A stretch of 64,000 nt of DNA, taken from positions 198,397 through 262,396 of the forward strand of contig JAWACY010000001.1 of the NCBI GenBank assembly GCA_038896535.1, given 5' to 3'. Positions 1 to 64,000 of the stretch are shown here, piece after piece. The notes beneath the pieces were generated by a model. It was not told the DNA's origin. It saw nothing but the letters and a program-made list of their open reading frames with translations, and did not search any database. The stretch comes from Candidatus Anstonellales archaeon (lineage in GTDB: Archaea > Micrarchaeota > Micrarchaeia > Anstonellales > J096). Each line of letters begins with the position of its first letter. The first letter of the stretch is position 1. The position numbers and the translations under genes were made by a program.

Positions 1-286
1 CCAAAAATAACAAACGACCCAAACAATCGGCCAATGATCAACCATCAAATGCAACCATCAAAAGGCGAACACTAACCAAGCAGCTAAAACAAAAACAAAA
101 AACAAGCAAATAAACAAAGCCAAGATTTGTTATAATGGGTATTGTTATACTGACTTTATAATGGCAGTATTGTTATAATAGGTATTAATTTATGTCATGG
201 CATGTTCAAATGTGTGCGAAAGCAAAAATGCAAAGATAGAAAAAAGAAGGAAAAGTTTAAATTATCTAATAATCATATATTATTTC

Positions 287-598
287 ATGGCAGAAGAGGT
301 TTTTTTTATACCTTCAAGTAAATATGCAAAGGCAAAGGCATTATTAGAGCAAAATCCTTATGAAGAACAAAGTTTTTCAAGAGTTGGCTATAAAATCAGA
401 GAAGCAAAATCAATAGGCTTGAATGCAGATGGATACTTTTTATATATAAAGGCAAGCGACGATTTTATTAAATTTGCAAGAGATAAACTTAAGGAGGTTT
501 TAGGAAGTATTGATAAAGACATGCTTGAAAAGGCAAAGCAAGAGATAGAAAAAGAAGAGCAAGATGCGATATCTGGATTTGGTTCATTATTTGGATGA
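287..598 (+). CDS. Hypothetical ~104-aa protein with a K/E-rich linker and a C-terminal GFGSLFG tail resembling the ribosomal P-stalk (aP1/aP0) factor-binding tail. The ORF-track start at 197 is probably too far upstream; MAEEV at 287 is likelier.
   Basis: ORF 197..598 with an internal ATG at 287 preceded by AT-rich TATA-like sequence. The C-terminal ...EKEEQDAISGFGSLFG matches the conserved stalk-tail pattern [G][FL][GS][AS]LFG. The N-terminal ~70 aa does not resemble the L12 dimerisation domain. Confidence 0.45.
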   Translation: MAEEVFFIPSSKYAKAKALLEQNPYEEQSFSRVGYKIREAKSIGLNADGYFLYIKASDDFIKFARDKLKEVLGSIDKDMLEKAKQEIEKEEQDAISGFGSLFG

Positions 599-602
599 GC
601 AC

Positions 603-1109
603 ATGGCAATAAAAAGCAGAGGCATTCCATCAAAAGAGGCTTTCTGGCTGCCAGCATTTTATAGCAATGATATAAGGCAGTTTCAAGATGAAAACGAGAA
701 TTTGACAAGGAGCATATGGAAGTTAGATGAAATATTGAATTTTATATTCCCAAGAAAATATCAAGAAACTTATTATAATGTTGCTTTAGCATTTATGAAT
801 TATCTTTTCTCTTTTTACGGCCATGTTGAATCAAAGCAGATAGCAGAATTTGTTAAGAACAATAAAATATCAAAAGCAACATTCTACAACAGGGTTTTAC
901 CAAGGTTAAAAAGGCTTGGGCTTATAAGAATAAGGAGAGAAACAGAATTAGGAGCAAATAAAAAGTATAGACGCATGAGGATAGAGATAAGCAAGACATT
1001 TGGCAATTACTTGTTAAAAATTGCGAATAGCTGGCTGGCTCATGTTGATGATATAAAAGAGCAAAGGCAAATGAATGCAAAAAAAGAACAAGCTGATCAG
1101 GGCCTGTAG
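603..1109 (+). CDS. Hypothetical protein, probably a winged-helix DNA-binding protein. I take the start at MAIKSRG; the last ~10 nt overlap tRNA-Val.
   Basis: Long ORF with an ATG at 603 immediately after the upstream stop. Basic residues and a plausible wHTH segment (ISKATFYNRVLPRLKRLGLIRI). No family recognised. Confidence 0.4.
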   Translation: MAIKSRGIPSKEAFWLPAFYSNDIRQFQDENENLTRSIWKLDEILNFIFPRKYQETYYNVALAFMNYLFSFYGHVESKQIAEFVKNNKISKATFYNRVLPRLKRLGLIRIRRETELGANKKYRRMRIEISKTFGNYLLKIANSWLAHVDDIKEQRQMNAKKEQADQGL

Positions 1110-1172
1110 TCGAGGGGCTAAGACGCCTCCTTCACACGGAGGAGATCCCAGGTTCAAATCCTGGCAGGCCCA
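1100..1172 (+). tRNA. tRNA-Val (anticodon CAC)
   Basis: Cloverleaf by eye: acceptor GGGCCTG/CAGGCCC, anticodon stem CCTCC/GGAGG with loop TTCACAC, T-arm CCAGG-TTCAAAT-CCTGG, discriminator A. Confidence 0.85.
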
Positions 1173-1174
1173 TA

Positions 1175-2062
1175 CTAAATTTTCTTTATTTTTGCTATGA
1201 AAAACCCCTCGCTATTAACATGCCATGGATATATCCTTTTCACATAATCACTGCATATAAATCCATGCTCCCCTTTTTCGCATTTTACTGGCAATGAAAA
1301 ATGCATTGGCTTGGCATTTTCCCTTTTCTCAATTAGAGAATCTATAACGCCCTCATTCTCTTCTGTTGTTATTGTGCATGTACTATAAACAAGCTCGCCA
1401 TTTGTTTTCAGCGCATCAAAACAGGATAATATCATTGCCTTTTGTATTCTTGCCATTGCCTTAACATGTCTTTCATTTGCCCTTCTTATTGCATAAAGAG
1501 AGCTGCCAAAACTTGAGCATGGCGCATCAAGTAATATATTATCAAAGTAATTATTGTTGAATGGCAAATGCCTCGAATCAGCTTTTATTATGCAAGTATT
1601 CATAACTCCAAGCCTGTCAAGGTTAGAAACAAGCAATGATATTCTTTCATAAGTTTTTTCTATTGAATATATGCCTGCCTTATTCTCCTTTATTGCAGCT
1701 ATTTGGCTTGTTTTGCTTCCTGGCGAAGATGCAGCATCAAGAAAAATTCCCATGTAATTATTAAATGCTAATACTGGCATCATTGAGCTGAAACTTTGTG
1801 GGTGTATGAAGCCAAGAAAATATGACAATGTTTTTCCTATTTTTTCCTTTCCTTTATACAAAAATCCATACTTATAAGATGTTTTTTCATAATCAAAATC
1901 TGCAATATCAAAAAATTCCTTTATACTCGTTTTTATTGTATTAACCCTAAAATATGTTCCCTGCTCTAACAATGAAGTTATAAAATGCACAGCATCAAAG
2001 CCAAACCTTTCTGCTAATGATGAGAAGAAATTACTAAATTTCAATTCTTTCAGATATTTCAC
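1175..2062 (-). CDS. NOL1/NOP2/Sun-family RNA cytosine-C5 methyltransferase (tRNA/rRNA m5C MTase)
   Basis: SAM-binding DAASSPGSKT, catalytic DAPCSSFG (motif IV Cys) and YSTCT (motif VI Cys), which are hallmarks of the NSUN/RsmB/Trm4 family. Confidence 0.85.
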   Translation of the reverse strand: MKYLKELKFSNFFSSLAERFGFDAVHFITSLLEQGTYFRVNTIKTSIKEFFDIADFDYEKTSYKYGFLYKGKEKIGKTLSYFLGFIHPQSFSSMMPVLAFNNYMGIFLDAASSPGSKTSQIAAIKENKAGIYSIEKTYERISLLVSNLDRLGVMNTCIIKADSRHLPFNNNYFDNILLDAPCSSFGSSLYAIRRANERHVKAMARIQKAMILSCFDALKTNGELVYSTCTITTEENEGVIDSLIEKRENAKPMHFSLPVKCEKGEHGFICSDYVKRIYPWHVNSEGFFIAKIKKI

Positions 2063-3272
2063 CCGCTATATTTGTATTCATAATTTCATCTATTTTTTCA
2101 TGCCTTTTTTCTCTTTTCATTGCCCATGACAACTTAACAAATGCAGTTTCTGGGGTCATGTCATTAATATTGCCTCTAACCCCTATTTCTTGTAATTCTC
2201 TACCAGTGCTATAAACATTCATATTCACTCTCCCATATATCGTTTGTGTTGTCATGTAAATAAATATGCCAGAGTCGATAAGCTCTTTAAGCACTTTTTT
2301 GAGCGATGTTGAAATATGGCCAAGCCCTGCGCCTGCAATTACTATGCCATCATAATCAGATAATTTCTTCAAGAATGATTCTTTCATTCCAGGATAATAA
2401 TAAATAAGAGCAACATTATCATTAAACCCATTATGCAATTCAAGCTTTTCATGTTTTATTGGTTGCAATAGCCATTTGGCATAGTTGCTTTTATAATCAA
2501 CTTCAGCTAGATGGCTTATATTTATGCTTTTAAATGCATCCCTTCTGCTTGAATGCATTTTTCTAACCTTTGTTCCTCTGTGCAAATAGCATAATGTATC
2601 ATTCAATGAAGCATGCATGCATATACATGCTTCTCCAAAATCGAGTTTTGAAGCATAAACTGCATTCAATAAATTTAACTTATTATCACTGCTCGGCCTA
2701 TCAGAACTTCTCTGAGCACCAACTAGGATTAGGGGCTTATTAAGTCTTAATGCAAAAGATAATGCGGCTGAAGTGTAATGCATTGTATCAGTGCCATGTA
2801 AGAGGATAATGCCTTCATAATCCTTCATATAATCATAAACACTTTCTGCTATGCTTTCCCAATGCCATGGCTGCATATCCTCGCTGAATATGTTAAAAAG
2901 CTGGTATACATCAACATCTTTAAGTTCAAACTGGTCTTTAAGCTCCTTTGCAGTTATTTTTGGGTAAACTGCTCCTGTATTGTAATCGACCTTTGACGCT
3001 ATTGTACCACCTATGCCTATTATAGCAATATCATTTTTCTCTTCCATTTTTTTCTCATGCTCTTTTTCTTCTTTCACTTGTTCATCAATATCAATTAATT
3101 CAATTATGTCTAAATCAGATTTTTTTATCCCTATGTTATAGCCATTGCTAAGTTTTATTACATATATACCTTCATATGGGGATTGCAGCATTATTCCCTC
3201 TATGTTTTTTCCTTTCCATCTTGCCTTTATTTTCTTCACAAAACATATTATGCAAAAAGTTTTAAAGTACAT
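2034..3272 (-). CDS. gatD: Glu-tRNA(Gln) amidotransferase subunit D (GatD, asparaginase-like)
   Basis: Asparaginase-family motifs IGGTIAS and HGTDTM. The N-terminal GatD-specific domain (GKNIEGIMLQSPYEGIYVIKLSNGYNIGI) resembles GatD N-termini. Length ~410 aa. Confidence 0.8.
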   Translation of the reverse strand: MYFKTFCIICFVKKIKARWKGKNIEGIMLQSPYEGIYVIKLSNGYNIGIKKSDLDIIELIDIDEQVKEEKEHEKKMEEKNDIAIIGIGGTIASKVDYNTGAVYPKITAKELKDQFELKDVDVYQLFNIFSEDMQPWHWESIAESVYDYMKDYEGIILLHGTDTMHYTSAALSFALRLNKPLILVGAQRSSDRPSSDNKLNLLNAVYASKLDFGEACICMHASLNDTLCYLHRGTKVRKMHSSRRDAFKSINISHLAEVDYKSNYAKWLLQPIKHEKLELHNGFNDNVALIYYYPGMKESFLKKLSDYDGIVIAGAGLGHISTSLKKVLKELIDSGIFIYMTTQTIYGRVNMNVYSTGRELQEIGVRGNINDMTPETAFVKLSWAMKREKRHEKIDEIMNTNIAGEISERIEI

Positions 3273-3287
3273 TACTAATTTAGTAAT

Positions 3288-4028
3288 ATGGAAATATATG
3301 AATTAATGCCAAAAAAGGAGCGCAATCCATTATCAGTTGATTTTATAAAAGAAAACGCAGATTTGATGAAGAAACTTGGCATTGATAAAACCCCTGAAAA
3401 ACTGTCAGAAGACCTTAAAGGAATTTTGTCGAGACTCAGCACAGCCCTTGTGGAATTAAATAATATTGATAAGGAAACTGAGTTATTTATTCATGCGATT
3501 GCAAGGCAGAAAGTAATTAATCAAACAAACCTGAATAAGATAAGCAAAAAATACAAGAATTTAGTATATGCATTATCATATCTAATATCTATGAAAAAAG
3601 AATCAGATTTTTATGTGGCAACAAATTTTTCGTCTGATATTATAAGAAAATTGGCTGATAGGGACATAAACAGCTTGGAAGATTTAATTATATTAACATT
3701 AGATTTGAAAAATGATAAAGCTGTTAGGGAAGCTATCAAAAAAATGGCTGGCCTTGATGAAGTTCCATCTCTTAAAAACTTCTCTCGCCTACTGACCAAT
3801 AGTGACCAAATAACGCAGCACATTTTTGTCAAGTATTTATTACCATCAATAATTTCTTGCGCTGTTAGTAATGAAGAAATAGAAAAAATACTCGATGCAC
3901 TTAAAACAATAGCAACTGCTAAAATGAGCCATAAAGAGTTTTATAACTCATTTAACAATATAAGGCTTATGCTTTATATGTTTGGTTATAGTAATATTGC
4001 AATTGATTATTTAAGGTGCTTTGAATGA
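3288..4028 (+). CDS. Hypothetical alpha-helical protein; first gene of a three-gene overlapping operon
   Basis: 246-aa ORF whose stop overlaps the next start (ATGA at 4025). No recognisable motif. Confidence 0.5.
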   Translation: MEIYELMPKKERNPLSVDFIKENADLMKKLGIDKTPEKLSEDLKGILSRLSTALVELNNIDKETELFIHAIARQKVINQTNLNKISKKYKNLVYALSYLISMKKESDFYVATNFSSDIIRKLADRDINSLEDLIILTLDLKNDKAVREAIKKMAGLDEVPSLKNFSRLLTNSDQITQHIFVKYLLPSIISCAVSNEEIEKILDALKTIATAKMSHKEFYNSFNNIRLMLYMFGYSNIAIDYLRCFE

Positions 4029-5164
4029 GCTTTTCATTGAGGATCAAGAATTTATTTGGAGCACAAGAACTTTTTGAAGGCGTTGTTAATGAGAATGCAT
4101 TTTTGTTCTTAAACTCCAGCAGAAATAGGAAGCAAGATGAACTTATAGATATTGCATTAAAGGGAGATGTGGTTGCAATATTTATGTCAAGTTTACTGAT
4201 AGATTTTTTTAGAGAAACTGAACCAGCATGTAAGAGCGATACATACGATGTTTATTTTTTTGATAAAACAAAAAATGAAAGCATAAACGCATATGGGCAA
4301 AATAAGGCGATATATAAAATAATAAAAAAAGGAAATGTTGCATTAAAAGAAGACTCTTTGATCAAAGACCCAAAAGTTTTTGAGGGCGATTATAAAATAT
4401 ATGTTGGCAATGATAGCTTTACACAATCATTGATTGGACAAGAAATTGATGAGCATATATCAATAGCAAGAATAATAAAGGCAGAAATAGAAGGAGAAGC
4501 CTATGCATGGAAGAAGAAACAAGAAAAGTTAGCACAAAATCCATTGATTGCATTGGCACAAGCGATGAATATGTATGGAGAAAAATGCTTTATAATGAAA
4601 AATGGGACAATATACCAAAGCCCAGAAATAGTGTTTAATGAGCAATCCATGCCGGATAAAAAAAGCTTGGATTTAATGTTTTTATATTCATTCATAAAAG
4701 AACTGAAAGATGCCTTCGCTTATTATATGTCATATGAAGGGAGAGCATTGAAATTAATTAAGAATAGCATAGCTTATACGCATTATTTTAATAAAGAAGT
4801 CATAGTGCCACAAACAATGATACATAAAGAATGGAAAGAAGATATTGATTATACAAGAATTGATGACATAGCAATTACAAAGCTTTCAAATTGGCTTTTG
4901 TCTAATGATAAAAAAGAAATATTTTTAACATATTCTGACAAATCATATTATCTTAATGAGCATTTTAATATGAACTTAAGAGAAATTTCATTAGAAAAAA
5001 AACAAGCAAGCGATGTAAAAGTTAATTTCACAAAGACAAAGGATGAGTATGCATTGCTTTATAAAATAGGCAGTTGGCGTTATGATTTGTTTCCTATTGT
5101 TTATAAAGAGTTTTATGCAATAGCAGATTTTGAAGAAAAATTCGGTTATATGCTTGAGCCGTGA
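4025..5164 (+). CDS. Hypothetical protein, 379 aa
   Basis: Long ORF translationally coupled to its neighbours on both sides. No motif recognised. Confidence 0.5.
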   Translation: MSFSLRIKNLFGAQELFEGVVNENAFLFLNSSRNRKQDELIDIALKGDVVAIFMSSLLIDFFRETEPACKSDTYDVYFFDKTKNESINAYGQNKAIYKIIKKGNVALKEDSLIKDPKVFEGDYKIYVGNDSFTQSLIGQEIDEHISIARIIKAEIEGEAYAWKKKQEKLAQNPLIALAQAMNMYGEKCFIMKNGTIYQSPEIVFNEQSMPDKKSLDLMFLYSFIKELKDAFAYYMSYEGRALKLIKNSIAYTHYFNKEVIVPQTMIHKEWKEDIDYTRIDDIAITKLSNWLLSNDKKEIFLTYSDKSYYLNEHFNMNLREISLEKKQASDVKVNFTKTKDEYALLYKIGSWRYDLFPIVYKEFYAIADFEEKFGYMLEP

Positions 5165-5168
5165 TATC

Positions 5169-5849
5169 ATGAAAAAACTCAAAGCAGAAATTGCTGGAGA
5201 ACTCATAATGGCAGAAAAGCCAGGAGAAGCAATGAGAAAATGGAGGGAAGTATTTGAAATAAGTCAAACAGAGCTTTCAAATTATCTTAATATTTCTCCA
5301 TCAACAATAAGCGATTATGAAAGCGGGAGAAGAAAAAATCCAGGGATAAAAGTAATAAAGAGATTTGTTGATGCACTTTTTGATATAGATATGTCAAGAG
5401 GAGGCAAAATAATAAAGAAATTACAAGAAGGCGAGACAAGCCATGAGGAATACTTTGAAGTCAGAGAGTTTTCAAAAGCAGTCCCATTACAAGATTTTGT
5501 CTCTATAATACAGGGGAAAGTAATAACAAATGAGCAGTTGATAAAGAATATAAATATACATGGCTTTGTTATACTGCACAGCATAAAAGTTATGCTGGAA
5601 ATGCCGCAAGAGATGTTTAAATTACTCAATATACATGCAATGGATAAAGTCTTTGTATTTTTAGATGTTAGCACTGGCAGAAGTCCATTAATAGTTATAA
5701 GAATTGCTCCAAACAAACCAAAAGCAGTTGTACTTCACAATCTTGATAAAGTTGATGACTTAGCGAAAAAAATATCTGAAAGAGAGAAAATACCAATAAT
5801 AACTTCTAAAATGCCAATACAAGAAATGCTGAAAAAATTAATATTTTAA
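5169..5849 (+). CDS. HTH (XRE-type) transcriptional regulator with a C-terminal uncharacterised domain, of the archaeal COG1395-like architecture
   Basis: N-terminal MRKWREVFEISQTELSNYLNISPSTISDYESGRR is a classic XRE/Cro HTH_3 motif. I take the start at MKKLKAEIAG (ATG 5169), just after the upstream stop at 5164. Confidence 0.6.
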   Translation: MKKLKAEIAGELIMAEKPGEAMRKWREVFEISQTELSNYLNISPSTISDYESGRRKNPGIKVIKRFVDALFDIDMSRGGKIIKKLQEGETSHEEYFEVREFSKAVPLQDFVSIIQGKVITNEQLIKNINIHGFVILHSIKVMLEMPQEMFKLLNIHAMDKVFVFLDVSTGRSPLIVIRIAPNKPKAVVLHNLDKVDDLAKKISEREKIPIITSKMPIQEMLKKLIF

Positions 5850-5997
5850 ATTTCCCTTATTTTTGATTTTTTATTTTGCATTATATGAGGTAATAATTAA
5901 TGCAGCAAATAGCCATAATAGCAGATTTTTAAATACCGTCAAGTTTTTAAATATTGCCATCGAAATGCCTAAATAAATAATAAAGAGGTTGAGAACA

Positions 5998-6276
5998 ATG
6001 GGAGAAAGAGTAAGTAAGGAAAGAGTAAATAGAAAAGATGGGTATCTATATTTTGTAGGCAAAGATGGCTATGTTTGGGAAGTGCCTGCAAAGCACAACC
6101 CATCAGGCAGAAAAAGCAGAGTTGGGACAGAGAAGATTGCAAAGGCCCCTGGTTATCTCTATTATGTAGGAACAGATGGGTATGTATATAGAGCAAAGAT
6201 GAACAGAGGGGGCAAGAAAGGGGCAAGAAGAAAGAGAAGAGCAAAGAAGGCAAAAGCAAAGAAGAGAAAGAGATAA
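5998..6276 (+). CDS. Small basic protein with two internal repeats (KDGYLYFVGKDGYVWEV and PGYLYYVGTDGYVYRAK) and a Lys/Arg-rich tail; probable nucleic-acid-binding protein
   Basis: ORF with a GAGGT Shine-Dalgarno-like element ~8 nt before the ATG at 5998. Internal duplication is visible in the translation. The C-terminal GKKGARRKRRAKKAKAKKRKR is extremely basic. Confidence 0.5.
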   Translation: MGERVSKERVNRKDGYLYFVGKDGYVWEVPAKHNPSGRKSRVGTEKIAKAPGYLYYVGTDGYVYRAKMNRGGKKGARRKRRAKKAKAKKRKR

Positions 6277-6424
6277 AAAAACCTTTTGTTTTCTTAAATT
6301 TATTGTTTTTTTATTTCTTTTATTTGTTTTATCTATTTATTGTTCCATTGAGAAGCAGCCTTGAGAAGCAGCCATTTATTTAAAAAGATTTTTGCATAAT
6401 AACCTTACTTATAAGAGTGATAAT

Positions 6425-6670
6425 ATGGCAAATGTTGTTATGATTATGAATGTGAATATAAGCGAGCAGGATAAAATAGATAGCATAGCAGAAGAAATAA
6501 AGAAAAAGCTGAATGTTAGTGATATAAAAAAAGAGGATATAGGCTTTGGCATAAAAAGGCTTAAAATAGCTGTAATGCTAGATGATGAAAAAGGGAGTGA
6601 TGTTGAGCAAATACTCTATGATATTGATGGCATATCTTCTGTTGAAACAATAAGCGTAACAAGAGTATAA
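6425..6670 (+). CDS. Elongation factor 1-beta (aEF-1B)
   Basis: IGFGIKRLKIAVMLDDEKG and ISSVETISVTRV match the archaeal EF1B guanine-nucleotide-exchange fold, and the size fits at ~82 aa from MANVV. It sits immediately upstream of aEF-2. Confidence 0.8.
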   Translation: MANVVMIMNVNISEQDKIDSIAEEIKKKLNVSDIKKEDIGFGIKRLKIAVMLDDEKGSDVEQILYDIDGISSVETISVTRV

Positions 6671-6694
6671 AGGTTTTAATCGAAGGTTGGGATT

Positions 6695-8896
6695 ATGGTA
6701 AGAAAAGAAGCAGTTGTAGAAGATGTAGTAAAAATAATGGAGAACCTTGATTTTGTTAGAAATATGGCAATAGTTGCGCATGTAGACCATGGAAAAACAA
6801 CTTTAAGTGATAGCCTTGTTGCTAGGTCAGGATTAATAAGCAAAGAACTTGCAGGGCAACAAAGAGTGCTTGATTATGACATACAAGAGCAGAAGAGGGG
6901 AATAACAATAAAAGCAGCAAATATAAGCTTAGGCTTTACTTATGAAGGCAAGGATTATTTAATAAACTTAATAGATACACCAGGCCATGTTGATTTTGGC
7001 GGGCATGTTACAAGAGCTATGCGTGCTGTTGATGGTGTTGTTCTTGTTGTAGATGCAGTTGAAGGCATTATGCCTCAAACAGAAACTGTTTTAAGACAGG
7101 CATTAAAAGAAAGAGCGAAGCCAGTGCTTTTCATAAATAAAGTTGATAGGCTTATAAATGAGCTTAAGCTCTCACAGCAGCAGATAATGGAGAAGCTTAT
7201 TAAGATCATTGCTGGAGTTAATAAAATAATAGAAGCAAACGCACCTGAACAATTTAAAAAAGATTGGCAAGTATCTGTTGAAAATGGCAAAGTTGCAATA
7301 GGATCAGCATTCAATAAATGGGCACTCAGCATTAATAGTATGAAGAAAACAGGCATAAATTTCTCAAAAGTTTATGAGCTGGTATCAAATAATAAAATGA
7401 GTGAATTGAGCGAACTTTCTCCTGTTGATGAAGTTGTGCTTGAAATGGCAGTTAAAAACTTGCCAAATCCAAAGCAAGCACAGGCATATAGAATTCCTGT
7501 TCTATGGCACGGAAACATTGAAAGCGATGAAGGAAAGGCAATGCTTTTATGTAATGCAAATGCTCCAACAATAGGTGTTGTTTTTGGAGTAGTCTATGAC
7601 GAACATGCTGGCGAGGTAGCTGTTGTAAGGCTTTTTTCTGGAACAATAAGGAAAGGAGATAATTTATATGTTGCATCAAAACTTGCTTATAATAGAGTGC
7701 AGCAGGTTGCTATTTATATGGGCCCAGATAGGATACAAGCTGAAAAAATAACCGCTGGCAATATAGGGGCTGTTGTTGGGCTTAAGGACGTTTATGTTGG
7801 AGAAACAATAAGTTCAATGCCTATAGAGCCATTTGAACAAATAAAGCATTATTCAGAACCAGTAGTTACAAAAAGCATAGAAGCGGCAAATCCGAAAGAT
7901 TTAGGAAAATTAATAGAAGTTTTAAGAGGACTTGCAAAAGAAGACCCAACATTAAGGGTAGAGCTAAATCAAGAGACAGGAGAACACTTAATAAGCGGTA
8001 TGGGAGAGTTACACTTAGAAATTATTGAATATAAAATAAGAGAAGAAAAAGGCGTTGCAATAAAAACAAGCCCGCCAATTGTTGTTTATAGAGAAACACT
8101 TGCCTCTAAAGAAGGGCCTGTAATAGAAGGAAAAAGTCCAAACAAGCATAACAAGCTTTATATAAAAGTTGAAAAACTTAATGATAATATTGTTAAGGCA
8201 CTTGATAATGCAGAAATCCCTGAAGGAAGAATAAAAGGAAAAGTTCCACAACAGCTTGTTGAAAAGCTTGTCTCTCTTGGCATGGACAGAGATGAAGCAA
8301 AAGGGCTTTGGGATGTTTATAATAAAAACTTTCTTATTGATGCAACAAAAGGAGTGCAATACTTAAATGAAGTGCAAGAACTTATAGTACAAGGTTTTGA
8401 AGAAGCAATGTCCAAAGGGCCTTTATCACAAGAAAAGGTTGCTGGCATAAAAGTTGTGCTTGTTGATGCAACCTTGCATGAAGATAATGTACACAGAGGG
8501 CCTGCACAAATATTACCAGCAGTAAAAAGGCCTATATATGCCTCAATGTTAAAGGCAAATGTACAATTGCTTGAACCAAAACAGAAAATATTAGTACAAG
8601 TCCCACAAGATTATGCTAGTGCCGTGCTTAATTTGATGAATGGGAAAAGGGCAAAACTATTATCTCTTGAACAGGAAGGAGATATGGCAACAATAAATGT
8701 TATTGTTCCAGTTGCAGAAACATTTGGCTTGAGCAATGAATTAAGAGGCGTTAGTCAAGGAAGAGCAATTTGGTATAGTGAATATTATGGGTATGAGCCA
8801 TTACCAAGAGAATTACAGGATAAAGTTGTTTATTCAATCAGAGATAGAAAAGGCCTGCCAAAAGAACCGCCAAAAGCAGAAGAATTTATGGAATGA
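6695..8896 (+). CDS. fusA: Elongation factor 2 (aEF-2)
   Basis: G-domain motifs AHVDHGKTTLSD, DTPGHVDF and NKVDR. Length 733 aa, with the C-terminal diphthamide-region architecture. Confidence 0.95.
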   Translation: MVRKEAVVEDVVKIMENLDFVRNMAIVAHVDHGKTTLSDSLVARSGLISKELAGQQRVLDYDIQEQKRGITIKAANISLGFTYEGKDYLINLIDTPGHVDFGGHVTRAMRAVDGVVLVVDAVEGIMPQTETVLRQALKERAKPVLFINKVDRLINELKLSQQQIMEKLIKIIAGVNKIIEANAPEQFKKDWQVSVENGKVAIGSAFNKWALSINSMKKTGINFSKVYELVSNNKMSELSELSPVDEVVLEMAVKNLPNPKQAQAYRIPVLWHGNIESDEGKAMLLCNANAPTIGVVFGVVYDEHAGEVAVVRLFSGTIRKGDNLYVASKLAYNRVQQVAIYMGPDRIQAEKITAGNIGAVVGLKDVYVGETISSMPIEPFEQIKHYSEPVVTKSIEAANPKDLGKLIEVLRGLAKEDPTLRVELNQETGEHLISGMGELHLEIIEYKIREEKGVAIKTSPPIVVYRETLASKEGPVIEGKSPNKHNKLYIKVEKLNDNIVKALDNAEIPEGRIKGKVPQQLVEKLVSLGMDRDEAKGLWDVYNKNFLIDATKGVQYLNEVQELIVQGFEEAMSKGPLSQEKVAGIKVVLVDATLHEDNVHRGPAQILPAVKRPIYASMLKANVQLLEPKQKILVQVPQDYASAVLNLMNGKRAKLLSLEQEGDMATINVIVPVAETFGLSNELRGVSQGRAIWYSEYYGYEPLPRELQDKVVYSIRDRKGLPKEPPKAEEFME

Positions 8897-8947
8897 TATT
8901 GAATAAAGACAAAAAATAAAAATAAATACATACATTTTTTATTTATA

Positions 8948-9032
8948 GCAGGGGTCGCCAAGCCTGGTCAACGGCGCAGGACTTAAGATCCTGTCCCATA
9001 TGGGTTCGTGGGTTCAAATCCCACCCCCTGCA
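8948..9032 (+). tRNA. tRNA-Leu (anticodon TAA), type II with a long variable arm
   Basis: Acceptor GCAGGGG/CCCCTGC, anticodon stem CAGGA/TCCTG with loop CTTAAGA, variable arm CCCAT..ATGGG, T-arm GTGGG-TTCAAAT-CCCAC, discriminator A. Confidence 0.85.
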
Positions 9033-9116
9033 CATATAAGCGAGTTAGGAGTTAGCCGATATAAGCAAAACCTTCGAGCGAAGCGAGAAGAGGATTTGAA
9101 GCCAAAGGGTTCAAAT

Positions 9117-9278
9117 GTAAAAAGGCAAATTAACTTATACACACGCCTTCTTACAATCATCCCGCCCCCATTATTCCCTGTGGTAAGAAGGCAAATTAAC
9201 TTATACACACGCCTTCTTACAATCATCCCGGTAAGAAGGCAAATTAACTTATATATGCGCCTTCTTACAATCTTCCAA
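9117..9278. repeat. Array of three ~48-nt hairpin repeat units (10-bp stem GTAAGAAGGC/GCCTTCTTAC, 18-nt loop) with a conserved 18-nt linker (CCCCCATTATTCCCTGTG) between units 1 and 2; downstream of tRNA-Leu
   Basis: The unit gtaagaaggcaaattaacttatacacacgccttcttacaatcatcccg is present three times (the first has one stem mismatch, gtaaaaaggc). A near-identical two-unit copy lies at 16391..16497, right after tRNA-Thr. Confidence 0.8.
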
Positions 9279-9472
9279 CCTCTATTATAAGCTTTGTTTG
9301 GTTTTGGTAATTGAATTTATATATAATATATGCCTTCTTGTCATTCACTAAATTAATCTAAGTTATGTCTTAATCATGTAATATTAAATCATGTGATATT
9401 GATAAGGGGCTGGAGTGTTATTAAACTAAGTATTGAACTAACTACAATATTACAATATAAACAAATTATAAT

Positions 9473-10201
9473 TTAGGGTTTTCGTTTTGATATTTTATAA
9501 AGCCCAGTTGCTATTACTGGCCCTATTAATAGCAAGAATGTATATAAATTGGCCCTTGATACAAATGATAGTAATATATCATTCTTGACATCATAAAATA
9601 CCTTTAATGCTTCTCCAACAAAATCTGGTGGGGCTTTAACTGATATTTCATTTGCTATACTTGAAGTAACATTATCAATTATTCCATTAATAATTAGGGT
9701 ATAAACAAACATCAATAAAATTGCTATGATGCCAAATAAAAGCATGCTTTCATTTCTTGCATAAACAAAAACAAAGAATACATAAGCAAGATATAAGACA
9801 ATTGTTATTCCATAAATTATGCCGAGCATTGGCTTTATATTTTCTATTATAGCATCTAAAGGTTTTAGTATTTCATTTGCAGCAAGTTTTGATATAACCT
9901 CTATTAAATCTGGTATTGTTTTTACGCTCCCATTTAAGACACTATCGCATGCTGGTTTTAGAAATTCTAATTCTTGTGGAAAGCTATTTTGTGCTTGGCA
10001 CACTGTTTTTACTTGATCAATGCTAATTTGGGAGGCATTAATTTTTGTGTAGTATATAAAGGAAAGCTCTGAATTTATTTTTTGTGCAAAAACAGCCTTT
10101 GTGTTTTCATACTCGCTTATGAATATAAAAAGGAATATTGAGAAAAACAGCAATAACAAAATTAATATTGATAATGGCACATACATTATTGTTTTTATCA
10201 T
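9473..10201 (-). CDS. Hypothetical integral membrane protein
   Basis: 242-aa ORF with N-terminal and several internal hydrophobic helices. Confidence 0.45.
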   Translation of the reverse strand: MIKTIMYVPLSILILLLLFFSIFLFIFISEYENTKAVFAQKINSELSFIYYTKINASQISIDQVKTVCQAQNSFPQELEFLKPACDSVLNGSVKTIPDLIEVISKLAANEILKPLDAIIENIKPMLGIIYGITIVLYLAYVFFVFVYARNESMLLFGIIAILLMFVYTLIINGIIDNVTSSIANEISVKAPPDFVGEALKVFYDVKNDILLSFVSRANLYTFLLLIGPVIATGLYKISKRKP

Positions 10202-10250
10202 AATTCAATATATTAGTAAGAATTAAAAATTTTTCTTTTGATTAGGTTTT

Positions 10251-10991
10251 ATGGGGAACATACAGAAAAGGGTTTTCGTTCTTTTCATATTGGCTATAGC
10301 GTTATTCGCATTGTTTTTCTCTATTGGCGTTGGTGGCACAACTAGTAGCAAAACAGATCAGCAGCAAGATAAAACAACTCAACAGCAAGATAAAGCAGTT
10401 GAGCAAAACAAAACAAATGAAAGCAAAGCAATTAAATTGAAGTGTGACCCATCTTCTTATACTACAATGAGCGCCAGAATTAAATGTTTTCTATCTTTAT
10501 CAGATGAGGATGTAAAAAATGTTAATTATACTCCTGAAGAATGCATATTAAAACAATCTGAAACTGATAAAAATAAATGCATAGAGAAATACAGACTTTT
10601 CCAAACGTGCAGGCCAAAGCCAAGCACAGATAAAGAAAGGGAAAAATGCATATTGCCAAAATTAAATATATCTGGTAGTGTAAGACAAGAAGTGGAAATG
10701 TGCAAAAGCCAGCAGAGGCAGGATTTAATAAATATATGCATGTCAAAAATAAGAGAAAAAGTGCTTGATATGGTTAAATTTAGGGTTTACAACCTTGTTT
10801 ATAAAGCACAAGAGCTTAAAGGCCTTGGCGTGCCAGAAGATAAAGTTATATCAATACTTGAAAAGGTAAATAATGCAAAAATAGCTCTTGAAAAAGCCAA
10901 CTCAAATGATGAGAGAATAGCAATACTTGAGGGTTTAAAAGCAGATTGGCAGGCCTTTTCAGATGATGCTAAAAATTATGTAAAGAGGTGA
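10251..10991 (+). CDS. Hypothetical secreted or anchored Cys-rich protein
   Basis: N-terminal hydrophobic signal anchor (VFVLFILAIALFALFFSIGVGG) and multiple spaced Cys residues typical of disulfide-rich extracellular proteins. Confidence 0.45.
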   Translation: MGNIQKRVFVLFILAIALFALFFSIGVGGTTSSKTDQQQDKTTQQQDKAVEQNKTNESKAIKLKCDPSSYTTMSARIKCFLSLSDEDVKNVNYTPEECILKQSETDKNKCIEKYRLFQTCRPKPSTDKEREKCILPKLNISGSVRQEVEMCKSQQRQDLINICMSKIREKVLDMVKFRVYNLVYKAQELKGLGVPEDKVISILEKVNNAKIALEKANSNDERIAILEGLKADWQAFSDDAKNYVKR

Positions 10992-10995
10992 TTGA

Positions 10996-11265
10996 ATGAA
11001 AGCAGCAATTTTTATTATTTTAATTTCTTTAATGCTCATCTTCGGATGCACACAGCAGCAGGCCAAACAAGAAATTGGAAAAGAAAATAATAAAAGCATT
11101 AGCAATGTATCAAACCAATCTTTGAATCAAACTATAAATCAAAGCCAGCAAGAAACAGGGCAAAAAGAGCAAGTTAGTGGAGAAAATTTAACAGAAGAAG
11201 AGTTAAACGATTTGTTCAATACTGACATAGATAAGGCTATAGAAGAAATTAATATAACTGGTTAA
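10996..11265 (+). CDS. Small secreted Q/N/S-rich protein with a lipobox-like N-terminus
   Basis: Signal peptide ending LIFGCTQQ, then a low-complexity Q/N/S-rich region. Start coupled to the upstream stop. Confidence 0.4.
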   Translation: MKAAIFIILISLMLIFGCTQQQAKQEIGKENNKSISNVSNQSLNQTINQSQQETGQKEQVSGENLTEEELNDLFNTDIDKAIEEINITG

Positions 11266-11311
11266 TATAACTGGTTGATTTATTTTTGTTAATCACATTT
11301 AATGTGATATT

Positions 11312-12217
11312 ATGCATGCAGAAGTAAAAAAAATTTTAGAAGACATCAAGAGCATTAAGATACAGGGGGCTAGGAATATAGCGAAAGCAGTTTTAAATGC
11401 AATAAAAATAGAGGTAGCACATTCAAAATCAGTTAAAGAGTTAATGGCTAATATAGTTGAGATAAGAAATATATTAATGCAAACAAGAAAAACTGAGCCA
11501 ATGGCAAGAAATTTAATTGAGGTTTCAACAAGGCATTTATTGAGCTATGCTTCTTTATCTGATAAAGAGGCTATAAAAAAACTTTTAGAGGATTCTGATA
11601 AAATAATTCAAGAACTTGACAAATATTATAATAAGATGCTTGAATATGGAGCAGAGCACATCCCTGATGGAGCTGTTATTATAACAATATGCCATTCCTC
11701 CTCTGTTGTTGGAGTTTTGAAAAAAGCAAAAGAGATGGGTAAAGAGATAAATGTCATAAATTGTGAAACAAGGCCATTATTCCAAGGCAGAATAACGGCC
11801 AGAGAACTTGTTAATGCAGGAATAAAAGTAACACACATAATAGATAGCGAAGCAGCAGTATTTATAAAAAAATGTGATTCTGCATTGGTTGGGGCTGATG
11901 CAATAGACGTTGAAGGGAACTTATACAATAAAGTCGGCACAAGGATGCTAGCAGAACTTTGTTATAATTATAATGTTTCATTCCATCCAATTTCAGAGCT
12001 GTTAAAATATGACCCAAAAACATTATTTGGAAAATTAGAGCCAATTGAATATAGAAGCCCAGATGAAATATGGCAGGGCTATCCAGATGGCATTAAAATT
12101 TTAAATCCAGCATTTGACTATGTTCCAGCAGAGCTTATTAAATCATATATAACAGAAGAGGGCATTTTACACCCGCATGAGATAAAGCATGAATTTGAGA
12201 AAAAATATAAATTGTAA
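11312..12217 (+). CDS. Ribose-1,5-bisphosphate isomerase (eIF-2B alpha/beta/delta family, e2b2-like)
   Basis: eIF2B-family fold motifs (HSSSVVGVL, GADAIDVEGNLYNKVGT). It sits next to AMP phosphorylase, as in the archaeal AMP/nucleoside salvage pathway. Confidence 0.75.
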   Translation: MHAEVKKILEDIKSIKIQGARNIAKAVLNAIKIEVAHSKSVKELMANIVEIRNILMQTRKTEPMARNLIEVSTRHLLSYASLSDKEAIKKLLEDSDKIIQELDKYYNKMLEYGAEHIPDGAVIITICHSSSVVGVLKKAKEMGKEINVINCETRPLFQGRITARELVNAGIKVTHIIDSEAAVFIKKCDSALVGADAIDVEGNLYNKVGTRMLAELCYNYNVSFHPISELLKYDPKTLFGKLEPIEYRSPDEIWQGYPDGIKILNPAFDYVPAELIKSYITEEGILHPHEIKHEFEKKYKL

Positions 12218-12224
12218 TATTTCT

Positions 12225-13805
12225 TTAAATTTTTGTTAATAAAAGTTTTTCCATAGATATTGGGGACATTGTTTCAAATGATTTTAATGCTAATGTAAGC
12301 CTTTCCTCATTATGGCTATAAATTGTCATTATTTTATCTCCTTTTTTTACAACATCGCCTTTTGCTTTCCATAAATAAATGCCAGCCCCTTTATCCATTG
12401 GAGCGCCAGCAATTCTTGCTATTCTTGATATGCCCTTATTGTCAATATGCTCTATTCTGCCATCTTTTTCAGCTATTATATCTATGCTTACATCGCCAAT
12501 TTTTATATCTTCTGACTTAATGTTAGGATTTCCCCCCTGCGCTTCTATTATCTCTTTCATCTTTTTTAATGCCTTACCTGAATTTAATATACTTTCTGCC
12601 ATAGCAATGCCTTCCCCAAGTTTTGCTTTACCGCAAAGTTCAAGCAAAGTGCCAGCAATAAGAATTGCTTTTTCTTTTAAATCTGTTGGTCCTTTGCCTT
12701 CAAGGACTGAAAGCACATCTCTTGCTTCAAGCGCAGGACCAATACCATTGCCAATAGGTTCTGAGCCATCAGTAATAATGACAGCAGTATTAATGCCCAA
12801 TCTTGTTGCAACGGTTTTAAATTTTTCCCCCATTGTTCTTCCCTCTTCTATATCTTCAACCTTTGCACCTCTCCCAATAGGTATGTCTATGATCAAATGT
12901 TTTGAACCAACTGCTTTTTTCTTAGCTAATATGCTTGCCATCATAACGCCTAATGGATCAAGCCTTAATGGCCTTCTTATTGCTATCATTTTATCATCTG
13001 CTGGAGCTATGTTAACGCCGCCTCCCCATACTATTGCGCCACCAACTTTTTTTGTTATTCTCTCCAGTTCTTCTAAGCTAAATTCAACAGGAGCAAGAAC
13101 CTCCATTGTATCAGCTGTTCCAGCAGGGGATGTTATTGCTCTGCTGCTTGTTTTTGGCATTAATGCCCCAGCAGCAGCTATTATTGGCACAACAACCATA
13201 GTTGTTCTGTTTGCAGCTACCCCGCCAATACAATGTTTATCAACAACATATTTTGAATCAAATGATATTTGCCCACCGCTTGAAACCATACCTTCTATTA
13301 AGCCTATAATTTCATCATCATCAAGCCCTCTTATTTGTGCAGCAACAAGAAAAGCAGCTATTTCTGGTTCTGCAAGTTTATTGTCAACGATATCTCTTAC
13401 ATATGCTTTGAGTTCAGCATCAGATAATTTTGCCCCATTTATCTTTTTTATTATTCCTTCAATGCTTGTTGGAATTGGCATATGCCTTATTTCAAGTAAA
13501 TCCCCATCCTTTATGTCTATTGCTTTCCTCACTTCTTCAAATATACCAACAAAGCCCCTGGCAATAACGCTTTGAGAAACATCAACAATTGCTACTGCTT
13601 CTTTATCTCCTTTTTTTACTATAACTCTATTCCCTGGATATATGCTCATCTCTCTTGATTCCTGCTCATTTAATACTATAATATTTTTTCCAGCTTCAAT
13701 ATCAAATACCTTTGCCTGTACAATATAAAGTTTTTCTGCATAAACCTTTATCTCTTTGCTTGTTTTTAATGAAATATCAACACTATCGTAATGACCTTTT
13801 ACCAA
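12225..13805 (-). CDS. deoA: AMP phosphorylase (thymidine-phosphorylase family with an N-terminal extension)
   Basis: Length 526 aa. Pyrimidine-nucleoside-phosphorylase core (CIGGVAANRTT, glycine-rich phosphate loop) plus the ~80-aa N-terminal domain typical of archaeal AMP phosphorylase. Confidence 0.9.
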   Translation of the reverse strand: MVKGHYDSVDISLKTSKEIKVYAEKLYIVQAKVFDIEAGKNIIVLNEQESREMSIYPGNRVIVKKGDKEAVAIVDVSQSVIARGFVGIFEEVRKAIDIKDGDLLEIRHMPIPTSIEGIIKKINGAKLSDAELKAYVRDIVDNKLAEPEIAAFLVAAQIRGLDDDEIIGLIEGMVSSGGQISFDSKYVVDKHCIGGVAANRTTMVVVPIIAAAGALMPKTSSRAITSPAGTADTMEVLAPVEFSLEELERITKKVGGAIVWGGGVNIAPADDKMIAIRRPLRLDPLGVMMASILAKKKAVGSKHLIIDIPIGRGAKVEDIEEGRTMGEKFKTVATRLGINTAVIITDGSEPIGNGIGPALEARDVLSVLEGKGPTDLKEKAILIAGTLLELCGKAKLGEGIAMAESILNSGKALKKMKEIIEAQGGNPNIKSEDIKIGDVSIDIIAEKDGRIEHIDNKGISRIARIAGAPMDKGAGIYLWKAKGDVVKKGDKIMTIYSHNEERLTLALKSFETMSPISMEKLLLTKI

Positions 13806-13855
13806 TTTACCACCTTATTTTCCTCATTAATAATCGATACTCGTATTTTTAAATT

Positions 13856-14497
13856 TTATTTTTCTCTTATTTCTGCATCTTTTATTATTAGCTCCCCCCA
13901 GTCCTTATGCCATTTTATCTCTTTTTTAAGAATGATAATTCTTGAGTTGAAGAATGGCGCATCAAGAACAGCTGTTTCAGCTTCGCCACCCTCAAAAAAT
14001 GGATGTATAAATTCATTTTTTATATCTTTAAATTGCTTGCCAAGGCAATTTTTATCTAAGCCATATGCAGAAACTTTAACAACTAAAATTTCCATATCTT
14101 CATATGCTTGCAATAATGAGAACCTTTTCCATAAAGGACAGAATGCTGGCACATGCAATTTTTCACTTATATAATCTATTCTTTGCTTTTGGTATTCGCT
14201 CTCAACTGCACCAGAGCATATTGCATCAAACTCAAGTTCTTCTTTTAATTTTTTTAAGCACGTTAACATTTCTGATACTTCCCTTTCTTTTATACCAGAA
14301 ACATAAAACATGTAATGATGCATACCCAATGCCTTTGCCTGTAATTTTGTCAGATTAAGATTTTCGCTATGCAGCATATAGCTATGTTTCCTTTTTGGCA
14401 TGAATGTGACTAATATTGTTTCATAACCATTTGATTCCATCAAATGCGCAGCAAGTGTTGAATCTTTACCGCCAGTAAATAAACAAGCGACCCTCAT
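13856..14497 (-). CDS. PP-loop ATP pyrophosphatase of the MJ0570/DUF71 family (diphthine-ammonia ligase-like)
   Basis: N-terminal CLFTGGKDS PP-loop (SGGKDS-type). Size and conservation pattern fit Dph6-like ATP-binding domains. Confidence 0.65.
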   Translation of the reverse strand: MRVACLFTGGKDSTLAAHLMESNGYETILVTFMPKRKHSYMLHSENLNLTKLQAKALGMHHYMFYVSGIKEREVSEMLTCLKKLKEELEFDAICSGAVESEYQKQRIDYISEKLHVPAFCPLWKRFSLLQAYEDMEILVVKVSAYGLDKNCLGKQFKDIKNEFIHPFFEGGEAETAVLDAPFFNSRIIILKKEIKWHKDWGELIIKDAEIREK

Positions 14498-15501
14498 GCT
14501 CTCTTCTTTTTATATTTTCCATATTGCTTGCTGAATTTTTTGATTATTAAAAATGCAACCAGTATTAAAATAATAATTAATAAGGCAACCGCAATAATAT
14601 AAAGTGTAAAATTATTCTGTTCTTTTTTTGTCTGCTCTGGTTTTTCTTCTACAAAAGGCTCTGTTTTGCTTTCATTTGCAATTTCTTTTGTTTCATTTTT
14701 CTGTTCCTTAATTACTTCCTCAGCCTTTTTTATCTTTGTTATATTTATTTCTAAACTAAATATTGCATTGTCTTTTAAGGCATAAATATTGTTATCCCAG
14801 CTTTCTAATGATGTTATATTTTCATAAGAACTTACTATATAAGAGCAATCGCTTTTATTATAAACATTAAGAGTTCCATTATAAAGGCCCAATATATAAA
14901 GGTCATTAACTGCTATCTGTGTTGCATTTATACTGCAAAATGTTTTTCTTTCCAGATCAAATGGTATTATAATAAGATTATTTAATTTTTTATTATCAAG
15001 AAAATAAAACGCATCTGATACAGAACCATGGATAAAAGAGCCATGCTCCCCATATTTTGTTTTTACATATCCGTTAAATGATAATGTTGCGTTATATATT
15101 GATATTACTCCATAACTGTCTGCTGCAAGTATTGTATTATTTTTAGCCAGCATGACATTTTTACCATAATCATTAGCATATGTTGTTGGATTGAATAAAC
15201 CAATAATTTTAGATGGAGTTGAGTAATAAATATAAGTCCTATTATTATAATTTGTTTCGACAACGTCAAGAGCTTTTAAATTTTCTATCGTTACATCAAA
15301 GCTTTTTTCATTATCTTTAACATATATTTTCCCATCCCTGTTATTTATGAAATAGAATGTTTTGTCAAAAACCCTGAATTTTTCTAATTCCCTAAATTGT
15401 ATATCGCTTATTTTTTTATAGCTTACATTAATTGCTATCTCTTCATTTTGCCCAAACATTAAAAAGCACAGGAATAAAATTATGAATAATCTATTTATCA
15501 T
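14494..15501 (-). CDS. Hypothetical surface protein with an N-terminal signal peptide and a C-terminal transmembrane anchor plus basic tail
   Basis: N-terminal hydrophobic leader, a long predicted beta-rich ectodomain with many N-x-S/T sequons, and C-terminal LYIIAVALLIIILILVAFLIIKKFSKQYGKYKKKRA. Confidence 0.5.
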   Translation of the reverse strand: MINRLFIILFLCFLMFGQNEEIAINVSYKKISDIQFRELEKFRVFDKTFYFINNRDGKIYVKDNEKSFDVTIENLKALDVVETNYNNRTYIYYSTPSKIIGLFNPTTYANDYGKNVMLAKNNTILAADSYGVISIYNATLSFNGYVKTKYGEHGSFIHGSVSDAFYFLDNKKLNNLIIIPFDLERKTFCSINATQIAVNDLYILGLYNGTLNVYNKSDCSYIVSSYENITSLESWDNNIYALKDNAIFSLEINITKIKKAEEVIKEQKNETKEIANESKTEPFVEEKPEQTKKEQNNFTLYIIAVALLIIILILVAFLIIKKFSKQYGKYKKKRA

Positions 15502-16297
15502 TTTTTTCTACCCCTCTTATTATTCTATTAAGTTTTTTATATATGGCAGGAGATGAAACAAAAACATTGTTGTCTTTTTCATTAAACATACTTCTAATTT
15601 TGCATCCAGCATTTTTTGCTATTAATAAAGCAGCAGAAACATCCCAAGGCTTTACATCTATGCCAATAAAAGCATTAAATCTGCCAGAAGCAACATAACA
15701 TATTTCAAGTGCAGCACTACCAAATTTTCTTATATCCCTGGTTTTATATTTTAACACGCTTAATAAGTTTATGAACCTTCTTATACTTTTATCGTTATTA
15801 CTATGACATGTGCCAAGAAATGCCCTTTTTATTTCATCATTATATGATGGTTTTATTATTTTTCCATTCAAATATGAAAATCCATTGTTCTTTGCATAAA
15901 ACATCTCATTTAGTATTGGGTTATAAACAACTGCACATATTGTATCTTTTCTGTATTTAAGAGCAATTGAGACATTAAAAAATGGAACATGATGCACAAA
16001 ATTTGCTGTTCCGTCTAATGGGTCTATTACCCACAAATAATCCTTATCAATGTAATGAGCTCCAGATTCTTCTGCCAATATGCTATGCCTTGGAAAATAT
16101 TTTTTTATCTCTTTTTTTATTATCTGCTCAGATTCCTTATCCGCTTTTGTTACTATATCTCTTATGCCCTTTTCTTCTTCTTTTACATGCATGTCGAAAT
16201 ATTTCTTTAATAAATCCCCGGCCTTTCTTGCTATTATTTTAGCTCTTTCTAAATACTCCATATATGATAAATGAAAATGGTTTTTAAAATCTTTCAA
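15491..16297 (-). CDS. suhB: Inositol monophosphatase / fructose-1,6-bisphosphatase family protein
   Basis: Metal-binding motifs EE..GxxD and WVIDPLDGTANF, which are diagnostic of IMPase/FBPase IV. Confidence 0.85.
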   Translation of the reverse strand: MKDFKNHFHLSYMEYLERAKIIARKAGDLLKKYFDMHVKEEEKGIRDIVTKADKESEQIIKKEIKKYFPRHSILAEESGAHYIDKDYLWVIDPLDGTANFVHHVPFFNVSIALKYRKDTICAVVYNPILNEMFYAKNNGFSYLNGKIIKPSYNDEIKRAFLGTCHSNNDKSIRRFINLLSVLKYKTRDIRKFGSAALEICYVASGRFNAFIGIDVKPWDVSAALLIAKNAGCKIRSMFNEKDNNVFVSSPAIYKKLNRIIRGVEKNDK

Positions 16298-16315
16298 TGC
16301 AAAGAAATTTTATAT

Positions 16316-16388
16316 GCCTCAGTAGCTCAGCTGGAAGAGCGACCGCCTTGTAAGCGGTAGGTCGGGGGTTCAAATCCCTCCTGGGGCT
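16316..16388 (+). tRNA. tRNA-Thr (anticodon TGT)
   Basis: Acceptor GCCTCAG/CTGGGGC (one G-U pair), anticodon stem ACCGC/GCGGT with loop CTTGTAA, T-arm GGGGG-TTCAAAT-CCCTC, discriminator T. Confidence 0.85.
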
Positions 16389-16390
16389 CT

Positions 16391-16497
16391 GGGTAAGAAG
16401 GCAAATTAACTTATACACACGCCTTCTTACAAACATCCCGCCCCTATTATTCCCTGTGGTAAGAAGGCACTAACCCTATTACACACGCCTTCTTACA
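16391..16497. repeat. Second copy of the tRNA-flanking hairpin repeat element: two units separated by the conserved CCCCTATTATTCCCTGTG linker, starting 3 nt after tRNA-Thr
   Basis: gtaagaaggcaaattaacttatacacacgccttcttacaaacatcccg, then the linker, then gtaagaaggcactaaccctattacacacgccttcttacaaatatctg. It is near-identical to the 9117..9230 copy. Confidence 0.8.
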
Positions 16498-16551
16498 AAT
16501 ATCTGATTCATGTTATTGGATTCTTAAGTGAGGCAAAATCTTTATGGGCAG

Positions 16552-17697
16552 TTATTGTTCAATGTAAGATAAAAGGATAGTAGCACTAACTGCATCTGGT
16601 CCGTTATTTAATAAAATAATGAAATCATTGTTATTTAATTCACATATTGTAGTAAAATAAGCAGCATTTTTTATGCTACAATTTTTATAAACAAATACGC
16701 CTCTAGCACTTGTTTCTTTAAACTTCTCATAATTTTTTTCATCTAAAATGTATAATGTTATTGGTTTACTAGCATTTATTGATATTTTATAATTTCCATC
16801 TTCTGAAGAGCATTTTTTATAAGAATAATAATAAAAAGGCGGCATTAAAATTGTTTCATTAATATCATTTACATAAACTTGGTATGTTATTTTTTCATAC
16901 ATAATATCATTTGTATCATTGCTGTGCTCATACCCAAGTATATGCCCTATTTCATGTTTTGCAATTTTCTCTATTGTTTTTGGGCTATAAAATTGATAGC
17001 GGTCATAACATTTGTTGTCGCCCAATCCGATATCTATTAATACACCACCAACCTCTGCCTCCCCAATTTTTTCTTCTGATATTTCTTTGAACCACTTTAA
17101 AATTATTGTTTCATTATTTCTCTCATTTGTTTCATAAAAGCTTATGCCTGTTTTTGCGCTCCAATAATCAAATGCATTTTTTATAGCATTTTTGTATGAC
17201 TCCCTTAGATCATTAGAGAGTGATTGTGGTAAATCATTTATATAATATGATATTTTATCAAAAACAAGAACTGCAGTAGAATTTTCTAAAATTCCATTTT
17301 TACTTATACCAATTATTTTTATATTATAAAGCCCTGGTTCATATAAAATAAGTTTATCCCTTTCATCTTCTGGAAGTGTTAAATCTTTGTTTAAATTTAT
17401 TGTTCTGTTTTCTATTATTGAATGATCTTTCAACCTTTGTATTTCTATATAACATTTTATATTTTCATCTTGCATATCATAGCACGAGTATTCCAAATTT
17501 AGAAAGAGGGGCGGTTTACTTTCATTTTTCATTACTTTTATCCAAATAGCATTATATGAAATTGTCTTGTTTTCTTCATGCACAGCAGTTGTTTGTTCTT
17601 CATTAATATTTTTTTCTGTAACATTAGAAAAGCATCCAGAAAAAAATAAGCAAAAAGCAAAAATTATAAGGCATTTTTTCATAAATTCATTTATCAT
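16552..17697 (-). CDS. Secreted matrixin-like (metzincin, M10-like) zinc metallopeptidase, probable lipoprotein
   Basis: HEIGHILGYEHSNDTNDIMY matches the HExxHxxGxxH zinc site plus the Met-turn. N-terminal signal peptide with the lipobox-like FSGC. Confidence 0.7.
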   Translation of the reverse strand: MINEFMKKCLIIFAFCLFFSGCFSNVTEKNINEEQTTAVHEENKTISYNAIWIKVMKNESKPPLFLNLEYSCYDMQDENIKCYIEIQRLKDHSIIENRTINLNKDLTLPEDERDKLILYEPGLYNIKIIGISKNGILENSTAVLVFDKISYYINDLPQSLSNDLRESYKNAIKNAFDYWSAKTGISFYETNERNNETIILKWFKEISEEKIGEAEVGGVLIDIGLGDNKCYDRYQFYSPKTIEKIAKHEIGHILGYEHSNDTNDIMYEKITYQVYVNDINETILMPPFYYYSYKKCSSEDGNYKISINASKPITLYILDEKNYEKFKETSARGVFVYKNCSIKNAAYFTTICELNNNDFIILLNNGPDAVSATILLSYIEQ

Positions 17698-17712
17698 TGG
17701 TATTTAAAATTA

Positions 17713-18204
17713 TTAGTCAAATCTGAAATTTACTATGCCAAGAAATGTTATGGCATTGTTTTCTTTTACTGCATACACCAAGCCCTTTTTCATCATTAAA
17801 GCCTTTGTTATATCATTTTTAGCTGTTTTTGCACTTATATATTCACTATCTTTTATTACTCTCATTAAATAAGCAGTTCTGTCTTTTCCTTGCCTAAAAC
17901 CCTTTTTTCCAACCAGTAAATAAGTATTGCCCTCATTATCAATGGTTTCTCTTGCTATATAGCCATTATCTCTTAAATATTTGAAAACTTCATACGTATG
18001 TCTATTTTTTTCTATATAATCTTTTACCTCATCTATGCCCTTTATTTCGTTCTTTATTTCTTCCTTATCTATGAGTCCATTTTCAAGAGCATAGAATAAC
18101 TCAAATTCTGTTAATAAGAGTTTTTCTCCTTGTTTTAAGCCTATCCCAACATTATAAACTTTTTCATATTTGACTCTATTTCTATTTATATCAAGGCTTT
18201 GCAT
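17713..18204 (-). CDS. tRNA-splicing endonuclease (EndA) family protein, possibly a non-catalytic or structural paralogue
   Basis: By-eye collinearity with M. jannaschii EndA (LTEFELFYALENGLI ~ LSLVEALYLINLGWL; YEVFKYLRDNGYI ~ YLVYKDLRTRGYI; C-terminal block). Tyr and Lys of the catalytic triad appear conserved, but the His position reads Arg/Thr (DRTAYLMRV vs EHSVYLVKV). Confidence 0.5.
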   Translation of the reverse strand: MQSLDINRNRVKYEKVYNVGIGLKQGEKLLLTEFELFYALENGLIDKEEIKNEIKGIDEVKDYIEKNRHTYEVFKYLRDNGYIARETIDNEGNTYLLVGKKGFRQGKDRTAYLMRVIKDSEYISAKTAKNDITKALMMKKGLVYAVKENNAITFLGIVNFRFD

Positions 18205-18252
18205 ATATAAATAATAAAAAGGAATTAAAAAATTATAACACCTTATAATATT

Positions 18253-19320
18253 ATGCAGTTATGCTTTATATGCAAGCAAAGATTTAGGCTTCCATTTCAA
18301 GAAGGTTGCTGCTCAATATGCAGAGATAATAGTATGGTTTTTGCGTATAATATAAAAAATAGCATTATCAATAAGCCAGAAGGAGCAAGAACCTTTTATA
18401 TTAAAGGCATAAATACAAAAAGACTTACTGAATGCATGCTTAATGAAGAGGTTTTTTTTAATTTCTCTATTGGGCAGAGTATAAAATCTTGGATGAATGC
18501 ATATGCACTGCAAAAGATAAAAGAAAAAACAGGGCTTGAACCAAAAACAAGAAACCCAGATGTTTATTATCTAATATCTTTTCCAGATGGATTGGTTGGT
18601 TTTGAATATGGAGACGTTTTTATATATGGCAAATACAACAAATTAAAGTCCGGGATTAGCCAAAAAAGATGGAAAAAATATGAAAAATCAGTTGAGTCAA
18701 TAATTGGAGAAATTGCTCTTAACTATTTTCAGGCAGGTGCATATTATTTACATTGCTCTGGCAGAGAAGATGTTGATGTCATGAATTTTGGTTATAGGCC
18801 ATTTGTAATAGAATTAAAAAGCGCAAAAAAACGCTGGCTTGATTTAAAGGCATTAGAAGAAAAGATAAATAAAAGTGAAGAAGTTAAAGTAATTATAAAC
18901 GGCTATGTTAGAGACAATTTTGTGAAGCTCGTTAGCAATAGCCATTTTGATAAAGTATATAAGGCATATATTTATCCAGCATTAACAGAAGAAGAAAAAG
19001 AAAAATTAAAAAATATAAAAGACCTAGTAATAAATCAGAAAACTCCAAAAAGAGTGCTCTCAAGGAGGGCAGACAAATTGAGAAAAAGAAAAATATATTC
19101 AATTGATTTTGATGAAGATAATGCCATGATCATTAAAGCTGAAGCAGGAACTTATATAAAAGAGTTTATAAGCGGCGATGATGGCAGGACAAGCCCAAGC
19201 ATTTCAAGTATTATAGGAAAGCAAGCCTATTGCAAACAGCTGTTAGTGAATGAAATAAAAAGCGATTTTCTTGATTTTGTTTTTGAAAAATCTAATAAAT
19301 ATAACTATTTGGCCATGTGA
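18253..19320 (+). CDS. pus10: tRNA pseudouridine synthase Pus10 (Psi54/Psi55)
   Basis: N-terminal Zn-binding CxxC...CCxxC, and the Pus10 catalytic motif GREDVDVMNFGYRPFVIEL (the GREDVD..GRPF signature with the catalytic Asp). Confidence 0.8.
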   Translation: MQLCFICKQRFRLPFQEGCCSICRDNSMVFAYNIKNSIINKPEGARTFYIKGINTKRLTECMLNEEVFFNFSIGQSIKSWMNAYALQKIKEKTGLEPKTRNPDVYYLISFPDGLVGFEYGDVFIYGKYNKLKSGISQKRWKKYEKSVESIIGEIALNYFQAGAYYLHCSGREDVDVMNFGYRPFVIELKSAKKRWLDLKALEEKINKSEEVKVIINGYVRDNFVKLVSNSHFDKVYKAYIYPALTEEEKEKLKNIKDLVINQKTPKRVLSRRADKLRKRKIYSIDFDEDNAMIIKAEAGTYIKEFISGDDGRTSPSISSIIGKQAYCKQLLVNEIKSDFLDFVFEKSNKYNYLAM

Positions 19321-19357
19321 TGTTAATGGCAATAAAATAGCTTTAATTATCTATTGT

Positions 19358-20614
19358 CTATCTAGTGTCTAAATACATAACTTTTATGAAATATGCTATT
19401 ATTGCGAGTATTGCAATGCCTATAATAATTAAGAGTGTTTTTACTATATCTATTTGTTGCACTATTTCTTCCTTTATTTCAGTTCTCCCTTGCTCGTATG
19501 TTATATCGGCATTTACCACTCTCTTGTTTCCTGCTTTATCATATAGTTCTAATATAAATGAGTTTTTATCTTTCAGGCCGATAAGTTTTACAAAATATTC
19601 ATTTTTTTTCAGGCTAACAGGCATTTCCAGGCCATTCAGATATGCTTTAACGCCAGCAATGCCAGATGCAAACCTGCCTTCATCAGAAACAAAGAATTTT
19701 GCACTTAAGCTGCCATCCTCCAAGCTTTTTTCGATAAAAAGACCAGCAAGCCTTGGAGCATGAATATCAATGTAATAATTTAATCCCTTTTCTGTATCAA
19801 CATTTAATTTTATCTCATTACCAGCAGTGTATAAAAATGCTTCATAAGTGCCTGAGAATATTGGTATTATCAGCATTTCTCCATTTGAGCTATAGCTCTT
19901 TCCATCTATTGTTATGTTAAAAGGCAGCGGATTCTCATAATCATCAAAGACTCTTGCAGGCATATTAACCTTTCTGAATGATATGACTATTGATGATCCG
20001 TTATCTATCGTTGTGTTAAAATACTTCTTTATTCCCTTGTCTCTTAATATAGCATATCCATCTATATTCCCTGCAGGCAGGGTCAAATAAAGGCCTGCAT
20101 CGCTAATATTGAATTCATGGCCACTAGAAAATACTATGCTAGCATTTGTCTCTTTATCCTCTTCAAAAACTTTTATTGGCACGGTATAAGAATCAACCTT
20201 TATTAGCGTTACATCGGAGATATTTTTTAAATCGATTTTTGTGCTCCAGTTTTTGCCAAGAAGAGAATAATAAACAGTTATTATACAATCAAGCTTTTCT
20301 TCATTCTCTTCATTGTTTGATACAAAAAATGTTAATTTACCATCACTGCCAGTTTTTCTCGTTGTTGTTTCAACATAAATTGGTTGGAAACTTCCATTTA
20401 TGTATCTGCCTATTGTTGTGCTCTGCTGGTAATAAAGCTTTGCCTCTACATTTGCTGCAGCAATGAAGTTGTTGTCTACAAATTGTATCTTTATTTCTTC
20501 TTTGAATTTTGGCTTGCATAAATTGGCTGAAAATGCAAGGTTAAAAATTAATATTAATAGAAAAAGCAGTGTAAAATACCTTTTATTGATGACTCTATTA
20601 TTTTTCAGCATCAT
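19358..20614 (-). CDS. Hypothetical surface protein with a signal peptide and a C-terminal transmembrane anchor
   Basis: N-terminal hydrophobic leader ([20 protein letters not shown]) and a C-terminal TM ([22 protein letters not shown]); the intervening ~340-aa ectodomain is beta-rich. Confidence 0.5.
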
Positions 20615-22991
20615 GTTCTACACCACTATTAAAAGCTATGGCAACAGATGCTATCTCATCATCTTTTAATTTCATAAGCCTGACCCCATGGCTATTTCTC
20701 CCATATTCTGGTATATTTTCGCACTTAATATTTATAACCATTCCCTTTTTGCTTGTTATTATTAAATTATCACTTTTCTTTACATTCCCTGAGCAAAATA
20801 CAACATTTTCATTTTCGCCCTTTAATTTTATATTTATTATCCCAGACCCTCCTCTTTTCTGTAATCTATAGTCATTGATATCTGTAAATCTTCCATAACC
20901 TGATGAGGTTATTGTTAATACGCTTTTTTCTGTTATGCTTGATATGCTTATTGCATTATCCCCATTTCCTATTTTTATTGCCCTTACCCCAATTGCTGTT
21001 CTCCCGCTCTCTCTTAAATCAGATGCCTTGAATAATATTGCTTTACCCTTTTTTGTTGCTACAAGCAAAGGCTCATTATTATTTATTGTAACATCAGCAA
21101 GCGAGTCGTTTTGTTTAAATGTTATTGCTCTTATTCCATTTACCCTTATATTAGAAAAAGCATCTGCTTCAACCTTTTTTGCGATGCCCATTTTTGTAAG
21201 CATCACTACACTCTGGCCCGGCTTTAATACAATTGCTCTCAACAATTTTTCATCACTTTCAAGTTTTATCAAATTTCCTATAAAAATGCCTTTTGCATAT
21301 CTGCTTTCTATTGGTATTTCAGAGACATTCAAGCTATAAACTTTGCCCCTATCAGTGAAAACAAGGACTTTTTCATTGCTCATGGCATTTAACATTGCTA
21401 ATATATCCTGTTCATGAGATGATATTCTTATTCCAACCCCGCCTCTGTGCTGTTCTTTTATCTCAGCAGGATTGACTCTTTTTATATACCCCTGATTTGT
21501 TATTATGACAAGGCTTTCTTCTAAATACTCTTTTGTTTCAATGCCATGCTCTAATATTTGGGTTCTTCTATTAATAGAATAATTATTTTTTATCTCCTCT
21601 ATCTCTTGTTTTATTATATTATCTATTTTTTCACTTGATGCCAATATGTCTTTGCATTCTTTAACATATCTTTCTGTTTCAAGCATCTCTTTTTTTATCG
21701 CCTCTCTTTCTAATGAAGCAAGCCTTTGTAATTTTATATCAAGTATTGCATCTGCTTGTTTTTCATCTATTCCATATGCCTTCATAAGCTCTTTTTTTGC
21801 TGTGCTGGCATTATCAGATTCTTTTATTATTTTTATAGCCCTATCTATATCAGATATTGCCATAACTATGCCTTTTAACATATGTAATTTTTCTTCTGCT
21901 TTTTTTAATCTGAATGCTGTCCTCCTTGTTATTACCTGCCTTCTAAAATCAATGAAATAATCAAGCATCTCCTCAAGCGTTAAAAGTCTTGGCCTGCCAT
22001 TTACAAGAGCAATGTTTATTGCATAATAATTTGTTTTAAGTGAAGTTGTTTCATAAAGTTTTTGTAAAACAATTTCTGGTTTATAACCCCTTTTTACTTT
22101 TATTTCTATTAAAAGGCCTTTCTTATCGCTCCTATCATGTAAATCGGCTATACCATCAACGCTGCCATTTTTAACAGCATTCACTATTTCTTCTATGATT
22201 TTTGTCTTACTTACTTTGTATGGGATTTCAGTAATCTTTATCATATCTCCATCAATTTCAGCTTTTGCCATTAAAACTATCTTTCCTTTTCCACTAGCAT
22301 AAAGTTGCCTTATTCCTTCATTGCTTTGTATAATGCCCCCAGTAGGAAAATCAGGCCCTTTTATATACTCTAAAGCATTTGGTTGCTTATTCAATTTTGC
22401 TATTAATGCATTACAAACTTCTGCTAAATTGTGGGGCGGTATTTCAGAAACCATTGCTACAGCTATGCCAGAACTGCCATTTATTAGCAATTGCGGTATT
22501 TTTGATGGCAAAACAACTGGCTCTTTTGTTGTATTATCAAAATTCGGTCTAAAATCAACAACATCCTCTTCTATGTCTGCAAGCATTTCTTCTGCAATTT
22601 TTGATAATCTTACTTCTGTATACCTCATAGCTGCTGGGGGGTCATTATCTATGCTCCCAAAATTTCCTTGCCCGTCTATTAATGGATAAGCCATAGAGAA
22701 ATCCTGTGCCATTCTAACAAGTGCTTCATACAATGCAGCATCTCCATGCGGGTGGTAATGGCCAAGAGCATGGCCAACAACTCTGGCACTTTTTATGTAT
22801 GGCCTGTTATGGTAATTGTTAAGTTCTTTCATTGAATACAAAATTCTTCTATGCACTGGCTTTAGCCCATCTCTTATATCTGGCAAAGCCCTTGCGACAA
22901 TAATGCTCATTGCATAGCTTATATAACTTTTTTTCAGTTCATCTTCAACATTTACCATATGTTCATATGTCAAGTTCTCCCTCCAAAGCAT
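20598..22991 (-). CDS. gyrA: DNA gyrase subunit A
   Basis: N-terminal [29 protein letters not shown] with the active-site Tyr region (AAMRYTE), and a C-terminal beta-pinwheel repeat region. 797 aa. Confidence 0.95.
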
Positions 22992-24918
22992 ATGTTTCTA
23001 TGAATGTCTTTCTTTTCTCTACATCTTCCCCCATTAATATTGAAAAAAGTTCATCTGCTATCTCAGCATCCTTTATTGTTACTTTATCAATTATTCTTTT
23101 TTCTGGCTGCATTGTTGTTTCCCATAATTGTTCTGGATTCATTTCTCCAAGGCCCTTATATCTTTGTATATTGCAATTTCCAATTTTATTTACTATGTTT
23201 TCTTTTTCTTCTTCTGAATATGCATAGTATATTGCCTTTCCTTTTGTTATCTTATAGAGTGGGGGATGTGCTATGTATATATGGCCATTTTCTATTAAAG
23301 GCCTCATATACCTAAAAAAGAACGTAAGAAGCAAGGTTTTTATGTGGTTCCCATCAACATCAGCATCAGTCATGATTATGATTTTTCCATATCTTAATTT
23401 ACTTATATCAAATTCCTCCTTTATGCCAGTGCCAATAGCTGTTATCAATGCCCTTATTTCTTCATTACTCAAAACCTTTATCCTGTTTGCTTTTTCAACA
23501 TTTATGACTTTTCCTTTTAATGGCATTATTGCTTGAAATTCTCTTGCTCTTGCCTGCTTTGCACTGCCACCAGCGCTTTCTCCTTCGACAATAAATAGCT
23601 CTGCTTTCTCAACATTTTTCTCAATACAATCAGCAAGCTTTCCAGGAAGCATGCTTGTTTCAAAGACACTTTTCCTCCTAACTGTTTCCTTTGCTTTTCT
23701 TGCTGCCTCTCTTGCTTCCATCGCTGATATTACTTTTTTCATTATTATTTTTGCATCTTCTCCATGCCTCTCAAGCCATTCTTGGAATTTGTCATAAAAA
23801 ATTCTTTCAACAATGCCCTTTATTTCATTATTGCCCAGCTTTGTTTTTGTTTGCCCTTCAAATTGCGGGGATGGTATTCTAACATGCAAGACGGCAGCAA
23901 GCCCTTCAAGCACATCCTCGCCAGAAACCTTTTGGCTCTGGCCATTTTTTCTCATATACTCATTTATGCCTCTTGTTAAAGCTGCCTTAAATCCTATTAC
24001 ATGAGTTCCCCCTTCTTCATTTCTTATTGTATTTGTAAATGCATGTATTGAATCATAAAATGTTTCATTGTATTGCAATGCTATTTCTATTGCAACGTTT
24101 CCTGCAATAGCATCATTCTCTTCTGATTTAATATATGCTATATTTTCATGTATTGGTTTTTTTGCCTCATTAATTGCCTTAACGAAATCTATAAGGCCGT
24201 TGTTAAATAAATATTTTTCCATCTCCCCATTGAATATAAATGTTATTGAAAGTCCAGGATTAAGGTAGGCTATTTCTTTTAATCTTGTTCTTATAATTGA
24301 GCTGTCCCATTGCTCATCGCCAAATATCTCTTTATCAGGCACAAACTTAACTATTGTTCCTGTTTCTGAATTTTCTGTTTTTCCTATCTCCTCAACCTGG
24401 CTCAATACATTGCCCTTTGAGTATTTTTGTCTATATATTTTATTATTTCTTTTTACGATAACTTCCATTTCTTGCGATAAGGCACATACAACGCTAATAC
24501 CAACACCATGTAAGCCGCCAGAGACTTTATAAGCAGTTTTTTCAAATTTTCCTCCTGCATGCAGCATTGTAACAACAGTTTCTAAAGTGCTTTTTCCTGT
24601 TTCTGGATGTGTTTCAACTGGAATGCCTCTTCCATCATCGCTTATTATTGCAGCATTTCCCTGTATTTCTACAATAATATTTTTGCAATAGCCAGCCATT
24701 GCTTCATCGACACTGTTATCTATAACCTCCCATAAAAGGTGGTGCATGCCCTTTTTTCCAGTATCTCCTATATACATTGCTGGCCTTAATCTTACGCCCT
24801 CAAGCCCTTTCAATACTTTAATATCCTTCGCCGTGTATTCATTATTTTCCAAAATACCACCTACATAGCAATATAAGAAAAAAACATTGTTATTCTTGTT
24901 ATTAATATTAATTATCAA
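22963..24918 (-). CDS. gyrB: DNA gyrase subunit B
   Basis: GHKL ATPase motifs ([23 protein letters not shown]), Toprim [10 protein letters not shown], and the DVDGNHI motif. 651 aa, immediately upstream of gyrA. Confidence 0.95.
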
Positions 24919-25021
24919 TATTTTTATTTATTTTTATCATTTTACTCATATTTTTATTTTGCTCATATTTTTCATAACACAAAATATCATAGCCGTATCA
25001 TCGCCATATAATAGCCAATCA

Positions 25022-27289
25022 TCACGCCAACATATTCTTTGCTTGTTCAGCATTTTTGCTTAATTCTTCAATAACTTCTTTTTTAGCTATTATTAATATT
25101 GTTTTATCACCAACCTTTTTTATAACCATGCTATTGCTTAATCCCTCTGCATTTAATGCCTCTGTTCCAATAAAGTCAATTTCTTCTTTTATCAACGCAG
25201 CAAGATTTTTCATTAAACTTTTCTTTTCTTGCTTTATATAAGATGCAATAATGTTCTTATCTTTTAAAACTATGATTGCTGAAACCTTATCTTTTTTATC
25301 TTTGTACAAATGCTCTATATAGATATCTGCTTTCTGCTCTTCTGTCAATTTTCTTTTTACAAGCATTACTCCCTCTATTGAACTGAATTTTTCTGGATGT
25401 TCTTTAATGTATTCTTTTGCTGCCCAGAAGCGCCATTCTATTGGTATAGCAACAAGCGCATCAAGAGGGAGTTGATCAACTTTTTCTATTTTTTCATTTA
25501 TATAATCAAGCCATTCTCTTCTTTTTTGTTTTGCCAGTTCGACCTTTTGACTTACAGATGCTGATATGCTATTAACAGCATTTATATAACCGACTATTTT
25601 GTCTCTAACCTCTTTTTGGTTTGGATTGCTGTAAATTTCTTTCTTTATTGCATCAATTGGTATTGATAACAATTGCGACATTTGCTGGCCAACATCCATC
25701 TCCATTTCTGCAGCCTTATCAAGTGCTTTTTTTGTTTTTTCTATATTATCACTCAATGTTTGCCATAGCTTCAAGTTTTTATTCTGGGTTGGAGCCTCAA
25801 CTGCTTCGTCATACTCTTTTCCAGAGAGAAGCCTTTTAATCCTATCTATAAATGACAGACTGAGGAATAATAGGCCTGCAGCATAACCAGCAGTATTAAT
25901 TATTATCAATGGATCTTGCGTTACCAATGTTATTAAACTATTTAATGATAATTTTTGCATAGAAATTGGCGACATTATATAAATATCAAGAACATAGCTG
26001 GCAATTAATAATATTGAACCAATAGCCATATCAGTTGTCCATGTTAATGAAGCAAAACCAAAAGCCCTTCTTAATGAGTATATGATTGGTTTTCTTTGCC
26101 TTATAAGAGATATGAGCCTTAATATATAAGCAGCAAGTTCAAGTATAATAATTAGTATAAATGCAAAAATCCATATAATGATGCCAAGACTTAACTTTGT
26201 CATGTTTGTTGCCTGAAATGCTGGCATGTAAATTGTGTTAAGATTATTAACAAGTCCTTCAATATTTGATATGTCTATAAAAACAAGCCTTACTTCTGCT
26301 TTAACGTCATTCCATATCTCATATTGTATTATATCCCTTGATAATGCTCCAATAGCATAATATAAAATATAAATTTTTGCGTCGTTTGTAAACCTTATGT
26401 CGCTATAATCAAGCCTAATTGGATTTGTCCCTGCTCTCCTTATTGCAGTGCTTAAGACATAATCTTTTATGTTTGAATCAATTCTTGGGTCTATTGTTTC
26501 TCTCATACTAACTTCTATTGTATTAGTCCCAATATTGCTGCCAGTTATAGAAGTGATGACAAATGCTTTATGCCTTACTACATTTGCTGTGCCAACATAT
26601 TTTGTTAAATTGCCAAGTTCATATGAGAATGAGCAGAATTTTGCATCTTTTATTAATGGATGCTCTTCCATCTCTTTCAATATAAACTGTAATGTTGTGA
26701 TCCTTGAGGAGATATCTTTTGATGTATCGCCCGGCTTTAATGCCTGGCTTAATAGAAGCAATGCTCTTAATTGCTCATCTCTCTGCCTGAGCAAGTTTGA
26801 GTAATCATATAACATTAATCCATATTTTTGTTCTTTACATGCTTTAGAAAGGCATGAGTTCTCGCAACTTTTTTCATCATTACATAATAATGGCTCAAAT
26901 AAAGATTTGCATGAAACATCCTCCTTTATTAAGTTTTCATTTATTGCTATTATCTCATTTTTTAGTTTTGCTGTCTCGTTTTCATCTATCAATATGCTTT
27001 TAGGATTAACTTCTATAACATCCGGGTATAGATAAATTTTCCTGTTAATGAATAATGTTGAATTACCGGCATTTGTTTTTGTTTCTGTATAATATATATT
27101 GTATATATCTGGCACTCCATTTTCATCAATATCTGATGATGAAATGCTTGATAATGGCATATTTTCTTGTAAGTTTTTTTCAACTCTAAATATGCAACCA
27201 TTAAGAAATAACAAAAATGCTAATAAAAATAAAAACAAAAACCTTGCTTTATTATCAATGAAATGCATAAATTGTTTTTTGTGTAGCAT
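25022..27289 (-). CDS. Large hypothetical membrane protein (755 aa): N-terminal signal anchor, ~330-aa ectodomain, central polytopic TM block, ~270-aa C-terminal cytoplasmic domain
   Basis: Hydrophobic segments near residues 15-35 and 365-470. No catalytic motif recognised. Confidence 0.5.
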   Translation of the reverse strand: MLHKKQFMHFIDNKARFLFLFLLAFLLFLNGCIFRVEKNLQENMPLSSISSSDIDENGVPDIYNIYYTETKTNAGNSTLFINRKIYLYPDVIEVNPKSILIDENETAKLKNEIIAINENLIKEDVSCKSLFEPLLCNDEKSCENSCLSKACKEQKYGLMLYDYSNLLRQRDEQLRALLLLSQALKPGDTSKDISSRITTLQFILKEMEEHPLIKDAKFCSFSYELGNLTKYVGTANVVRHKAFVITSITGSNIGTNTIEVSMRETIDPRIDSNIKDYVLSTAIRRAGTNPIRLDYSDIRFTNDAKIYILYYAIGALSRDIIQYEIWNDVKAEVRLVFIDISNIEGLVNNLNTIYMPAFQATNMTKLSLGIIIWIFAFILIIILELAAYILRLISLIRQRKPIIYSLRRAFGFASLTWTTDMAIGSILLIASYVLDIYIMSPISMQKLSLNSLITLVTQDPLIIINTAGYAAGLLFLSLSFIDRIKRLLSGKEYDEAVEAPTQNKNLKLWQTLSDNIEKTKKALDKAAEMEMDVGQQMSQLLSIPIDAIKKEIYSNPNQKEVRDKIVGYINAVNSISASVSQKVELAKQKRREWLDYINEKIEKVDQLPLDALVAIPIEWRFWAAKEYIKEHPEKFSSIEGVMLVKRKLTEEQKADIYIEHLYKDKKDKVSAIIVLKDKNIIASYIKQEKKSLMKNLAALIKEEIDFIGTEALNAEGLSNSMVIKKVGDKTILIIAKKEVIEELSKNAEQAKNMLA

Positions 27290-27344
27290 TTAAAAATATT
27301 AACTTCTCTTGCTTTTTATTGCTTTTTTTGTTTTTTCATAGCCA

Positions 27345-27875
27345 TTAAAAAGTGTCCTTTCCAGTTAATTTTGAATACATTATTTGTTCTCTTATTTTAG
27401 ATAAGTAATTTAATACAGAACTGTGCTTGCTGCCATTAAGAATTTTCATTATTGCTTCTTTTGCATATGTCATAGTGTAGTATGGTGCTATTATGCTTAT
27501 ACTATGTCCATAAACAGCGATTAAACAATCAGCTGAGCTTTCTATCTCTTTTTTTATTCTCCCCATCTTTCCTATTACCCTTCCTTTCAGCCTTTTTATG
27601 CAGTTTTCTGTATTGCAAAAATCTCTTAAATCTATTGACTCAAACGCATTTTCATTTGATAAAAGCTTATAAGCTTGTTCTTTGCTAAAGCCTTTTGCAA
27701 TTGCTTTTATTACTGGCATAGCAAAAAATACATTTTCAGCATTGCCCTTTATATGAATAACATTATCAGAAAATTCTATAATAATATTAAGCTTTTTCTC
27801 CAGCTCTTCTTTCTCTTTTTTTATCAATTCAAGCCTTTTAAAGCTTACTTTTATTGTCTCAGCGCTTTCTTCCAT
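27345..27875 (-). CDS. KH-domain RNA-binding protein (archaeal Dim2/Pno1-like, two KH modules)
   Basis: GXXG KH signature in RVIGKMGRIKKEIE. Size (~176 aa) and two-KH layout are typical of aDim2. Confidence 0.65.
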   Translation of the reverse strand: MEESAETIKVSFKRLELIKKEKEELEKKLNIIIEFSDNVIHIKGNAENVFFAMPVIKAIAKGFSKEQAYKLLSNENAFESIDLRDFCNTENCIKRLKGRVIGKMGRIKKEIESSADCLIAVYGHSISIIAPYYTMTYAKEAIMKILNGSKHSSVLNYLSKIREQIMYSKLTGKDTF

Positions 27876-28640
27876 TTAGGCCCCACCAATATTGCCATTA
27901 TTTTTATTATTTTCTATTATTAATTTTAATATGCCGGCATTTGTCTCGTCAGTTTCATCCTTTATAAGTTTTTTAGCAAGTTGTTTAATATCCTCATTTT
28001 CTTTTAACAAAAACAATGCATTCAAGCATATTCTCCTGACTTTCTTGTCCCAATCAGACGCAAGGAACTTAAATAAATCAAGTACTTCCTTTTTGTTAAT
28101 AAATCCTTGTAAAACATTCAGAGCCATGTATTGTGATTCACCGAATTCAAATTTAGCTATATTAAAGATTTCATTAAAATACATTTCTTTTATCTCATCT
28201 GACATATGTGAGATTAATAAAATAAATTCATAAGCATGCTCCTTTGCAAGGCCTTTTAACAAGTTTTTTGTCATTTCTTTTATTTTGCTATTATCATCTT
28301 CCCCTTTTAAAAGCCTTTCAAAAGCTATGCTTAGCTCAACTTGCTCAGCAAGAAGCTTTATTGTTTTTAATATGCATTCATTGCATTCAGCCTTTATGTA
28401 AAGAGCCATTGTATAATAGCATAAGGTTGCCTTAGAAATGTTTATTAATGGCTTTAGTTCCTTATTCTTTAGATACCTCTCCAATATTCTTGGCGTTAAC
28501 ATTATATGGTTTTTTATAATACTAATAGCTTCATCATACTTTCCATCTTTAACTCTATTTATTGCCATCCAGTATAGCTTATCAACATTTTCTTCATGCA
28601 ATACATCCATAACATCCCAGGATTTTTTCTTCTCAGCCAT
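27876..28640 (-). CDS. Hypothetical alpha-helical repeat (HEAT/ARM-like) protein
   Basis: 254-aa ORF translationally coupled (stop/start abutting) to the KH-protein gene. Amphipathic helix periodicity; no catalytic motif. Confidence 0.45.
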   Translation of the reverse strand: MAEKKKSWDVMDVLHEENVDKLYWMAINRVKDGKYDEAISIIKNHIMLTPRILERYLKNKELKPLINISKATLCYYTMALYIKAECNECILKTIKLLAEQVELSIAFERLLKGEDDNSKIKEMTKNLLKGLAKEHAYEFILLISHMSDEIKEMYFNEIFNIAKFEFGESQYMALNVLQGFINKKEVLDLFKFLASDWDKKVRRICLNALFLLKENEDIKQLAKKLIKDETDETNAGILKLIIENNKNNGNIGGA

Positions 28641-28689
28641 TCAACCACTCTTCAATGCTTTATTCTTTGCTCAATTACACCTTCTATCA

Positions 28690-28915
28690 CATGTTCGATC
28701 ACATCTTCGATCATTTTTCGATTTTTAATAATACTTATTTTAATAATACTTAAAATTAATACTTAATAATGTTTAATAATATAATAATATTAATAATACG
28801 GTAGGATTTTAATAATATGATTATGATTTTTTACTTAATTTTTTTACTTAATTTTAAAATTTTTTACCCAATTTAATTTTAATTTTACCAGTAATTTTAA
28901 TTTTACCAATTAATT
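28690..28915. repeat. AT-rich low-complexity intergenic tract with short direct repeats (taataatact, tttttacttaatt x2, taattttaattttacca x2); probably a promoter region for the flanking divergent genes
   Basis: Visible tandem and interspersed short repeats. No ORF, no RNA structure recognised. Confidence 0.4.
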
Positions 28916-29314
28916 TTAATTTATTATAAATAAATTGCTATCTTTTATTTCACAAAGGAAATAAGCTATGCCATTATATCTTATTATATAAAAACCATTT
29001 TTTATGCCATATAAATTCATTTTTCTTAGATCCATGGCTTTATTTTCACATAATAATAAAAGGGCATCTCTGCTTATATCCAATGTTTTAATATTATTTA
29101 TCTCTTTGTACTGCCTAAATACAGGCAAAAATGCTGGAGTTGGCATATAACTTTTATTTATTATACAAATGCCTTTTTGCAAAGCTTGATGCTGCATAAG
29201 TTCTTTTGATGCAATAAAAGTGCAACCAGCCTTTTTATATGTATAAAAATTTTTTTCTCTTATATTATTTATAAATTGGGCCATTTCATTTTTGATTATT
29301 TCATTTCTTGCCAT
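28916..29314 (-). CDS. Hypothetical protein, 132 aa
   Basis: ORF between the AT-rich tract and tRNA-Gly. No motif recognised. Confidence 0.35.
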   Translation of the reverse strand: MARNEIIKNEMAQFINNIREKNFYTYKKAGCTFIASKELMQHQALQKGICIINKSYMPTPAFLPVFRQYKEINNIKTLDISRDALLLLCENKAMDLRKMNLYGIKNGFYIIRYNGIAYFLCEIKDSNLFIIN

Positions 29315-29404
29315 TATTATGCTGAATGCTATAAATATTTAAAAAATGTAACTACACAAAATACACAAAATTAAAAAGGTTAAAAAAGATAAAAAAAGAA
29401 AAAA

Positions 29405-29476
29405 GCGGTCGTAGTCTAGTGGTTAGGATGTAGGCCTTCCAAGCCTGAGACCCGGGTTCAAATCCCGGCGACCGCA
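29405..29476 (+). tRNA. tRNA-Gly (anticodon TCC)
   Basis: Acceptor GCGGTCG/CGACCGC, anticodon stem TAGGC/GCCTG with loop CTTCCAA, T-arm CCGGG-TTCAAAT-CCCGG, discriminator A. Confidence 0.85.
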
Positions 29477-29580
29477 ATTAATCTTACAACTAATTTTAGG
29501 CATATTAATTAATTTAATTAATCCATATTGTTATAATATTGTTATAATTACTATAATTAAATGATTGAATGACCGAAAAG

Positions 29581-29653
29581 TTTATAAATAAGTTATGACA
29601 TTTAATTATTATACTGTTTATTGTTTTACAAAATTAATATTTGAGGTGAAAAA
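29581..29653 (+). promoter_or_regulatory. Putative archaeal promoter (TATA-like TTTATAAATA) and Shine-Dalgarno GAGGTGA upstream of tfb
   Basis: tttataaata at 29581 in an AT-rich context; gaggtga 5-11 nt upstream of the ATG at 29654. Confidence 0.35.
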
Positions 29654-30649
29654 ATGCCACTAAATAAAACAATAAAAAAAGGAAAAAATGTAGTTGCTAG
29701 TAAAAAGAAGCAGGAAAATGCAGAAGAAGGGATACATGTAAAAGTAGTGAAGAAATGCCCAGAATGTGGGAGCAATGATATAGTAAGAGATTACACAAGA
29801 GGGGAGATGATTTGCAGGAATTGCGGGCTCGTTATAGCAGAAAACCTAGAAGATTTTGGCCCAGAATGGAGAAGCTTTGATACAGAGCAAAAGGCAAAAA
29901 GAGCAAGAGGTGGATCTCCAGTAACATTAATGAAGCCCCATAAGGGACTTGTTACTGAAATAGACCAATATAATAAAGATATAAGGGGCGCAAGAATAGA
30001 TGTAAAGCAGCAAGCACAATTGCACAGGCTTAGAAAATGGCATAGACGTGTTTCAGTAGCAACAAGCTTTGAAAAAAATCTGGCCATTGCACTTTCAGAA
30101 CTTGATAGAGTTGGTTCAACATTAGGCTTACCAAATAATGTTAAAGAGGCAGCAGCAAATCTGTATAGGAAAGCAGTAAAGCAAGAGCTTATAAGAGGAA
30201 GGCTTATTGAAAGCATTGTTGCAGCAATAATATATTCAATATGCAGAATACATGGAATACCAAGAACATTGGAAGAGATAAGTAAAGCAAGCGGGATAGA
30301 GAAAAAAGAAATAGGCAGGGCTTACAGATTTTTGAAAAAAGAGCTAGATATAAATATTCCATTGACAGATCCCAGCAATTATGTGCCAAAATTCGCTTCT
30401 GCACTTGGGCTAAGTCCTAAAGTCCAGGAAGAAGCAGTAAAGCTTATTAAGAAGTCATTGAAAAAAGGCCTTATATCTGGTAGAGGCCCAACTGGTGTTG
30501 CAGCAGCAGCAATATACATAGCAGCAGCTGAGCAAGGAGAGAGAAAAACACAAAAAGAGGTTGCTGAAGTAGCAGGAGTTACAGAAGTGACAATAAGAAA
30601 TAGGTATAGAGAGCTTAAAAAAGAACTTGGCCTTAAAATAAATCTTTAA
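29654..30649 (+). CDS. tfb: Transcription initiation factor IIB (TFB)
   Basis: N-terminal Zn-ribbon CPECGS...CRNCG, a B-reader/linker region, and two cyclin-fold repeats. 331 aa. Confidence 0.95.
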   Translation: MPLNKTIKKGKNVVASKKKQENAEEGIHVKVVKKCPECGSNDIVRDYTRGEMICRNCGLVIAENLEDFGPEWRSFDTEQKAKRARGGSPVTLMKPHKGLVTEIDQYNKDIRGARIDVKQQAQLHRLRKWHRRVSVATSFEKNLAIALSELDRVGSTLGLPNNVKEAAANLYRKAVKQELIRGRLIESIVAAIIYSICRIHGIPRTLEEISKASGIEKKEIGRAYRFLKKELDINIPLTDPSNYVPKFASALGLSPKVQEEAVKLIKKSLKKGLISGRGPTGVAAAAIYIAAAEQGERKTQKEVAEVAGVTEVTIRNRYRELKKELGLKINL

Positions 30650-30697
30650 TCTTTTCTTTTTTTAGCCATACATTAGCATAAGTTAGAGAAGCGTAAA

Positions 30698-31333
30698 ATG
30701 CAAGAAATGCATGAAATAAATAACTTGTTAATTTATAAAAAGCTTAAAAGATTCTATGGCAGCAGGCATGATTGGTGGCCTTGGGGCAATTCCATATTCA
30801 TGCCAGTTTCAGCAATATTAACACAAGCCACGAGCTGGAAAAATGTAGAGAAAGCAGTAAGAAACTTAAAAAGCAATAACCTTGATAGTATTGTTAAATT
30901 GCTTTCTATTGGTGAAAAAAAGCTTGCTGAACTAATAAAGCCAGCAGGATTTTACAGACAAAAGGCAAAGAGATTAAGGGCTTTATTGCAACTATTACAT
31001 AAGCATAAGAGAATAACAAGAAAAAAGCTTTTATCATTAAATGGCATAGGTAAAGAAACGGCTGACAGCATATTATTGTATTATTTTAACAGGCCATATT
31101 TCGTAATTGATGCCTATACAAAAAGGTTTCATAAGAGGTTAACTGGAAAAGATGAAAAAGAATATGATAAGCTTGCTTCAATATACGGGAAAGGATTAAG
31201 CGTTAGGCAAATGAAAGAGATGCATGCCCTTATTGTGGAACATTCAAAACATGTTTGTAAAAAGAAACCAGATTGTATGGCATGTCCTTTAAAAGATATA
31301 TGCCATTACTTTATATATGAAAAAAGAGCATGA
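30698..31333 (+). CDS. HhH-GPD superfamily base-excision DNA glycosylase (endonuclease III-like, with a 4Fe-4S cluster loop)
   Basis: Helix-hairpin-helix LNGIGKETADSILLY and the C-terminal Cys cluster C-x7-C-x2-C-x5-C (HVCKKKPDCMACPLKDICHY). Confidence 0.75.
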   Translation: MQEMHEINNLLIYKKLKRFYGSRHDWWPWGNSIFMPVSAILTQATSWKNVEKAVRNLKSNNLDSIVKLLSIGEKKLAELIKPAGFYRQKAKRLRALLQLLHKHKRITRKKLLSLNGIGKETADSILLYYFNRPYFVIDAYTKRFHKRLTGKDEKEYDKLASIYGKGLSVRQMKEMHALIVEHSKHVCKKKPDCMACPLKDICHYFIYEKRA

Positions 31334-32525
31334 AAAAATTTTTACAACGCAGCCCATATTTGAGCCATCTGAATTGCCAGCCTTTAAAGAGAAACAGTTT
31401 GATTCTATTTCTTTATTACCTGAGCAAAAAAGCCCTTCAACTATTTCACAATTTTTAGATTTTATAGAGTCATTGCTACCAATGCTTTTATTCCTTGGCA
31501 TTTCATTAAGCAAAAGCGATATAGAAAGGCTTTTTGCACTTGCTAATAAACCAGATAGCATGGAAAAAATAAGAGACATGGAGGAAATAGCAAAAAGCTT
31601 ACCAGAAAATTTTGATATAAGGGCAAAGGCATTAAAGCTTGCAGCAATGTCAATAATGGAATTTTGCCATACTTATGGATGTTTGCCAGAAGCAAAAAAG
31701 CTTGCTTATGATTGGGAAAAGGAAAAAATGGCAAAGCGTGCTAAAATGGAAGATATCCCAGCAAGTTTGCCATCTTTACAAGATTTGGTAAAAGAAAAAG
31801 AATTAAAATTAGAGAAAAATGTTTATCTAACAAGATTTGTTTATATGATATCAAAGACAGTTGAGGAAAAAAATAAAGAAAAGGCTTATATGGATTTATT
31901 AACTGCAATAAATGCAAATAAAGAATTAAGCAGGATAGCAACAAACGCAATAATAGAGGAGGAGATAAAAAAAGGAAATTTCCAAGCAGCAGAGCAAATA
32001 ATAAAGAAAGCAGATTCATTTGGCGTAGGTTACGATTTTACTATAACGTTAAAAAATGATATAAGAGGAGTAGAAGAAGAGAAAAAAGAAAAAGAAGAAA
32101 GCATAAAAAGAGAAAAGAAAGAAGAGCAGGAAAAACAAGAAAAAGAACGTGATATTAAAATAGAGGGCAGCGATTACCAAATATTGATAAAACATGACAT
32201 GATAAAAGAGGCAATGGAAGAAAATAAATTGGCTGATATTAAGTTTGACATAAGCAAGGATATGCAAGAATTGATAATAAGAATTTTTTTATCTGGCAAC
32301 ATTGTTGCTAATTTTTCTGGTGATGGCATATATTTTGTTATTGAAAAAGAAGATAGCTCAGTTTTAAAAATAGTGGCGAATGAAACATTTAAACTTGATT
32401 ATGGTAATTATAAATTAATTGGCCCATTTGATATTATATTAGAATCAAGATATGGGCACATATTATATAAAGTTAAAGAACAAGTTATTGTCCATTTGAC
32501 TGTAAAAAGAAAAATGCAAGCATAA
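31317..32525 (+). CDS. Hypothetical protein with a K/E-rich coiled-coil centre
   Basis: 402-aa ORF overlapping the 3' end of the preceding gene. Low-complexity EEEKKEKEE region. No motif. Confidence 0.45.
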   Translation: MKKEHEKIFTTQPIFEPSELPAFKEKQFDSISLLPEQKSPSTISQFLDFIESLLPMLLFLGISLSKSDIERLFALANKPDSMEKIRDMEEIAKSLPENFDIRAKALKLAAMSIMEFCHTYGCLPEAKKLAYDWEKEKMAKRAKMEDIPASLPSLQDLVKEKELKLEKNVYLTRFVYMISKTVEEKNKEKAYMDLLTAINANKELSRIATNAIIEEEIKKGNFQAAEQIIKKADSFGVGYDFTITLKNDIRGVEEEKKEKEESIKREKKEEQEKQEKERDIKIEGSDYQILIKHDMIKEAMEENKLADIKFDISKDMQELIIRIFLSGNIVANFSGDGIYFVIEKEDSSVLKIVANETFKLDYGNYKLIGPFDIILESRYGHILYKVKEQVIVHLTVKRKMQA

Positions 32526-32549
32526 AAAATTTTCTATTTAATATATATT

Positions 32550-34571
32550 ATGCATGCTCTAGATTTTGAATCATTTTTTGACAGATTTTTTTCAAATGCT
32601 TATATAAATCATGTAAAGCTACTAATGGCTAATTTTCCAAAGAAAAAAAGCTTGAACATTGATTGGCATGATATTGAAAGATATGATCAAATAATTGCAG
32701 ATGAGATATTAAAAAATCCTGAGCAGGCAATAGAAGGGGCAAAGGCAGCTTTAAGAAATTTTGCTGAATTTTCAAGATATGGAAATGTTCCAAATCCAAG
32801 GTTTTATAACTTGCCCCAAACATCGAGCTTTTTTATAGAGAGCATAGGCTCAAAGCACATAAATCAATTAATATCATTTAAAGGGCTTGTATCAAGAAGG
32901 GGGGAAGCATTAAATAAAGCAAGGATTCTTTTTTATAAATGTTCAAATTGTGAGGAGATCTTTAAAATCATAGTAGATGAAAATTTTGTTAAACCAAACA
33001 AATGTAAAAAATGCAATAAAGGCAGTTTAAGGCAAATGACAGAGAGAAGCAGCTTTATTGATTATCAAAGAATAGAAGTGCAGGACCTTCTTGAAAGGGT
33101 AATGCCAGGAACTCAAGCAGCTAAAATATATTGCATAGTAGAAGATGATCTTGTTAATTACGTAGTCCCAGGGGATAATGTTGAAATAACAGGCGTATTA
33201 AAAATAAATCAATCAAGGGCTGGCAATAACCTTTTTAGCAATTATGTTGAAGTTGTGCATATAAATAAACTTAAGAAGGAATTTGAAGAGCTTGATATAA
33301 CAAATGAAGATAGAGAAAAAATACATAATTTTGCTAAATCGCAAGATGTTACAAATGAAATAGCACAGCTTATAGCCCCCGATATATATGGTTATGATGA
33401 AATAAAAATTGCATTAGCATTACAGCTTTTTGGTGGGACTAAAGATAAAGTTTCTCCAGCAGGTATGCAATTAAGAGATAATATACATGTATTACTTATA
33501 GGCGATCCAGGCATAGCAAAAACGAAATTTTTACAAGAAGTGTGCAGCATTGCTCCAAAAAGTATATATGTAAGCGGAAAAGGTGTTAGTGGAGCAGGTT
33601 TAACGGCAACAGCAGAAAAGGATGAGTTATCTGGTGGTGGATGGACATTAAAAGCAGGGGCTTTAGTATTAGCAAGCGGAGGCATAGCAGCAATAGATGA
33701 ATTTGATAAAATAGACGATACTGACAGAGCAGCATTGCACGAAGTAATGGAAAGCGGAAAAATAAGCATGGCAAAAGCTGGAATTGTTGCAACGTTCAAA
33801 GCTAAAACATCAATATTGGCAGCAGCAAATCCAAAGCTTGGCAGGTTTATTGACTCTAAAAATATAACCGAGCAATTTAATATACCGCCATCCCTATTAA
33901 CAAGATTCGATTTAATATTTCCAATAAGAGATATATCAAGTGAAGAAAAAGATAGAAAGCTGGCAAGACATATTCTGAATTTGCATTTACAATCAAAAAA
34001 TGAAAGCGACGAGCAAATAAAAGAAAAGAAAATATTCATAAGGAAATATATCGCCTATGCCAGAACACACATAAACCCAAGGCTTACAAAGGAAGCAATG
34101 GAAGAATTAGAAAACTTTTATACAGAAATGAGAAGGGCAGGGGAAAAAACTGGCACTGTAGCAATAACACCAAGATATCTTGAAGGCATTATAAGAATTG
34201 CAGAAGCACATGCGAAAATGAGATTGAGCCATAGAGTCGAGCTGAGAGATGTTGAAGTGGCAATAAAGCTTATGAAGAAAATGCTTTATGAGATAATGAC
34301 AGATAAGGAAACTGGTGTGCTTGATGTTGATATCATACATTCTGGAGTAAGTGCAAAACAGAGAGATTTAATGAACTTTGTTATATCAATAATACAAAAA
34401 TTACAAAAGGAATATGATAGTGTAGAAAGAAGAATGGTCATAGAAGAAGCAAGGCATTTAAGGCCAGATGTTGATGAGAACAAAATAAATGAAATAATAG
34501 AGAAGGCAAAAAAAGAAGGCCTTTTATATGAGCCCGGCCATGGTTTAATAAAGATTATTGAGACGGATTAA
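32550..34571 (+). CDS. mcm: MCM replicative helicase
   Basis: Zn finger CSNCEE..CKKCNKGS, Walker A GDPGIAKTKFL, Walker B/arginine-finger region (DEFDKIDD, ANP..GRF), and a C-terminal wH. 673 aa. Confidence 0.95.
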   Translation: MHALDFESFFDRFFSNAYINHVKLLMANFPKKKSLNIDWHDIERYDQIIADEILKNPEQAIEGAKAALRNFAEFSRYGNVPNPRFYNLPQTSSFFIESIGSKHINQLISFKGLVSRRGEALNKARILFYKCSNCEEIFKIIVDENFVKPNKCKKCNKGSLRQMTERSSFIDYQRIEVQDLLERVMPGTQAAKIYCIVEDDLVNYVVPGDNVEITGVLKINQSRAGNNLFSNYVEVVHINKLKKEFEELDITNEDREKIHNFAKSQDVTNEIAQLIAPDIYGYDEIKIALALQLFGGTKDKVSPAGMQLRDNIHVLLIGDPGIAKTKFLQEVCSIAPKSIYVSGKGVSGAGLTATAEKDELSGGGWTLKAGALVLASGGIAAIDEFDKIDDTDRAALHEVMESGKISMAKAGIVATFKAKTSILAAANPKLGRFIDSKNITEQFNIPPSLLTRFDLIFPIRDISSEEKDRKLARHILNLHLQSKNESDEQIKEKKIFIRKYIAYARTHINPRLTKEAMEELENFYTEMRRAGEKTGTVAITPRYLEGIIRIAEAHAKMRLSHRVELRDVEVAIKLMKKMLYEIMTDKETGVLDVDIIHSGVSAKQRDLMNFVISIIQKLQKEYDSVERRMVIEEARHLRPDVDENKINEIIEKAKKEGLLYEPGHGLIKIIETD

Positions 34572-34612
34572 TAGAAATATAATGGGATATGAATAGGGAG
34601 TAGAGTGGTTAA

Positions 34613-35407
34613 ATGGTTGTATTGGAACATTTCTTTAAATATGCATTTGTCATAATAATATCATATTTACTTGCAATAGCAACTTTATCAAATCAAAGTC
34701 AACCATTGCAACAATTGCCTCCAAATGAGGAAGTTGCAATAACAAGTTTTATTTTCTTTCTTATTGGTGCTTTGCTTATTTTCATAGCAATAAAATATCT
34801 GAATGTCGGTTTTTTGCTGAACATTTTTGAATTTATTCTTTTATTTTTCTCTTCATATGTTATTGCATATGCTCTGCTTCAAAATTATGGCCTTGCTTTA
34901 ATAGCAGCAATAGCAACAACATTTTTAAGGGCGCTTAGATTTATCTCAATGAATAACGCTGCATTAATAACAAGTATTGGCGGCGCTTTAATAATAGGTG
35001 TAATTTTTCCAATATTTCCCCTAATAATTTTTGCCTTTTTGCTTGTTTTGTATGACATATTCGCTGTATTCATATCTGGCCACATGATAGAGCTGGCGCA
35101 TATAGCAAAAAAGCAAGAAGCAGCAATGGCAATAGAGACAAAGCAGATAAAAAAAATTGGCAGGAAAAAAGCAATATTATCTATCATTATGGGGACTGGT
35201 GATTTTGTATTGCCCTCAGCAATTGCTATAAGCTCTATTCAACAATCAATGCCTTTAAGCTTGTATATGCTTCTTGCTGGTTTAATTGGCTATTGGTTTG
35301 TCATGCTTGTACTTTATAAACTAAAAAGGCCTTTGCCTGCCCTGCCATTTATACTTTTCCCGCAATTTATCATATTTTTGTTGTATTTTTTGGGTTTTAG
35401 TATATAA
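34613..35407 (+). CDS. Presenilin/signal-peptide-peptidase family intramembrane aspartyl protease (A22-like, archaeal PSH-type)
   Basis: Polytopic membrane protein with the YD motif (LVLYDIFAVF), the GxGD motif (IMGTGDFVLP) and the PAL motif (RPLPALPFIL), all within TM helices and in the canonical order. Confidence 0.55.
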   Translation: MVVLEHFFKYAFVIIISYLLAIATLSNQSQPLQQLPPNEEVAITSFIFFLIGALLIFIAIKYLNVGFLLNIFEFILLFFSSYVIAYALLQNYGLALIAAIATTFLRALRFISMNNAALITSIGGALIIGVIFPIFPLIIFAFLLVLYDIFAVFISGHMIELAHIAKKQEAAMAIETKQIKKIGRKKAILSIIMGTGDFVLPSAIAISSIQQSMPLSLYMLLAGLIGYWFVMLVLYKLKRPLPALPFILFPQFIIFLLYFLGFSI

Positions 35408-35481
35408 TTTATAAATCTTTATAGCAATAAATTTTATATATAGCATTTAATATAGTTATTAATGTTTGAGTAAATGCTTTA

Positions 35482-38400
35482 ATGGTTGGTCATATGGGGA
35501 ATAAAAATTTTATGTATGGCATAAAACATGGCATAAAGCATTGCCCAAATATTTTTTTAATTGCGCTTTTGATTATAATATTAACAAATATTTCGTTTTC
35601 ACTTAACTTCATATCAACAATAGAAAAAAAAGGCAATGAAATAGAGATAACATTTTATCCATATAAAATTCAAGAACTTCCATATCAATCAAACCCAAGG
35701 CAGACAACAATACAGATATTGCCATACAACCAAGCTGATATAGAAAGCTTTACTTATTATGTTGAAATAATAAATGCTTCTGGCTCAGTAATATCTTCTT
35801 TTTCAGATTCACAACTCAAAACTTCTATGAAAAGGGGCACAATAAATTTTAATAATGCAAACATACAGGGAGTTATATTTACAATACCTAGCCCTGCTTT
35901 AAATCAGGAATGTGCAATTGTAAAATTAAGTATAGCCGGCATAATAGAAGAAAACAATGCCAGAAATTCATTTGATGAAAAAAGACAAGAAGTGATATGT
36001 GAAAAATCATACCCCCTGGCTTTTAGACAAGGCCTTTCTGATTTATTAACTGCTATTAATTCAAATGCTGGAGTGTGTTACTCAATATTATTCATTTTTG
36101 TTTTTGCTGCTGCTGCATATTATGCTAGATTTGGAAGTACAATAATATCATTATATGATGTTGTAAGTCCGAAAGTATTCAAACTTAAAGAGCCGATATA
36201 TTCTTTAATGAGTGTTTCTCCAAGAGGAGAAATAGCAAAAAAGCTTGAAGAAGCAGATAGAAAAGTAAGAGCCGCTCTATATAAAGATTATGAAGAAAAG
36301 CTCAAACAAGCAGGGATAAATGAAGGAAAGCAATTAAGTTCTTCTGTATTTGAGAAACATCTATTAACTGATAAAAAGTATAAGGAGATAATTGAAGAGA
36401 TAAAAAAGAACATTGATACAGGAGAAAAAATCATAGAACGGTCTAATTTTTCAAAAGAGGAAAAAAAACTCCTCCGAACATATTTAATATTATTGATGCT
36501 TGAACAGATAAAAAGTCCATTTGCTCCAGCAAGCGGCGTAGCAAGGCCAGAAGCAAAAAGAGTTGCGGCTGTTTTGAGGCCTTTTAAATATGTTGGCAAA
36601 ATTAAAGAGGTTAAGTATATTGGAAAACCATTAAATTGGCTTGCTTTGCCGTTGGTGTTAACATCAAAACAAATAGCATCATCTGCTTATACTATTTCAA
36701 AAGCGCCAAGAGCAGTTATAGAATATTTTGGCTTGGGTGAAGCTGCCAGACAAGCAAGAAAAGCAATTATTGAGAAAGAAATAGAGCCAAAAGGCGAAAA
36801 AGAGAAAAGAATGCGCAATATCATAGAACTATTAGCAGGCCCAGAAAAGAAGCATAACATCATTGACATAGCTGTATTTAACAAAATGCCTTCAGAAATA
36901 GAGGATCATTTAAGAAGAGGGCTTGCTGTTCAAGCTATTGAAATAGCCCTTGATAAAAACAGAGAGTTAAAGACAGCATTTAGAGAAATGCAAGAAGAAC
37001 TTGCTAATTTTAAAAGCAGCAAGGACATAACAAACAAAATAAATTCAATAATTGAAAGATTTGGGTCAGATAAAGATAGGGAAAATTTAAAGCTTATAAT
37101 TGAGATCATTAAGGCAGAAAACAGTTATGGAATGCTTGAACTGTTTAATAAATTTTTAGATAAGAATAATATAGATGATCAGATAAAGGGAAAGATAAAT
37201 GACATAATAAAATTGAAGGACAAAGGGATTACAAATATTGAATTAAACATTTTATTTAGCGATTTTATATCAAGAGATTTGCACGATTTTTCTGTTAGGC
37301 AAAGGCTTATAGGACCATATGGAGATGAATCAAGAGATAAAAATAAAAAAACTAAAGACGCCCTTTTTTATCTATTTTTGAACCACCTATATAATGAGTT
37401 TATATTTTTATTTGATAAGCAGCAGTTATCAAACCTTGATGAAGGAGCATTTATTTTATGCGCAAAAATAGCAGCACGCATGGCTTCATATGAAGCTATA
37501 AAGGCGATATACGGGCATGCAGAGAAAGCAGAAATAATTGCTAATTTCTATTCAGCATTAAAAGGAAAGCTTGAAAAAGGGGATAAAGAGCAAAAAGCAC
37601 TGGCAGCATTAATTGACATTGAAATAATTAAGAGAAGAGCAGAGCAAGCAGAAGAGCATTATAAAAACATAGTTGATTATGCAGATAGGATTAAAGAGAG
37701 ACTTAATATTGATATTAAGGGAAAGCTTTATGATTACATTTTTTCACATGAAAAAGAATTTTCTATTCCAGATGAAATGGCTAGGCCTGCATATATAGGG
37801 TTCAGGCCACAAAAAATAACAAATGAGGATATAGAATTCATTAATAAAGCAAGCATTAATATGCTTCCAGTTTATTTAACTGAAAAATACTACAAATTTA
37901 ACATATCGCTTTTAAATGAAATTACAAATTCATTAAGAGGGGCAATATCAGAAGTCGGCGTTTTTAAAGAAAGGTTTTCATCTAATGTATTGAGTTTAAC
38001 ACTCCAGACATTACTTGAAGAAAGGTCTGACAGGCTTTTGGGCTCTGGCATAGATGAGTTAAGAATGAAAAAAGACCTTTTATTGGGCTACATAATTTAT
38101 ATAAGCGAGAGGTATGACATTAGAGATAATGAAGGCATATATAAAAAACTGGAGGAAATTTCTAAAAACGGAATATCTGAAACAGAACTTGAAATAGCAA
38201 GTAAAAGAGGATTTTTGATAGGAAAAACAAAAGACAATGAAGTAATATTAATACCAACAGCAAGCGTTATGAACAAAGTTTTAATATCAGAGAAAGAAAA
38301 GAACAGTTTTCTTGGTTTTAGTGATAACACTAAAGAGAGGATAATGTCGAAATTAGAAAGGATAAAAGAAAATCCATTACTGTTCCTTGAGAGATTATCA

Positions 38401-40404
38401 ACATTTTATATAACCATAAGCGGAATTGAAGAGTATTATATACTAACAAATGATGGCGGTGTGCCAAAGTTAAATAGTTTAAAGCCTTCAGAAGCTTATA
38501 TAGACAGTGAAACAAAGGAAAGAATAGAGAATGTATTAAAAGCATTAGAGCAAAAATTAGGGCAAAAAATGCAATTAACTGATTTATTCAATGCAGATGT
38601 TAATAAATTTAATGATTATATAAAACAATTACAGAAAAATGGCTTATCAGAACTAGACATTTTCAAGCTTGCTTATTCATATTATAAGCATAAAAAAGAA
38701 ATTAATGAAAGGATATATCTTGGCGATATAGATGTTTTTAGAAATCCACAAGATTATAATTTAATAATAGGAACAAAAGAAGAAATAAAACAAAAGCTCA
38801 TTCAACTAAAACAGCTCTCTCCTTTGTTTGAGGCTCTATCACCCGGAGCAGAAAATATAGAAAGTATAAAAGCAACAAAGTTCAAATTCAAAAATGCAAT
38901 GCAGGAACTTTTTGAAGGTTTCATAAATACTCCTTTATCTATTTATCAAGCCCTACATCCATTTGAGGGCATAGAATATATGCCTTATATTAACGCCATG
39001 AACTTTTACAGAGTTGAAGAAATAAAGGAATTGGCAAAGCGTACTGGAGATATAGATAAGGAAAATTTCAAAGAAGCAATAAAGCTTTATGAAGAGCATT
39101 TTAATTCAATGGGTTTCTTCCTTGACAGGAGTGCAAATAATGTTGTAGCTTCATATTTAGATGATGAGCATACAAAATATGCAATAGCCAAACATTATAG
39201 AGGAAGCATATTTGTTCCAGCAGGATTTTTAACTGGAAAAGAAGGAGTTATAAATATAAATAAATCAATGTATATAGATGCTCCACTTTTGGGGCTTTAT
39301 TCCCCAATATTCTCTATAGCAACAAGATTAGCAGAACCAAAGATAAAATTACTTGCTTTAGTAAATCAAGCGCTTTATAGGCCTAGATATTATAATACAG
39401 GTTATGATATATCTCATGATTATGACGAAAATCTGCGTGAATACTTAGAGAAAAAATATAATATGAGAGAACAGGAAATTAAATTTTTGGGCCATATAAG
39501 AAATGTTTCTGGTAATTATTTTAATTATACAGCAGAAACAACTGCTATAAGGCATGCAGCAGCACTAAGACATGCAATATCACTTGGAGCTGGCTATTCA
39601 GTTCCTCTTGCCACAGCTTTATTTGGGGCTATGTTTGGGCCAGTAGGTTTAATGTTAACTGAAAGCGCAAGGTTAATGACTTCTTCATTTTATGGCACTA
39701 AATATAGCTATCTTGATAAATTTTTAATGAGGTTAAACAAAGATGAATTAAATTCATACATAACATTGAATGACCTTTATTATAGAGCAGCATTGCATCA
39801 AGAACAATTGCAATGGTATAAAAGAGGCATAGCTTCTGCTTATGGGCCGATAGGAGCAGTTTTAGGTTATGGTTACTACTCATATATGACAGGCCAGCTA
39901 AGGCCAGAACCAGCACTCATAAGGAGCTATGCCAGATGGATGCAAAGATATGAGAATAAGCCATTTGATATAAATGCATATCAAATAGCATTAAATCTTG
40001 GCAATTACAGGCTTGCTGATACTGATATGCTTGAAGCAGCTGAAAAAACAGCAGCAATTAAAGAATGGGGGAAGCTTGAATGGAATAAACTTGCTTATAC
40101 ATTTATTTTTCCTTCATTAATAGTGAATTTTGCAATTGAAAACATGGCACATTATGGAAAAGGCCTATATAAAGAAGGAAAAGCAAGAGGCTTAAAAGCT
40201 GCTGGTAAGAAAGTAGCTAAGGACATATCCGCTGTTTCAGCTACAACATTATTATTATATCTAAGTCCAGCAGCTGCTGTTGTTGTCCCCTCATATATAT
40301 TAAAACATTCTTTGGCAAGCATTAGAGCAATATGTCCAAATTGTAAGAGAGAAAGGCAAAAAAATGTCGAATGTCCATATTGTGGTTATGTAGGATTTGT
40401 TTAA
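35482..40404 (+). CDS. Giant hypothetical protein (1640 aa): N-terminal signal anchor, very large mostly alpha-helical body, C-terminal cluster of TM helices and a terminal CxxC..CxxC zinc ribbon
   Basis: Single uninterrupted ORF. N-terminal hydrophobic IFLIALLIIILTNISF. C-terminal hydrophobic segments from ~residue 1300, ending CPNCKRERQKNVECPYCGYVGFV. Confidence 0.6.
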   Translation: MVGHMGNKNFMYGIKHGIKHCPNIFLIALLIIILTNISFSLNFISTIEKKGNEIEITFYPYKIQELPYQSNPRQTTIQILPYNQADIESFTYYVEIINASGSVISSFSDSQLKTSMKRGTINFNNANIQGVIFTIPSPALNQECAIVKLSIAGIIEENNARNSFDEKRQEVICEKSYPLAFRQGLSDLLTAINSNAGVCYSILFIFVFAAAAYYARFGSTIISLYDVVSPKVFKLKEPIYSLMSVSPRGEIAKKLEEADRKVRAALYKDYEEKLKQAGINEGKQLSSSVFEKHLLTDKKYKEIIEEIKKNIDTGEKIIERSNFSKEEKKLLRTYLILLMLEQIKSPFAPASGVARPEAKRVAAVLRPFKYVGKIKEVKYIGKPLNWLALPLVLTSKQIASSAYTISKAPRAVIEYFGLGEAARQARKAIIEKEIEPKGEKEKRMRNIIELLAGPEKKHNIIDIAVFNKMPSEIEDHLRRGLAVQAIEIALDKNRELKTAFREMQEELANFKSSKDITNKINSIIERFGSDKDRENLKLIIEIIKAENSYGMLELFNKFLDKNNIDDQIKGKINDIIKLKDKGITNIELNILFSDFISRDLHDFSVRQRLIGPYGDESRDKNKKTKDALFYLFLNHLYNEFIFLFDKQQLSNLDEGAFILCAKIAARMASYEAIKAIYGHAEKAEIIANFYSALKGKLEKGDKEQKALAALIDIEIIKRRAEQAEEHYKNIVDYADRIKERLNIDIKGKLYDYIFSHEKEFSIPDEMARPAYIGFRPQKITNEDIEFINKASINMLPVYLTEKYYKFNISLLNEITNSLRGAISEVGVFKERFSSNVLSLTLQTLLEERSDRLLGSGIDELRMKKDLLLGYIIYISERYDIRDNEGIYKKLEEISKNGISETELEIASKRGFLIGKTKDNEVILIPTASVMNKVLISEKEKNSFLGFSDNTKERIMSKLERIKENPLLFLERLSTFYITISGIEEYYILTNDGGVPKLNSLKPSEAYIDSETKERIENVLKALEQKLGQKMQLTDLFNADVNKFNDYIKQLQKNGLSELDIFKLAYSYYKHKKEINERIYLGDIDVFRNPQDYNLIIGTKEEIKQKLIQLKQLSPLFEALSPGAENIESIKATKFKFKNAMQELFEGFINTPLSIYQALHPFEGIEYMPYINAMNFYRVEEIKELAKRTGDIDKENFKEAIKLYEEHFNSMGFFLDRSANNVVASYLDDEHTKYAIAKHYRGSIFVPAGFLTGKEGVININKSMYIDAPLLGLYSPIFSIATRLAEPKIKLLALVNQALYRPRYYNTGYDISHDYDENLREYLEKKYNMREQEIKFLGHIRNVSGNYFNYTAETTAIRHAAALRHAISLGAGYSVPLATALFGAMFGPVGLMLTESARLMTSSFYGTKYSYLDKFLMRLNKDELNSYITLNDLYYRAALHQEQLQWYKRGIASAYGPIGAVLGYGYYSYMTGQLRPEPALIRSYARWMQRYENKPFDINAYQIALNLGNYRLADTDMLEAAEKTAAIKEWGKLEWNKLAYTFIFPSLIVNFAIENMAHYGKGLYKEGKARGLKAAGKKVAKDISAVSATTLLLYLSPAAAVVVPSYILKHSLASIRAICPNCKRERQKNVECPYCGYVGFV

Positions 40405-40460
40405 TTCATTATTCCTATCAGTTAGTCTTATCAAATAGCAAATAGATAATTATAAATTTT

Positions 40461-40862
40461 TTATAAATCCTGTATTCTATAAGGTGATAAGATCTTTTCT
40501 GCTTTTCTCTTTTTATTGACTGATAAAGATATAAGCGTATTTATGCCATCTCTACTTACTACATAGAGGTTCTTTATATTAATTTTATTTTTTGCAAGTA
40601 ATTCAGTAATCTTTGAAAGTTCTCCTGGCCTATCTTTCAATTTTATCATTATTGAATCTTCACTCATTACATTAAAGCCATTCTTTTTCAAAACCTGCAT
40701 TGCCTTTTTAAAATCTTTAACTGTCATTGATATAATTGCTTTTTTTCCTACTGTATGGCCAACAATATTCTCTATGTTTATTTTCTCTTTCCCCATTATA
40801 TAACTTATGTCATTAAGCAAACCTATCCTGTCGTTCTCAACTAATACTATTGTTTTTACCAT
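40461..40862 (-). CDS. ACT-domain protein (tandem ACT, small-molecule-binding regulator)
   Basis: Two beta-alpha-beta-beta-alpha-beta modules (IVLVENDRIGLLNDISYIM..., IMIKLKDRPGELSKITELL...) typical of ACT. Confidence 0.55.
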   Translation of the reverse strand: MVKTIVLVENDRIGLLNDISYIMGKEKINIENIVGHTVGKKAIISMTVKDFKKAMQVLKKNGFNVMSEDSIMIKLKDRPGELSKITELLAKNKINIKNLYVVSRDGINTLISLSVNKKRKAEKILSPYRIQDL

Positions 40863-40925
40863 TCTAACCCCCTATATTTATTTTTGCATAATATTTAATA
40901 ATATTTGCTTAATTATATGAGCCTT

Positions 40926-41465
40926 TTATATAAGGCCTTTGCTTGATAAAAGGCCAAGCGCTGCCTTTACTTCTCCATCAAGTGTTAATCTGGCACTGTT
41001 TAATACTGCATCAACAATATCAGCAGCATTGTATATATCTATGCCATAAACTGCCATATACCTAGCTCTATTTCTATAATCCCTGTCTAATACATATGCC
41101 TTTGCACTTTCTATTGGTATGCTGTCTCTTTTTGCTATTCTGTTTGCTCTTACTTCAAGAGGGGCATGTAAGAAAATTTTTAAATCTGCTTCAACATTCC
41201 ATATAGCAAGCCAGCTAGCCATTATGACATTTTGCTCCTTTGAAAACTGCTCCCTTATTTTTTCATCAAATAGCCTATCTACCCTGAAATCCTTTTGTGC
41301 TATTGATTCATATTCTGCCAGACTCATTTTTAATTGGGCAGCAATATCCTTAAATGAAGGAACCATTAATTTTACATCTAAGCCCCTATCCTTAATTGCG
41401 CTATGCAGTGCCTTTGCAAAAACAGTCTTTCCAGAACCAGCAAGGCCGGATATAGCAACTTTCAT
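40926..41465 (-). CDS. cmk: Cytidylate kinase, archaeal type
   Basis: P-loop ISGLAGSGKT, ~180 aa, and a LID region with RD..R residues, characteristic of archaeal CMP kinases. Confidence 0.85.
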   Translation of the reverse strand: MKVAISGLAGSGKTVFAKALHSAIKDRGLDVKLMVPSFKDIAAQLKMSLAEYESIAQKDFRVDRLFDEKIREQFSKEQNVIMASWLAIWNVEADLKIFLHAPLEVRANRIAKRDSIPIESAKAYVLDRDYRNRARYMAVYGIDIYNAADIVDAVLNSARLTLDGEVKAALGLLSSKGLI

Positions 41466-41495
41466 GAATATAAATGTAGGGCTTTATTTAAAAAC

Positions 41496-43064
41496 TTAAT
41501 GATTTGATTCAAAAAAGGCTTTGTTATAAGCATCTACGAATGCATTGATGCTTGCTTTTATTATATCTCTATCAACTGCTCTGCCAAAATATACTTTTCC
41601 ATTCTCATGTTCAAGCTTGATAAAAACTTCTCCCTCTGTATCTGTGCCTGAACCTATTGCATCTATTCTGAATTTAACAAGCTTTAAATCAGGTAGTTTT
41701 TTTAATGCCTTTTTTATTGCATCGATTGCTGCGTCTATGGGCCCCGTACCAATCCCGCTTGCTTCGTATATTTTTCCATTAAATAATAATTCCACTCTTG
41801 CTATTGGTTTTATATTATTGCCAGTCGTTACTAAAAATTCTTTTAATTCAAGCCCCCCTTGCTTTGTTTTTCCAGTTATGTTCTCTACAATGCTTAAAAC
41901 ATCTCTCTCTGTTATTGCATTGCCTTTATCAGCATATTCCTTTATCTTTCTCATTACAATTGCAAGTTCATTTTCATCCAGCATTACGCCGTATTTTTCA
42001 ACTATTGCTCTTATTGCATGAGCCCCAGAATGTTTTCCAATTATTATCGTTCTTTTATTGCCAACAAGCTCTGGTGAATATGGCTCATATGTTAATGCAT
42101 TGCCCATAACGCCATGTACATGTATTCCAGATTCATGAGAAAATGCATTTCTACCAACAACCGGAGCATTTGGCGGTATTGATATGCCAATATATTTTTC
42201 AACTATTTCGCTTACCCCCATTAGCATGTTTAGCTTTACTGTTTTTATGCCATAAAATGCATATAGGGATATAGCAACTTGTTCAAGAGAAGCATTTCCC
42301 CCCCTTTCTCCTATTCCATTTACTGTGCAATGCACTTGCATTGCCCCAGCTTCTACCCCTGCAAGAGAATTTGCAACAGCAAGGCCAAAATCATTATGAC
42401 AATGCATGCTTATCGGTTTTTTTATGTGCTTTCTTATATTGCTTATAAGCTCAAATGTTGCTCTTGGAGTCATGACCCCTACTGTATCTGGAACATTTAT
42501 TTTATCTGCTCCGGCATCACAAGCACTTTTATAAACATCTAACAAATAATCCAGCTCAGTTCTTGTTGCATCTTCACAAGAGAATTCACATTTTAATCCA
42601 AGTTCTTTTATGTGCTCAACTGCTTCCATTGCCTTTTTCTTTATCTCTTCTTTGCTCATTTTTAGCTTATACTCTCTGTGTAGCTTGCTAGTGCCTATAA
42701 ATGTATGTATCCATTTAACATTTGTTTTTGCAGCTTTATCTATATCTTGCTTCAATGCTCTTGTTAATGCCATAACATCACATTTAGTTGTTTCTGCAAT
42801 TTCTTTGACTGCATTGAATTCCCCCTCTGAGACAGATGGAAAACCTGCCTCAATGACATTAACCCCAAGTTTTTCGAGCCAATGTGCGATATCAAGCTTT
42901 TCATCTTTTGTTAATGATGCCCCCGGAGTCTGCTCCCCATCTCTAAGTGTTGTGTCTAATATTAAAACCTTGCCGGGCAAGTTTAAATGTTTTTTTGTAT
43001 CTTTTACATAATCACTTATAGCTATCTTGTTTCCTTCCCCTCTTTTCTTGTTCATAAATACCAC
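41496..43064 (-). CDS. leuA: 2-isopropylmalate synthase / (R)-citramalate synthase family (LeuA/CimA)
   Basis: TTLRDGEQ and HCHNDFGLAVANSLAG metal/substrate motifs, plus a C-terminal LeuA-dimer regulatory domain. 522 aa. Confidence 0.9.
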   Translation of the reverse strand: MVFMNKKRGEGNKIAISDYVKDTKKHLNLPGKVLILDTTLRDGEQTPGASLTKDEKLDIAHWLEKLGVNVIEAGFPSVSEGEFNAVKEIAETTKCDVMALTRALKQDIDKAAKTNVKWIHTFIGTSKLHREYKLKMSKEEIKKKAMEAVEHIKELGLKCEFSCEDATRTELDYLLDVYKSACDAGADKINVPDTVGVMTPRATFELISNIRKHIKKPISMHCHNDFGLAVANSLAGVEAGAMQVHCTVNGIGERGGNASLEQVAISLYAFYGIKTVKLNMLMGVSEIVEKYIGISIPPNAPVVGRNAFSHESGIHVHGVMGNALTYEPYSPELVGNKRTIIIGKHSGAHAIRAIVEKYGVMLDENELAIVMRKIKEYADKGNAITERDVLSIVENITGKTKQGGLELKEFLVTTGNNIKPIARVELLFNGKIYEASGIGTGPIDAAIDAIKKALKKLPDLKLVKFRIDAIGSGTDTEGEVFIKLEHENGKVYFGRAVDRDIIKASINAFVDAYNKAFFESNH

Positions 43065-43065
43065 C

Positions 43066-43707
43066 TCATTTACAATTTATTTTTTCTTTTATGCTTGCTT
43101 CATTCAATAAAGTGTCAAATTTTTTATCATCTATTATTAATGTAGGAGCGCTTGTTATATTATAATATGATACGATAACATTCAAAGGTGATAATCCCTT
43201 TACATCTATTGGAAAAGCAAAAACTGCTGCATTATCGCATTTTTCCCTTATTACATCAAGCACATTTCCCTGCACTTTACATTCCGGGCAATCCTTGAAT
43301 GCAACATAAAAAAATAGTATATTACTTAAATTTTGTTGACAAACCTCTTTATATTCCCTTGTTAATAGATAAAGCTTAAAATTTGTTAAATAATATAGAT
43401 TTCTTAATTCATTCGGGCTTATTAAAATGTTAATATTCTGGTCTTCAAGAGTGTTTCTAATCTTATTTGTTTCCTGCCATAACTCATAAACGGCGCTTTT
43501 TAATGCAACGCAATTTGCCTTATTTTTTGTGCTTTGTATGAAAAGGATTGTTGTTGAACTGCTGTCTATTGCAATATTGAGCTCATTTATTGTATCCCTT
43601 ATTTTATTTGTCCTATCTACCTCTATGTAGTAGCCTATGCCTATCGATATAATAAATAATATGAGCGCAACAGCAGCCCCTTTCCAATAAATGCTTTTAT
43701 CTACCAT
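43066..43707 (-). CDS. Membrane-anchored protein with a CxxC motif (possible thioredoxin-like/DsbA-like thiol-disulfide oxidoreductase)
   Basis: N-terminal TM (ALILFIISIGIGYYI). AFKDCPECK CxxC in the C-terminal half. Start overlaps the upstream GT2 stop, so probably co-transcribed. Confidence 0.35.
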   Translation of the reverse strand: MVDKSIYWKGAAVALILFIISIGIGYYIEVDRTNKIRDTINELNIAIDSSSTTILFIQSTKNKANCVALKSAVYELWQETNKIRNTLEDQNINILISPNELRNLYYLTNFKLYLLTREYKEVCQQNLSNILFFYVAFKDCPECKVQGNVLDVIREKCDNAAVFAFPIDVKGLSPLNVIVSYYNITSAPTLIIDDKKFDTLLNEASIKEKINCK

Positions 43708-45014
43708 TTGTAATCAGCCCTGCCAAGTTCTTGAAAAAAGCTTAAAAAATAAGCAAAGCTTATAAAGAGGCTATAAAGTATTGTTGCTAAGAATATAGTT
43801 ATAAAATCGAAAATTGTTATATTGTTTGCAGTTATTTTTTTACTTAAATATGCAACAAGGAAAAAAGGCAGCATAAAAACAATGGCTATATACAATGCAG
43901 AACTGCTTAAGATTGGCAAGGATTCTATGACAATGCCAATGTTAGATAATATACTGTAAAATAAAAAGAGCAAGCCCCAGAAAAACTGCTTTATTAAAAT
44001 TATGCTTGTTGCCATAATAACAGTTATAGCAGCAAATTCAGCAGTCAAGCTGAAAGGCAGCATAAATGTGCCGAAATCACCATATTTAGGATTAAAAAGC
44101 ATATAATGGTATTTTTTTAAATTCACAAGCTTTCCTCTATACCATCTCAATCTCTGCCTTAACAAACCTTTTACTGTTTCAGGAACTTCTGTATAAACAA
44201 CTGCATCTAAGGCATATTCTATTTTGTAATGGTATTTCCTTAACCTCCAGCCCATCTCTAAATCTTCTGTAATGTTGTTTTCATCAAAAAGGCCTATTTT
44301 ATCAAACACGCTTTTTTTAAACAATGTCATTGGCCCAGGAGTGACAAAAATTATGTTAAAATATTTACCTATTAATGCATAAAGACCAAAACCAATGGCA
44401 TATTCTAAGTCTTGGAATTTTTTTATTAATTTGTCTGGCCTTTCAACCTTTATAAGAACAGCAACTGCACCAACATCTTTATTATTGAATTTTTTTACAG
44501 CATTTATTAATGCATCCTTATCTAAATATGTATCTGAATCAATGCATGCTATGATCTCATTTTTTGCTGCTTTTATGCCAGTATTTAATGCCTTTGCCTT
44601 TCCTTGATTTTTACCCATTTCTATTACTTTTATGCCCATGTTTTTTGCTATCTTTACACTATCATCTGTTGAACCATCATCTACATATATTATTTCTTTT
44701 TTTGTTGGATAATAAGCATTTTTTATTGATTCTATGCATCTCTTTAGTGTTTTACCAGCATTATAGCCAGGCACTATTATTGATATTGGCTCATAGTTTT
44801 TGTTCAATCTTTCTTTTTCATTACTTATGCTGAGATAACCGACAATAAATACACATGTTAAAACAAGCAAAAAGAAGTTTGGCACAAGCATGACCCAGAA
44901 ATAACCAATACTCTCAATAGCAACCCAGAAAATTGATAATAGCAATATAAAGCCAATAAGAGCAATTGTCCTATATTTTACTTTATCCATATTTATTTTA
45001 TCAATATTGTGCAT
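43701..45014 (-). CDS. Family-2 glycosyltransferase, processive membrane-embedded synthase type (PgaC/NodC/chitin- or cellulose-synthase-like)
   Basis: GT-A motifs YVDDGSTDDS, DSDTY (DxD) and the processivity motif QRLRW (QxxRW). N-terminal and C-terminal TM helix bundles flank the catalytic domain. 437 aa. Confidence 0.8.
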   Translation of the reverse strand: MHNIDKINMDKVKYRTIALIGFILLLSIFWVAIESIGYFWVMLVPNFFLLVLTCVFIVGYLSISNEKERLNKNYEPISIIVPGYNAGKTLKRCIESIKNAYYPTKKEIIYVDDGSTDDSVKIAKNMGIKVIEMGKNQGKAKALNTGIKAAKNEIIACIDSDTYLDKDALINAVKKFNNKDVGAVAVLIKVERPDKLIKKFQDLEYAIGFGLYALIGKYFNIIFVTPGPMTLFKKSVFDKIGLFDENNITEDLEMGWRLRKYHYKIEYALDAVVYTEVPETVKGLLRQRLRWYRGKLVNLKKYHYMLFNPKYGDFGTFMLPFSLTAEFAAITVIMATSIILIKQFFWGLLFLFYSILSNIGIVIESLPILSSSALYIAIVFMLPFFLVAYLSKKITANNITIFDFITIFLATILYSLFISFAYFLSFFQELGRADYKW

Positions 45015-45064
45015 GTTTTCTTTTTAACGTAAGATTATTAAAAAGCTTTCTCTAAAATTGTTTA

Positions 45065-47233
45065 ATGGAAACAACATCATTTTCCTATCCCGCTGGATTT
45101 AATGAACCTACAAGCCAGCTATATCAATCATTTGATCCAAATAATAAAGACGATATAGAAAGAGAAAAAAAAGCAGCTAAGGATTATCCACTTATTCCAT
45201 CTTTAATGTTATCATTTTTGCCTGTTGTTGGGCCAGTAATAGATCTTATAAAGGCGTTAGAAGAAGGCAAATATTTGGAAGCATCTATGTATGCTGGTTT
45301 TCTTGTATCAGATTTATTTTTAGTTGGTTATGCTGCTAAATTACCCTTTAAATTTGCTATAAGATATTTGACTATTGATCAGATTGCTGATATATTTAGA
45401 CTTGGTTATAAAGCAATAAAAAAATTGAAGGAAGCAGGCAAAGCAGTTCCAAAAGAACTAGAGAGATTCTATAAATATTTACATGATCTCGGGGATATAA
45501 TTGCTGAAATGAAACAAGAGGGGGCAATGAGCCAAAAATTAAAAGAATACAGACGTGTTCTGGAAGAGATAAGAGGGGCTATTAAAATGCGGATAAAAGA
45601 AATGGGCCTTTATCATTATTTTGAAGCAAGAAGATTAGAAAAAGAAAAATTCTTAGAGAGCTTAAGAACATATATCGAACAAGAAATAAAAATTGGCGGT
45701 AATATATTAAAAGCATTGAAAGGCGACCAGAGAATAAGTGGTTATGCATTATTACTTGATAAAAGTGGTATGTGGAAATTAAATATGCTGTTGGGTAAGG
45801 CAGGGGGCGATATTGCTTTAGGTTTATATAATAGAGCTATTAAGGAAACAATAAAAGAGTTTGGGGAACTAATAAAAAAGGCAGAGATAAGTGAGGAAGA
45901 TATTTTGATAATTTATAAACCAGCAGGCGGAGATGAGTTTTATTTACATTTTTTATCAACAGATCCTTCAAAAGCAGAAAAAGCAGCAGCACTATTTGTT
46001 GAATTAGTAAAGGAAAAAATCCAAAAGGGAATAATAGAATTAGAAGCTTTGTTGCCACCTGGTTTAGCACATCAGTTAAAACAAAGTATTAATGAAATGC
46101 TAAATGGCTTAGCCTGGCATGGAAAGAGAGTTAATATTGAACCAAAGGGCAATGTAATAAAATTTTTTTCACCACATGGAGAGATAAGTGGCATACCAGA
46201 ATACCTTGGTGAAGTTGAATTTGAAAAATTGAGATCTAACCTGCCTGAAAAGATTGCTGACTTTTTTGATGGTTTTAGAAGGGCATTAAAAAGCGTAAAA
46301 GAAACAGTTCCATTGAATGTAGTTGATGTAGAAAAAGCGGTAAAAGCTTTGAAAGAAGGGAGTGCAAAGCTCATCAGGTTTGAGTTAATAATACCAAGTA
46401 AATTTTCACGACATTTTGATGCCTTAACAAGAGCAGCAGAGAAGGGCTATAGCGTTACATTTAATAGGGCTGGTCCAAGTGTTTTTAATTTACTTGGCCA
46501 TGATGTTACTGATACGATAAGGGATTTATATATTAAATCATTAAAGGAAGCTGCCAAGGAAATTGGTGTAGATATAGAAATTAGTGCAATAGATGGAAAA
46601 GGCCCATTTACCCTACTTGTTAAACTGTCTGATGAAAAAAAATTAAATGAATTAATGGAAAGAGCCAGAAGAATATTTGAAAGCTATGAAAATATTTCTC
46701 GTTATAGATTTAGGTTATCACAAGAAGCAGTCAGTAGGTTTGAAGATTTAAGCAGTCCAATAAAAAAGGTATATGAAGAAATAAACAAAGTCTCATCAGA
46801 AAATCCTACAATAAAGAGGCGAATAAATGAATGGACAACAAGATTGGGAGTACGTGAAAATGAAGCCTTAGAAAGGATGTTTAATACTTCATTAATTCTT
46901 ATTAAAACCCATTATGATAAATTTAGTAATTTAATAGGCCGTATGAATATTCCATATGAATTGAAAAAAGCAATAAAAGAGTTTGCAGAAGATAAAAGGG
47001 CAAGAAGCCTTGAAGATTTTTCTAGTATTCTAGAAAAGTACAAGCAAACAGGCGAATTTATTAGGTTGTTATTCACAAGAGAAGTTTCATTGCTACTTTT
47101 GGAGTTTTTATATAACCCAGAAAGATTTAGTGAAAAAGAAAAACAACCAAAACAACCAAAAACATTGGGTAGGGGTGATTTTGGGCAGCCAACTACTGAA
47201 TATATGCCACCCCCAGAAAGGTTGAAAAAATAA
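45065..47233 (+). CDS. GGDEF (diguanylate-cyclase-like nucleotidyl cyclase) domain protein with a long C-terminal uncharacterised region
   Basis: Residues ~225-300 are collinear with the GGDEF consensus: ALLLDKSGMWKLNMLLGKAGGDIAL (cf. LLLDIDHFKxINDxyGHxxGDxVL) and IIYKPAGGDEFYLHF (cf. RYGGEEFavll). The I-site RxxD is degenerate (SEED). Confidence 0.6.
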   Translation: METTSFSYPAGFNEPTSQLYQSFDPNNKDDIEREKKAAKDYPLIPSLMLSFLPVVGPVIDLIKALEEGKYLEASMYAGFLVSDLFLVGYAAKLPFKFAIRYLTIDQIADIFRLGYKAIKKLKEAGKAVPKELERFYKYLHDLGDIIAEMKQEGAMSQKLKEYRRVLEEIRGAIKMRIKEMGLYHYFEARRLEKEKFLESLRTYIEQEIKIGGNILKALKGDQRISGYALLLDKSGMWKLNMLLGKAGGDIALGLYNRAIKETIKEFGELIKKAEISEEDILIIYKPAGGDEFYLHFLSTDPSKAEKAAALFVELVKEKIQKGIIELEALLPPGLAHQLKQSINEMLNGLAWHGKRVNIEPKGNVIKFFSPHGEISGIPEYLGEVEFEKLRSNLPEKIADFFDGFRRALKSVKETVPLNVVDVEKAVKALKEGSAKLIRFELIIPSKFSRHFDALTRAAEKGYSVTFNRAGPSVFNLLGHDVTDTIRDLYIKSLKEAAKEIGVDIEISAIDGKGPFTLLVKLSDEKKLNELMERARRIFESYENISRYRFRLSQEAVSRFEDLSSPIKKVYEEINKVSSENPTIKRRINEWTTRLGVRENEALERMFNTSLILIKTHYDKFSNLIGRMNIPYELKKAIKEFAEDKRARSLEDFSSILEKYKQTGEFIRLLFTREVSLLLLEFLYNPERFSEKEKQPKQPKTLGRGDFGQPTTEYMPPPERLKK

Positions 47234-47244
47234 TATAAAATTTG

Positions 47245-48120
47245 TTAATTAACTTCACACATAATGAAATTACCAAATCTTACTATTTTAACATTTCCAC
47301 CAAGTTCTTTAATTCTTTTATAATCATTTTGCCTTCTTTTTTTATCTAGGATATGTGCTATCTCAAATGCTTTTTTCAACTCCTCATTGTTTAGGCAGGG
47401 ATTAAATTTCTGTTCTTCAAGCCCATCCAGCCCATCTAAATTTTTTGTTAATCTAGAGATGAACAACTCAAATAATTTTGTTGCATATCCAGTTATGTAA
47501 TATTTTGATATCCAATTAGCTATTATCCTTGCAGTTTCTCTTTCATTTTTATCCTTTATACTTTCAACCATATCATTTATTTCATCTGGATGTTTACCGT
47601 TTAAATCTTGGCTCTCATAAATTCTGTAAGCAACAAATAGAATATTATAATAGCCAGCACTCTTTATTTTTTCTTTAAATTCTAATAACCATTCAAATTC
47701 TTTAACCAAAGAGTTAATTTTTCCAATCACTTGTTTTTTACTTTCTTCTTTGCCTGATTTTTCTAATTTGTATAGTAATTCTTTTACTTTTATCTCAAGA
47801 GCAGCTATAATACTTAAATCTTTATCATCTACTAATTTTGATACGTTGTTTAGTAAATTTTCTTTTAAATGTCCATAATTATCTAAGTCCAATTTTTCAA
47901 ATATCTTTTCAAGTGCCATTCTTATATTGGCAGAGAATAACTTTATTTTTCCCTCCTTCTCATGTCCTTCGTAATCCCAGTAAAAGAACAAATAATGGAG
48001 TTTATTCTCTATAAATTCTAAATCTCTATTTAAAAAATCACTAATAAAAGGCGGCAGTTCTAAGCCCAGCAATTTATCTGGATAATCTGGTGGGTTAATG
48101 TTTCTTATGTTGGCTTCCAT
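47245..48120 (-). CDS. Hypothetical alpha-helical protein, 291 aa, convergent with the GGDEF gene
   Basis: ORF with no recognisable motif. 11-nt gap to the GGDEF gene stop on the opposite strand. Confidence 0.45.
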   Translation of the reverse strand: MEANIRNINPPDYPDKLLGLELPPFISDFLNRDLEFIENKLHYLFFYWDYEGHEKEGKIKLFSANIRMALEKIFEKLDLDNYGHLKENLLNNVSKLVDDKDLSIIAALEIKVKELLYKLEKSGKEESKKQVIGKINSLVKEFEWLLEFKEKIKSAGYYNILFVAYRIYESQDLNGKHPDEINDMVESIKDKNERETARIIANWISKYYITGYATKLFELFISRLTKNLDGLDGLEEQKFNPCLNNEELKKAFEIAHILDKKRRQNDYKRIKELGGNVKIVRFGNFIMCEVN

Positions 48121-48246
48121 ATTAATATATTGGTAGAAACATTTTTATATTATTACTACTGATAAAAATTTATGATTTAACTTTAATTTTAATTAGTCGA
48201 AATGTCGTGGGGATTATTTTTATATCTTTACATTTATTAATTCAGC

Positions 48247-49410
48247 ATGAGAAGAGTTGCTATAATAGGGGCAGGCATATCAAAGTTTGGCGAGAGATGG
48301 GACAAAGGATTAAGAGACCTTGCTCTTGAAGCTGGTATTTCTGCCTTAGAAGATGCTGGAATAAAAGGCGAGCAGATAGATGCTGGTTATGTTGGGAATA
48401 TGGCTGGAGGAGCATTTGCTGGGCAGGAACACATCGGCAGTTTGTTAGCAGATTACTTGGGTTTGAATCCAATACCAATTACAAGGGTTGAAGCAGCATG
48501 TGCATCTGGGGGCGTTGCATTGAGACAGGGTTATTTAGCAGTAGCATCAGGATTGCATGACATAGTTATTGTTGGTGGCGTTGAGAAAATGACAGATTTA
48601 TCAACAGAGCAAACAGCTGAAATACTTGGCAGTGCAGGTGATCAAGAATGGGAACTTTTTATGGGAGCAACATTTCCAGCAATATATGCAATGATGGCAA
48701 GGGCATACATGCATAAATTTAATGCCAAGCAAGAGCATTTAGCAGCAGTTGCAGTTAAAAACCATAGGCATGCAAAGAATGTTCCTTATGCACATTTTAG
48801 AAATGAGATAACAATTGAAGATGTCTTAAAATCAAAAGAAGTCAGTTACCCTTTAAAAGTGCTTGACTGCTCCCCAATAACAGACGGGGCAGCAGCTTTA
48901 GTATTGTGCCCTTATGACATGGCATCAAGCTTTACAAAAAAGCCAGTAGAAATAATAGCCAGCGCACAAGCAACTGATACAATAGGATTGCATTCAAGGC
49001 AGAGCTTTTATGAGATAAGAGCTACAAAAATAGCAAGCGAAAAAGCATATAAGCAAGCAAAAATAAGACCAAAAGATATAAATGTTGCAGAAGTGCATGA
49101 TTGCTTTACAATTGCAGAGATCATGGCAATAGAGGATTTAGGATTTTTTGAAAAGGGGCAAGGTTATAAAGCTGCGTATGAGGGCATAAGTAGTATAGAC
49201 GGGGAAATGCCAATAAATACAAGCGGCGGTTTAAAAGCAGCTGGCCATCCTGTAGGAGCAACAGGCATAAAGCAAGCAGTTGAAATAACACTGCAATTGC
49301 AAAAAAGGGCTGACGGAAGGCAGGTAAAAAATGCAGAGATAGGGCTTTGCCATAATGTTGGAGGCTCTGGTGGAACTGCTGTTGTGCATATAATGAAATC
49401 TGCATATTAA
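48247..49410 (+). CDS. Thiolase (acetyl-CoA C-acetyltransferase, archaeal type)
   Basis: N-terminal VAIIGAGISKFGE, active-site Cys region (EAACASGG) and C-terminal GHPVGATG / NVGGSGG blocks typical of archaeal thiolases. 387 aa. Confidence 0.9.
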   Translation: MRRVAIIGAGISKFGERWDKGLRDLALEAGISALEDAGIKGEQIDAGYVGNMAGGAFAGQEHIGSLLADYLGLNPIPITRVEAACASGGVALRQGYLAVASGLHDIVIVGGVEKMTDLSTEQTAEILGSAGDQEWELFMGATFPAIYAMMARAYMHKFNAKQEHLAAVAVKNHRHAKNVPYAHFRNEITIEDVLKSKEVSYPLKVLDCSPITDGAAALVLCPYDMASSFTKKPVEIIASAQATDTIGLHSRQSFYEIRATKIASEKAYKQAKIRPKDINVAEVHDCFTIAEIMAIEDLGFFEKGQGYKAAYEGISSIDGEMPINTSGGLKAAGHPVGATGIKQAVEITLQLQKRADGRQVKNAEIGLCHNVGGSGGTAVVHIMKSAY

Positions 49411-49540
49411 TAAAATCATGTATACTTGCTAATTTTTATTTCCTTTTTTTATAGGAAGAGTAATGGCATTAATGATTTAAGTAAATTAGTGGGTAAACAT
49501 ATAAGTAAAAATTAAAAATTGAAGACACAATATTAATATT

Positions 49541-50581
49541 ATGGACAACAATAAAACATGCATAAAAAGGAAAATTAAACAATTCATAAAGCATGTTGCA
49601 TTGTCATCATTATTATTTTTTGCTGGTTATGAATTAGGCAATATAAACAATGCAAATAAAATAAATAATATAAATGTCTTCAATAATTATAAGCCAAGAG
49701 CAAGCTTATTAGATAGTAATAAATGCAATTTTTTGAGTAAATTCTTTTTGCCAATTTCTAATTATGGCTATGCATGTATTGAACATGAAGTGATGAATAA
49801 TATAAAAAGTTTATTATCAAGCAAATATTATAATAATTTTGATTATTATGCAAATTATCACATATCCCTATTAGAATCACTTGAGATGAAAGAAATAAAG
49901 GCTTTGCAAGAAGTCAATGGCATTGAGTTTTTTGCAAGATATGATATTTTTACGTTAAAAACAGCTTATTATTACTTAAAAAATGGCAATAAAGACAAAA
50001 AGCCAGTGATTTTAACGGCAACATCAAAATATGATAATAATGCATTTATATCAACAGGCGAGTTAATAGGAAGCATAAGAAAAAAGTATAAAAACGATTT
50101 TTTAATAATGCCTGTTGAGGTAAATTCAAAAGAGGATTTGCTGAATAAACTAAAATTATTGACAGAAAAAATAGGCAAAATAAGCATTCTCATAATATCA
50201 GCACATGGCCTTGTTGATGGTAGAGGAATACAGCTTGGGATTGATGAAAATGGAAATAATTTATTTTTCACTATGTATGATGAATATGAGATGACTGAGA
50301 TGAAGAAATATTTATTGTATAAAAACATGCCGGCAATAGTATTAATATCTTGTTATGCCGGCATAAAAAATGGTTTTGCTGAAATGCTGGCAAAAAAAAC
50401 AAACGCTATTGTTATAGCAGCAGTTTCATATGTTTATGCCCCAGCAACGTTATTTATAAATGACAATGAGCATGGTTATGAAATTTATGGCTTTCCAGAG
50501 GAGGAAGATGATAGGTTAAGTGATTTATCATTTTATAAAGGCGAAAACTTCTGGAGGTTAAAAAGAGTAATAGTGCCATGA
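49541..50581 (+). CDS. Membrane-anchored clan-CD cysteine peptidase-like protein (caspase/legumain/CHAT-type His-Cys dyad)
   Basis: N-terminal TM (VALSSLLFFAGY). Hydrophobic strand + HG (ISILIISAHG), then ~55 aa later hydrophobic strand + Cys (PAIVLISCYAG). This is the canonical clan-CD arrangement. Confidence 0.5.
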   Translation: MDNNKTCIKRKIKQFIKHVALSSLLFFAGYELGNINNANKINNINVFNNYKPRASLLDSNKCNFLSKFFLPISNYGYACIEHEVMNNIKSLLSSKYYNNFDYYANYHISLLESLEMKEIKALQEVNGIEFFARYDIFTLKTAYYYLKNGNKDKKPVILTATSKYDNNAFISTGELIGSIRKKYKNDFLIMPVEVNSKEDLLNKLKLLTEKIGKISILIISAHGLVDGRGIQLGIDENGNNLFFTMYDEYEMTEMKKYLLYKNMPAIVLISCYAGIKNGFAEMLAKKTNAIVIAAVSYVYAPATLFINDNEHGYEIYGFPEEEDDRLSDLSFYKGENFWRLKRVIVP

Positions 50582-50644
50582 ATAAATATGAAAAAATAAA
50601 TATGAAAAATAAGATGGAAAATAAAAGAGCTTATCAAGATAAGC

Positions 50645-51124
50645 TTACCAAGGAACTTTTTTTAGACCCATTTTGTGCGCTATAACATTAGCATACTTAT
50701 GAATGAAAAATGTCAATATTAAAACCAATGCAAAAATGAATGGCTCAAAAACATAATAATAAATATTGACGAAAAGCATTGAACAAAATATAAATAATAT
50801 GTTATCAAGCCAAAATTCATTCCCTTCTTTTATACCAAGCCTTCTTTTTATTAAACTGCCAAACAAATCACCAAATATAGCTCCAATTGTTGATATTAAA
50901 CCTATGATAAATGATATGTTAAAATTATAGGGCGCATAAAAAGATATGATATATGAAACTATTACTCCAGAAGAGAATGCACTCAAAAGGCCCAGCAGCG
51001 TTTTATTGTTGCCGAATAATTTTATATTAAGCAATTTATCTATTGGTAGTTCTCCTCCAATAAAAACAGGCATTGCATTTGCAACATATGCAGGCAAAAT
51101 AAAAATGATATTTTCAATTTTCAT
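50645..51124 (-). CDS. carS: CDP-archaeol synthase
   Basis: Collinear with A. fulgidus CarS: FILPAYVANAMPVFIGGELPID, FGDLFGSLIKRRLGIKEGNEF, C-terminal AHKMGLKKVPW. ~159 aa, polytopic. Confidence 0.85.
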   Translation of the reverse strand: MKIENIIFILPAYVANAMPVFIGGELPIDKLLNIKLFGNNKTLLGLLSAFSSGVIVSYIISFYAPYNFNISFIIGLISTIGAIFGDLFGSLIKRRLGIKEGNEFWLDNILFIFCSMLFVNIYYYVFEPFIFALVLILTFFIHKYANVIAHKMGLKKVPW

Positions 51125-52035
51125 TTAAATTTCAGCCCTTGGAAATTGTTTATAAAAGATGATATAAAGCTGCTTGATTCTGAAAAAATTAAAGAACTCT
51201 GGCCTGCCCTTACTTTTATATTACATACTCCATCATCACTGCTCAAGTTAGCTAGTTCTTTTGCTTTCTTTATAGCATCTTCTTTCATACCAAGGGCATC
51301 AACAAGGCCATAAGATTTTGCCTGCCTTCCAGACATTATTCTGCCATCTGCTATTGATAAAAGCCTTTCTCTTGTTATTTTTCCTTTTCTCCCCTCTAAT
51401 ATCACATCAAGGAATTCATTATAACTTTCATTCAATAATTGCTCAACAATTGCCCTTTCATCATCGCTTAAGCCAGAAAAAAAGCTCCCCATTGATTTAT
51501 ATTTACCAGTTGTTACTGCAGTTATATTTACCCCAATTTTCTCGAGCAGCTGCCTTGCATCAGCAAATAAGGCTATTACACCAATACTTCCTGTTAATGT
51601 ATTTGGATCAGCAATTATATAATTACTGCCAGTTGCTATGTAATAACCACCACTTGCAGCTACTTCACTTAAATAAGCGACAACTGGAATTTTTGATTCT
51701 TTTATGCTCTCTCTTATTATTCTTGAACCAACAACACTGCCACCAGGAGAATTAATGACAACAACAAGTGCTTTGACATTTGGTTTTGTTTTTTCAACAT
51801 TTTTTATTGTTGATGCAATATCCTCAGCATTAGGCATGCCCTCTGCAAAAATTGAATTTGGCACCCTTTCCATAGTTATTTCCCCATTTATCTCTATTAA
51901 GCCAACGCATGGAGATAAGATTGTGGTTAAATCAGATAGGAATACAGCAATGACAATAATAGCAAATATAGCAATAATGATTATAAGTTTTGGATTTATG
52001 TTATCTTGCTGCTTTCGCCATACGTTCAATTTCAT
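51121..52035 (-). CDS. sppA: Signal peptide peptidase SppA (S49, 36K type)
   Basis: S49 motifs VVINSPGGSVVGS and AASGGYYIA with catalytic Ser; the GSIGV block. N-terminal TM. Confidence 0.85.
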   Translation of the reverse strand: MKLNVWRKQQDNINPKLIIIIAIFAIIVIAVFLSDLTTILSPCVGLIEINGEITMERVPNSIFAEGMPNAEDIASTIKNVEKTKPNVKALVVVINSPGGSVVGSRIIRESIKESKIPVVAYLSEVAASGGYYIATGSNYIIADPNTLTGSIGVIALFADARQLLEKIGVNITAVTTGKYKSMGSFFSGLSDDERAIVEQLLNESYNEFLDVILEGRKGKITRERLLSIADGRIMSGRQAKSYGLVDALGMKEDAIKKAKELANLSSDDGVCNIKVRAGQSSLIFSESSSFISSFINNFQGLKFK

Positions 52036-52603
52036 CTTTCTTCCTCACAGCAAAGCTATTTTGAGCATCATTATTAGCAGCAGCAATAATCTCATCGGCA
52101 ATGCATTCTGACAATGGCTTTTTATTGTTGAATGATTTCATAAGACTTGCTAATGCCATATGTCTTAAAGCAACATCTACCCTTCTTGTTGCAGATATAT
52201 CAACAGATATTTGATATCTAACACCGCCGACCTGCACTCTTGTTATATCTTCTCTTGGAGCAGCGTTTTCAATTGCTGTTATAAAAACTTGTACAGGATT
52301 CTTGCCAGTCTTTTTTTCAATAATTGATAGTGCATTTTCAACTATTTTTATGACTCTAAGTTTTTTTCCTTGCAGTCTGCCATGTGTCCTTATTACTTTC
52401 CCGCTTATTTTCTCACCTGTGCCTCCCCTCATAAATTTATTTATAAATCTCTCTATTATGTTTATTTTTGTTTTTGCAAACTGCTTATTTGCATGCTTTG
52501 CAAATGAATGTGGTATAACAACAGGATTTATTGAGATGACTTGTTCAATGCTCTTGTCTGAAAATGTTATGTTATCAAAACCCCATTTGTTAAATAATTT
52601 CAT
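52001..52603 (-). CDS. rps7: 30S ribosomal protein S7
   Basis: Archaeal S7 signature blocks (FINKFMRGGTGEK, ENAAPREDITR, VGGVRYQISVDIS). Confidence 0.95.
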   Translation of the reverse strand: MKLFNKWGFDNITFSDKSIEQVISINPVVIPHSFAKHANKQFAKTKINIIERFINKFMRGGTGEKISGKVIRTHGRLQGKKLRVIKIVENALSIIEKKTGKNPVQVFITAIENAAPREDITRVQVGGVRYQISVDISATRRVDVALRHMALASLMKSFNNKKPLSECIADEIIAAANNDAQNSFAVRKKDEIERMAKAAR

Positions 52604-52618
52604 ATTATCCAGCCCCCA

Positions 52619-53056
52619 TTACCTCTTTGGTTTCTCTTTCTTGCCATGCCTTAATGCTTGTAGATCAACGTTATTAACCTTTATTACTTTATACCTAACT
52701 CCTGGAATTGAACCCATCTGCCCTCTTTGGCTTCCACCAAGGCCAGCAACTATTACCTCATCATGTTCATTTATGTAAGTTATTGCTTTATCCCTGACAG
52801 CATGTGCAGTTATTATTTTTCCATTCTTTTTCAATTGCACTTTAACACATTTTACAAGTCCAGAATGTGGCTGTTTTTGTTCTAGCACAACCTTTTCAAG
52901 TACTATGCCAGAAGCCATAGGTGCGCCTTCCAATGGGTCATATATCCTCCTTAACTTAAGCTTTTTTGCTTTCCATTTTTTGCTCAACCATTTTTGCTTT
53001 TTCCTTTTTCTTAATAAATTCCTTCCAGCAAATTCTCCGTTAGTTCCTTTTCCCAT
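52619..53056 (-). CDS. rps12: 30S ribosomal protein S12
   Basis: Archaeal S12/eS23-type blocks (PHSGLVKCVKVQLKKNGKIITAH, GGSQRGQMGSIPGVRYKV). Immediately upstream of S7. Confidence 0.95.
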   Translation of the reverse strand: MGKGTNGEFAGRNLLRKRKKQKWLSKKWKAKKLKLRRIYDPLEGAPMASGIVLEKVVLEQKQPHSGLVKCVKVQLKKNGKIITAHAVRDKAITYINEHDEVIVAGLGGSQRGQMGSIPGVRYKVIKVNNVDLQALRHGKKEKPKR

Positions 53057-53229
53057 TTCCTCACCATCTTATATTTCCTCACCATCTTATTTTCCCATTT
53101 ATTTTTTTATTTATTTTTATATTTAATTGACAAAATATGAATTGATAAACCAATAAGTTATTGTATAGAAAATTATTTAAATGTATATTTGAATGAAAAA
53201 AATAAAAAAACTTTCTATATAAACAACAT

Positions 53230-53415
53230 ATGGATGAATTAGATGAATTTTATAGTGCAAATTCTGAGATAAGGTATATAACAATAGAACTCATGAAGAT
53301 AAGTGCTAGAAGAAAACAGCCATTTAGCGTAATTGCCAGAGAATTTGTAAAAAATGCAAAAATGCTACAATTTCTGATAAAAAAGAGTGCTAAGAAAAAG
53401 AAGGCAGGAAGTTAA
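53230..53415 (+). CDS. Small hypothetical protein (61 aa), possibly co-transcribed with the downstream membrane protein
   Basis: Short ORF whose stop abuts the next start at 53416; its reality is uncertain. Confidence 0.3.
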   Translation: MDELDEFYSANSEIRYITIELMKISARRKQPFSVIAREFVKNAKMLQFLIKKSAKKKKAGS

Positions 53416-55119
53416 ATGGACAAAATAGAAACAGCATTAAAATTTAGTCAATATGCATCTATATTTGGCAACACAAGATTGCTCATAATTGCATTTATTT
53501 TTATAAGTATAATAACGCTATTCTTATTTTATATATTAACAAATGATTTCGGCAAAGCTTTTAGCATTGTGCTTTATTTAATATTTTTGCCTTCTATTGC
53601 ATTCGTTTCTTTTTGGAAAATCATATTCAGAAAATATTTACTGAGCCATGCTATAATGCTTGTTATAGCTTATTCTTTCATTGTTTTTGTTATTTTTGTA
53701 ATATCAGTAATAATGAATTATAGGTTTAATGAAACAGCGACTTTTATCATGCCAGTTGTTTTTATTGCTTCTTTGGCAATTGCTTTTGTATTGACAAACA
53801 GCAAGAAAGATAGTTTTATAACAGCAATAATATTGACGAGCTTTGTTGGTTTTTCCTTTTTTAATTATCTGAGTCTTTCTTATAGGCAGGTTTTAAAAGA
53901 AATGTTTTTATCATCTCTATTTGTCTTTTTTATGGCCTTTATATCTCTAAAGCTTATTGATGCTCCATTCAAAAAGAAGTATGGGGTATCTGCTATAACA
54001 ATAGTTTCAAGCTTTTTATCTGGTTGGTTTTATGGTAATGAATCCCTTGAGAAAATGCTTGAAAGAATAGGGCAGAAAGTAAAAATAAAGGTAGTTTCTT
54101 TAAGGTTTGATTTAAAAGAAGGAAAAAAGAAAAATGTTTTTTATGCAATATTGCCATATTTCCATTTCGGCCCATTTGCAAATATTGGGAGCAGCAAGTT
54201 TCCATCAATAGCAAAGCATTATTTTAATAATGTCATTGTTTTTCATGGCACTTCAACGCATGAGCTGAATCTTGTTGATTATGATCAAAACAGGAATGTA
54301 TTAAAAGCAGTCGAAAATGCTAATTATAGAGAAGTAAAGAACGTATATATTGATAAGACATTTTATGGGGATGCAACAGCAGACCTTTTAAGTTTTGATG
54401 GGAATGCAATAGTTTTTCTTTCAAGGGCACCGAAAATAACAGAAGATATTGCATATGAAGCTGGCCTGTTATTGATGGAAAAGCTAAAAAAAGAGTTTAA
54501 TGATGCCTACATTGTTGATAGGCATGATTCACCAGCCAGCAAGATTACAACATTCTCAGTGTTTTCAGAAGAGTTTTATGACTATATAAATGCAGTAGAG
54601 CAATTAAAAAATAAAAAAGGCGTTAAGCCAAAAATAGGTTTTTGCTCCTCTCATTTAACTGCTCCAGAAGTTGATGAAGGTGGTTTGTCAGTATTATACA
54701 TAAAAGCAAATAAAGAAATAGTAATAATAAGCATAGATTCAAATGGCATATCATTGCAGGCAAGTAATTATATAAATGGCGTATGCCAAAAACTTGGTAT
54801 AGAGCCAATCATATGCACTACAGATAGTCATGGTAAAAATGTAATTGAAAATATTGTAAATGATTATAAAATTAATAACAAGGATAAAGAGATAATTAGG
54901 CAGTGTATATTAAATGCAAAAGAAAGCGCATTTAAAAGCGAGGCAAGAGTTTATTTATCAAGCCAAGACCTGAAATTAAACATAATAGGAAAGACAAACA
55001 TAGAGGACTTTATAGCTACAATTAATGCGACTTGGGCAATATTAAAATATATATTGCCATTGAGCTTCATCTTAACGCTCATTGGCCTGTTTTTCATATT
55101 AGGGGCAGTAAGTTTTTAG
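53416..55119 (+). CDS. Hypothetical polytopic membrane protein with a large C-terminal soluble domain (DUF2070-like architecture)
   Basis: About 6 N-terminal TM helices followed by a ~370-aa domain and a final C-terminal TM. 567 aa. Confidence 0.5.
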   Translation: MDKIETALKFSQYASIFGNTRLLIIAFIFISIITLFLFYILTNDFGKAFSIVLYLIFLPSIAFVSFWKIIFRKYLLSHAIMLVIAYSFIVFVIFVISVIMNYRFNETATFIMPVVFIASLAIAFVLTNSKKDSFITAIILTSFVGFSFFNYLSLSYRQVLKEMFLSSLFVFFMAFISLKLIDAPFKKKYGVSAITIVSSFLSGWFYGNESLEKMLERIGQKVKIKVVSLRFDLKEGKKKNVFYAILPYFHFGPFANIGSSKFPSIAKHYFNNVIVFHGTSTHELNLVDYDQNRNVLKAVENANYREVKNVYIDKTFYGDATADLLSFDGNAIVFLSRAPKITEDIAYEAGLLLMEKLKKEFNDAYIVDRHDSPASKITTFSVFSEEFYDYINAVEQLKNKKGVKPKIGFCSSHLTAPEVDEGGLSVLYIKANKEIVIISIDSNGISLQASNYINGVCQKLGIEPIICTTDSHGKNVIENIVNDYKINNKDKEIIRQCILNAKESAFKSEARVYLSSQDLKLNIIGKTNIEDFIATINATWAILKYILPLSFILTLIGLFFILGAVSF

Positions 55120-55161
55120 GACTTAGCTTTTATCTTATTTATCCTTTTTAGCTTATATTAA

Positions 55162-55512
55162 TCATATTTTCTTTATTCTTACAATGCCATTCTCATTGTA
55201 TATCTCCACCATCCCATTTAACGGCATTTCTATATCAACATTGCATGGAAATTCATTTTCTTTAATTGTAAAATCTTTTATTTCAGTTAATAATTGCATT
55301 GTTCTCTTACTTCCAATGCCTGATAAACATATTTCCTCAGCTCTCATCATAAGCCTTGATTTATCATAAATAGACATTTTGTGTTGCAATGCATTTTTAT
55401 AATTGCTATTCATTTCAAATATAGCAGCAGCAGTTATGGCAAAAGCTGCTATTGAGATGAGCATTAATAAAGAAAATTCAGTACTCAACTGCGCTAGCTT
55501 GTGCTTTGGCAT
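55162..55512 (-). CDS. Archaeal type IV pilin-like protein (class III signal peptide)
   Basis: N-terminal HKLA|QLSTEF followed by a hydrophobic helix, matching the prepilin peptidase (PibD/FlaK) site [KR][GA]|Q with Glu at +5. Confidence 0.6.
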   Translation of the reverse strand: MPKHKLAQLSTEFSLLMLISIAAFAITAAAIFEMNSNYKNALQHKMSIYDKSRLMMRAEEICLSGIGSKRTMQLLTEIKDFTIKENEFPCNVDIEMPLNGMVEIYNENGIVRIKKI

Positions 55513-55766
55513 TTCCCTTCAACACACTTCTCTCCTTGCTGGCAATCAAAATCTGTCATGCATGTGCTATTTATGTTAGAAGTTATTTGTGCTACCTTAT
55601 TTTCAAATGTGCTAGATGCCTGTTTTGCTCCAGAAAAAAGATTGCTAGCAACAATTGCTATTATTGCCACAATGATGACAAGCAATATTACCATCTCTGC
55701 AGAGAGCTGAGCTTTTTTACTTGCCTTTATTTTTTCCCTTCCCCTATTAATTTTTGCCAGTTGCAT
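55494..55766 (-). CDS. Archaeal type IV pilin-like protein (class III signal peptide)
   Basis: KKA|QLSAEMVILLVIIVAIIAIVA: class III signal with Gln +1 and Glu +5. C-terminal Cys-containing globular part. Confidence 0.6.
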   Translation of the reverse strand: MQLAKINRGREKIKASKKAQLSAEMVILLVIIVAIIAIVASNLFSGAKQASSTFENKVAQITSNINSTCMTDFDCQQGEKCVEGKCQSTS

Positions 55767-55788
55767 AAATAAATTTGCGTAAAAACAA

Positions 55789-56286
55789 TTAAAAAGATTT
55801 CATTATGTTGCAAAAACTACCTTTGTAATGACCAATAAAAAACAATCTTTTATTTTTATCCTTTATTACAATGTCTGCAACATCCTTATTTTCTGTAACT
55901 ATATCAGTTATTTTTTCAGCCATTCTTATATCATTGACGTTTTCTATTCTAATTGCAAGAAAGTTTTTATCCAATTCATCAATTATGTGCCCATCAATTA
56001 TATTCTCATGAAAAGGCGGTAATAAAACTGCCCTTGCGTGTATCTTTTGCAATGCTTTTGCATAATTTATATTGCTTGTCTCAACCTGTACATGTATAAA
56101 GCGCGTCAGGGCATCATAAACATCAAAATTTTTCATCTTTCCATTTTTAAGATCAATATCTATAACATGCAAAAGCTTTATGCCTTTCAAGGACTTTATT
56201 TTGTTTATGCTACCAAAATGTTTTAGTGTTTCTCCCTCTAAAAAGAATTCTTTGTCTTTTAAATACACTAAAAGCCCCTTTATCAA
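55789..56286 (-). CDS. Hypothetical protein, 165 aa
   Basis: ORF with no confident family assignment; start overlaps the apgM stop. Confidence 0.4.
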   Translation of the reverse strand: MIKGLLVYLKDKEFFLEGETLKHFGSINKIKSLKGIKLLHVIDIDLKNGKMKNFDVYDALTRFIHVQVETSNINYAKALQKIHARAVLLPPFHENIIDGHIIDELDKNFLAIRIENVNDIRMAEKITDIVTENKDVADIVIKDKNKRLFFIGHYKGSFCNIMKSF

Positions 56287-57449
56287 GAGCCCACCTTTTT
56301 TGATTTATTTATCCAGTCTTTAACAAAATTTATGAGTTCGTGCTTTTCAATACTTTGCAAGCTTCCTTTTGATGCTTCTATTTCATTGAATGCCTTTGTT
56401 TCATCTTTTCCTATACTTTGTCCATAAGCAGTTATTATTGCTCCATGCGCGCTATGCCTTTTTAATTGCCATGGAGTAGCATGGTCACCAGTTATTATAA
56501 TTGCATCAAATTCATTTGAAATATGCTTTATTAATTCCCTATCTATTTTTTCATATGCTTTTATTTTTCCTTCTTCATTGCCATCATGTCCAAAATTATC
56601 TGCTGCTTTAACATGTATAAATACTATATCATTCATCTCTTTTGCCTTTATTGCCTCTCTTGCCTTTTCATAATAATTGCTTTTTATATCTCCAGTAGCA
56701 TTTTTTATGTTTTTTGCTTTCATGCCAACAAATCTTGCTATGCCTTTATAAAGTGCCCCTCCAGCAATCATCTCAGCATTTAATCCATGTTTATCATAAA
56801 AGTTTTGCTCTTCTTTGAACATGCCAGGCCCTCTTAATAAAAGAGCATTTGCCTTTTCATTTTGAAGCCTTCCCATTATTATGTTAACTGCTTTATTAAC
56901 AATGTCTGCTGTCTTTTTTGCTTGCTTGTTTAAAGGCATGCACTTCAGCAATTTCATTCCATCTTTCCCAGGATCTGTTGGCGAGATGTCTTTACTCAGG
57001 CCCTTGCCTTTTATCACTAAAACTCCCCTATGCTCAGTGCTGGCTTTAAATTGTATTTCATAACCATCTATGCTGAATGTTCCAATTTTTTTCTCAAGCT
57101 TTTTTGCATCTTCTGTTTTTATTCTTCCAGCCCTTCTATCTATAACAATATTGTTATCAACAATTGCAAAATTTGTCCTGAAAGCAAGGTCACCATGCTT
57201 AAGTTTTATATCAAGGCCAAGTGCTTCTAATGGGCCTCTGCCTATGTAATTTTTTTCGTCATAACCAAATATATAAAGATGGGCAATATCACTTCCAGGC
57301 ACTAGGCCTTTTCCTATGCTATAGAAAATGCCCTGCCTGCCTTTCTTTGCTATTTCATCTAAATACGGCACATGTGCTTTTTCCAAGGGGCTATTTCCTG
57401 GAATATTGCCAAGGCCATCAATGATAATAAGTGCTGCTTTCATATGCAA
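56283..57449 (-). CDS. apgM: 2,3-bisphosphoglycerate-independent phosphoglycerate mutase, archaeal type
   Basis: N-terminal ALIIIDGLGN, metal-binding blocks (GDHATP, HSAHG). 388 aa, typical ApgM. Confidence 0.9.
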   Translation of the reverse strand: MHMKAALIIIDGLGNIPGNSPLEKAHVPYLDEIAKKGRQGIFYSIGKGLVPGSDIAHLYIFGYDEKNYIGRGPLEALGLDIKLKHGDLAFRTNFAIVDNNIVIDRRAGRIKTEDAKKLEKKIGTFSIDGYEIQFKASTEHRGVLVIKGKGLSKDISPTDPGKDGMKLLKCMPLNKQAKKTADIVNKAVNIIMGRLQNEKANALLLRGPGMFKEEQNFYDKHGLNAEMIAGGALYKGIARFVGMKAKNIKNATGDIKSNYYEKAREAIKAKEMNDIVFIHVKAADNFGHDGNEEGKIKAYEKIDRELIKHISNEFDAIIITGDHATPWQLKRHSAHGAIITAYGQSIGKDETKAFNEIEASKGSLQSIEKHELINFVKDWINKSKKVGS

Positions 57450-57491
57450 TTTTTGTTGAATAATTTTAAAAAGGTTGTTTTATATAAAATT

Positions 57492-58145
57492 ATGGCAAGG
57501 GCAATAAAAAATGAAGATAAAAGCAAAAGCATTGCAGTAATAACTAAAGGATATGGCCATGGTAATACTGAAAAATCTGCTCTTGATTCAGCATTAAGGC
57601 AAGCAGGGATATGTGATTTTAATTTAATACCATTAACATCTATTTTGCCATTTGACTGCTATATTTATCATGTTGATTTAAGGAATTTGCTTTATACGAA
57701 CGCATGCCTTGATGTATACGGAGTTTGTTTAAATGGCATTATATCAATATATGTCGGAAAAGGCAAGGCAAGTGCCGGCCTAGCAATGTCTGTAAATGAT
57801 TATTGTCCATTTATTATTGAAGCGCATGCACAGAATGTGGCTAAATGCTATGACATGTTGCAAACTGGAGCAAGCGAAATGCTTGAAAACAGGCTTTCTA
57901 GCTGGCCTTTTTTCCTGAAAAAACATGAGATAGAAGAAGAAAAAAAGAAAACAAAATATTTTGTAGTAAGCGCTGGCTCAAGAAAGCATAAATTCACTGC
58001 TTGTGTTTCTGCTTTGCTATTTATACAAAATAAACAATTGTTAAATTTAATAAGAAATGCAGAAGAAAAAGATAGGAAATTTGTTTGTGCAACACCATCA
58101 AAGCAAGATGGAAGAAATAAAATTATTAATTTATTAAAAAGATAG
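57492..58145 (+). CDS. pdaD: Pyruvoyl-dependent arginine decarboxylase
   Basis: GYGHGNTEKSALDSALRQAGICDFNLIPLTSILP aligns to the PdaD self-cleavage/active-site region (..NAGIGNVNLIRISSIMP). I take the start at MARAIK (ATG 57492), not the upstream in-frame ATG that overlaps apgM. Confidence 0.75.
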   Translation: MARAIKNEDKSKSIAVITKGYGHGNTEKSALDSALRQAGICDFNLIPLTSILPFDCYIYHVDLRNLLYTNACLDVYGVCLNGIISIYVGKGKASAGLAMSVNDYCPFIIEAHAQNVAKCYDMLQTGASEMLENRLSSWPFFLKKHEIEEEKKKTKYFVVSAGSRKHKFTACVSALLFIQNKQLLNLIRNAEEKDRKFVCATPSKQDGRNKIINLLKR

Positions 58146-58217
58146 CCCCCGCCGGGATTTGAACCCGGGCCTCAGGCTCCGCAGGCCTGCGTTCAGTCCA
58201 AGCTAAACTACGAGGGC
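58144..58217 (-). tRNA. tRNA-Arg (anticodon GCG)
   Basis: Reverse complement folds: acceptor GCCCTCG/CGGGGGC (one G-U), anticodon stem CAGGC/GCCTG with loop CTGCGGA, T-arm CCGGG-TTCAAAT-CCCGG, discriminator T. Confidence 0.8.
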
Positions 58218-58515
58218 TTTGGCCCTGTTTAATATGTTAATATGAATATAATTATTCTTAATTTTTACTCTTGTTTATGTATTCTTGTTTATGTGTTTAT
58301 ATCTACTTTACATATTTTTTCTGTCTTTAATAGTGCTTTTTAATAAGTGCTGGGATGATATTTAGAATGATATTTAAGGAGTAAAATGTTAATGCGAGAT
58401 ATCTGCAAGGATATCATGCAAGATTAGAATAATTAAAATAAAAAGATTAAAATAAAAAAAGAAATAAAAAATAAAAACCAGTTATTTTTTTAATGCTTAT
58501 CTATGCTATGTTCTT

Positions 58516-58806
58516 TTACTTTTTTGCAAGAATGATCTCTATTGCAGAGACCCTGCTTACTTTCCCATCTTCGCTTGTTAATTCTTCTGTCCCTATTTTC
58601 ACATCCTTTACTTCCACATTTGGCAGATATTTGTTCCTTAAAACTTCTGCAACTGTTATGGCCTTTGCTGTTAGCTTGCCCCTTGCCTTTATATAAACTT
58701 CTTTTGATCCCTGATTAAATTGTGTAAGGGCAGCCAACACATAGCCCATTGCAGCTTTTTTCCCTACATATATCACGTTGTCATCCTTTTTTTGCTGTTC
58801 AGTCAT
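58516..58806 (-). CDS. albA: Chromatin protein Alba
   Basis: VIYVGKKAAMGYVLAALTQF, IKARGKLTAKAITVAEVLRN and RVSAIEIIL are near-canonical Alba/Sso10b blocks. Start taken at MTEQQ. Confidence 0.9.
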   Translation of the reverse strand: MTEQQKKDDNVIYVGKKAAMGYVLAALTQFNQGSKEVYIKARGKLTAKAITVAEVLRNKYLPNVEVKDVKIGTEELTSEDGKVSRVSAIEIILAKK

Positions 58807-58906
58807 TTTTTCACCCCTGTTTTCGCTCTTAATTATTATTATCAGAAACATTTAAAAACCAATAAATAGCCGCAAGAAATAAAATAACTGCAATAAATAA
58901 TTGGTG

Positions 58907-58979
58907 CGCCCTGGGGAGGACTTGAACCTCCGACCTACCGGTTAACAGCCGGTCGCTCTACCAACTGAGCTACCAGGGC
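58907..58979 (-). tRNA. tRNA-Asn (anticodon GTT)
   Basis: Reverse complement: acceptor GCCCTGG/CCAGGGC, anticodon stem ACCGG/CCGGT with loop CTGTTAA, T-arm GGAGG-TTCAAGT-CCTCC, discriminator G. Confidence 0.85.
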
Positions 58980-59090
58980 ATAGGGATTTTAGATAAAATT
59001 AAAGTAAATTATAAAGAAAAATATTTTTAATACATTATTCATTACATATTCATTACATTATTCCTTACATTAATCATTGTTTTTTATTTT

Positions 59091-59750
59091 TTATCTTCTC
59101 TTTAATATATTGCCTTTTTTTCTTCTCGCATTTTTCTTATTCCACTTTTTATTCTTATTAATTTTATCTTTATTAACTTTAGCCTGCTTTAATTTTTTCA
59201 TTCTTTTTTTAACTCCATCAATTTTTGCTTTCTCCACTTTATTTTTATTCTTGCTTTTATTTGCTAACCCAGATGAAAGCGCCTTTCTGTATTTATCTAT
59301 AACACTTTCATCTATGAGTTCAAGCCTTGTTTTGTGCAAAGGGCATAAGAAATTGTAGTCCATTGCAAGTTCAAATTTTATTGGATTATCTATTGAACAT
59401 TTTTTGCAGTAATAATATTCTCCTTCTATAAGTAAATTTTGCAAATAAGCTATTCTTGTACTTATTTTTTTGTTAAACCAGTTGATGACTCTTTCAGGAG
59501 AGAAAACCCAAGAGTAGTAATACCAACCAGTCTCTTTATCCTTAGTTCTTTCATAATCAAGAATACCTGCTTGGTTTAATTTATTCAAAACTGCGCGCAC
59601 ATCACTAACTTTTACTTTTAAATACTGCGCTATTCTTTCATCATCCCCGGTTTTTTCCAATAATCTTAATATTTTAAATATACTTTGCCCGCCTATATTC
59701 TCAAGCTCTTCTTTTAGTTGTTTATTTTGCATTATTTTATTTAGGCTCAT
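59091..59750 (-). CDS. tfe: Transcription factor E (TFE alpha, TFIIE-alpha homologue) with a K-rich C-terminal tail
   Basis: N-terminal winged helix (IFKILRLLEKTGDDERIAQYLKVKVSDVRAVLNKL) followed by the Zn ribbon CKKCS...CPLH. Confidence 0.7.
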   Translation of the reverse strand: MSLNKIMQNKQLKEELENIGGQSIFKILRLLEKTGDDERIAQYLKVKVSDVRAVLNKLNQAGILDYERTKDKETGWYYYSWVFSPERVINWFNKKISTRIAYLQNLLIEGEYYYCKKCSIDNPIKFELAMDYNFLCPLHKTRLELIDESVIDKYRKALSSGLANKSKNKNKVEKAKIDGVKKRMKKLKQAKVNKDKINKNKKWNKKNARRKKGNILKRR

Positions 59751-59761
59751 GCTCCCACCAA

Positions 59762-60445
59762 TTATTTGCCAAACCTCCTCTCCCTTTTTGTATAATCATC
59801 AAGGGCAAGCAATAAATCTTCTTTCTCAAATTCAGGCCATAATTTATCTGAAAAAAATAACTCACTATAAGCAGATTGCCATAATAGATAACCAGATAAC
59901 CTCTTCTCCCCCCCAGTTCTTATAATTAAATCAGCCGGGGTTTTTACCATTAAATTTTTTTCTATATCTCCCTCTTCTATAAAATCTATTTTCTGTTTTT
60001 GTTTTATTGCATTGTTTATTGCATTTATTATCTCATATCTCCCACCATAAGCAAGCAGAATATTTAACTTGTAAGGCCCATTATTATTTGTTACGTCCAT
60101 TAATTCAAGACATTTTTTTTCAATATGATTTGGTAATTTTTCAAGCATACCATGAAAAGATATTTTAACCTGCTCTTTTCTTTTGTCATCGCTTTTTTTG
60201 TATTCATTTATTATTTTGTCTAAAGTTGCCCCCAATAAAGTCCATATTGTTTCTTTCTCTTTTTCATCTCTATTAAAATTTTCTGTGCTAAATCCCCATA
60301 AGGTCATTTCTTTTACATCAGTATCTTTTACCCATTCGACAACATCTCTTATTTTTTCAATGCCTATTTTGTATGCTTCTTCTATTGTTAAGCCATTTCT
60401 TTTAGCAAATCTTCTATTGCCATCAGGAATGATTGCTACGTGCAT
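59762..60445 (-). CDS. uppS: cis-Prenyltransferase (undecaprenyl/dehydrodolichyl diphosphate synthase family)
   Basis: HVAIIPDGNRRFA and IRTGGEKRLSGYLLWQSAYSELFF are UPPS signature blocks. Start taken at MHVAII. Confidence 0.9.
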   Translation of the reverse strand: MHVAIIPDGNRRFAKRNGLTIEEAYKIGIEKIRDVVEWVKDTDVKEMTLWGFSTENFNRDEKEKETIWTLLGATLDKIINEYKKSDDKRKEQVKISFHGMLEKLPNHIEKKCLELMDVTNNNGPYKLNILLAYGGRYEIINAINNAIKQKQKIDFIEEGDIEKNLMVKTPADLIIRTGGEKRLSGYLLWQSAYSELFFSDKLWPEFEKEDLLLALDDYTKRERRFGK

Positions 60446-60572
60446 GTTAATAATATTATAATACAAAATGCTTTTAAATGTGCTTTTAAATTTTATAAAA
60501 AAATAAAGATTCATTAAAAATTTATTATGCAGATAATCATGATTTTTAAATCCTTATAACCATAATTTAATT

Positions 60573-62315
60573 ATGCAAGACATTTCATTGCAAAGAAAAA
60601 GCCCTTTTGTTATGTCATTTATTGGCAAAGGCGGCAGTGGAAAAACCACATTAGTAAAGGCAACATCAAAATTTTTTGCAAGCCAAGCGTTAGAAAAAAA
60701 GGACAATGCCAATAATGGCATTTTAGTTTTTGATTTAGATAGCAGCAATAAACATTTAAGAAATTTTAATCAAAAGGGCATTTTAACAGTTCCTTTATAT
60801 AAAAAGAGGGATATTGCAAGAGCATGGGAGAAATATGTTTTAGGAAAAAAAGATGCCATAATGCTTTTTGATTTTCCTGCTTCATTTACTGACGGTATTT
60901 ATTATAGAATATTAGAGCAATCTGATTTAATAGCGCTTGTTTTGAACCCACTTAAGTCAGTTATAGAAGCAAATATAGAATGGCTTGGTTTTATATTAAG
61001 AAACGGGCTTAGTGAGAAGTGTGTAATTATTTATAACAAAGCAGGAACAGTAAAAACAAAGGACCAGAAAGAAGGAATATTAATGATGGAAAAAATTGAG
61101 AAAGAGCTTGGCATAGGAAATAAAATTGTTTTTTTCCCATACACAGAAAAAATAAAATGGTTTAATGGAAATTTTAACCAGAGCATTAATCAAGCATTGC
61201 ATGATCTTGCTCAAATCATAGAGCAGCAGAAAAAATTTGATGTAGAAAGATATAGCCTAGCCATAACAGACATGAACGGCGATAAGAATAATGATGCGTT
61301 TATGTCAGAAAAACAACAACAGCAAAAGCAAAATCAACAAGAACAACAAAGTCAACAAGAACAACAAAGGCATGCTAAAATATTCCCATATAGCATTGTT
61401 TCTCTGGCTTTAATGTTTTTTTTGAGTACGCCATCTTATTTAAGCAAAAATGCTGAAGTAAAGGAGGAACAAAGACAGACAATAATTTTAAATGAAATAT
61501 CAGCAAAACTTGAAGAAACGCGAGATAATGACTATGATGGAATGCAATATATAAGATTTTTATATTCTATAATAGATAAGAGGCAAAAGCAGTTAGTAGA
61601 TGCATTCATAAATAAGAAAGCATTTAAATATAGAATACAGGCTGGCGATGCATTAGAGCATTTTGCTCAATGGGCATTTCAGAGATATAGCGGGTTTTTG
61701 TCTTTAGATAGTTATGAAGCCATAACAAGCTATTATAAATTTTATGAGGAATTAAAGAAAGCAAATAACGGCGTTGATATATTGAAAGCAGGCAGCATAC
61801 TTGTTGTCCCAGCATATAATTGGGAAAGAAGCCAATATTATGAAAGAGTCTTATCTTTTCTTTTTTTCCTTGATAGATATATTGATAGAGCAAGAATAAC
61901 CGGGGTTTTTGGAGAAAAAAGGAAAAAATCAGAACATCTTGGCATTGACATAGCATCAAGAGAAGCAGCAATGATAAGAGCAATAAAATCTGGCATTGTT
62001 TATAATGCTGGCTATTCAACAGATTATGGTTTTTTCGTTGATATACTTGTTTCAGAGAACAATGAAAATTATATAATGCGCTATGCTCATCTTGCAAAAA
62101 GGCCAAAAATAAAAAGAGGGCAGAGAATAAGAGAAGGAAATATAATAGGGTTTATGGGCAAAACCGGAAAAGCATTTGGCACGCATTTGCATTTAGAATT
62201 TTTAGTATTTTCAGATAATAAAGAGCTTGTGCCAGTTGATGCTATTCAAAAGATTTTTGAAATCTTAGAGAATAAGAAAGCATTTATAATGTCAAACATT
62301 GCAAAAAATGATTAA
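60573..62315 (+). CDS. Fusion protein: N-terminal ParA/MinD-type deviant-Walker-A ATPase, Q-rich linker and a single TM, C-terminal M23 (LytM) metallopeptidase domain
   Basis: FIGKGGSGKTT (KGGxGKT deviant Walker A) and the downstream Asp motifs. QQQQKQNQQEQQSQQEQQ linker. TM at IFPYSIVSLALMFFLS. M23 motifs HLGIDIA, NAGYSTDYG, MRYAHL and GTHLHLEF (the HxxxD and HxH zinc ligands). Confidence 0.7.
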   Translation: MQDISLQRKSPFVMSFIGKGGSGKTTLVKATSKFFASQALEKKDNANNGILVFDLDSSNKHLRNFNQKGILTVPLYKKRDIARAWEKYVLGKKDAIMLFDFPASFTDGIYYRILEQSDLIALVLNPLKSVIEANIEWLGFILRNGLSEKCVIIYNKAGTVKTKDQKEGILMMEKIEKELGIGNKIVFFPYTEKIKWFNGNFNQSINQALHDLAQIIEQQKKFDVERYSLAITDMNGDKNNDAFMSEKQQQQKQNQQEQQSQQEQQRHAKIFPYSIVSLALMFFLSTPSYLSKNAEVKEEQRQTIILNEISAKLEETRDNDYDGMQYIRFLYSIIDKRQKQLVDAFINKKAFKYRIQAGDALEHFAQWAFQRYSGFLSLDSYEAITSYYKFYEELKKANNGVDILKAGSILVVPAYNWERSQYYERVLSFLFFLDRYIDRARITGVFGEKRKKSEHLGIDIASREAAMIRAIKSGIVYNAGYSTDYGFFVDILVSENNENYIMRYAHLAKRPKIKRGQRIREGNIIGFMGKTGKAFGTHLHLEFLVFSDNKELVPVDAIQKIFEILENKKAFIMSNIAKND

Positions 62316-62380
62316 AATATATCAGCATATGAAATGGCAAATTGAATAGATTTTTATTTTTTCCTTTATATAATGTTTTA

Positions 62381-62454
62381 GCCGCAGTAGCTCAGCCCGG
62401 TAGAGCACCCGGCTGAAGACCGGGGTGTCGGTGGTTCAAATCCGCCCTGCGGCA
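62381..62454 (+). tRNA. tRNA-Phe (anticodon GAA)
   Basis: Acceptor GCCGCAG/CTGCGGC, anticodon stem CCCGG/CCGGG with loop CTGAAGA, T-arm GGTGG-TTCAAAT-CCGCC, discriminator A. Confidence 0.85.
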
Positions 62455-62480
62455 AATTAAAAATAAAATAGAGTGATGAC

Positions 62481-63458
62481 ATGGAAATTATGCTGTTTTT
62501 ATCATCTCTTGTTATTGCATTCATAATTTCCTTTTTAAGCACAGGTATATTGATAAAATGGCAGCAAGATAAAAAAATGCTTGTTAGGGATATGCATAAG
62601 CCAGGAAATTGGCTTGTTCCAGGTATTGGCGGGCCTGCAATACTTGTTGGGTTTATTTTTGGCACGATATTCTTGATAAGCCTTTTCATATTAAATTCAA
62701 AGCCATTCGATTACCACTATATTTTTGCTGCTTTATTATGCATAACAGTCTTATCTTATATGGGCATTGTTGATGATTTATTTCAACTTCCATCTTATTG
62801 GAAATTTTTTCTCCCTGCAATAGCATCAATAGCTTTAGTCGGAGTAATGATAATTTCAAAGCAAACAATGATGTTAATACCTTTCATAGGCACCTATGAT
62901 TTTGGCATGCTATATCCTTTATTATTAATACCAGTTGGCATAATAGTAGCTTCAAACTTTACAAATATGCTGGCTGGTTTTAATGGCATTGAAAGTGGTA
63001 TGGGCATTATCGCATTTATCTCTCTTTGCATTATATCATTTTTATTAAACAAGGAAGGCGTTGCAGCTATAAGTTTTCCAATGCTTGGTTCATTGCTTGC
63101 ATTTTTCTTATTCAATAAATATCCATCAAAAATATTTCCAGGGGATAGCGGAACGTATTTAATAGGCGGGGCAATAGCTTCAGCAGTTATAATAGGTAAT
63201 ATAGAGGGTTTTGGTGCTATAATAATGATCCCATATGCTGTTGATGCTGTTATTAAAGCAATAAATAAGTTTCCAAAATCATTTGCAGATTATGCAAATG
63301 GAAAACTTTATGCTCCTAAGAAAAAGATAAGGGGCTTGGTTGATCTTTTCCTCATGCTTATTGGTGGAGCAAAAGAGAAAAATATAACAATATTTTTCAT
63401 GCTTGTTGAGGCATTATTTTCAATATTGGCAATTATAATATATACGCACATTATATGA
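62481..63458 (+). CDS. GT4-family UDP-HexNAc:polyprenol-phosphate HexNAc-1-phosphate transferase (MraY/WecA/AglH family)
   Basis: Polytopic membrane protein with the catalytic DDxxD-type motif MGIVDDLFQLP plus the NxxNxxDGIDGL-like NMLAGFNGIESG block. Confidence 0.7.
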   Translation: MEIMLFLSSLVIAFIISFLSTGILIKWQQDKKMLVRDMHKPGNWLVPGIGGPAILVGFIFGTIFLISLFILNSKPFDYHYIFAALLCITVLSYMGIVDDLFQLPSYWKFFLPAIASIALVGVMIISKQTMMLIPFIGTYDFGMLYPLLLIPVGIIVASNFTNMLAGFNGIESGMGIIAFISLCIISFLLNKEGVAAISFPMLGSLLAFFLFNKYPSKIFPGDSGTYLIGGAIASAVIIGNIEGFGAIIMIPYAVDAVIKAINKFPKSFADYANGKLYAPKKKIRGLVDLFLMLIGGAKEKNITIFFMLVEALFSILAIIIYTHII

Positions 63459-63462
63459 GAAA

Positions 63463-64000
63463 TCATTGGCTGAGCCTTCTTTTTATTGTTTTTAAGCTCA
63501 TAAATGAATCTCTTTCAAGCTCTTCTATTTTTTGCACAACAAGTTTTTTCTCTTCTTCGAGTTTTGGTATTATATTGTATTCAAGGGCATTGACCCTCCT
63601 CTTTGTTTTTTCTATTTCTTTTAGCAGTTTTTTAACAACACTTTCTATTTCTGCTGTTTTTACAAGATATTCTAAAATTTTTATATACAAGTTAGATGTT
63701 TCATCAACTAAAGGAGATATGTGCTCTGGTTTTTTTATTTCATTTATATTAAAATTAAACACCATAAGCTTCACCCCCATGATGTTTTTTGTCTCTGTTT
63801 TTAGGTTATAATCTAACTTTATGCCAGATGCAAATGCCCTTAATTCTATTTCACTTGTTTCAGATAAAGAAAAGTAAAGAAGCTTATAAGCATGTTTTAG
63901 CATTTCATTAAGCATTTTTCTCATGTCTTTTGCTTTTTTCAATACTTTAAATAGCTCTATTATCAATGCATCCCTTTTTTTCTTTAATAGCCCATGCCCC
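63463..64000 (-). CDS. atpD: A-type (V-type) ATP synthase subunit D, 5'-truncated by the window edge
   Basis: C-terminal coiled-coil RRVNALEYNIIPKLEE. The reading frame stays open upstream of the TTG at 63966 to the window end (..GHGLLKKKRDALIIELF), matching the AtpD N-terminal helix. Confidence 0.65.
   Translation of the reverse strand, partial: GHGLLKKKRDALIIELFKVLKKAKDMRKMLNEMLKHAYKLLYFSLSETSEIELRAFASGIKLDYNLKTETKNIMGVKLMVFNFNINEIKKPEHISPLVDETSNLYIKILEYLVKTAEIESVVKKLLKEIEKTKRRVNALEYNIIPKLEEEKKLVVQKIEELERDSFMSLKTIKRRLSQ

What the first reader, a model, noticed from the sequence alone, without database searches (positions are those of the whole stretch)
9117..9278. Dispersed hairpin-repeat element (10-bp stem, 18-nt loop, conserved linker) sitting 3' of tRNA-Leu
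Three tandem ~48-nt units each fold into a perfect or near-perfect hairpin (GTAAGAAGGC ... GCCTTCTTAC) followed by a conserved tail (aatcatcccg). Units 1 and 2 are separated by an 18-nt linker, CCCCCATTATTCCCTGTG, that is itself conserved at the second locus at 16391. The element is not CRISPR-like (too few units, irregular spacing). It could be a MITE-like mobile repeat, a tRNA 3'-processing or terminator module, a small structured RNA, or an integration (att) scar.
Basis: seen in the sequence. Interest (0 to 1): 0.55.

Follow-up and report, generated by a model that had tools for sequence, protein, structure and literature searches.

The report
Hairpin repeats trailing two archaeal tRNAs
A 38-base perfect hairpin sequence is repeated five times directly behind two tRNA genes of an uncultured DPANN (Micrarchaeota/Anstonellales-like) archaeon; it is real and found only in this lineage, and is most likely a small palindromic repeat element lodged in tRNA 3' ends rather than a new kind of system.

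Summary
GTAAGAAGGC-N18-GCCTTCTTAC occurs five times in the window, against 0 expected by chance. Three copies follow tRNA-Leu(UAA) and two follow tRNA-Thr(UGU). A 111-nt hairpin-linker-hairpin block is shared by both loci at 88% identity. Two independent assemblies carry it.

- **Known families:** no Rfam family matches. No plasmid, phage or viral contig matches. Exact-stem scans of genome and metagenome collections gave only single bacterial chance hairpins.
- **Closest relative:** it has the same tRNA-Thr followed directly by a T-run and no hairpins.
- **Left junctions:** array 1 begins inside the T-loop of a duplicated tRNA-Leu 3' fragment. Array 2 begins 4 nt after tRNA-Thr.
- **Context:** both arrays lie at synteny breakpoints beside lineage-restricted genes.
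- **Sequence constraint:** the stem arms are far better conserved than loops and tails (1/80 vs 20/112 differences, p=1e-4). There is no compensatory change, so RNA structure has no covariation support.
- **Transcription:** no T-tract separates either tRNA from its array, so co-transcription is likely.
- **Mobility genes:** no integrase, transposase, RT or cas gene was found among the 56 window ORFs scanned.

Best reading (0.4): a lineage-specific REP/MITE-like palindromic element inserted at tRNA 3' ends, amplified in tandem and copied between the two loci. Function is unproven. Interest is modest.

The parts
8948..9033 (+). tRNA-Leu (anticodon UAA), intact, no encoded CCA
   Evidence: ARAGORN; Rfam RF00005 53.9 bits
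9034..9109 (+). Conserved tRNA-Leu trailer. Segment B' (9071-9109) holds a small hairpin CTTC..GAAG with loop GAGCGAAGCGA. It also holds an antisense T-arm piece GGATTTGAAGCCA (9092-9104), which is 12/13 complementary to the tRNA T arm at 9009-9021.
   Evidence: Homologous to L129 3298-3337 and partly to L133. The stem differs between window and L129 (CTTC/GAAG vs TCCAC/GTGGA) while the loop is kept.
9107..9116 (+). Truncated second copy of the tRNA-Leu T-arm/T-loop (GGGTTCAAAT). In relatives this copy continues as CCCACCCCCTGCA. Here hairpin unit 1 starts immediately after it.
   Evidence: D5 (10/10, spacing 97); alignment A2
9117..9164 (+). Unit 1: hairpin 9117-9154 (one A.C mismatch) plus tail AATCATCCCG
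9165..9182 (+). 18-nt linker CCCCCATTATTCCCTGTG. Together with the tail it aligns weakly, in register, to the tRNA-Leu 3' end CAAATCCCACCCCC (shuffle p about 0.05).
9183..9230 (+). Unit 2: perfect hairpin 9183-9220 plus tail AATCATCCCG
9231..9278 (+). Unit 3: perfect hairpin 9231-9268 (loop differs at 3 positions) plus tail AATCTTCCAA. The sequence that follows, up to 9292, aligns to the tRNA-Leu 3' end plus its flank (p about 0.03).
9291..9345 (+). T-rich stretch GCTTTGTTTGGTTTTGG (9291-9307), the first oligo-T after tRNA-Leu. It overlaps a possible decayed fourth unit (9306-9324 is 79% identical to the loop start; 9326-9339 is 86% identical to the loop end plus right arm).
   Evidence: (D2, D3)
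9473..10201 (-). Convergent 242-aa membrane protein. It belongs to a rare family, with 8 hits among 1.84 billion cluster representatives. Its homolog in the relative is not next to a tRNA.
16316..16389 (+). tRNA-Thr (anticodon UGU)
16393..16440 (+). Unit 4: perfect hairpin 16393-16430, identical to unit 2, plus tail AAACATCCCG. It starts 4 nt after the tRNA-Thr gene.
16441..16458 (+). Linker CCCCTATTATTCCCTGTG (1 mismatch to the locus 1 linker)
16459..16506 (+). Unit 5: perfect hairpin 16459-16496. Its loop is diverged (ACTAACCCTATTACACAC, 8/18 different, length kept) and its tail is diverged.
16552..17697 (-). Convergent matrixin (M10) metalloprotease. The word-seeded search of 5.8 billion clustered proteins returned no hit other than itself.

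Best explanation
The unit is a 38-bp palindromic DNA repeat: 10-bp inverted termini GTAAGAAGGC/GCCTTCTTAC around an 18-bp core. It behaves like a small non-autonomous repeat element of the REP/MITE kind that has settled in tRNA 3' ends of one Micrarchaeota (Anstonellales-like) lineage.

Proposed history (inferred):
1. One copy landed in the T-loop of a spare tRNA-Leu 3' fragment that this clade carries about 97 nt behind tRNA-Leu.
2. Hairpin plus pieces of that fragment were amplified head-to-tail by slippage or unequal recombination. This gave 3 intact units and perhaps 1 decayed unit.
3. A two-hairpin block, whose outer ends are again the same 10-bp inverted termini, was copied to the position 4 nt behind tRNA-Thr.

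Shown here: the repeat itself, its absence from the nearest relative, its junctions at tRNA sequence, and the sequence-level conservation of the arms.

Inferred consequence: no oligo-T lies between either tRNA and its array, so the arrays are probably transcribed as tRNA 3' trailers. Each unit would fold into a stable 10-bp hairpin and be released by tRNase Z cleavage. There it may act as a 3'-end barrier or insulator between the tRNA and the convergent gene.

The arms are invariant while loops and tails drift. This points to recognition of the arm sequence by a trans-acting protein (a transposase, recombinase or other binding protein) encoded outside the window.
For: - **Real repeat:** 5 copies against 0 expected, a 111-nt block shared by both loci, identical in a second assembly, and short-read contigs break in it.
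- **Lineage-specific gain:** relative R (EF-2 89% identical) has tRNA-Thr followed at once by TGTTTTTCTTATTTTTGC and a convergent ORF, with no hairpin. Its tRNA-Leu locus has the duplicated 3' fragment but no hairpin. The covariance model finds no copy in 66 kb of relatives' loci. Exact-stem scans of genome, metagenome and viral collections give only unrelated single bacterial hairpins.
- **Junctions at tRNA sequence:** array 1 replaces CCCACCCCCTGCA right after TTCAAAT of the duplicated fragment. Array 2 starts 4 nt after tRNA-Thr.
- **Leu-derived tails:** tail+linker and the post-array sequence align in register to the tRNA-Leu 3' end and flank (p about 0.05 and 0.03). Locus 2 carries the same tail+linker as locus 1, which suggests copying from locus 1 to locus 2; its own alignment to the tRNA-Leu 3' end is only p about 0.11.
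- **Breakpoint context:** both arrays sit at synteny breakpoints next to lineage-restricted genes.
- **Arm conservation:** arms show 1/80 differences against 20/112 for non-arm positions, Fisher p=1e-4. Unit 5 has 0/20 against 13/28.
- **Co-transcription:** there is no T-run between tRNA and array, whereas T-runs follow most of the other tRNAs immediately. Predicted hairpins dominate the fold of both trailers (z -4.7 and -3.0).
Against: - Only two loci are known. No dispersed copies at non-tRNA sites have been seen.
- There is no target-site duplication. Every unit is followed by AA[AT], whatever the left flank.
- No transposase, integrase or RAYT gene was found among the 56 window ORFs scanned.
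- At 38 bp the unit is shorter than described MITEs.
- Units are head-to-tail, which is unusual for REP clusters (PMC3733652).
- The tail-to-tRNA-Leu similarity is only marginally significant.
- Arm identity could also reflect recent duplication plus gene conversion.
- Transcription is inferred, not observed.
Confidence: 0.4

Rival explanations
1. A functional tRNA-trailer RNA module. The hairpins are selected RNA structures co-transcribed with tRNA-Leu and tRNA-Thr. They would act as a terminator or roadblock, as a 3'-exonuclease barrier or processing signal, or as small hairpin RNAs released by tRNase Z that are bound by a specific protein or guide through their 18-nt loops.
For: - No oligo-T lies between the tRNAs and the arrays, and the first T-rich tract lies just after array 1.
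- The predicted hairpins are stable.
- Both arrays lie between a tRNA and a convergent gene.
- Loop length stays at exactly 18 nt in unit 5 although 8 of its 18 positions differ.
- Precedents exist: a palindrome about 10 bp downstream of roughly half the tRNA genes in M. kandleri (PMC5217627), and a dicistronic tRNA-C/D sRNA in N. equitans (PMC3491384).
- L133 also has a run of different hairpins behind its tRNA-Leu locus.
Against: - Only 2 of 7 tRNAs in the window carry the element. The orthologous tRNA-Thr and tRNA-Leu of the closest relative lack it, so it is not needed for tRNA maturation.
- Covariation is zero, and the single stem change is uncompensated.
- No Rfam family matches.
- There is no C/D box pair, K-turn or pseudouridylation pocket.
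- No complement of the loop occurs in the window.
- No hairpin requirement for archaeal transcription termination is known to me (own knowledge).
Confidence: 0.25
2. A remnant of a tRNA-targeting integrative element (plasmid or provirus). The hairpin units would be recombinase or accessory-protein binding sites from the arm of an att site, left behind after the element was lost. The adjacent orphan genes would be surviving cargo.
For: - Both arrays abut tRNA 3' sequence.
- Locus 1 carries a direct repeat of the tRNA-Leu 3' part (GGGTTCAAAT; the full 57-nt and 23-nt repeats are seen in relatives L129 and L133), which is the classical attL/attR signature.
- In relatives, 9-bp inverted repeats with a 7-nt spacer lie next to that fragment. 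To my knowledge this resembles tyrosine-recombinase core-site geometry.
- Gene order downstream of both tRNAs differs between relatives.
- The neighbouring M10 protease has no homolog elsewhere.
Against: - No integrase or other mobile-element gene was found among the 56 window ORFs scanned.
- No second copy of the tRNA-Thr 3' end, and no full tRNA-Leu 3' end, occurs anywhere in the window.
- The interval between the tRNA-Leu copies is only about 97 nt.
- A 10-bp inverted repeat with an 18-bp (or 10/28-bp) spacer is not, to my knowledge, the usual core-site geometry of tyrosine recombinases.
- Viral contigs carry neither the hairpin, nor the linker, nor either tRNA 3' end. There are no plasmid or phage hits.
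Confidence: 0.15
3. An array of double-stranded DNA binding sites for a dimeric protein. Each site would be two 10-bp half-sites 28 bp apart centre to centre. It could serve as an operator flanking a TATA-like core (TTATACAC / TTATATAT in the loop), or as a partition, origin or topology site.
For: - Arm sequence is invariant while the spacer drifts, yet spacer length stays at 18.
- The loops are AT-rich with TATA-like motifs (a sigma-70-like match in each unit illustrates the same motif).
- The repeats are tandem, as iterons and operators often are.
Against: - No gene is positioned to be regulated, since both downstream genes converge on the arrays.
- No orc1/cdc6, par or plasmid replication gene lies nearby.
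- TATA-like strings are common in a genome of 32% G+C.
- The half-site does not recur in other intergenic regions of the window.
Confidence: 0.08
4. A degenerate or orphan CRISPR-like mini-array.
For: Short repeats that contain a palindrome, arranged in tandem.
Against: - The 'spacers' are themselves repeated: the same 10-nt tail and the same 18-nt linker appear at both loci.
- Spacing is irregular (66 and 48 nt).
- A 10-bp stem with an 18-nt loop is, to my knowledge, unlike known CRISPR repeats.
- No cas gene was found among the 56 window ORFs scanned.
Confidence: 0.02

Closest known systems
REP / BIME elements of bacteria (GTAG- and CGTC-tagged palindromic repeats; PMC3733652, PMC2817692)
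   Same: Both are short (20-40 bp) intergenic palindromes. Both lie downstream of genes and between convergent genes, are often clustered in tandem together with flanking DNA, are species-specific, and are probably transcribed as RNA hairpins.
   Different: - Here the GTAA start is part of the stem, not an unpaired GTAG tag.
- Units are strictly head-to-tail, whereas REP clusters favour head-to-head or tail-to-tail arrangements.
- Only 5 copies at 2 loci are known.
- No RAYT gene has been seen.
- The host is an archaeon.
- Both loci are tRNA 3' flanks.
MITEs, including archaeal ones (Sulfolobus SM elements and haloarchaeal PATEs; recalled from my own knowledge)
   Same: Both have terminal inverted repeats and no coding capacity, vary in presence between close relatives, and sit at rearrangement-prone sites. 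The two-hairpin composite keeps the same outer termini as the single unit.
   Different: At 38 bp the unit is far shorter than described MITEs. There is no target-site duplication, no dispersed copies are known, and no IS with matching termini is known. It forms tandem arrays.
[quoted passage not shown]
   Same: A lineage-specific palindrome placed just 3' of archaeal tRNA genes, with unknown function. The authors suggested it may signal tRNA 3'-end maturation.
   Different: The M. kandleri motif is a single short palindrome present at about half of all tRNA genes. Here there are 10-bp arms with an 18-nt loop in tandem arrays, at 2 of 7 tRNAs, and one array lies 83 nt from the tRNA.
Dicistronic tRNA-small RNA genes (tRNA-Val/C/D box sRNA8 in Nanoarchaeum equitans; PMC3491384)
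   Same: A structured RNA lies immediately downstream of a tRNA in a DPANN archaeon. It would use the tRNA promoter and be released by RNase Z.
   Different: There are no C/D or C'/D' boxes, no K-turn, no H/ACA pocket and no Rfam hit. The same sequence is repeated in tandem.
attL/attR scars of tRNA-integrating archaeal elements (SSV-type and pTN3-type integrases; recalled from my own knowledge)
   Same: The position is at the tRNA 3' end, a duplicated tRNA 3' fragment is present at locus 1, synteny breaks there, and orphan genes lie beside the arrays.
   Different: There is no integrase and no element body. There is no duplicated tRNA-Thr fragment. Hairpin arrays are not a described feature of these att sites.

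Membership tests
REP (GTAG/CGTC super-families) | Unpaired GTAG or CGTC tetranucleotide at one end of the stem-loop | tested here: not met
   The units start with GTAAG, and GTAA pairs with TTAC of the right arm. There is no CGTC. Criterion taken from PMC3733652.
REP (GTAG/CGTC super-families) | Tens to thousands of dispersed extragenic copies | tested here: inconclusive
   There are 5 copies at 2 loci in 64 kb. The rest of the genome could not be read. The genome-contig scan found no archaeal copy, but I could not verify whether this genome is in that collection.
REP (GTAG/CGTC super-families) | Associated RAYT (IS200-like Y1 transposase) gene | tested here: not met
   No Y1 transposase was found among the 56 window ORFs scanned with Pfam. 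This applies to the window only.
MITE | Terminal inverted repeats | tested here: met
   The 10/10 inverted termini GTAAGAAGGC / GCCTTCTTAC are present on single units and on the hairpin-linker-hairpin composite.
MITE | Target-site duplication flanking each insertion | tested here: not met
   Left flanks are AAAT, GTG, CCG, TGG and GTG. Right flanks are always AA[AT]. AAT..AAT at unit 1 is not specific to that unit.
MITE | Presence/absence polymorphism with an empty site in relatives | tested here: met
   tRNA-Thr of relative R is followed directly by a T-run, with no hairpin. The tRNA-Leu fragment in L129 is uninterrupted.
MITE | Cognate autonomous IS with the same termini | not testable with these tools
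None is present in the window.
CRISPR array | Identical repeats separated by unique spacers of similar length, usually with cas genes | tested here: not met
   Inter-repeat segments are themselves repeated and measure 10 or 28 nt. No cas domain was found among the 56 window ORFs scanned.
tRNA-integrating element att site | Direct repeat of the tRNA 3' part bounding an element that encodes an integrase | tested here: not met
   Only a 10-nt GGGTTCAAAT repeat is present, 97 nt from tRNA-Leu. There is no repeat of the tRNA-Thr 3' end and no integrase.
Box C/D or H/ACA guide sRNA | C (RUGAUGA) and D (CUGA) boxes with a K-turn, or a lower stem, pocket, upper stem with K-turn and an ACA box | tested here: not met
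   No box pair is present on either strand of the units (sequence). The 18-nt loop cannot form an upper stem. Rfam E-value search gave only chance-level hits.
Any Rfam family | Score at or above the family's gathering threshold | tested here: not met
   Only the 7 tRNAs pass the threshold. The best other hit in 8850-9650 scores 24.7 bits against a 65.7-bit cutoff.
M. kandleri-type tRNA-downstream palindrome | Palindrome at a fixed short distance behind a large fraction of tRNA genes | tested here: not met
   Distances are 4 nt at tRNA-Thr and 83 nt at tRNA-Leu. Only 2 of 7 tRNAs carry it.

The most novel reading that the evidence does not exclude
The 38-bp hairpin is an active miniature element, or a protein-bound RNA/DNA module, that specifically targets the 3' foot of tRNA structures. 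At locus 1 it sits at the T-loop of a tRNA-Leu fragment, and at locus 2 at the acceptor end of tRNA-Thr. It would exploit tRNA promoters for expression. That would make it the smallest tRNA-targeting mobile element described in archaea, mobilised by an unidentified DPANN enzyme that reads the invariant 10-nt arms.
Probability: 0.12. Interest if true: 0.65.

Novelty: new variant of a known kind. Interest (0 to 1): 0.35.

Why it matters
As far as I know, repeat elements are rarely described in the small genomes of DPANN archaea, and the literature searches here turned up none.

If the element really targets tRNA 3' ends, it would mark a mobilising or binding protein still to be found. It would also explain why tRNA flanks are rearrangement breakpoints in these genomes.

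If it is only a local duplication, it is an ordinary lineage-specific repeat. Its practical importance is then limited to assembly, since it breaks short-read contigs, and to strain typing.

The conserved tRNA-Leu trailer next to it is seen in three lineages. It consists of an antisense T-arm piece plus a second copy of the tRNA 3' part. This may be the more interesting object for tRNA biology.

Tried and rejected
**Exact-stem scans.** Scans of genome contigs, metagenome contigs and viral contigs returned only single, unrelated bacterial hairpins with different loops and tails. They give no information on relatives.

**Rfam.** Both the gathering-threshold and E-value searches found nothing beyond the tRNAs.

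**Plasmid and phage blastn.** No match.

**Viral scans.**
- Linker: none.
- tRNA-Leu and tRNA-Thr 3' ends: none.
- 15-mer AGGATTTGAAGCCAA: more than 120 hits, which I took to be chance matches to a 15-mer and did not inspect.
- 242-aa protein: no viral relative.

**Covariance model of the unit.** No diverged copies in the window or in relatives. The 18-bit hit at 57873-57917 is an unrelated small hairpin.

**Tests that came back negative.**
- Two flanking (-) genes being related, as transposase or integrase copies would be: no similarity.
- Loop as an antisense guide: no complement in the window.
- Unit derived from one of the window's tRNAs: not significant. The only signal is a 10-nt match to the tRNA-Phe end, probably chance.
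- H/ACA reading ('ACA' after each stem): rejected, because there is no pocket, upper stem or K-turn.

**Locus L139.** It looked like a shorter, hairpin-free allele. It is an assembly chimera that switches into GC-rich bacterial DNA inside the tRNA-Thr T-loop.

**Bacterial promoter/terminator scan.** Not informative for an archaeon.

**Arrays as direct repeats bounding a 7.1-kb mobile segment.** Rejected, because the segment holds housekeeping genes (aIF-2B, AMP phosphorylase-like, diphthamide synthase, IMPase, tRNA-Thr). The relative also shows additional breakpoints without hairpins.

Full report
**1. Observation**

Reading 8700-9600 and 16100-16800 shows the sequence as described. The pattern GTAAGAAGGC-N18-GCCTTCTTAC, with up to 3 mismatches, matches five times: 9117, 9183, 9231, 16393 and 16459, all on the + strand. 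None of 100 dinucleotide-preserving shuffles gave a match.

Four stems are perfect. Unit 1 carries G5->A, which gives an A.C mismatch. Spacing is 66 and 48 nt at locus 1 and 66 nt at locus 2. A 111-nt hairpin-linker-hairpin block is shared at 88% identity. The 18-nt linker occurs only at these two places.

ARAGORN and Rfam place tRNA-Leu(UAA) at 8948-9033 and tRNA-Thr(UGU) at 16316-16389. Array 1 therefore starts 83 nt after tRNA-Leu (9034-9116), and array 2 starts 4 nt after tRNA-Thr.

The same sequence is present in NCBI GCA_038896675.1 (L064, L137). Two short-read Logan contigs end inside the arrays. So the repeat is real and not an assembly artefact.

A covariance model of the unit, run with filters off, finds no other copy in the 64 kb. 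A decayed fourth unit may follow array 1 at about 9299-9345.

**2. Organism and context**

The window has 32% G+C. It encodes archaeal EF-2, aIF-2B, tRNA-splicing endonuclease, Pus10, MCM, TFB, TFE and Alba.

The closest EF-2 and IMPase homologs are annotated as Micrarchaeota, Anstonellales or Bilamarchaeaceae. The source is a 419-kb contig of a 'Ca. Anstonellales archaeon'.

None of the 56 ORFs scanned with Pfam is an integrase, transposase, reverse transcriptase or Cas protein.

Both arrays lie between a tRNA (+) and a convergent (-) gene:
- a 242-aa membrane protein of a rare family (8 hits among 1.84 billion representatives);
- an M10 metalloprotease for which the word-seeded search of 5.8 billion clustered proteins returned no hit but itself.

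The two proteins are unrelated to each other.

**3. Comparison with relatives**

The closest relative available is R, from JGI sample 3300044959. Its EF-2 is 89% identical and its IMPase 62% identical.

In R, tRNA-Thr(UGU) is followed immediately by TGTTTTTCTTATTTTTGC and a convergent RsmB-like ORF. There is no hairpin.

R also has tRNA-Leu(UAA) behind EF-2. There the tRNA is followed by 36 nt, then a 40-nt segment B, then a perfect second copy of the tRNA 3' part from the T-loop onward. This forms a 57-nt direct repeat with 96-nt spacing, and there are no hairpins.

A more distant relative, L133 (EF-2 78% identical), shows the same plan with 104-nt spacing.

In the window, segment B is conserved (9071-9109) and is followed by GGGTTCAAAT (9107-9116, spacing 97). 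Where the relatives continue with CCCACCCCCTGCA, hairpin unit 1 begins instead (alignment A2). Array 1 therefore starts inside the T-loop of a duplicated tRNA-Leu 3' fragment.

Tail plus linker (CAATCATCCCGCCCCC) and the sequence after unit 3 (AATCTTCCAACCTCT..TTATAAGC) align in register to the missing part of that fragment and its flank. Shuffle p is about 0.05 and 0.03.

This suggests that one hairpin interrupted the fragment, and that hairpin plus fragment pieces were then duplicated in tandem. Locus 2 carries the same tail and linker as locus 1, which suggests it was copied from locus 1. This step is weakly supported (p about 0.11).

Gene order between the window and R is heavily shuffled. 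Both arrays are at breakpoints, but other breakpoints (about 6204/6392 and 12214/12228) have no hairpins. The model finds no diverged copy in 66 kb of relatives' DNA.

**4. Searches elsewhere**

- Exact-stem scans of 596 Gb of genomes, of the metagenome collection and of viral contigs returned only single bacterial hairpins with unrelated loops and tails.
- The linker and both tRNA 3' ends are absent from viral contigs.
- blastn against plasmids and phages gave nothing.
- Rfam gave only the tRNAs.

The element is therefore private to this lineage as far as public data reach. Its genome-wide copy number could not be measured, because the rest of the source genome is not readable with these tools.

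**5. Constraints within the repeat**

Relative to unit 2, the 20 arm positions show 1 difference in 80 comparisons. The 28 loop and tail positions show 20 in 112 (Fisher p=1e-4). Unit 5 alone has 0/20 against 13/28.

Loop length stays at 18 nt in unit 5 although 8 of its 18 positions differ. No base pair shows a compensatory or even a wobble change.

So there is no covariation evidence for an RNA structure. The arms look constrained as sequence, either through protein recognition or through homogenisation, and not merely as a stem.

Both trailers fold into the expected hairpins: -73 kcal/mol with z -4.7, and -31.9 kcal/mol with z -3.0. Because the arms are palindromic, the opposite strand and arm-to-next-arm pairings are equally possible.

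**6. Transcription (inferred)**

tRNA-Val and tRNA-Arg in the window, and tRNA-Thr in R, are followed at once by T-runs. T-runs follow within about 20 nt of tRNA-Gly and tRNA-Asn, while tRNA-Phe has none.

tRNA-Leu and tRNA-Thr here have no T-run before the arrays. The first T-rich tract, GCTTTGTTTGGTTTTGG (9291-9307), follows array 1.

The arrays are therefore probably part of the tRNA primary transcripts and would be released by tRNase Z. This was not tested.

**7. Interpretation**

The best-supported reading (0.4) is a lineage-specific palindromic repeat element of the REP/MITE kind. It entered tRNA 3' sequence, was amplified head-to-tail and was copied between two tRNA flanks. It now rides in tRNA trailers.

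It fails the defining tests of each named family:
- GTAG/CGTC REPs: no unpaired tag, head-to-tail arrangement, few copies (PMC3733652).
- Classical MITEs: no target-site duplication and no known parent IS.
- CRISPR, guide sRNAs and integrase att sites.

I therefore describe it as a new variant of a known kind, not as a member of any named family.

Rival readings are:
- a selected tRNA-trailer RNA module (0.25). Precedents are the M. kandleri tRNA-downstream palindrome (PMC5217627) and the N. equitans tRNA-sRNA dicistron (PMC3491384);
- a remnant of a tRNA-integrating element (0.15);
- a duplex protein-binding array (0.08);
- a CRISPR-like array (0.02).

**8. Verdict**

The finding is real, and its tRNA association is unlikely to be chance, since both loci fall among the 7 tRNA flanks of the window. 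However, it consists of five copies in one uncultured lineage, with no associated machinery and no evidence of function.

Interest is modest (0.35). It would rise if a genome-wide scan or transcript data showed tRNA-targeted spread or a discrete RNA product.

Noticed in passing
window 9009-9116; L129 3238-3393; L133 5896-6024: Three Micrarchaeota lineages share a conserved tRNA-Leu trailer. It has an antisense copy of the T arm (12/13, 12/13 and 12/12 complementary), followed at +96 to +104 nt from the original by a second, direct copy of the tRNA 3' part from the T-loop to the discriminator. That copy is 57/57 identical in L129, 22/23 in L133, and truncated by the hairpin array in the window. 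It could be a recurrent integration scar or a functional alternative-pairing device. It remains unexplained.
   Followed up: partly
L133 5819-5920 and 6025-6131: The tRNA-Leu(CAA) behind EF-2 in GCA_003694965.1 appears to carry an intron after the anticodon, and ARAGORN missed the gene. The second 3' fragment is followed by a run of different GC-containing hairpins (CCGCCTT..AAGGCGG; CAAACTTTT..AAAAGTTTG; GCTTTTTA.TAAAAAGC) up to the contig end.
   Followed up: no
window 16552-17697 (-): A matrixin (Peptidase_M10) protein of 381 aa. The word-seeded search of 5.8 billion clustered proteins returned no homolog at E<=1e-5 other than its own copy. It is a lineage-restricted gene sitting directly beside hairpin array 2.
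   Followed up: partly
L139 (Logan SRR27730022 contig), positions about 500-520: This contig is an assembly chimera. It switches from the archaeal tRNA-Thr into GC-rich bacterial coding DNA exactly within the T-loop/T-stem (GGTTCAAATCCCTC|ACCCGG). It is a reminder that conserved tRNA k-mers join unrelated genomes in short-read assemblies.
   Followed up: yes
window 1100-2044 vs L134 5295-6231: An RsmB-like methyltransferase gene converges on tRNA-Val in the window, but on tRNA-Thr in the relative. Several synteny breakpoints between the two genomes fall at tRNA 3' ends, so tRNA flanks act as rearrangement hot spots in this clade.
   Followed up: partly
window 35482-40404 (+), 25022-27289 (-), 45065-47233 (+): Three large ORFs of 1640, 755 and 722 aa have no Pfam match at E<=0.001.
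   Followed up: no
window 9130-9157, 9196-9223, 9244-9271: Each hairpin unit contains TTAACT-16 nt-TACAAT, a 9/12 match to a bacterial sigma-70 promoter, and a TATA-like TTATACAC / TTATATAT in its loop. In a genome of 32% G+C this is probably compositional. It was not tested as an archaeal promoter.
   Followed up: no
protein P0071 (EF-2 homolog, 1249 aa): One Micrarchaeota EF-2 homolog is 1249 aa long and carries additional precomputed Pfam domains (PF14528, PF14890), which I believe are intein/homing-endonuclease families. EF-2 would then be interrupted by an intein in that lineage.
   Followed up: no

Follow-up and report, generated by a model that had tools for sequence, protein, structure and literature searches.

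Does an archaeon carry an exopolysaccharide synthase that is gated by a dinucleotide second messenger made by the product of the neighbouring gene? Signalling through c-di-GMP is considered essentially a bacterial trait. Archaea are reported to have almost no GGDEF proteins, and no c-di-GMP could be detected in Haloferax or Sulfolobus (PMC8646023). The question was raised by a sequence-only reading of a window of 64,000 nucleotides, by which we mean the whole stretch of DNA analysed (GCA_038896535.1 JAWACY010000001.1:198397-262396, positions counted from its first letter), in which a GGDEF gene and a divergent family-2 glycosyltransferase (GT2) were proposed to form such a module. The DNA comes from a MAG assigned to the Micrarchaeota (Ca. 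Anstonellales), a DPANN archaeon, and the organism was taken to be archaeal because of its NCBI name, Candidatus Anstonellales, and because the window encodes a CDP-archaeol synthase and an archaeal MCM.

The four open reading frames of the locus, its 50-bp divergent spacer and the motifs of the GT2 were all found as that reading had described them. The components are real, and the diverged GGDEF-like family to which one of them belongs is new; the proposed regulatory module is unsupported. The best explanation, and in our judgement the probable one, is that two independent units have come to lie side by side fortuitously in a single, compact DPANN genome.

A PgaC-like synthase and its CPxC partner

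The GT2 gene (43701..45014, minus strand) encodes a protein of 437 aa that matched Pfam PF00535 (E 2.5e-35) and also PF13641 and PF13632. It carries the motifs DDGSTD112, DSD159, TED249 and QRLRW287, and its hydropathy profile shows two N-terminal and three to four C-terminal hydrophobic, TM-like segments. E. coli PgaC (441 aa) shares the D/DxD/TED/QRLRW motifs and has a comparable layout of 2 + 3-4 TM segments, and the two proteins are 36% identical over the 229 aa of the catalytic core (E 2e-43). The best NCBIfam model was PgaC_IcaA (TIGR03937); unlike PgaC, the window protein scored 188 bits, below the equivalog cut-off of 422.3. Sequence relatives in the PDB included BcsA and hyaluronan synthase, and 1254 homologs were detected at E<1e-10, mostly in DPANN. 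The sequence-only reading had described the GT2 as membrane-embedded, with DxD and QRLRW motifs and no obvious C-terminal PilZ domain; motifs, hydropathy and the Pfam scan agree with this, and on these predicted features its assignment as a processive synthase of the PgaC/BcsA type, embedded in the membrane and lacking PilZ, holds. That reading had also allowed for an Agl-type N-glycosylation enzyme, a candidate that we rejected: the AglJ and AglG models, whose cut-offs are 325-440 bits, scored only 34-40, and QxxRW is present together with a multi-TM C-terminus. By family resemblance, the PgaC/IcaA-like GT2 would polymerise a UDP-sugar, most likely a HexNAc, and might thread the growing chain through its own C-terminal transmembrane pore.

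Adjacent to the synthase gene, with a start that overlaps the GT2 stop by 7 nt, lies a gene for a 213-aa protein (43066..43707, minus strand). The CxxC membrane protein reported beside the GT2 was confirmed, with one TM segment (aa 10-28) and the sequence C140-P-E-C143. A homolog of this CPxC protein adjoins the GT2 in 7/7 DPANN genomes, down to 33% GT2 identity, and across all seven the two reading frames overlap or abut; gene order is swapped in one of them (L031). Invariant in the alignment of CPxC proteins (A1) are C66, C123, C140-P-x-C143, C157 and C212. Matches to Pfam thioredoxin models were sub-threshold, as with Thioredoxin_3 (E 0.006; 17 bits, where the cut-off is 24.8), and the invariant CPxC suggests a thioredoxin-like domain, with the Pfam score below threshold. 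The CPxC protein is the GT2's true conserved, translationally coupled partner.

The GT2 and CPxC genes would accordingly be read as a two-gene cassette (Unit A, 43066-45014, minus strand) conserved across DPANN. Family resemblance suggests that the CPxC protein is most plausibly an obligatory accessory or a redox-sensitive subunit of the GT2. It would fill the position held in bacteria by PgaD/IcaD, to which it has no homology: PgaD is a two-TM protein, whereas the partner seen here is single-pass and putatively thioredoxin-like. In further contrast to E. coli pgaABCD, no gene for a PgaB-like deacetylase (PgaB/IcaB) or a PgaA-like porin is adjacent to the GT2. A literature search found no description of the GT2-CPxC pair. 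A PgaC-like synthase with a CPxC partner, conserved across DPANN, is a candidate for producing a surface polysaccharide that these host-dependent cells may use in attachment.

The divergent gene encodes a very remote GGDEF homolog

The gene divergent from the synthase (45065..47233, plus strand) encodes a protein of 722 aa in which helical N- and C-terminal regions enclose two palm modules in tandem. It had been called a GGDEF-domain gene, and a literal GGDEF pentapeptide does occur at aa 288-292, where the chance expectation in a 722-aa protein is ~5e-4. Pfam and NCBIfam GGDEF models (PF00990 etc.) gave no match to the whole protein at E<=1, a Pfam scan of four of its sub-regions at E<=10 returned nothing relevant, and the GGDEF models did not match any of eight family members at E<=1-10. 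Searches of PDB sequences with phmmer and hmmsearch, using the whole protein, the motif region, and full-family and module-1 profiles, likewise recovered no significant GGDEF chain.

The relationship appeared in hhalign comparisons with six E. coli GGDEF domains, which gave probabilities of 95% and 93% (P 3.5e-8 and 3.8e-7). Shuffled controls scored far lower (maxima 16-22), a class III cyclase control was null, and the signal was robust to dropping the family members with a literal GGDEF. The alignment covers only the N-terminal ~70-80 of 177 columns (beta1-alpha1-alpha2-beta2-beta3-alpha3), and hhalign detected no counterpart in module 1 of the C-terminal GGDEF half with its Lys/Arg ('AK..GRN'). 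At the level of fold, module 1 is a palm (beta-alpha-alpha-beta-beta-alpha-beta) with GGDEF domains as its nearest structural neighbours; the AF2 model of the protein core had a pLDDT of 84.7 and a pTM of 0.79, and a single-sequence model of the full protein (pLDDT 45) was unusable. Module 1 (aa ~215-330; 45707..46054, plus strand) is a real, very remote GGDEF homolog, visible only at the profile-profile and fold level. The earlier label is therefore right as to a GGDEF-type palm, on the grounds of hhalign, fold and residues, and wrong if taken to mean a match to a curated model; the concern that the domain might be unrelated to GGDEF is countered by the hhalign homology.

In the hhalign register, D232 falls on the D of 'DxD' in GGDEF domains, N240 on the N of 'IND' and D249 on the D of 'GD'. 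The first two are present in 18/18 family members and the third in 17/18, with one member (L017) having GN in place of GD; the hairpin Asp-Glu is found in 18/18, as xGDE[FILMVG]. By its sequence, module 1 keeps the metal Asp (D232), the guanine-contact positions (N240 and G248-D249) and the hairpin (G288-G-D290-E291-F292), and in these respects, as in its palm fold, it resembles the diguanylate cyclases DgcZ, WspR and V. cholerae 6eib. It departs from such enzymes in being invisible to PF00990 or any HMMER profile, in its unalignable C-terminal half, and in being fused in tandem to a degenerate copy of itself and not to sensor domains. The position of the phosphate-binding Lys is occupied by an invariant Trp (W237), an invariant Lys (K233) directly follows the metal Asp, and a 15-residue insertion precedes the hairpin in the window's protein. 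No I-site RxxD lies near the hairpin, the only RxxD sequences in the protein being at aa 449 and 558.

The second module (aa ~435-545; 46367..46699, plus strand) is a degenerate copy, in which GPS472xxN475LLGH479xxxD483 is followed by G513-P514-F in place of GGDEF, and acidic catalytic residues are absent. Conservation within the family is strongest in this block: S472, N475, G478, H479, D483, G513 and P514 do not vary across 8-10 sequences. Modules 1 and 2 were related to each other by hhalign (P 3e-4 to 5e-4), and the AF2 model of module 2 repeats the b-a-a-b-b-a topology. Its own similarity to GGDEF was marginal (scores of 23.2 and 18.8, where shuffles reached 16-18 at most), and we therefore infer, and do not state as observed, that module 2 is a palm.

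A small palm family in Micrarchaeota

A word-index search of 5.8 billion proteins with the 722-aa protein found only the self-match, and searching a database with a profile of the family likewise recovered nothing beyond the query. Exhaustive phmmer gave 10 matches that share a common core at aa ~215-540, and all named family members are Micrarchaeota or DPANN hypothetical proteins. Related loci were searched with a six-sequence subset of the alignment, the eight-sequence alignment being too divergent. The 18 sequences of the family share ~20-30% identity overall. The family is small, fast-evolving, restricted to Micrarchaeota and unannotated, and a literature search found no description of it.

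The window's protein has no signal peptide, no Cys and one weak hydrophobic segment (aa 41-59); across the family, TM segments are weak or absent and Cys is almost missing. These sequence properties make a cytoplasmic location likely. Palm modules also occur inside giant proteins of 1,000-2,500 aa that have no other recognisable domains. Several members have recurrent neighbours of their own: a downstream gene of ~180 aa in L004, L005, L013 and L016, and weakly in L023, and an upstream gene of ~90 aa beside the giant forms L006, L018 and L019. A tblastn search of the window with the ~180-aa partner found no match. Two other readings were considered and rejected, an origin from a viral polymerase and a role in defence: Foldseek against the PDB and the viral BFVD gave no match at E<0.001, and PADLOC models of defence systems did not match.

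Possible activities of the palm protein

Two known systems are tandem palm/cyclase pseudo-heterodimers: Cas10, which has two Palm domains, one of them degenerate, and C1-C2 of mammalian adenylyl cyclase. The palm protein (Unit B, 45065-47233, plus strand) would most likely be a GTP-binding nucleotidyltransferase or cyclase, cytoplasmic or membrane-peripheral, and modules 1 and 2 may form an intramolecular pseudo-dimer, with one catalytic site and one regulatory or acceptor site, arranged as in Cas10 or C1-C2. The likeness is an analogy of architecture only, as the family has no sequence-level relation to either system (the class III cyclase control was null), and the palm protein lacks an HD domain, is not set among CRISPR or defence genes, and differs in module order and linkers.

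Degenerate GGDEF domains act as nucleotide sensors or receptors, for example in LapD, FimX and PelD. By comparison with these, the 722-aa family might be non-enzymatic, its palm modules serving for nucleotide binding or as structural elements in large DPANN scaffold proteins. We regard this as a possibility, and a tentative one. It is consistent with the strongest conservation falling in the non-catalytic module 2, with the presence of the modules in giant proteins of otherwise unrecognisable domain content, with the undetectable C-terminal GGDEF half and its Lys/Arg, with the Trp in place of the phosphate-binding Lys, and with the GN of L017. Against it, the metal- and base-binding Asp, Asn and Asp and the hairpin Asp-Glu are kept in 17-18 of the 18 members at ~20-30% identity. 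Conservation of this kind is typical of active sites, and degenerate receptor domains usually lose the pattern. The palm protein further differs from LapD, FimX and PelD in lacking an EAL or other output domain, and module 2, taken alone, resembles GGDEF at a marginal level of significance.

The reading in which the family is an active GGDEF-derived second-messenger synthase, converting GTP to c-di-GMP, pppGpG or another (cyclic) oligonucleotide through the pseudo-dimer, we consider rather unlikely. If it were true, the family would be a lineage-specific DPANN signalling enzyme missed by current domain censuses; more generally, a GGDEF-derived family that is unseen by curated models but keeps the metal- and guanine-binding residues would mean that such censuses undercount DPANN nucleotide-signalling enzymes. 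The 722-aa protein offers a concrete protein for testing. It is very unlikely that the pentapeptide and the likeness of motifs are coincidental and that the domain merely has a generic fold, ferredoxin-like or palm, with no relation to GGDEF.

Synthase and palm gene are adjacent in this genome alone

The preferred reading, two independent units, was weighed against the proposal that the GGDEF-like protein makes c-di-GMP or a related dinucleotide that gates the PgaC-like synthase, perhaps with the CPxC partner as intermediary or through direct binding of the kind seen in PgaCD. The layout does mirror that of E. coli, where pgaABCD is divergent from dgcT: here too a small membrane-protein gene follows the synthase gene, where pgaD would be, and a gene of GGDEF type points away from the pair. 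The GT2 is PgaC-like, and the residues that bind metal and guanine in GGDEF domains are kept in module 1.

Gene neighbourhoods speak against the proposal. We compared six other DPANN genomes with an orthologous GT2 (63-33% identity), and a palm-family gene was near the GT2 in 0/6. Upstream of the GT2, each genome has a different gene (for ABCE1, SMC, a giant unknown protein or another product), and the giant protein found at this position in L001 has no similarity to the 722-aa protein. Conversely, of ~17 other distinct palm-family loci, the 11 whose upstream DNA exceeds 1.2 kb were informative, and 0/11 carried a GT2 or CPxC gene; searching for any GT2-like ORF with phmmer at E<=1 also found none. 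The comparison draws on incomplete MAGs, many with short contigs, and the nearest GT2 relative with context is 63% identical and from another genus. The adjacency is thus unique to this genome in both directions, and the conserved GT2-GGDEF synteny on which the sequence-only reading had staked its proposal is absent, in contrast to pgaABCD/dgcT. The palm family instead travels with its own small partner genes and not with this type of GT2. Because the nearest GT2 relative is only 63% identical, a lineage-specific functional coupling of the GT2 and the palm gene may exist.

Known c-di-GMP-gated modules (BcsA-PilZ, PgaCD, Alg44, PelD) have a receptor element and a conserved linkage of cyclase and synthase, and the locus differs from them in both. 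Neither PilZ nor GGDEF was matched on the GT2 or the CPxC protein by Pfam or NCBIfam models, and a sequence scan for RxxD, suggested earlier as a possible I-site-like motif, found none in either protein. The CPxC partner is unrelated to PgaD, and c-di-GMP is undemonstrated in any archaeon (PMC8646023).

The shared divergent region (45015..45064, A+T-rich) has the reported length of 50 bp, but not the significance attached to it, since gaps of ~50 bp are the norm here. Neighbouring intergenic gaps within the window measure 1, 11, 24, 30, 41, 48, 56 and 63 bp, and the CPxC gene is 1 nt away from an unrelated LeuA-like gene; the flanking genes encode a LeuA-like synthase, a CMP kinase and an ACT protein. 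As genes are so tightly packed in this genome, the 50-bp gap is uninformative. A scan for bacterial-type promoters, inapplicable to archaea, gave 27 sites against 27.2 expected in shuffles, and a bacterial terminator scan, equally inapplicable, did no better than shuffles.

With neither conserved linkage nor a receptor element, a second-messenger-controlled exopolysaccharide module is highly improbable, and there is no support for the palm protein being the regulator dedicated to the synthase beside it. The compound case, in which an active palm synthase also controls the adjacent PgaC-like enzyme in this genome, is scarcely credible. Adjacency in such compact genomes is weak functional evidence, and on present evidence the proposal of a 'DGC plus synthase' module in archaea should not be passed on.

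On the far side of the palm gene, the reported 291-aa hypothetical gene was confirmed as a convergent open reading frame (47245..48120, minus strand). Its product matched nothing in Pfam, NCBIfam or PADLOC; the gene has no demonstrated link to the GT2 unit or the palm unit and no assignable function. Its sole similarity, a weak one (E 0.003, 27% over 109 aa), is to a 254-aa gene directly downstream of the palm-family member P0123 in L007.

A PgaC-like synthase and its CPxC membrane partner

The four open reading frames lie where the sequence-only reading placed them: the gene for a 213-aa CxxC protein (43066..43707, -), the gene for a 437-aa family-2 glycosyltransferase, GT2 (43701..45014, -), the "GGDEF" gene encoding a 722-aa protein (45065..47233, +) and a 291-aa gene convergent on it (47245..48120, -). 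Both the 722-aa protein and GT2 are recorded from a "Candidatus Anstonellales archaeon" MAG (DPANN class Micrarchaeia), and the archaeal origin of the window was borne out by genes for CDP-archaeol synthase and an archaeal MCM, alongside which a thiolase and a LeuA-like synthase are encoded. The G+C content of ~31-34% along the whole window gave no sign that the region is foreign.

GT2 was shown to be a PgaC-like processive family-2 glycosyltransferase. It was strongly matched by Pfam GT2 models (PF00535, E 2.5e-35), and its top named NCBIfam family was PgaC_IcaA (188 bits, under the equivalog cut-off of 422). Identity to E. coli PgaC reached 36% across a 229-aa catalytic core (E 2e-43), with overall lengths of 437 and 441 aa, respectively. 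The protein carries the motifs DDGSTD112, DSD159, TED249 and QRLRW287, has two hydrophobic segments at its N-terminus and three to four at its C-terminus, and counts BcsA and hyaluronan synthase among its sequence relatives in the PDB. We infer that it builds and exports a beta-linked polymer, probably of HexNAc. An Agl-type N-glycosylation identity was rejected, as Agl models scored 34-40 bits against cut-offs of 325-440. The GT2 family is large in DPANN archaea, with 1254 matches at E<1e-10 (Micrarchaeota, Diapherotrites, Nanoarchaeota).

Orthologous GT2 loci were examined in six further genomes (63, 54, 44, 43, 39 and 33% identity). In all six, GT2 directly adjoined a gene for a ~216-219-aa protein homologous to the CxxC protein, and this gene mostly overlapped the GT2 stop, as in the window, where the two reading frames share 7 nt at the GT2 stop and the CxxC start. 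What is conserved is therefore the pair of GT2 and the CPxC membrane protein, the latter shown here to be a conserved, translationally coupled partner. Its CPxC motif and four other cysteines were invariant in the four closest sequences, and Pfam thioredoxin matches were sub-threshold only; the protein is probably an accessory or redox-sensitive subunit of GT2. The gene order is reversed in the most distant genome (L031, 33% identity), where the CPxC gene (L031:3337-3987) lies upstream rather than downstream of GT2 (L031:4001-5350). The L031 protein retains CPEC and is missing two of the six conserved cysteines.

The 722-aa protein belongs to a remote GGDEF-like family

The 722-aa protein is a near-orphan: a word-indexed search of 5.8 billion proteins returned only itself, and exhaustive phmmer against 1.84 billion representatives gave ten proteins at E<=1e-3, sharing a core at residues ~215-540. 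Named matches were hypothetical proteins from Micrarchaeota and related DPANN MAGs. Locus retrieval added 16 further contigs, each genome-derived one from a Micrarchaeota MAG. The family, which we term the palm family after its two tandem palm modules, occurs in a short form of ~590-840 aa and as giant Micrarchaeota proteins of 1,010-2,509 aa (L006:6001-12015, L017:7481-11545, L018:2871-6884, L019:7292-12262, L022:1506-6284, L024:1239-4271 and L025:1-7530), in which the core lies mid-protein with no other recognisable domain. Members have no signal peptide, weak or absent hydrophobic segments and almost no cysteine, which would fit a protein using NTPs in the cytoplasm.

We then asked how far this family can be called GGDEF. 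Neither the 722-aa protein, whole or divided into sub-regions, nor any of eight family members gave a Pfam or NCBIfam GGDEF match, and HMMER with single sequences or family profiles found no significant GGDEF chain among PDB sequences. In contrast, hhalign of module 1 (7 sequences) against the GGDEF domains of six E. coli K-12 proteins annotated as diguanylate cyclases (dgcF, dgcZ, dgcJ, dgcP, dgcM, dgcC) gave 95% probability (P 3.5e-8, score 52.0, 70 columns), compared with a maximum of 16.3 for 100 column shuffles and 17.3 for the reversed module. With 18 sequences the result was similar (93%, P 3.8e-7, score 46.3; shuffle maximum 21.7), each of the six GGDEF domains aligned in the same register (scores 21.5-45.1), and removal of the two members with a literal GGDEF, the window protein and P0122, still left 85% (P 6.8e-6). 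A class III cyclase from contig L005 gave a null score of 13.2. The sequence-only reading of a "GGDEF gene" thus holds as remote homology and as a literal motif, but not as a Pfam or NCBIfam match.

The register pairs D232 with the metal-binding Asp of GGDEF domains, N240 and D249 with the guanine-contacting Asn and Asp, and GGD290E291F with the active-site hairpin. Within the conserved block of module 1, DK[SG]xx[WY]xLN was present in 18/18 family sequences and followed eight to nine residues later by GD in 17/18, and the hairpin xGDE[FILMVG] kept its Asp-Glu in all 18. These presumptive GGDEF-type metal and guanine positions were thereby shown, at the level of sequence, to be strongly conserved. 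Unlike canonical GGDEF domains, module 1 has an invariant Trp at the phosphate-Lys position, an invariant Lys right after the metal Asp and no I-site, and the C-terminal half of the domain could not be aligned. The block of module 2 (GPSxxN[LQ]xGHxxxD...GP[FM]) lacks the acidic residues of block 1 at matching positions; its hhalign scores against GGDEF were marginal (23.2 and 18.8; shuffle maximum 16-18), and module 1 aligned to module 2 with P 3e-4 to 5e-4, suggesting a degenerate duplicate of module 1. A confident AF2 model of the core, built from ten aligned sequences only, showed two b-a-a-b-b-a modules (pLDDT 84.7, pTM 0.79), and Foldseek found no match at E<0.001 among PDB or viral models.

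Taken together, the family shows the fold, profile homology and key residues of GGDEF domains, and lacks a curated-model match and their C-terminal features. Judged by profile comparison, module 1 is genuinely homologous to GGDEF, though very remotely so, and the palm family is best treated as a new and distant variant of GGDEF, outside PF00990. The protein would bind GTP and might work as a nucleotidyltransferase or cyclase, pairing one catalytic and one regulatory module as a pseudo-dimer.

GT2 and the palm gene are not a conserved pair

The sequence-only reading had joined these genes in a second-messenger-controlled exopolysaccharide module and named absence of conserved synteny in relatives as evidence against it. 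Synteny was examined both ways. A palm-family gene stood upstream of GT2 in none of the six other genomes (0/6), the upstream genes encoding ABCE1, SMC, uncharacterised giant proteins or further unrelated products. Conversely, at ~17 other distinct palm loci, 11 of them with >1.2 kb of upstream DNA, neither GT2 nor CPxC genes were detected by HMM scan or by phmmer at E<=1. The pairing was thus absent in both directions, which is the outcome that reading had set against itself. In the closest GT2 relative (L001), two giant unknown ORFs (>1,277 aa and 1,041 aa) lie directly upstream of GT2.

The divergent spacer between GT2 and the 722-aa gene is indeed 50 bp, but intergenic gaps around the region are 1, 11, 24, 30, 41, 48, 50, 56 and 63 bp, so that such a spacer is the norm in this tightly packed stretch and no mark of shared control. 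Across window 41496-43707 (-), the CPxC gene ends just 1 nt before an unrelated LeuA/homocitrate-synthase-like gene begins in the same direction, after which come genes for CMP kinase and an ACT-domain protein; operon-like packing in this genome therefore joins unrelated functions.

A receptor was likewise not apparent. The Pfam scan bore out the absence of PilZ from GT2, and the suggested search for I-site-like motifs found no RxxD in either GT2 or the CxxC protein. The gene layout resembles that of E. coli pgaABCD with dgcT, but conserved linkage of the two genes and a receptor element were both lacking. A regulatory link between GT2 and the palm protein is not supported, and the module hypothesis is weak: the components are real and the module is not. 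A coupling confined to this genus may exist, the nearest GT2 relative with context being 63% identical.

Archaea are reported to be almost devoid of GGDEF proteins, c-di-GMP was undetectable in two model archaea, and >300 canonical-type GGDEF matches were obtained by BLAST in Asgard and DPANN MAGs (PMC8646023); diguanylate cyclase genes have also been counted in groundwater ultra-small MAGs, Patescibacteria and DPANN combined (PMC9938205). Our literature search found no account of the tandem-palm family or the GT2-CPxC pair. Both are testable leads, as a cryptic GGDEF-derived, DPANN-restricted family and a PgaC-like/CPxC cassette conserved across DPANN.

Neighbours of the palm family

Short palm forms have a homologous ~180-aa gene directly downstream (L004:9880-10440, L005:2675-3220, L013:4909-5448, L016:3133-3672 and, weakly, L023:4253-5113), often with its start overlapping the palm-gene stop. 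This gene, without a Pfam or PADLOC match, is a candidate functional partner of the short forms. Giant forms in L006, L018 and L019 have a conserved ~90-aa gene upstream (61-75% identity); neither partner gene is present in the window. The sole glycosyltransferase association seen for the family is a GT4-family (PF00534) gene upstream of the palm gene in two closely related MAGs of 86% identity (L016:71-1210, L013:1662-2798); this enzyme belongs to another class, which is not processive, and the association represents one evolutionary event.

The 291-aa gene (window 47245-48120, -) weakly resembles a 254-aa gene (L007:838-1602; E 0.003, 27% over 109 aa) directly downstream of the palm-family member P0123, and could be a diverged, inverted partner or a chance match. 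A giant 1,640-aa ORF (window 35482-40404, +), 3 kb away from the GT2 cassette, has a C-terminal CxxC...CxxC motif and no Pfam match. The palm-bearing Micrarchaeota contig L005 carries, ~6.5 kb from the palm gene, a gene for a class III nucleotide cyclase with a membrane anchor (PF00211; L005:9192-10106, -), so other nucleotide-cyclase genes exist in these archaea. About 2.5 kb upstream of the giant palm gene of L006, a PF01909 nucleotidyltransferase gene is paired with a PF05168 HEPN gene (L006:2498-3483), an arrangement typical of toxin-antitoxin or defence modules.

Follow-up and report, generated by a model that had tools for sequence, protein, structure and literature searches.

GGDEF-type enzymes and c-di-GMP signalling are viewed as almost exclusively bacterial (PMC10249747, PMC5847659, PMC10086821), and a REC-inactivated GGDEF regulator has been described in Ca. 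Micrarchaeum acidiphilum (PMC5847659). Another palm-fold system, mCpol, is described as a stand-alone signalling palm enzyme (PMC11974786). GGDEF cyclases (PF00990; PleD, WspR, DgcZ, DosC and SadC) contain a palm of β1-α1-α2-β2-β3-α3-β4 topology, with an Asp at the end of β1, an acidic pair between β2 and β3, and an Asn and a Gly-Asp in α1/α2; in many sensor GGDEF cyclases a membrane segment and a helical linker lie upstream of the palm. We found the same topology, the same residues in the same register and a similar predicted arrangement upstream in a protein encoded by a Candidatus Anstonellales archaeon, within a window of 64,000 nucleotides (the whole stretch of DNA that was analysed).

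The open reading frame has exactly the position and length that were given in a preliminary description of this DNA, and the three strings quoted there, LLLDKSGMWK (aa 229-238), GKAGGDIAL (aa 244-252) and AGGDEFYLHF (aa 287-296), were all found in its translation. The protein is identical to 'hypothetical protein QXS91_00025 [Candidatus Anstonellales archaeon]' in databases, and the identical protein is carried by a 419 kb contig of the lineage Archaea; Nanobdellati; Microcaldota; Micrarchaeia. We consider that it is probably a membrane-associated enzyme with two tandem palms of the GGDEF/cyclase type, acting as a nucleotidyl cyclase or transferase, and we give this reading a probability of roughly 0.55. 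The features to which the text refers are as follows.

45065..47233, plus strand: whole gene, 722 aa, ATG start; member of a small uncharacterised family.
45185..45343, plus strand: hydrophobic hairpin near the N-terminus (aa 41-93), predicted from Kyte-Doolittle values to associate with the membrane.
45362..45709, plus strand: helical linker (aa ~100-215) that joins the hydrophobic hairpin to palm domain A.
45728..46294, plus strand: palm domain A (aa ~222-410), of GGDEF-like type and with a putative catalytic role; β1 224-231, α1 236-243, α2 245-272, β2 281-286, β3 292-298, α3 301-347, β-meander 351-374, α4 377-409.
45758..45811, plus strand: motif D232-K233-x3-W237-x-L239-N240 ... G248-D249, from conservation in 14 sequences and the hhalign register with PleD.
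45926..45940, plus strand: GGDEF pentapeptide (aa 288-292) in the turn of the β2-β3 hairpin; acidic pair D290/E291 invariant.
46358..46744, plus strand: palm domain B (aa ~432-560), same fold, predicted to be catalytically degenerate.
46472..46513, plus strand: motif G470-P-S472-x-x-N475-L-x-G478-H479-x-x-x-D483, a predicted nucleotide-binding site with no carboxylates.
46595..46609, plus strand: GKGPF (aa 511-515), which takes the place of GGDEF in the hairpin of domain B (hhalign of A against B; family alignment).
46745..47170, plus strand: C-terminal all-helical domain (aa ~561-702), from model helices; conserved W-V-R-x-x-E-D-L-x-x-Y-L element, RARSLEDFSSIL.
47245..48120, minus strand: tentative partner gene, 291 aa, convergent, 11 nt past the stop codon; no Pfam match.

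Word-indexed homologue searches with the protein or the family alignment as query returned only the protein itself, and relatives emerged only from exhaustive HMMER searching, which gave nine among 1.84 billion (1.84e9) representative proteins. Scans of genomes and metagenomes added a few further relatives, with seven genome loci, all from Micrarchaeota. The members are multidomain proteins of 600 to more than 2000 aa, and the 14 sequences compared for domain A have an overall identity to the query of about 20-37%. This is a tiny, uncharacterised family whose taxon-labelled members were 100% archaeal, nearly all of them from MAGs of DPANN Micrarchaeota. The region around the window gene had an even GC content, and the gene is flanked by that of CDP-archaeol synthase and by other housekeeping genes; these observations, with the archaeal 419 kb contig and the labels of the relatives, show that the gene is archaeal, as described earlier, and not part of a chimera. 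An origin in a mobile element was also considered, and was dropped when no relatives of the protein were found in phage, plasmid and IMG/VR collections.

The relation of domain A to GGDEF domains was established by profile comparison. When the family profile was aligned with a PleD-family profile by hhalign, a score of 34.0 (E 8e-5, probability 60%) was obtained with the D, N, GD and GG[DE]EF positions in register, and reversed and shuffled controls scored 15.4 or less. In like-for-like alignments a single GGDEF sequence scored 29.3 versus 16.2 for a single class III cyclase. The spacing of D232, N240, G244 and G248-D249 equalled, without gaps, that of D327, N335, G339 and G343-D344 in PleD; hhalign confirmed the register and aligned D232, D290 and E291 with PleD D327 and E370-E371. 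Invariant in 14/14 sequences were D232, K233, L239, N240, G248, D249, Y255, D290 and E291. The preliminary description had claimed that the GGDEF motifs occur in their proper order, which we could confirm for D232, N240, G248-D249 and GGDEF at 288-292, and it had treated loss of the metal-binding Asp/Glu on proper alignment as the point at which its claim might fail; D232, D290 and E291 were all kept. In the predicted model domain A had the GGDEF-type palm fold (β1-α1-α2-β2-β3-α3-β4...), with the lowest confidence at the catalytic hairpin (pLDDT 54-73) and an underlying alignment of only 10 sequences. D232, at the end of β1, is the predicted metal-binding Asp, and N240 and D249, which align with the guanine-contacting N335 and D344 of PleD, may have a similar role here. 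As judged from these alignments, domain A is truly related to the GGDEF domain of bacteria, but as a remote and very divergent homologue, and the homology is not strong.

The domain had earlier been called canonical, a label that is contradicted by the absence of a PF00990 match even at E<=10, by the G-x-D-E form of the motif and by the missing phosphate-binding motif. PF00990 matched neither the full protein nor the excised domain at this threshold, none of eight full-length relatives at E<=0.1 and none of 14 excised A domains, and GGDEF went undetected in the protein and in every relative by Pfam, NCBIfam and PDB sequence searches. The sole natural match of the family HMM in the PDB was DosC, with E 0.12; matches of the family profile to motif C of family-B DNA polymerases (E about 0.3) and to DUF3801 were not significant. 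The family motif reads DKxKxWxLN…GDxxLxxY…G-x-DE, and the literal GGDEF is specific to a clade. The hairpin variants in the relatives were GGDEF, GGDEI, GSDEI, GADEI, EGDEL/EGDEI, QGDEL and KGDEM, with the literal GGDE in 4/14 members and GGDEF in 2/14, and therefore the GG[DE]EF signature is not conserved in the family. Reading the alignment by eye, we found a Lys aligned with the phosphate-binding K442 of PleD in 8/14 members (Asn392 in the window protein), and no GRN motif, Y-x-A-K-x-x-G-R-N phosphate-binding motif or RxxD I-site. Domain A differs from GGDEF domains also in the residue following the metal-binding Asp, which is an invariant Lys in the family and hydrophobic in GGDEF domains, in the GH of α2, which is absent here and present in domain B, and in a β-meander inserted after β4, along with the G-x-DE hairpin. 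In addition, the palm is fused to another, degenerate palm and to a helical domain that is novel, and the members are archaeal (Micrarchaeota) only. Because the family is tiny, uncharacterised, DPANN and remote from GGDEF, we regard the protein as a candidate archaeal nucleotide-signal enzyme and not as a canonical c-di-GMP cyclase.

Thus the motifs, the fold and a remote GGDEF homology stand from the earlier interpretation, and the canonical label falls, as does the statement that the ~420-aa C-terminal region matches nothing; this region is made up of a degenerate second palm and a helical domain. Compared with domain A, domain B is a duplicated copy of the palm that has lost all three carboxylates, and it is predicted to be catalytically dead. 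Its GKGPF hairpin contains no acidic residue, and hhalign with controls did not recognise the domain as GGDEF by sequence. Conservation within the family peaks in the GPSxxNLxGHxxxD motif of domain B (S472, N475, G478, H479 and D483, and also K460, G513 and P514, were invariant in 10 sequences), and the GPS loop and G-P hairpin of this domain are specific to the family and set it apart from the degenerate GGDEF sensors LapD, FimX and PA2567. In the C-terminal helical domain, which had no Pfam or PDB match, R647 and L656 were invariant and D651 nearly so.

The N-terminal hydrophobic segment of the preliminary description was recovered as two peaks, with Kyte-Doolittle 19-residue means of 1.88 (aa 44-62) and 1.37 (aa 73-91). 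In each full-length relative, similar segments (one or two) precede the palm by 150-300 aa, and the order of hydrophobic hairpin, helical linker and palm is kept in all full-length members. The hydrophobicity suggests that the hairpin may insert into the membrane. The last ~15 residues of the linker were modelled as short helices with low confidence, and the rest of it is predicted to be helical from its Lys/Glu-rich sequence; membrane-bound diguanylate cyclases have a signalling helix ahead of GGDEF, to which the linker is comparable in position by analogy. A 'P-V-V-G...D' hydrophobic region at the N-terminus, which we took to resemble the pre-toxin TG domain of polymorphic toxins, was scanned against Pfam (five N-terminal regions, E<=10), and since the scans gave no support this idea was dropped.

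The neighbourhood of the gene offered a possible partner. In every locus that reaches beyond the 3' end of the family gene, a small Pfam-negative gene abuts that end. The partner in the window is weakly similar to those of locus L016 (E 3e-4, C-terminal 106 aa) and locus L007 (E 2e-4). In L005, L012, L013 and L014 the start of the partner overlaps the stop codon of the family gene by 4 nt, and the partners that run in the same direction as the family gene, each about 180 aa long (L003, L005 and L012-L014), form a clear family. A single partner family was rejected, as no homology could be detected between this co-directional group and the convergent partners in the window, L006, L007 and L009. 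We tentatively regard the small neighbour as a fast-evolving candidate partner. In L003, L006 and L007 the family gene has a gene for an Apyc1-like metallo-beta-lactamase no more than about 5 kb away; there was no homologue of it anywhere in the window, and this synteny was therefore taken as coincidental. A GT2 gene adjoins the window gene and GT4 genes lie upstream in L012 and L014; since these cases represent no more than two independent lineages, we treat the glycosyltransferase link as a lead only. The neighbours across nine loci were otherwise housekeeping genes, and tRNAs were all that Rfam detected in the window and in 11 loci.

In the mechanism that we propose, NTP-Mg, with GTP as the probable nucleotide, would be taken up by domain A, which would catalyse an attack on its alpha-phosphate. 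D232 at the end of β1 and D290-E291 in the β2-β3 hairpin would support two-metal catalysis, and N240 and D249 occupy the sites at which diguanylate cyclases recognise guanine. Domain B would provide a non-catalytic nucleotide site, which might receive the acceptor or else an allosteric ligand; this pairing has analogues in C1/C2 of class III cyclases, in the two palms of Cas10 and in bacterial degenerate GGDEF domains that sense GTP. Such a reaction would yield a signal nucleotide that contains guanine, either a dinucleotide or a longer oligonucleotide and either linear or cyclic. With one catalytic half-site on each chain, dimerisation would be needed to make a symmetric cyclic dinucleotide. 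The N-terminal hairpin and the helical linker could couple activity to the membrane, and the fast-evolving neighbour protein might be a regulator or a target. A more specific version, which we put forward tentatively and which is more probably wrong than right, is that the protein is the founding member of a family of second-messenger synthases native to archaea. In this version a tandem GGDEF-like enzyme of pseudo-heterodimeric form would serve DPANN Micrarchaeota by making, at the membrane, a cyclic or linear (oligo)nucleotide signal based on guanine; it would have a dedicated fast-evolving partner, and might have a link to the episymbiont-host interface or to the synthesis of cell-surface polysaccharides.

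An alternative is that the protein senses nucleotides or acts as a scaffold and is no enzyme: both palms would only bind ligands or partners in the manner of the degenerate GGDEF proteins LapD, FimX and PelD, and the conserved acidic residues would be there for binding or stability. Degenerate GGDEF domains typically lose their catalytic residues first. The strict invariance of the Asp / Asp-Glu triad, N240 and D249 in domain A despite 20-37% identity is what one would expect of an active site, and we judge a sensor or scaffold rather unlikely.

The primary reading of the preliminary description was a true diguanylate cyclase, which would dimerise through the helical linker, bring its A domains face to face as in PleD and WspR and produce c-di-GMP, with domain B as an accessory. 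The PF00990 profile that never matched, the G-x-DE motif in place of GG[DE]EF and the C-terminal phosphate-binding motif that is not conserved all speak against such an enzyme. Moreover, the model leaves unexplained that the strongest conservation of the family is in domain B, and the glycosyltransferase neighbour is confined to two independent lineages. In the fraction of the genome that was examined, the surroundings of the gene showed neither a riboswitch nor a gene for an EAL, HD-GYP or PilZ protein, and no degrading enzyme or receptor. c-di-GMP was undetected in the archaea examined, and GGDEF, EAL and PilZ are almost absent from archaea (PMC10249747, PMC5847659, PMC10086821). Taken with these points, a diguanylate cyclase appears quite unlikely.

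As a fallback the preliminary description had offered a signalling palm that is not a true c-di-GMP cyclase, which is nearer to the evidence, with the qualification that membership in mCpol or Cas10 was not supported. A synthase of cyclic oligonucleotides like Cas10 or mCpol, or a small polymerase, acting in a conflict module (defence or symbiont-host) with the diverging neighbour as effector or immunity protein, would share with the family the GGDD/GGDEF-like hairpin and, in Cas10, the tandem palms followed by a helical C-terminal domain. However, Cas10, mCpol and other PADLOC models gave no match to the protein, and no CRISPR, array, CARF, SAVED or Csm/Cmr genes were found near the nine family loci. 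Foldseek matches to Csm1/Cmr2 were marginal (E 4e-3 to 0.16, TM-scores 0.14-0.20), the TM-scores against Cas10 were 0.17-0.20, and a whole-chain Foldseek search of the PDB returned nothing below E 1e-3. Unlike Cas10, the family lacks an HD domain, a zinc finger and a CRISPR/effector context, and its acidic hairpin is in the first palm and not in the second; the order of active and inactive palm in Cas10 is the reverse. Nor does the protein resemble the small stand-alone palm beside a cyclic-nucleotide-sensing effector that characterises mCpol, as it is multidomain and has no recognisable effector nearby, and the housekeeping neighbours and the absence of phage, plasmid and IMG/VR relatives also speak against a conflict module, which we hold to be improbable. 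Class III cyclases (mammalian AC C1/C2, soluble guanylyl cyclase alpha/beta; PF00211) showed no sequence similarity, their hhalign score of 16.2 being noise, and neither a PF00211 match nor the F-x-D-I-x-G-F-T motif was present. The archaeal GTP cyclohydrolase III (MJ0145) performs a different chemistry from the one proposed here and illustrates that the same fold can do non-transferase chemistry; there was no PF05165, Pfam or NCBIfam match to it, and it was absent from the best 60 structural matches to the whole model.

A chance motif or bacterial contamination is effectively refuted already: the pentapeptide by itself is weak evidence, with literal GGDEF in just two family members, but the composition of the window predicts 0.012 occurrences of GG[DE]EF in its six-frame translation, where there is one, the profile-profile comparison agrees with the fold, and the 419 kb contig with its even GC and the labelled relatives, nearly all from Micrarchaeota, are archaeal.

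Our analysis indicates that a GGDEF-related, putatively catalytic palm missed by standard annotation is present in DPANN archaea, with its predicted catalytic residues intact and fused to an apparently dead duplicate. If inactive, the protein would be a lineage marker of unassigned role in organisms whose genomes are very small and in which a gene that has been kept usually matters. If active, it would be a concrete and easily assayed candidate for a new archaeal nucleotide signal, and an evolutionary intermediate between homodimeric GGDEF cyclases and pseudo-heterodimers such as class III cyclases and Cas10. Should the reading as a second-messenger synthase be true, GGDEF-type signalling in archaea would have arisen by vertical, lineage-specific evolution and not by transfer from bacteria.

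The open reading frame singled out in the preliminary description was recovered at exactly its given position, with an ATG start, and the three quoted strings were all found in its translation: LLLDKSGMWK (aa 229–238), GKAGGDIAL (aa 244–252) and AGGDEFYLHF (aa 287–296).

45065–47233, + strand: the family gene, encoding the 722-aa family protein
45926–45940, + strand: the GGDEF pentapeptide, aa 288–292 of the translated ORF

The reported N-terminal hydrophobicity corresponded to two moderately hydrophobic segments (aa 44–62 and 73–91). The claim of an archaeal host also held: contigs of at most 419 kb from a Candidatus Anstonellales archaeon carry the identical protein as a hypothetical entry, the source lineage is Archaea; Nanobdellati (DPANN); Microcaldota; Micrarchaeia, the GC content is even throughout the region around the gene, and among the neighbours are genes for CDP-archaeol synthase, ribosomal proteins S7 and S12, a LeuA/homocitrate synthase-type enzyme and a thiolase. 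A chance motif or contamination can be practically dismissed; six-frame translation of the 64-kb window yielded one GG[DE]EF against 0.012 expected from composition. The initial observation is confirmed and its interpretation partly supported. The label 'canonical' was wrong, because Pfam, NCBIfam and PDB sequence searches reported no GGDEF match, even at E ≤ 10, either for the full-length protein or for excised aa 212–358.

A word-indexed protein search returned only the family protein itself. When 1.84 billion cluster representatives were scanned exhaustively with HMMER, nine relatives emerged (E 2e-33 to 9e-4), those with names being Micrarchaeota, Bilamarchaeaceae or unclassified archaeal MAGs. 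A DNA-pattern scan with the most conserved peptide of the family, covering a single genome for each GTDB species, found seven loci, all in Micrarchaeota/Micrarchaeia MAGs; a metagenome scan added one further locus, and phage, plasmid and IMG/VR collections contained no member. The family is small and, among the sequences searched, restricted to Micrarchaeota. We found no description of it in the literature, and its members are named 'hypothetical protein' throughout, apart from one JGI 'YlxM' label that Pfam did not reproduce. Members are 590–840 aa long, except for one sub-clade of giants (about 1340–2000 aa) that contain this core within a longer chain.

L006, 7282–13296: giant member, 2004 aa
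L007, 3109–8439: giant member, 1776 aa
L009, 2704–6717: giant member, about 1337 aa

At the N-terminus these giants are extended by a helical region of about 900 aa, two of the three also have C-terminal extensions of 400–560 aa without Pfam matches, and a small ORF of 88–110 aa precedes each gene.

In the family alignments one or two hydrophobic segments and then a helical linker lead into domain A (aa ~222–410), the GGDEF-like palm. Its residues D232, K233, L239, N240, G248, D249, Y255, D290 and E291 are invariant and W237 is nearly so, giving the motif D-K-x-K-x-W-x-L-N ... G-D-x-x-L-x-x-Y ... G-x-D-E. Metal-binding and base-reading positions were invariant in 14/14 sequences, with the remainder drifted to 20–37% identity. 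Literal GGDEF occurs only in the window protein and member P0002; two more members have GGDEI, and the others GSDEI, GADEI, EGDEL/EGDEI, QGDEL or KGDEM. The exact pentapeptide noted at first is thus one clade's spelling of an acidic hairpin that the family conserves.

Comparison by hhalign of the domain A profile with a PleD-type GGDEF profile (PF00990-bearing proteins, retrieved with a PleD query sequence) gave a score of 34.0, E 8e-5 and a probability of 60%. The register paired D232, N240 and G-D249 with D327, N335 and G-D344 of PleD, and GGDEF with GGEEF. Controls with the GGDEF profile reversed or, in 30 versions, column-shuffled scored at most 15.4. In a like-for-like single-sequence test PleD scored 29.3 versus 16.2, equal to noise, for a class III cyclase of a Micrarchaeota MAG. 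A PDB search with the 14-sequence domain A HMM retrieved one natural protein, the diguanylate cyclase DosC, at only E 0.12 and in register across 80 residues. An AlphaFold2 model of aa 202–702, resting on a 10-sequence alignment (pLDDT 79.9, pTM 0.74), predicted the element order b1-a1-a2-b2-b3-a3-b4 for domain A and placed GGDEF at the turn between b2 and b3; it was least confident near this hairpin (pLDDT 54–73). On this evidence domain A is a genuine but remote homologue of GGDEF domains, by a small margin over other palm families.

Domain B (aa ~432–560) is the most conserved part of the family, with invariant K460, S472, N475, G478, H479, D483, G513 and P514 and the motif G-P-S-x-x-N-L-x-G-H-x-x-x-D ... 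G-P. It aligned with domain A by hhalign at E 1e-3 in the expected register (N240-N475, D249-D483, Y255-Y489, GGDEF-GKGPF). Domain B against GGDEF, by sequence alone, was indistinguishable from noise in hhalign with controls. Carboxylates are absent at all three metal-binding positions, but the retained N...G-H...D helix motif is nearer than that of domain A to the GGDEF consensus N-D-x-x-G-H-x-x-G-D. Domain B is a second, degenerate palm produced by duplication, with catalysis lost and an invariant pocket kept. The helical C-terminal domain carries a W-V-R-x-x-E-D-L-x-x-Y-L element.

The family gene is surrounded by housekeeping genes that vary from locus to locus, and the sole constant neighbour is a small gene without Pfam matches at its 3' end, a dedicated downstream neighbour and tentative partner.

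47245–48120, − strand: window partner, 291 aa, convergent
43701–45014, − strand: GT2 synthase-like membrane glycosyltransferase, divergent, 50 nt upstream of the family-gene start

At L005, L012, L013 and L014 the partner (about 180 aa, well conserved) starts 4 nt ahead of the family-gene stop codon; at L016, from the clade closest to the window, a 254-aa partner gene overlaps that codon. The window, L006, L007 and L009 have a convergent partner of 173–291 aa. The window partner is weakly similar to those of L016 (E 3e-4) and L007 (E 2e-4), and profile methods gave no link between the ~180-aa and convergent groups. The window GT2 has flanking hydrophobic segments and cellulose/chitin-synthase-like Pfam matches, and in L012 and L014 the gene immediately upstream of the family gene encodes a GT4 glycosyltransferase. 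Synthases of this kind are under c-di-GMP control in bacteria, which makes the proximity suggestive of a possible functional link to surface polysaccharide synthesis, in two independent lineages only.

Several further features were recorded at these loci. Rfam searches returned tRNAs only; three matches of 109–122 nt (L005 7253–7361, L012 7888–8009, L009 2204–2320) exceed the usual tRNA length and are presumed to hold introns, which are common in archaea. L005 encodes a membrane-anchored class III nucleotidyl cyclase (PF00211; 9192–10106, − strand) 6.5 kb from the family gene, so at least some such organisms have conventional cyclic-nucleotide synthesis. An Apyc1-like metallo-beta-lactamase-fold gene, of a Pfam family that includes cyclic-nucleotide phosphodiesterases, lies about 5 kb or less from the family gene in L003 (4036–4833), L006 (18219–19100) and L007 (13458–14339), and has no homologue in the 64-kb window. 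An NTP_transf_2 nucleotidyltransferase and HEPN pair (L006 3779–4764) forms a typical MNT-HEPN toxin-antitoxin module, located some 2.5 kb upstream of that locus's family gene. In the window, a 1640-aa ORF without Pfam match (35482–40404, + strand), 4.7 kb upstream of the family gene, begins with a hydrophobic segment near the N-terminus and ends in a zinc-ribbon-like CxxC...CxxC stretch. L002, the NCBI assembly of the same organism, breaks this stretch into three genes (260, 439 and 852 aa) and splits the thiolase (84 and 286 aa), which points to frameshift differences between the assemblies. Two proteins with hydrophobic N-terminal segments received no convincing family assignment: one of 346 aa without Pfam match (49541–50581, + strand) and one of 213 aa with only a sub-threshold thioredoxin-like match (43066–43707, − strand).

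In its predicted working the family protein most resembles enzymes of the GGDEF or class III cyclase type. We favour, at a probability of about 55%, a reading in which domain A would act on an NTP by two-metal nucleotidyl transfer, with N240 and D249 making GTP the probable substrate; domain B would offer a nucleotide site without catalysis, occupied by an acceptor or allosteric ligand; and the output would be a nucleotide signal. C1/C2 adenylyl cyclases, Cas10 and GTP-sensing degenerate GGDEF domains provide parallels for such a domain B, and a hydrophobic hairpin and helical linker are conserved upstream of domain A. This functional reading depends on remote homology and on a model of moderate confidence, and the family is tiny. 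A non-enzymatic sensor or scaffold is unlikely. Somewhat less probable still is a true c-di-GMP cyclase acting through A-A dimerisation: the protein has the fold, remote homology and catalytic residues of GGDEF enzymes and lacks a PF00990 match, a conserved GG[DE]EF signature and the C-terminal phosphate-binding motif. On these absences we rejected filing it as a GGDEF-domain diguanylate cyclase. A Cas10/mCpol-like conflict module is improbable; a PADLOC scan of the protein returned no Cas10 or other nucleotide-signalling defence model. Whole-chain Foldseek gave no match below E 1e-3, and its alignments to chlorite dismutases (tandem ferredoxin folds) and Cas10/Csm1 chains were marginal and of low TM.

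Given the mixed outcome of the GGDEF comparisons, we class the protein, with its new tandem arrangement, as a new and divergent branch within the GGDEF-like palm superfamily. GGDEF proteins are described as nearly absent from archaea; reports mention a single Methanocella protein and, from Ca. Micrarchaeum acidiphilum, a REC-inactivated GGDEF regulator of questioned archaeal origin (PMC5847659; also PMC10249747, PMC10086821). The family described here is real and a testable candidate for archaeal nucleotide signalling.
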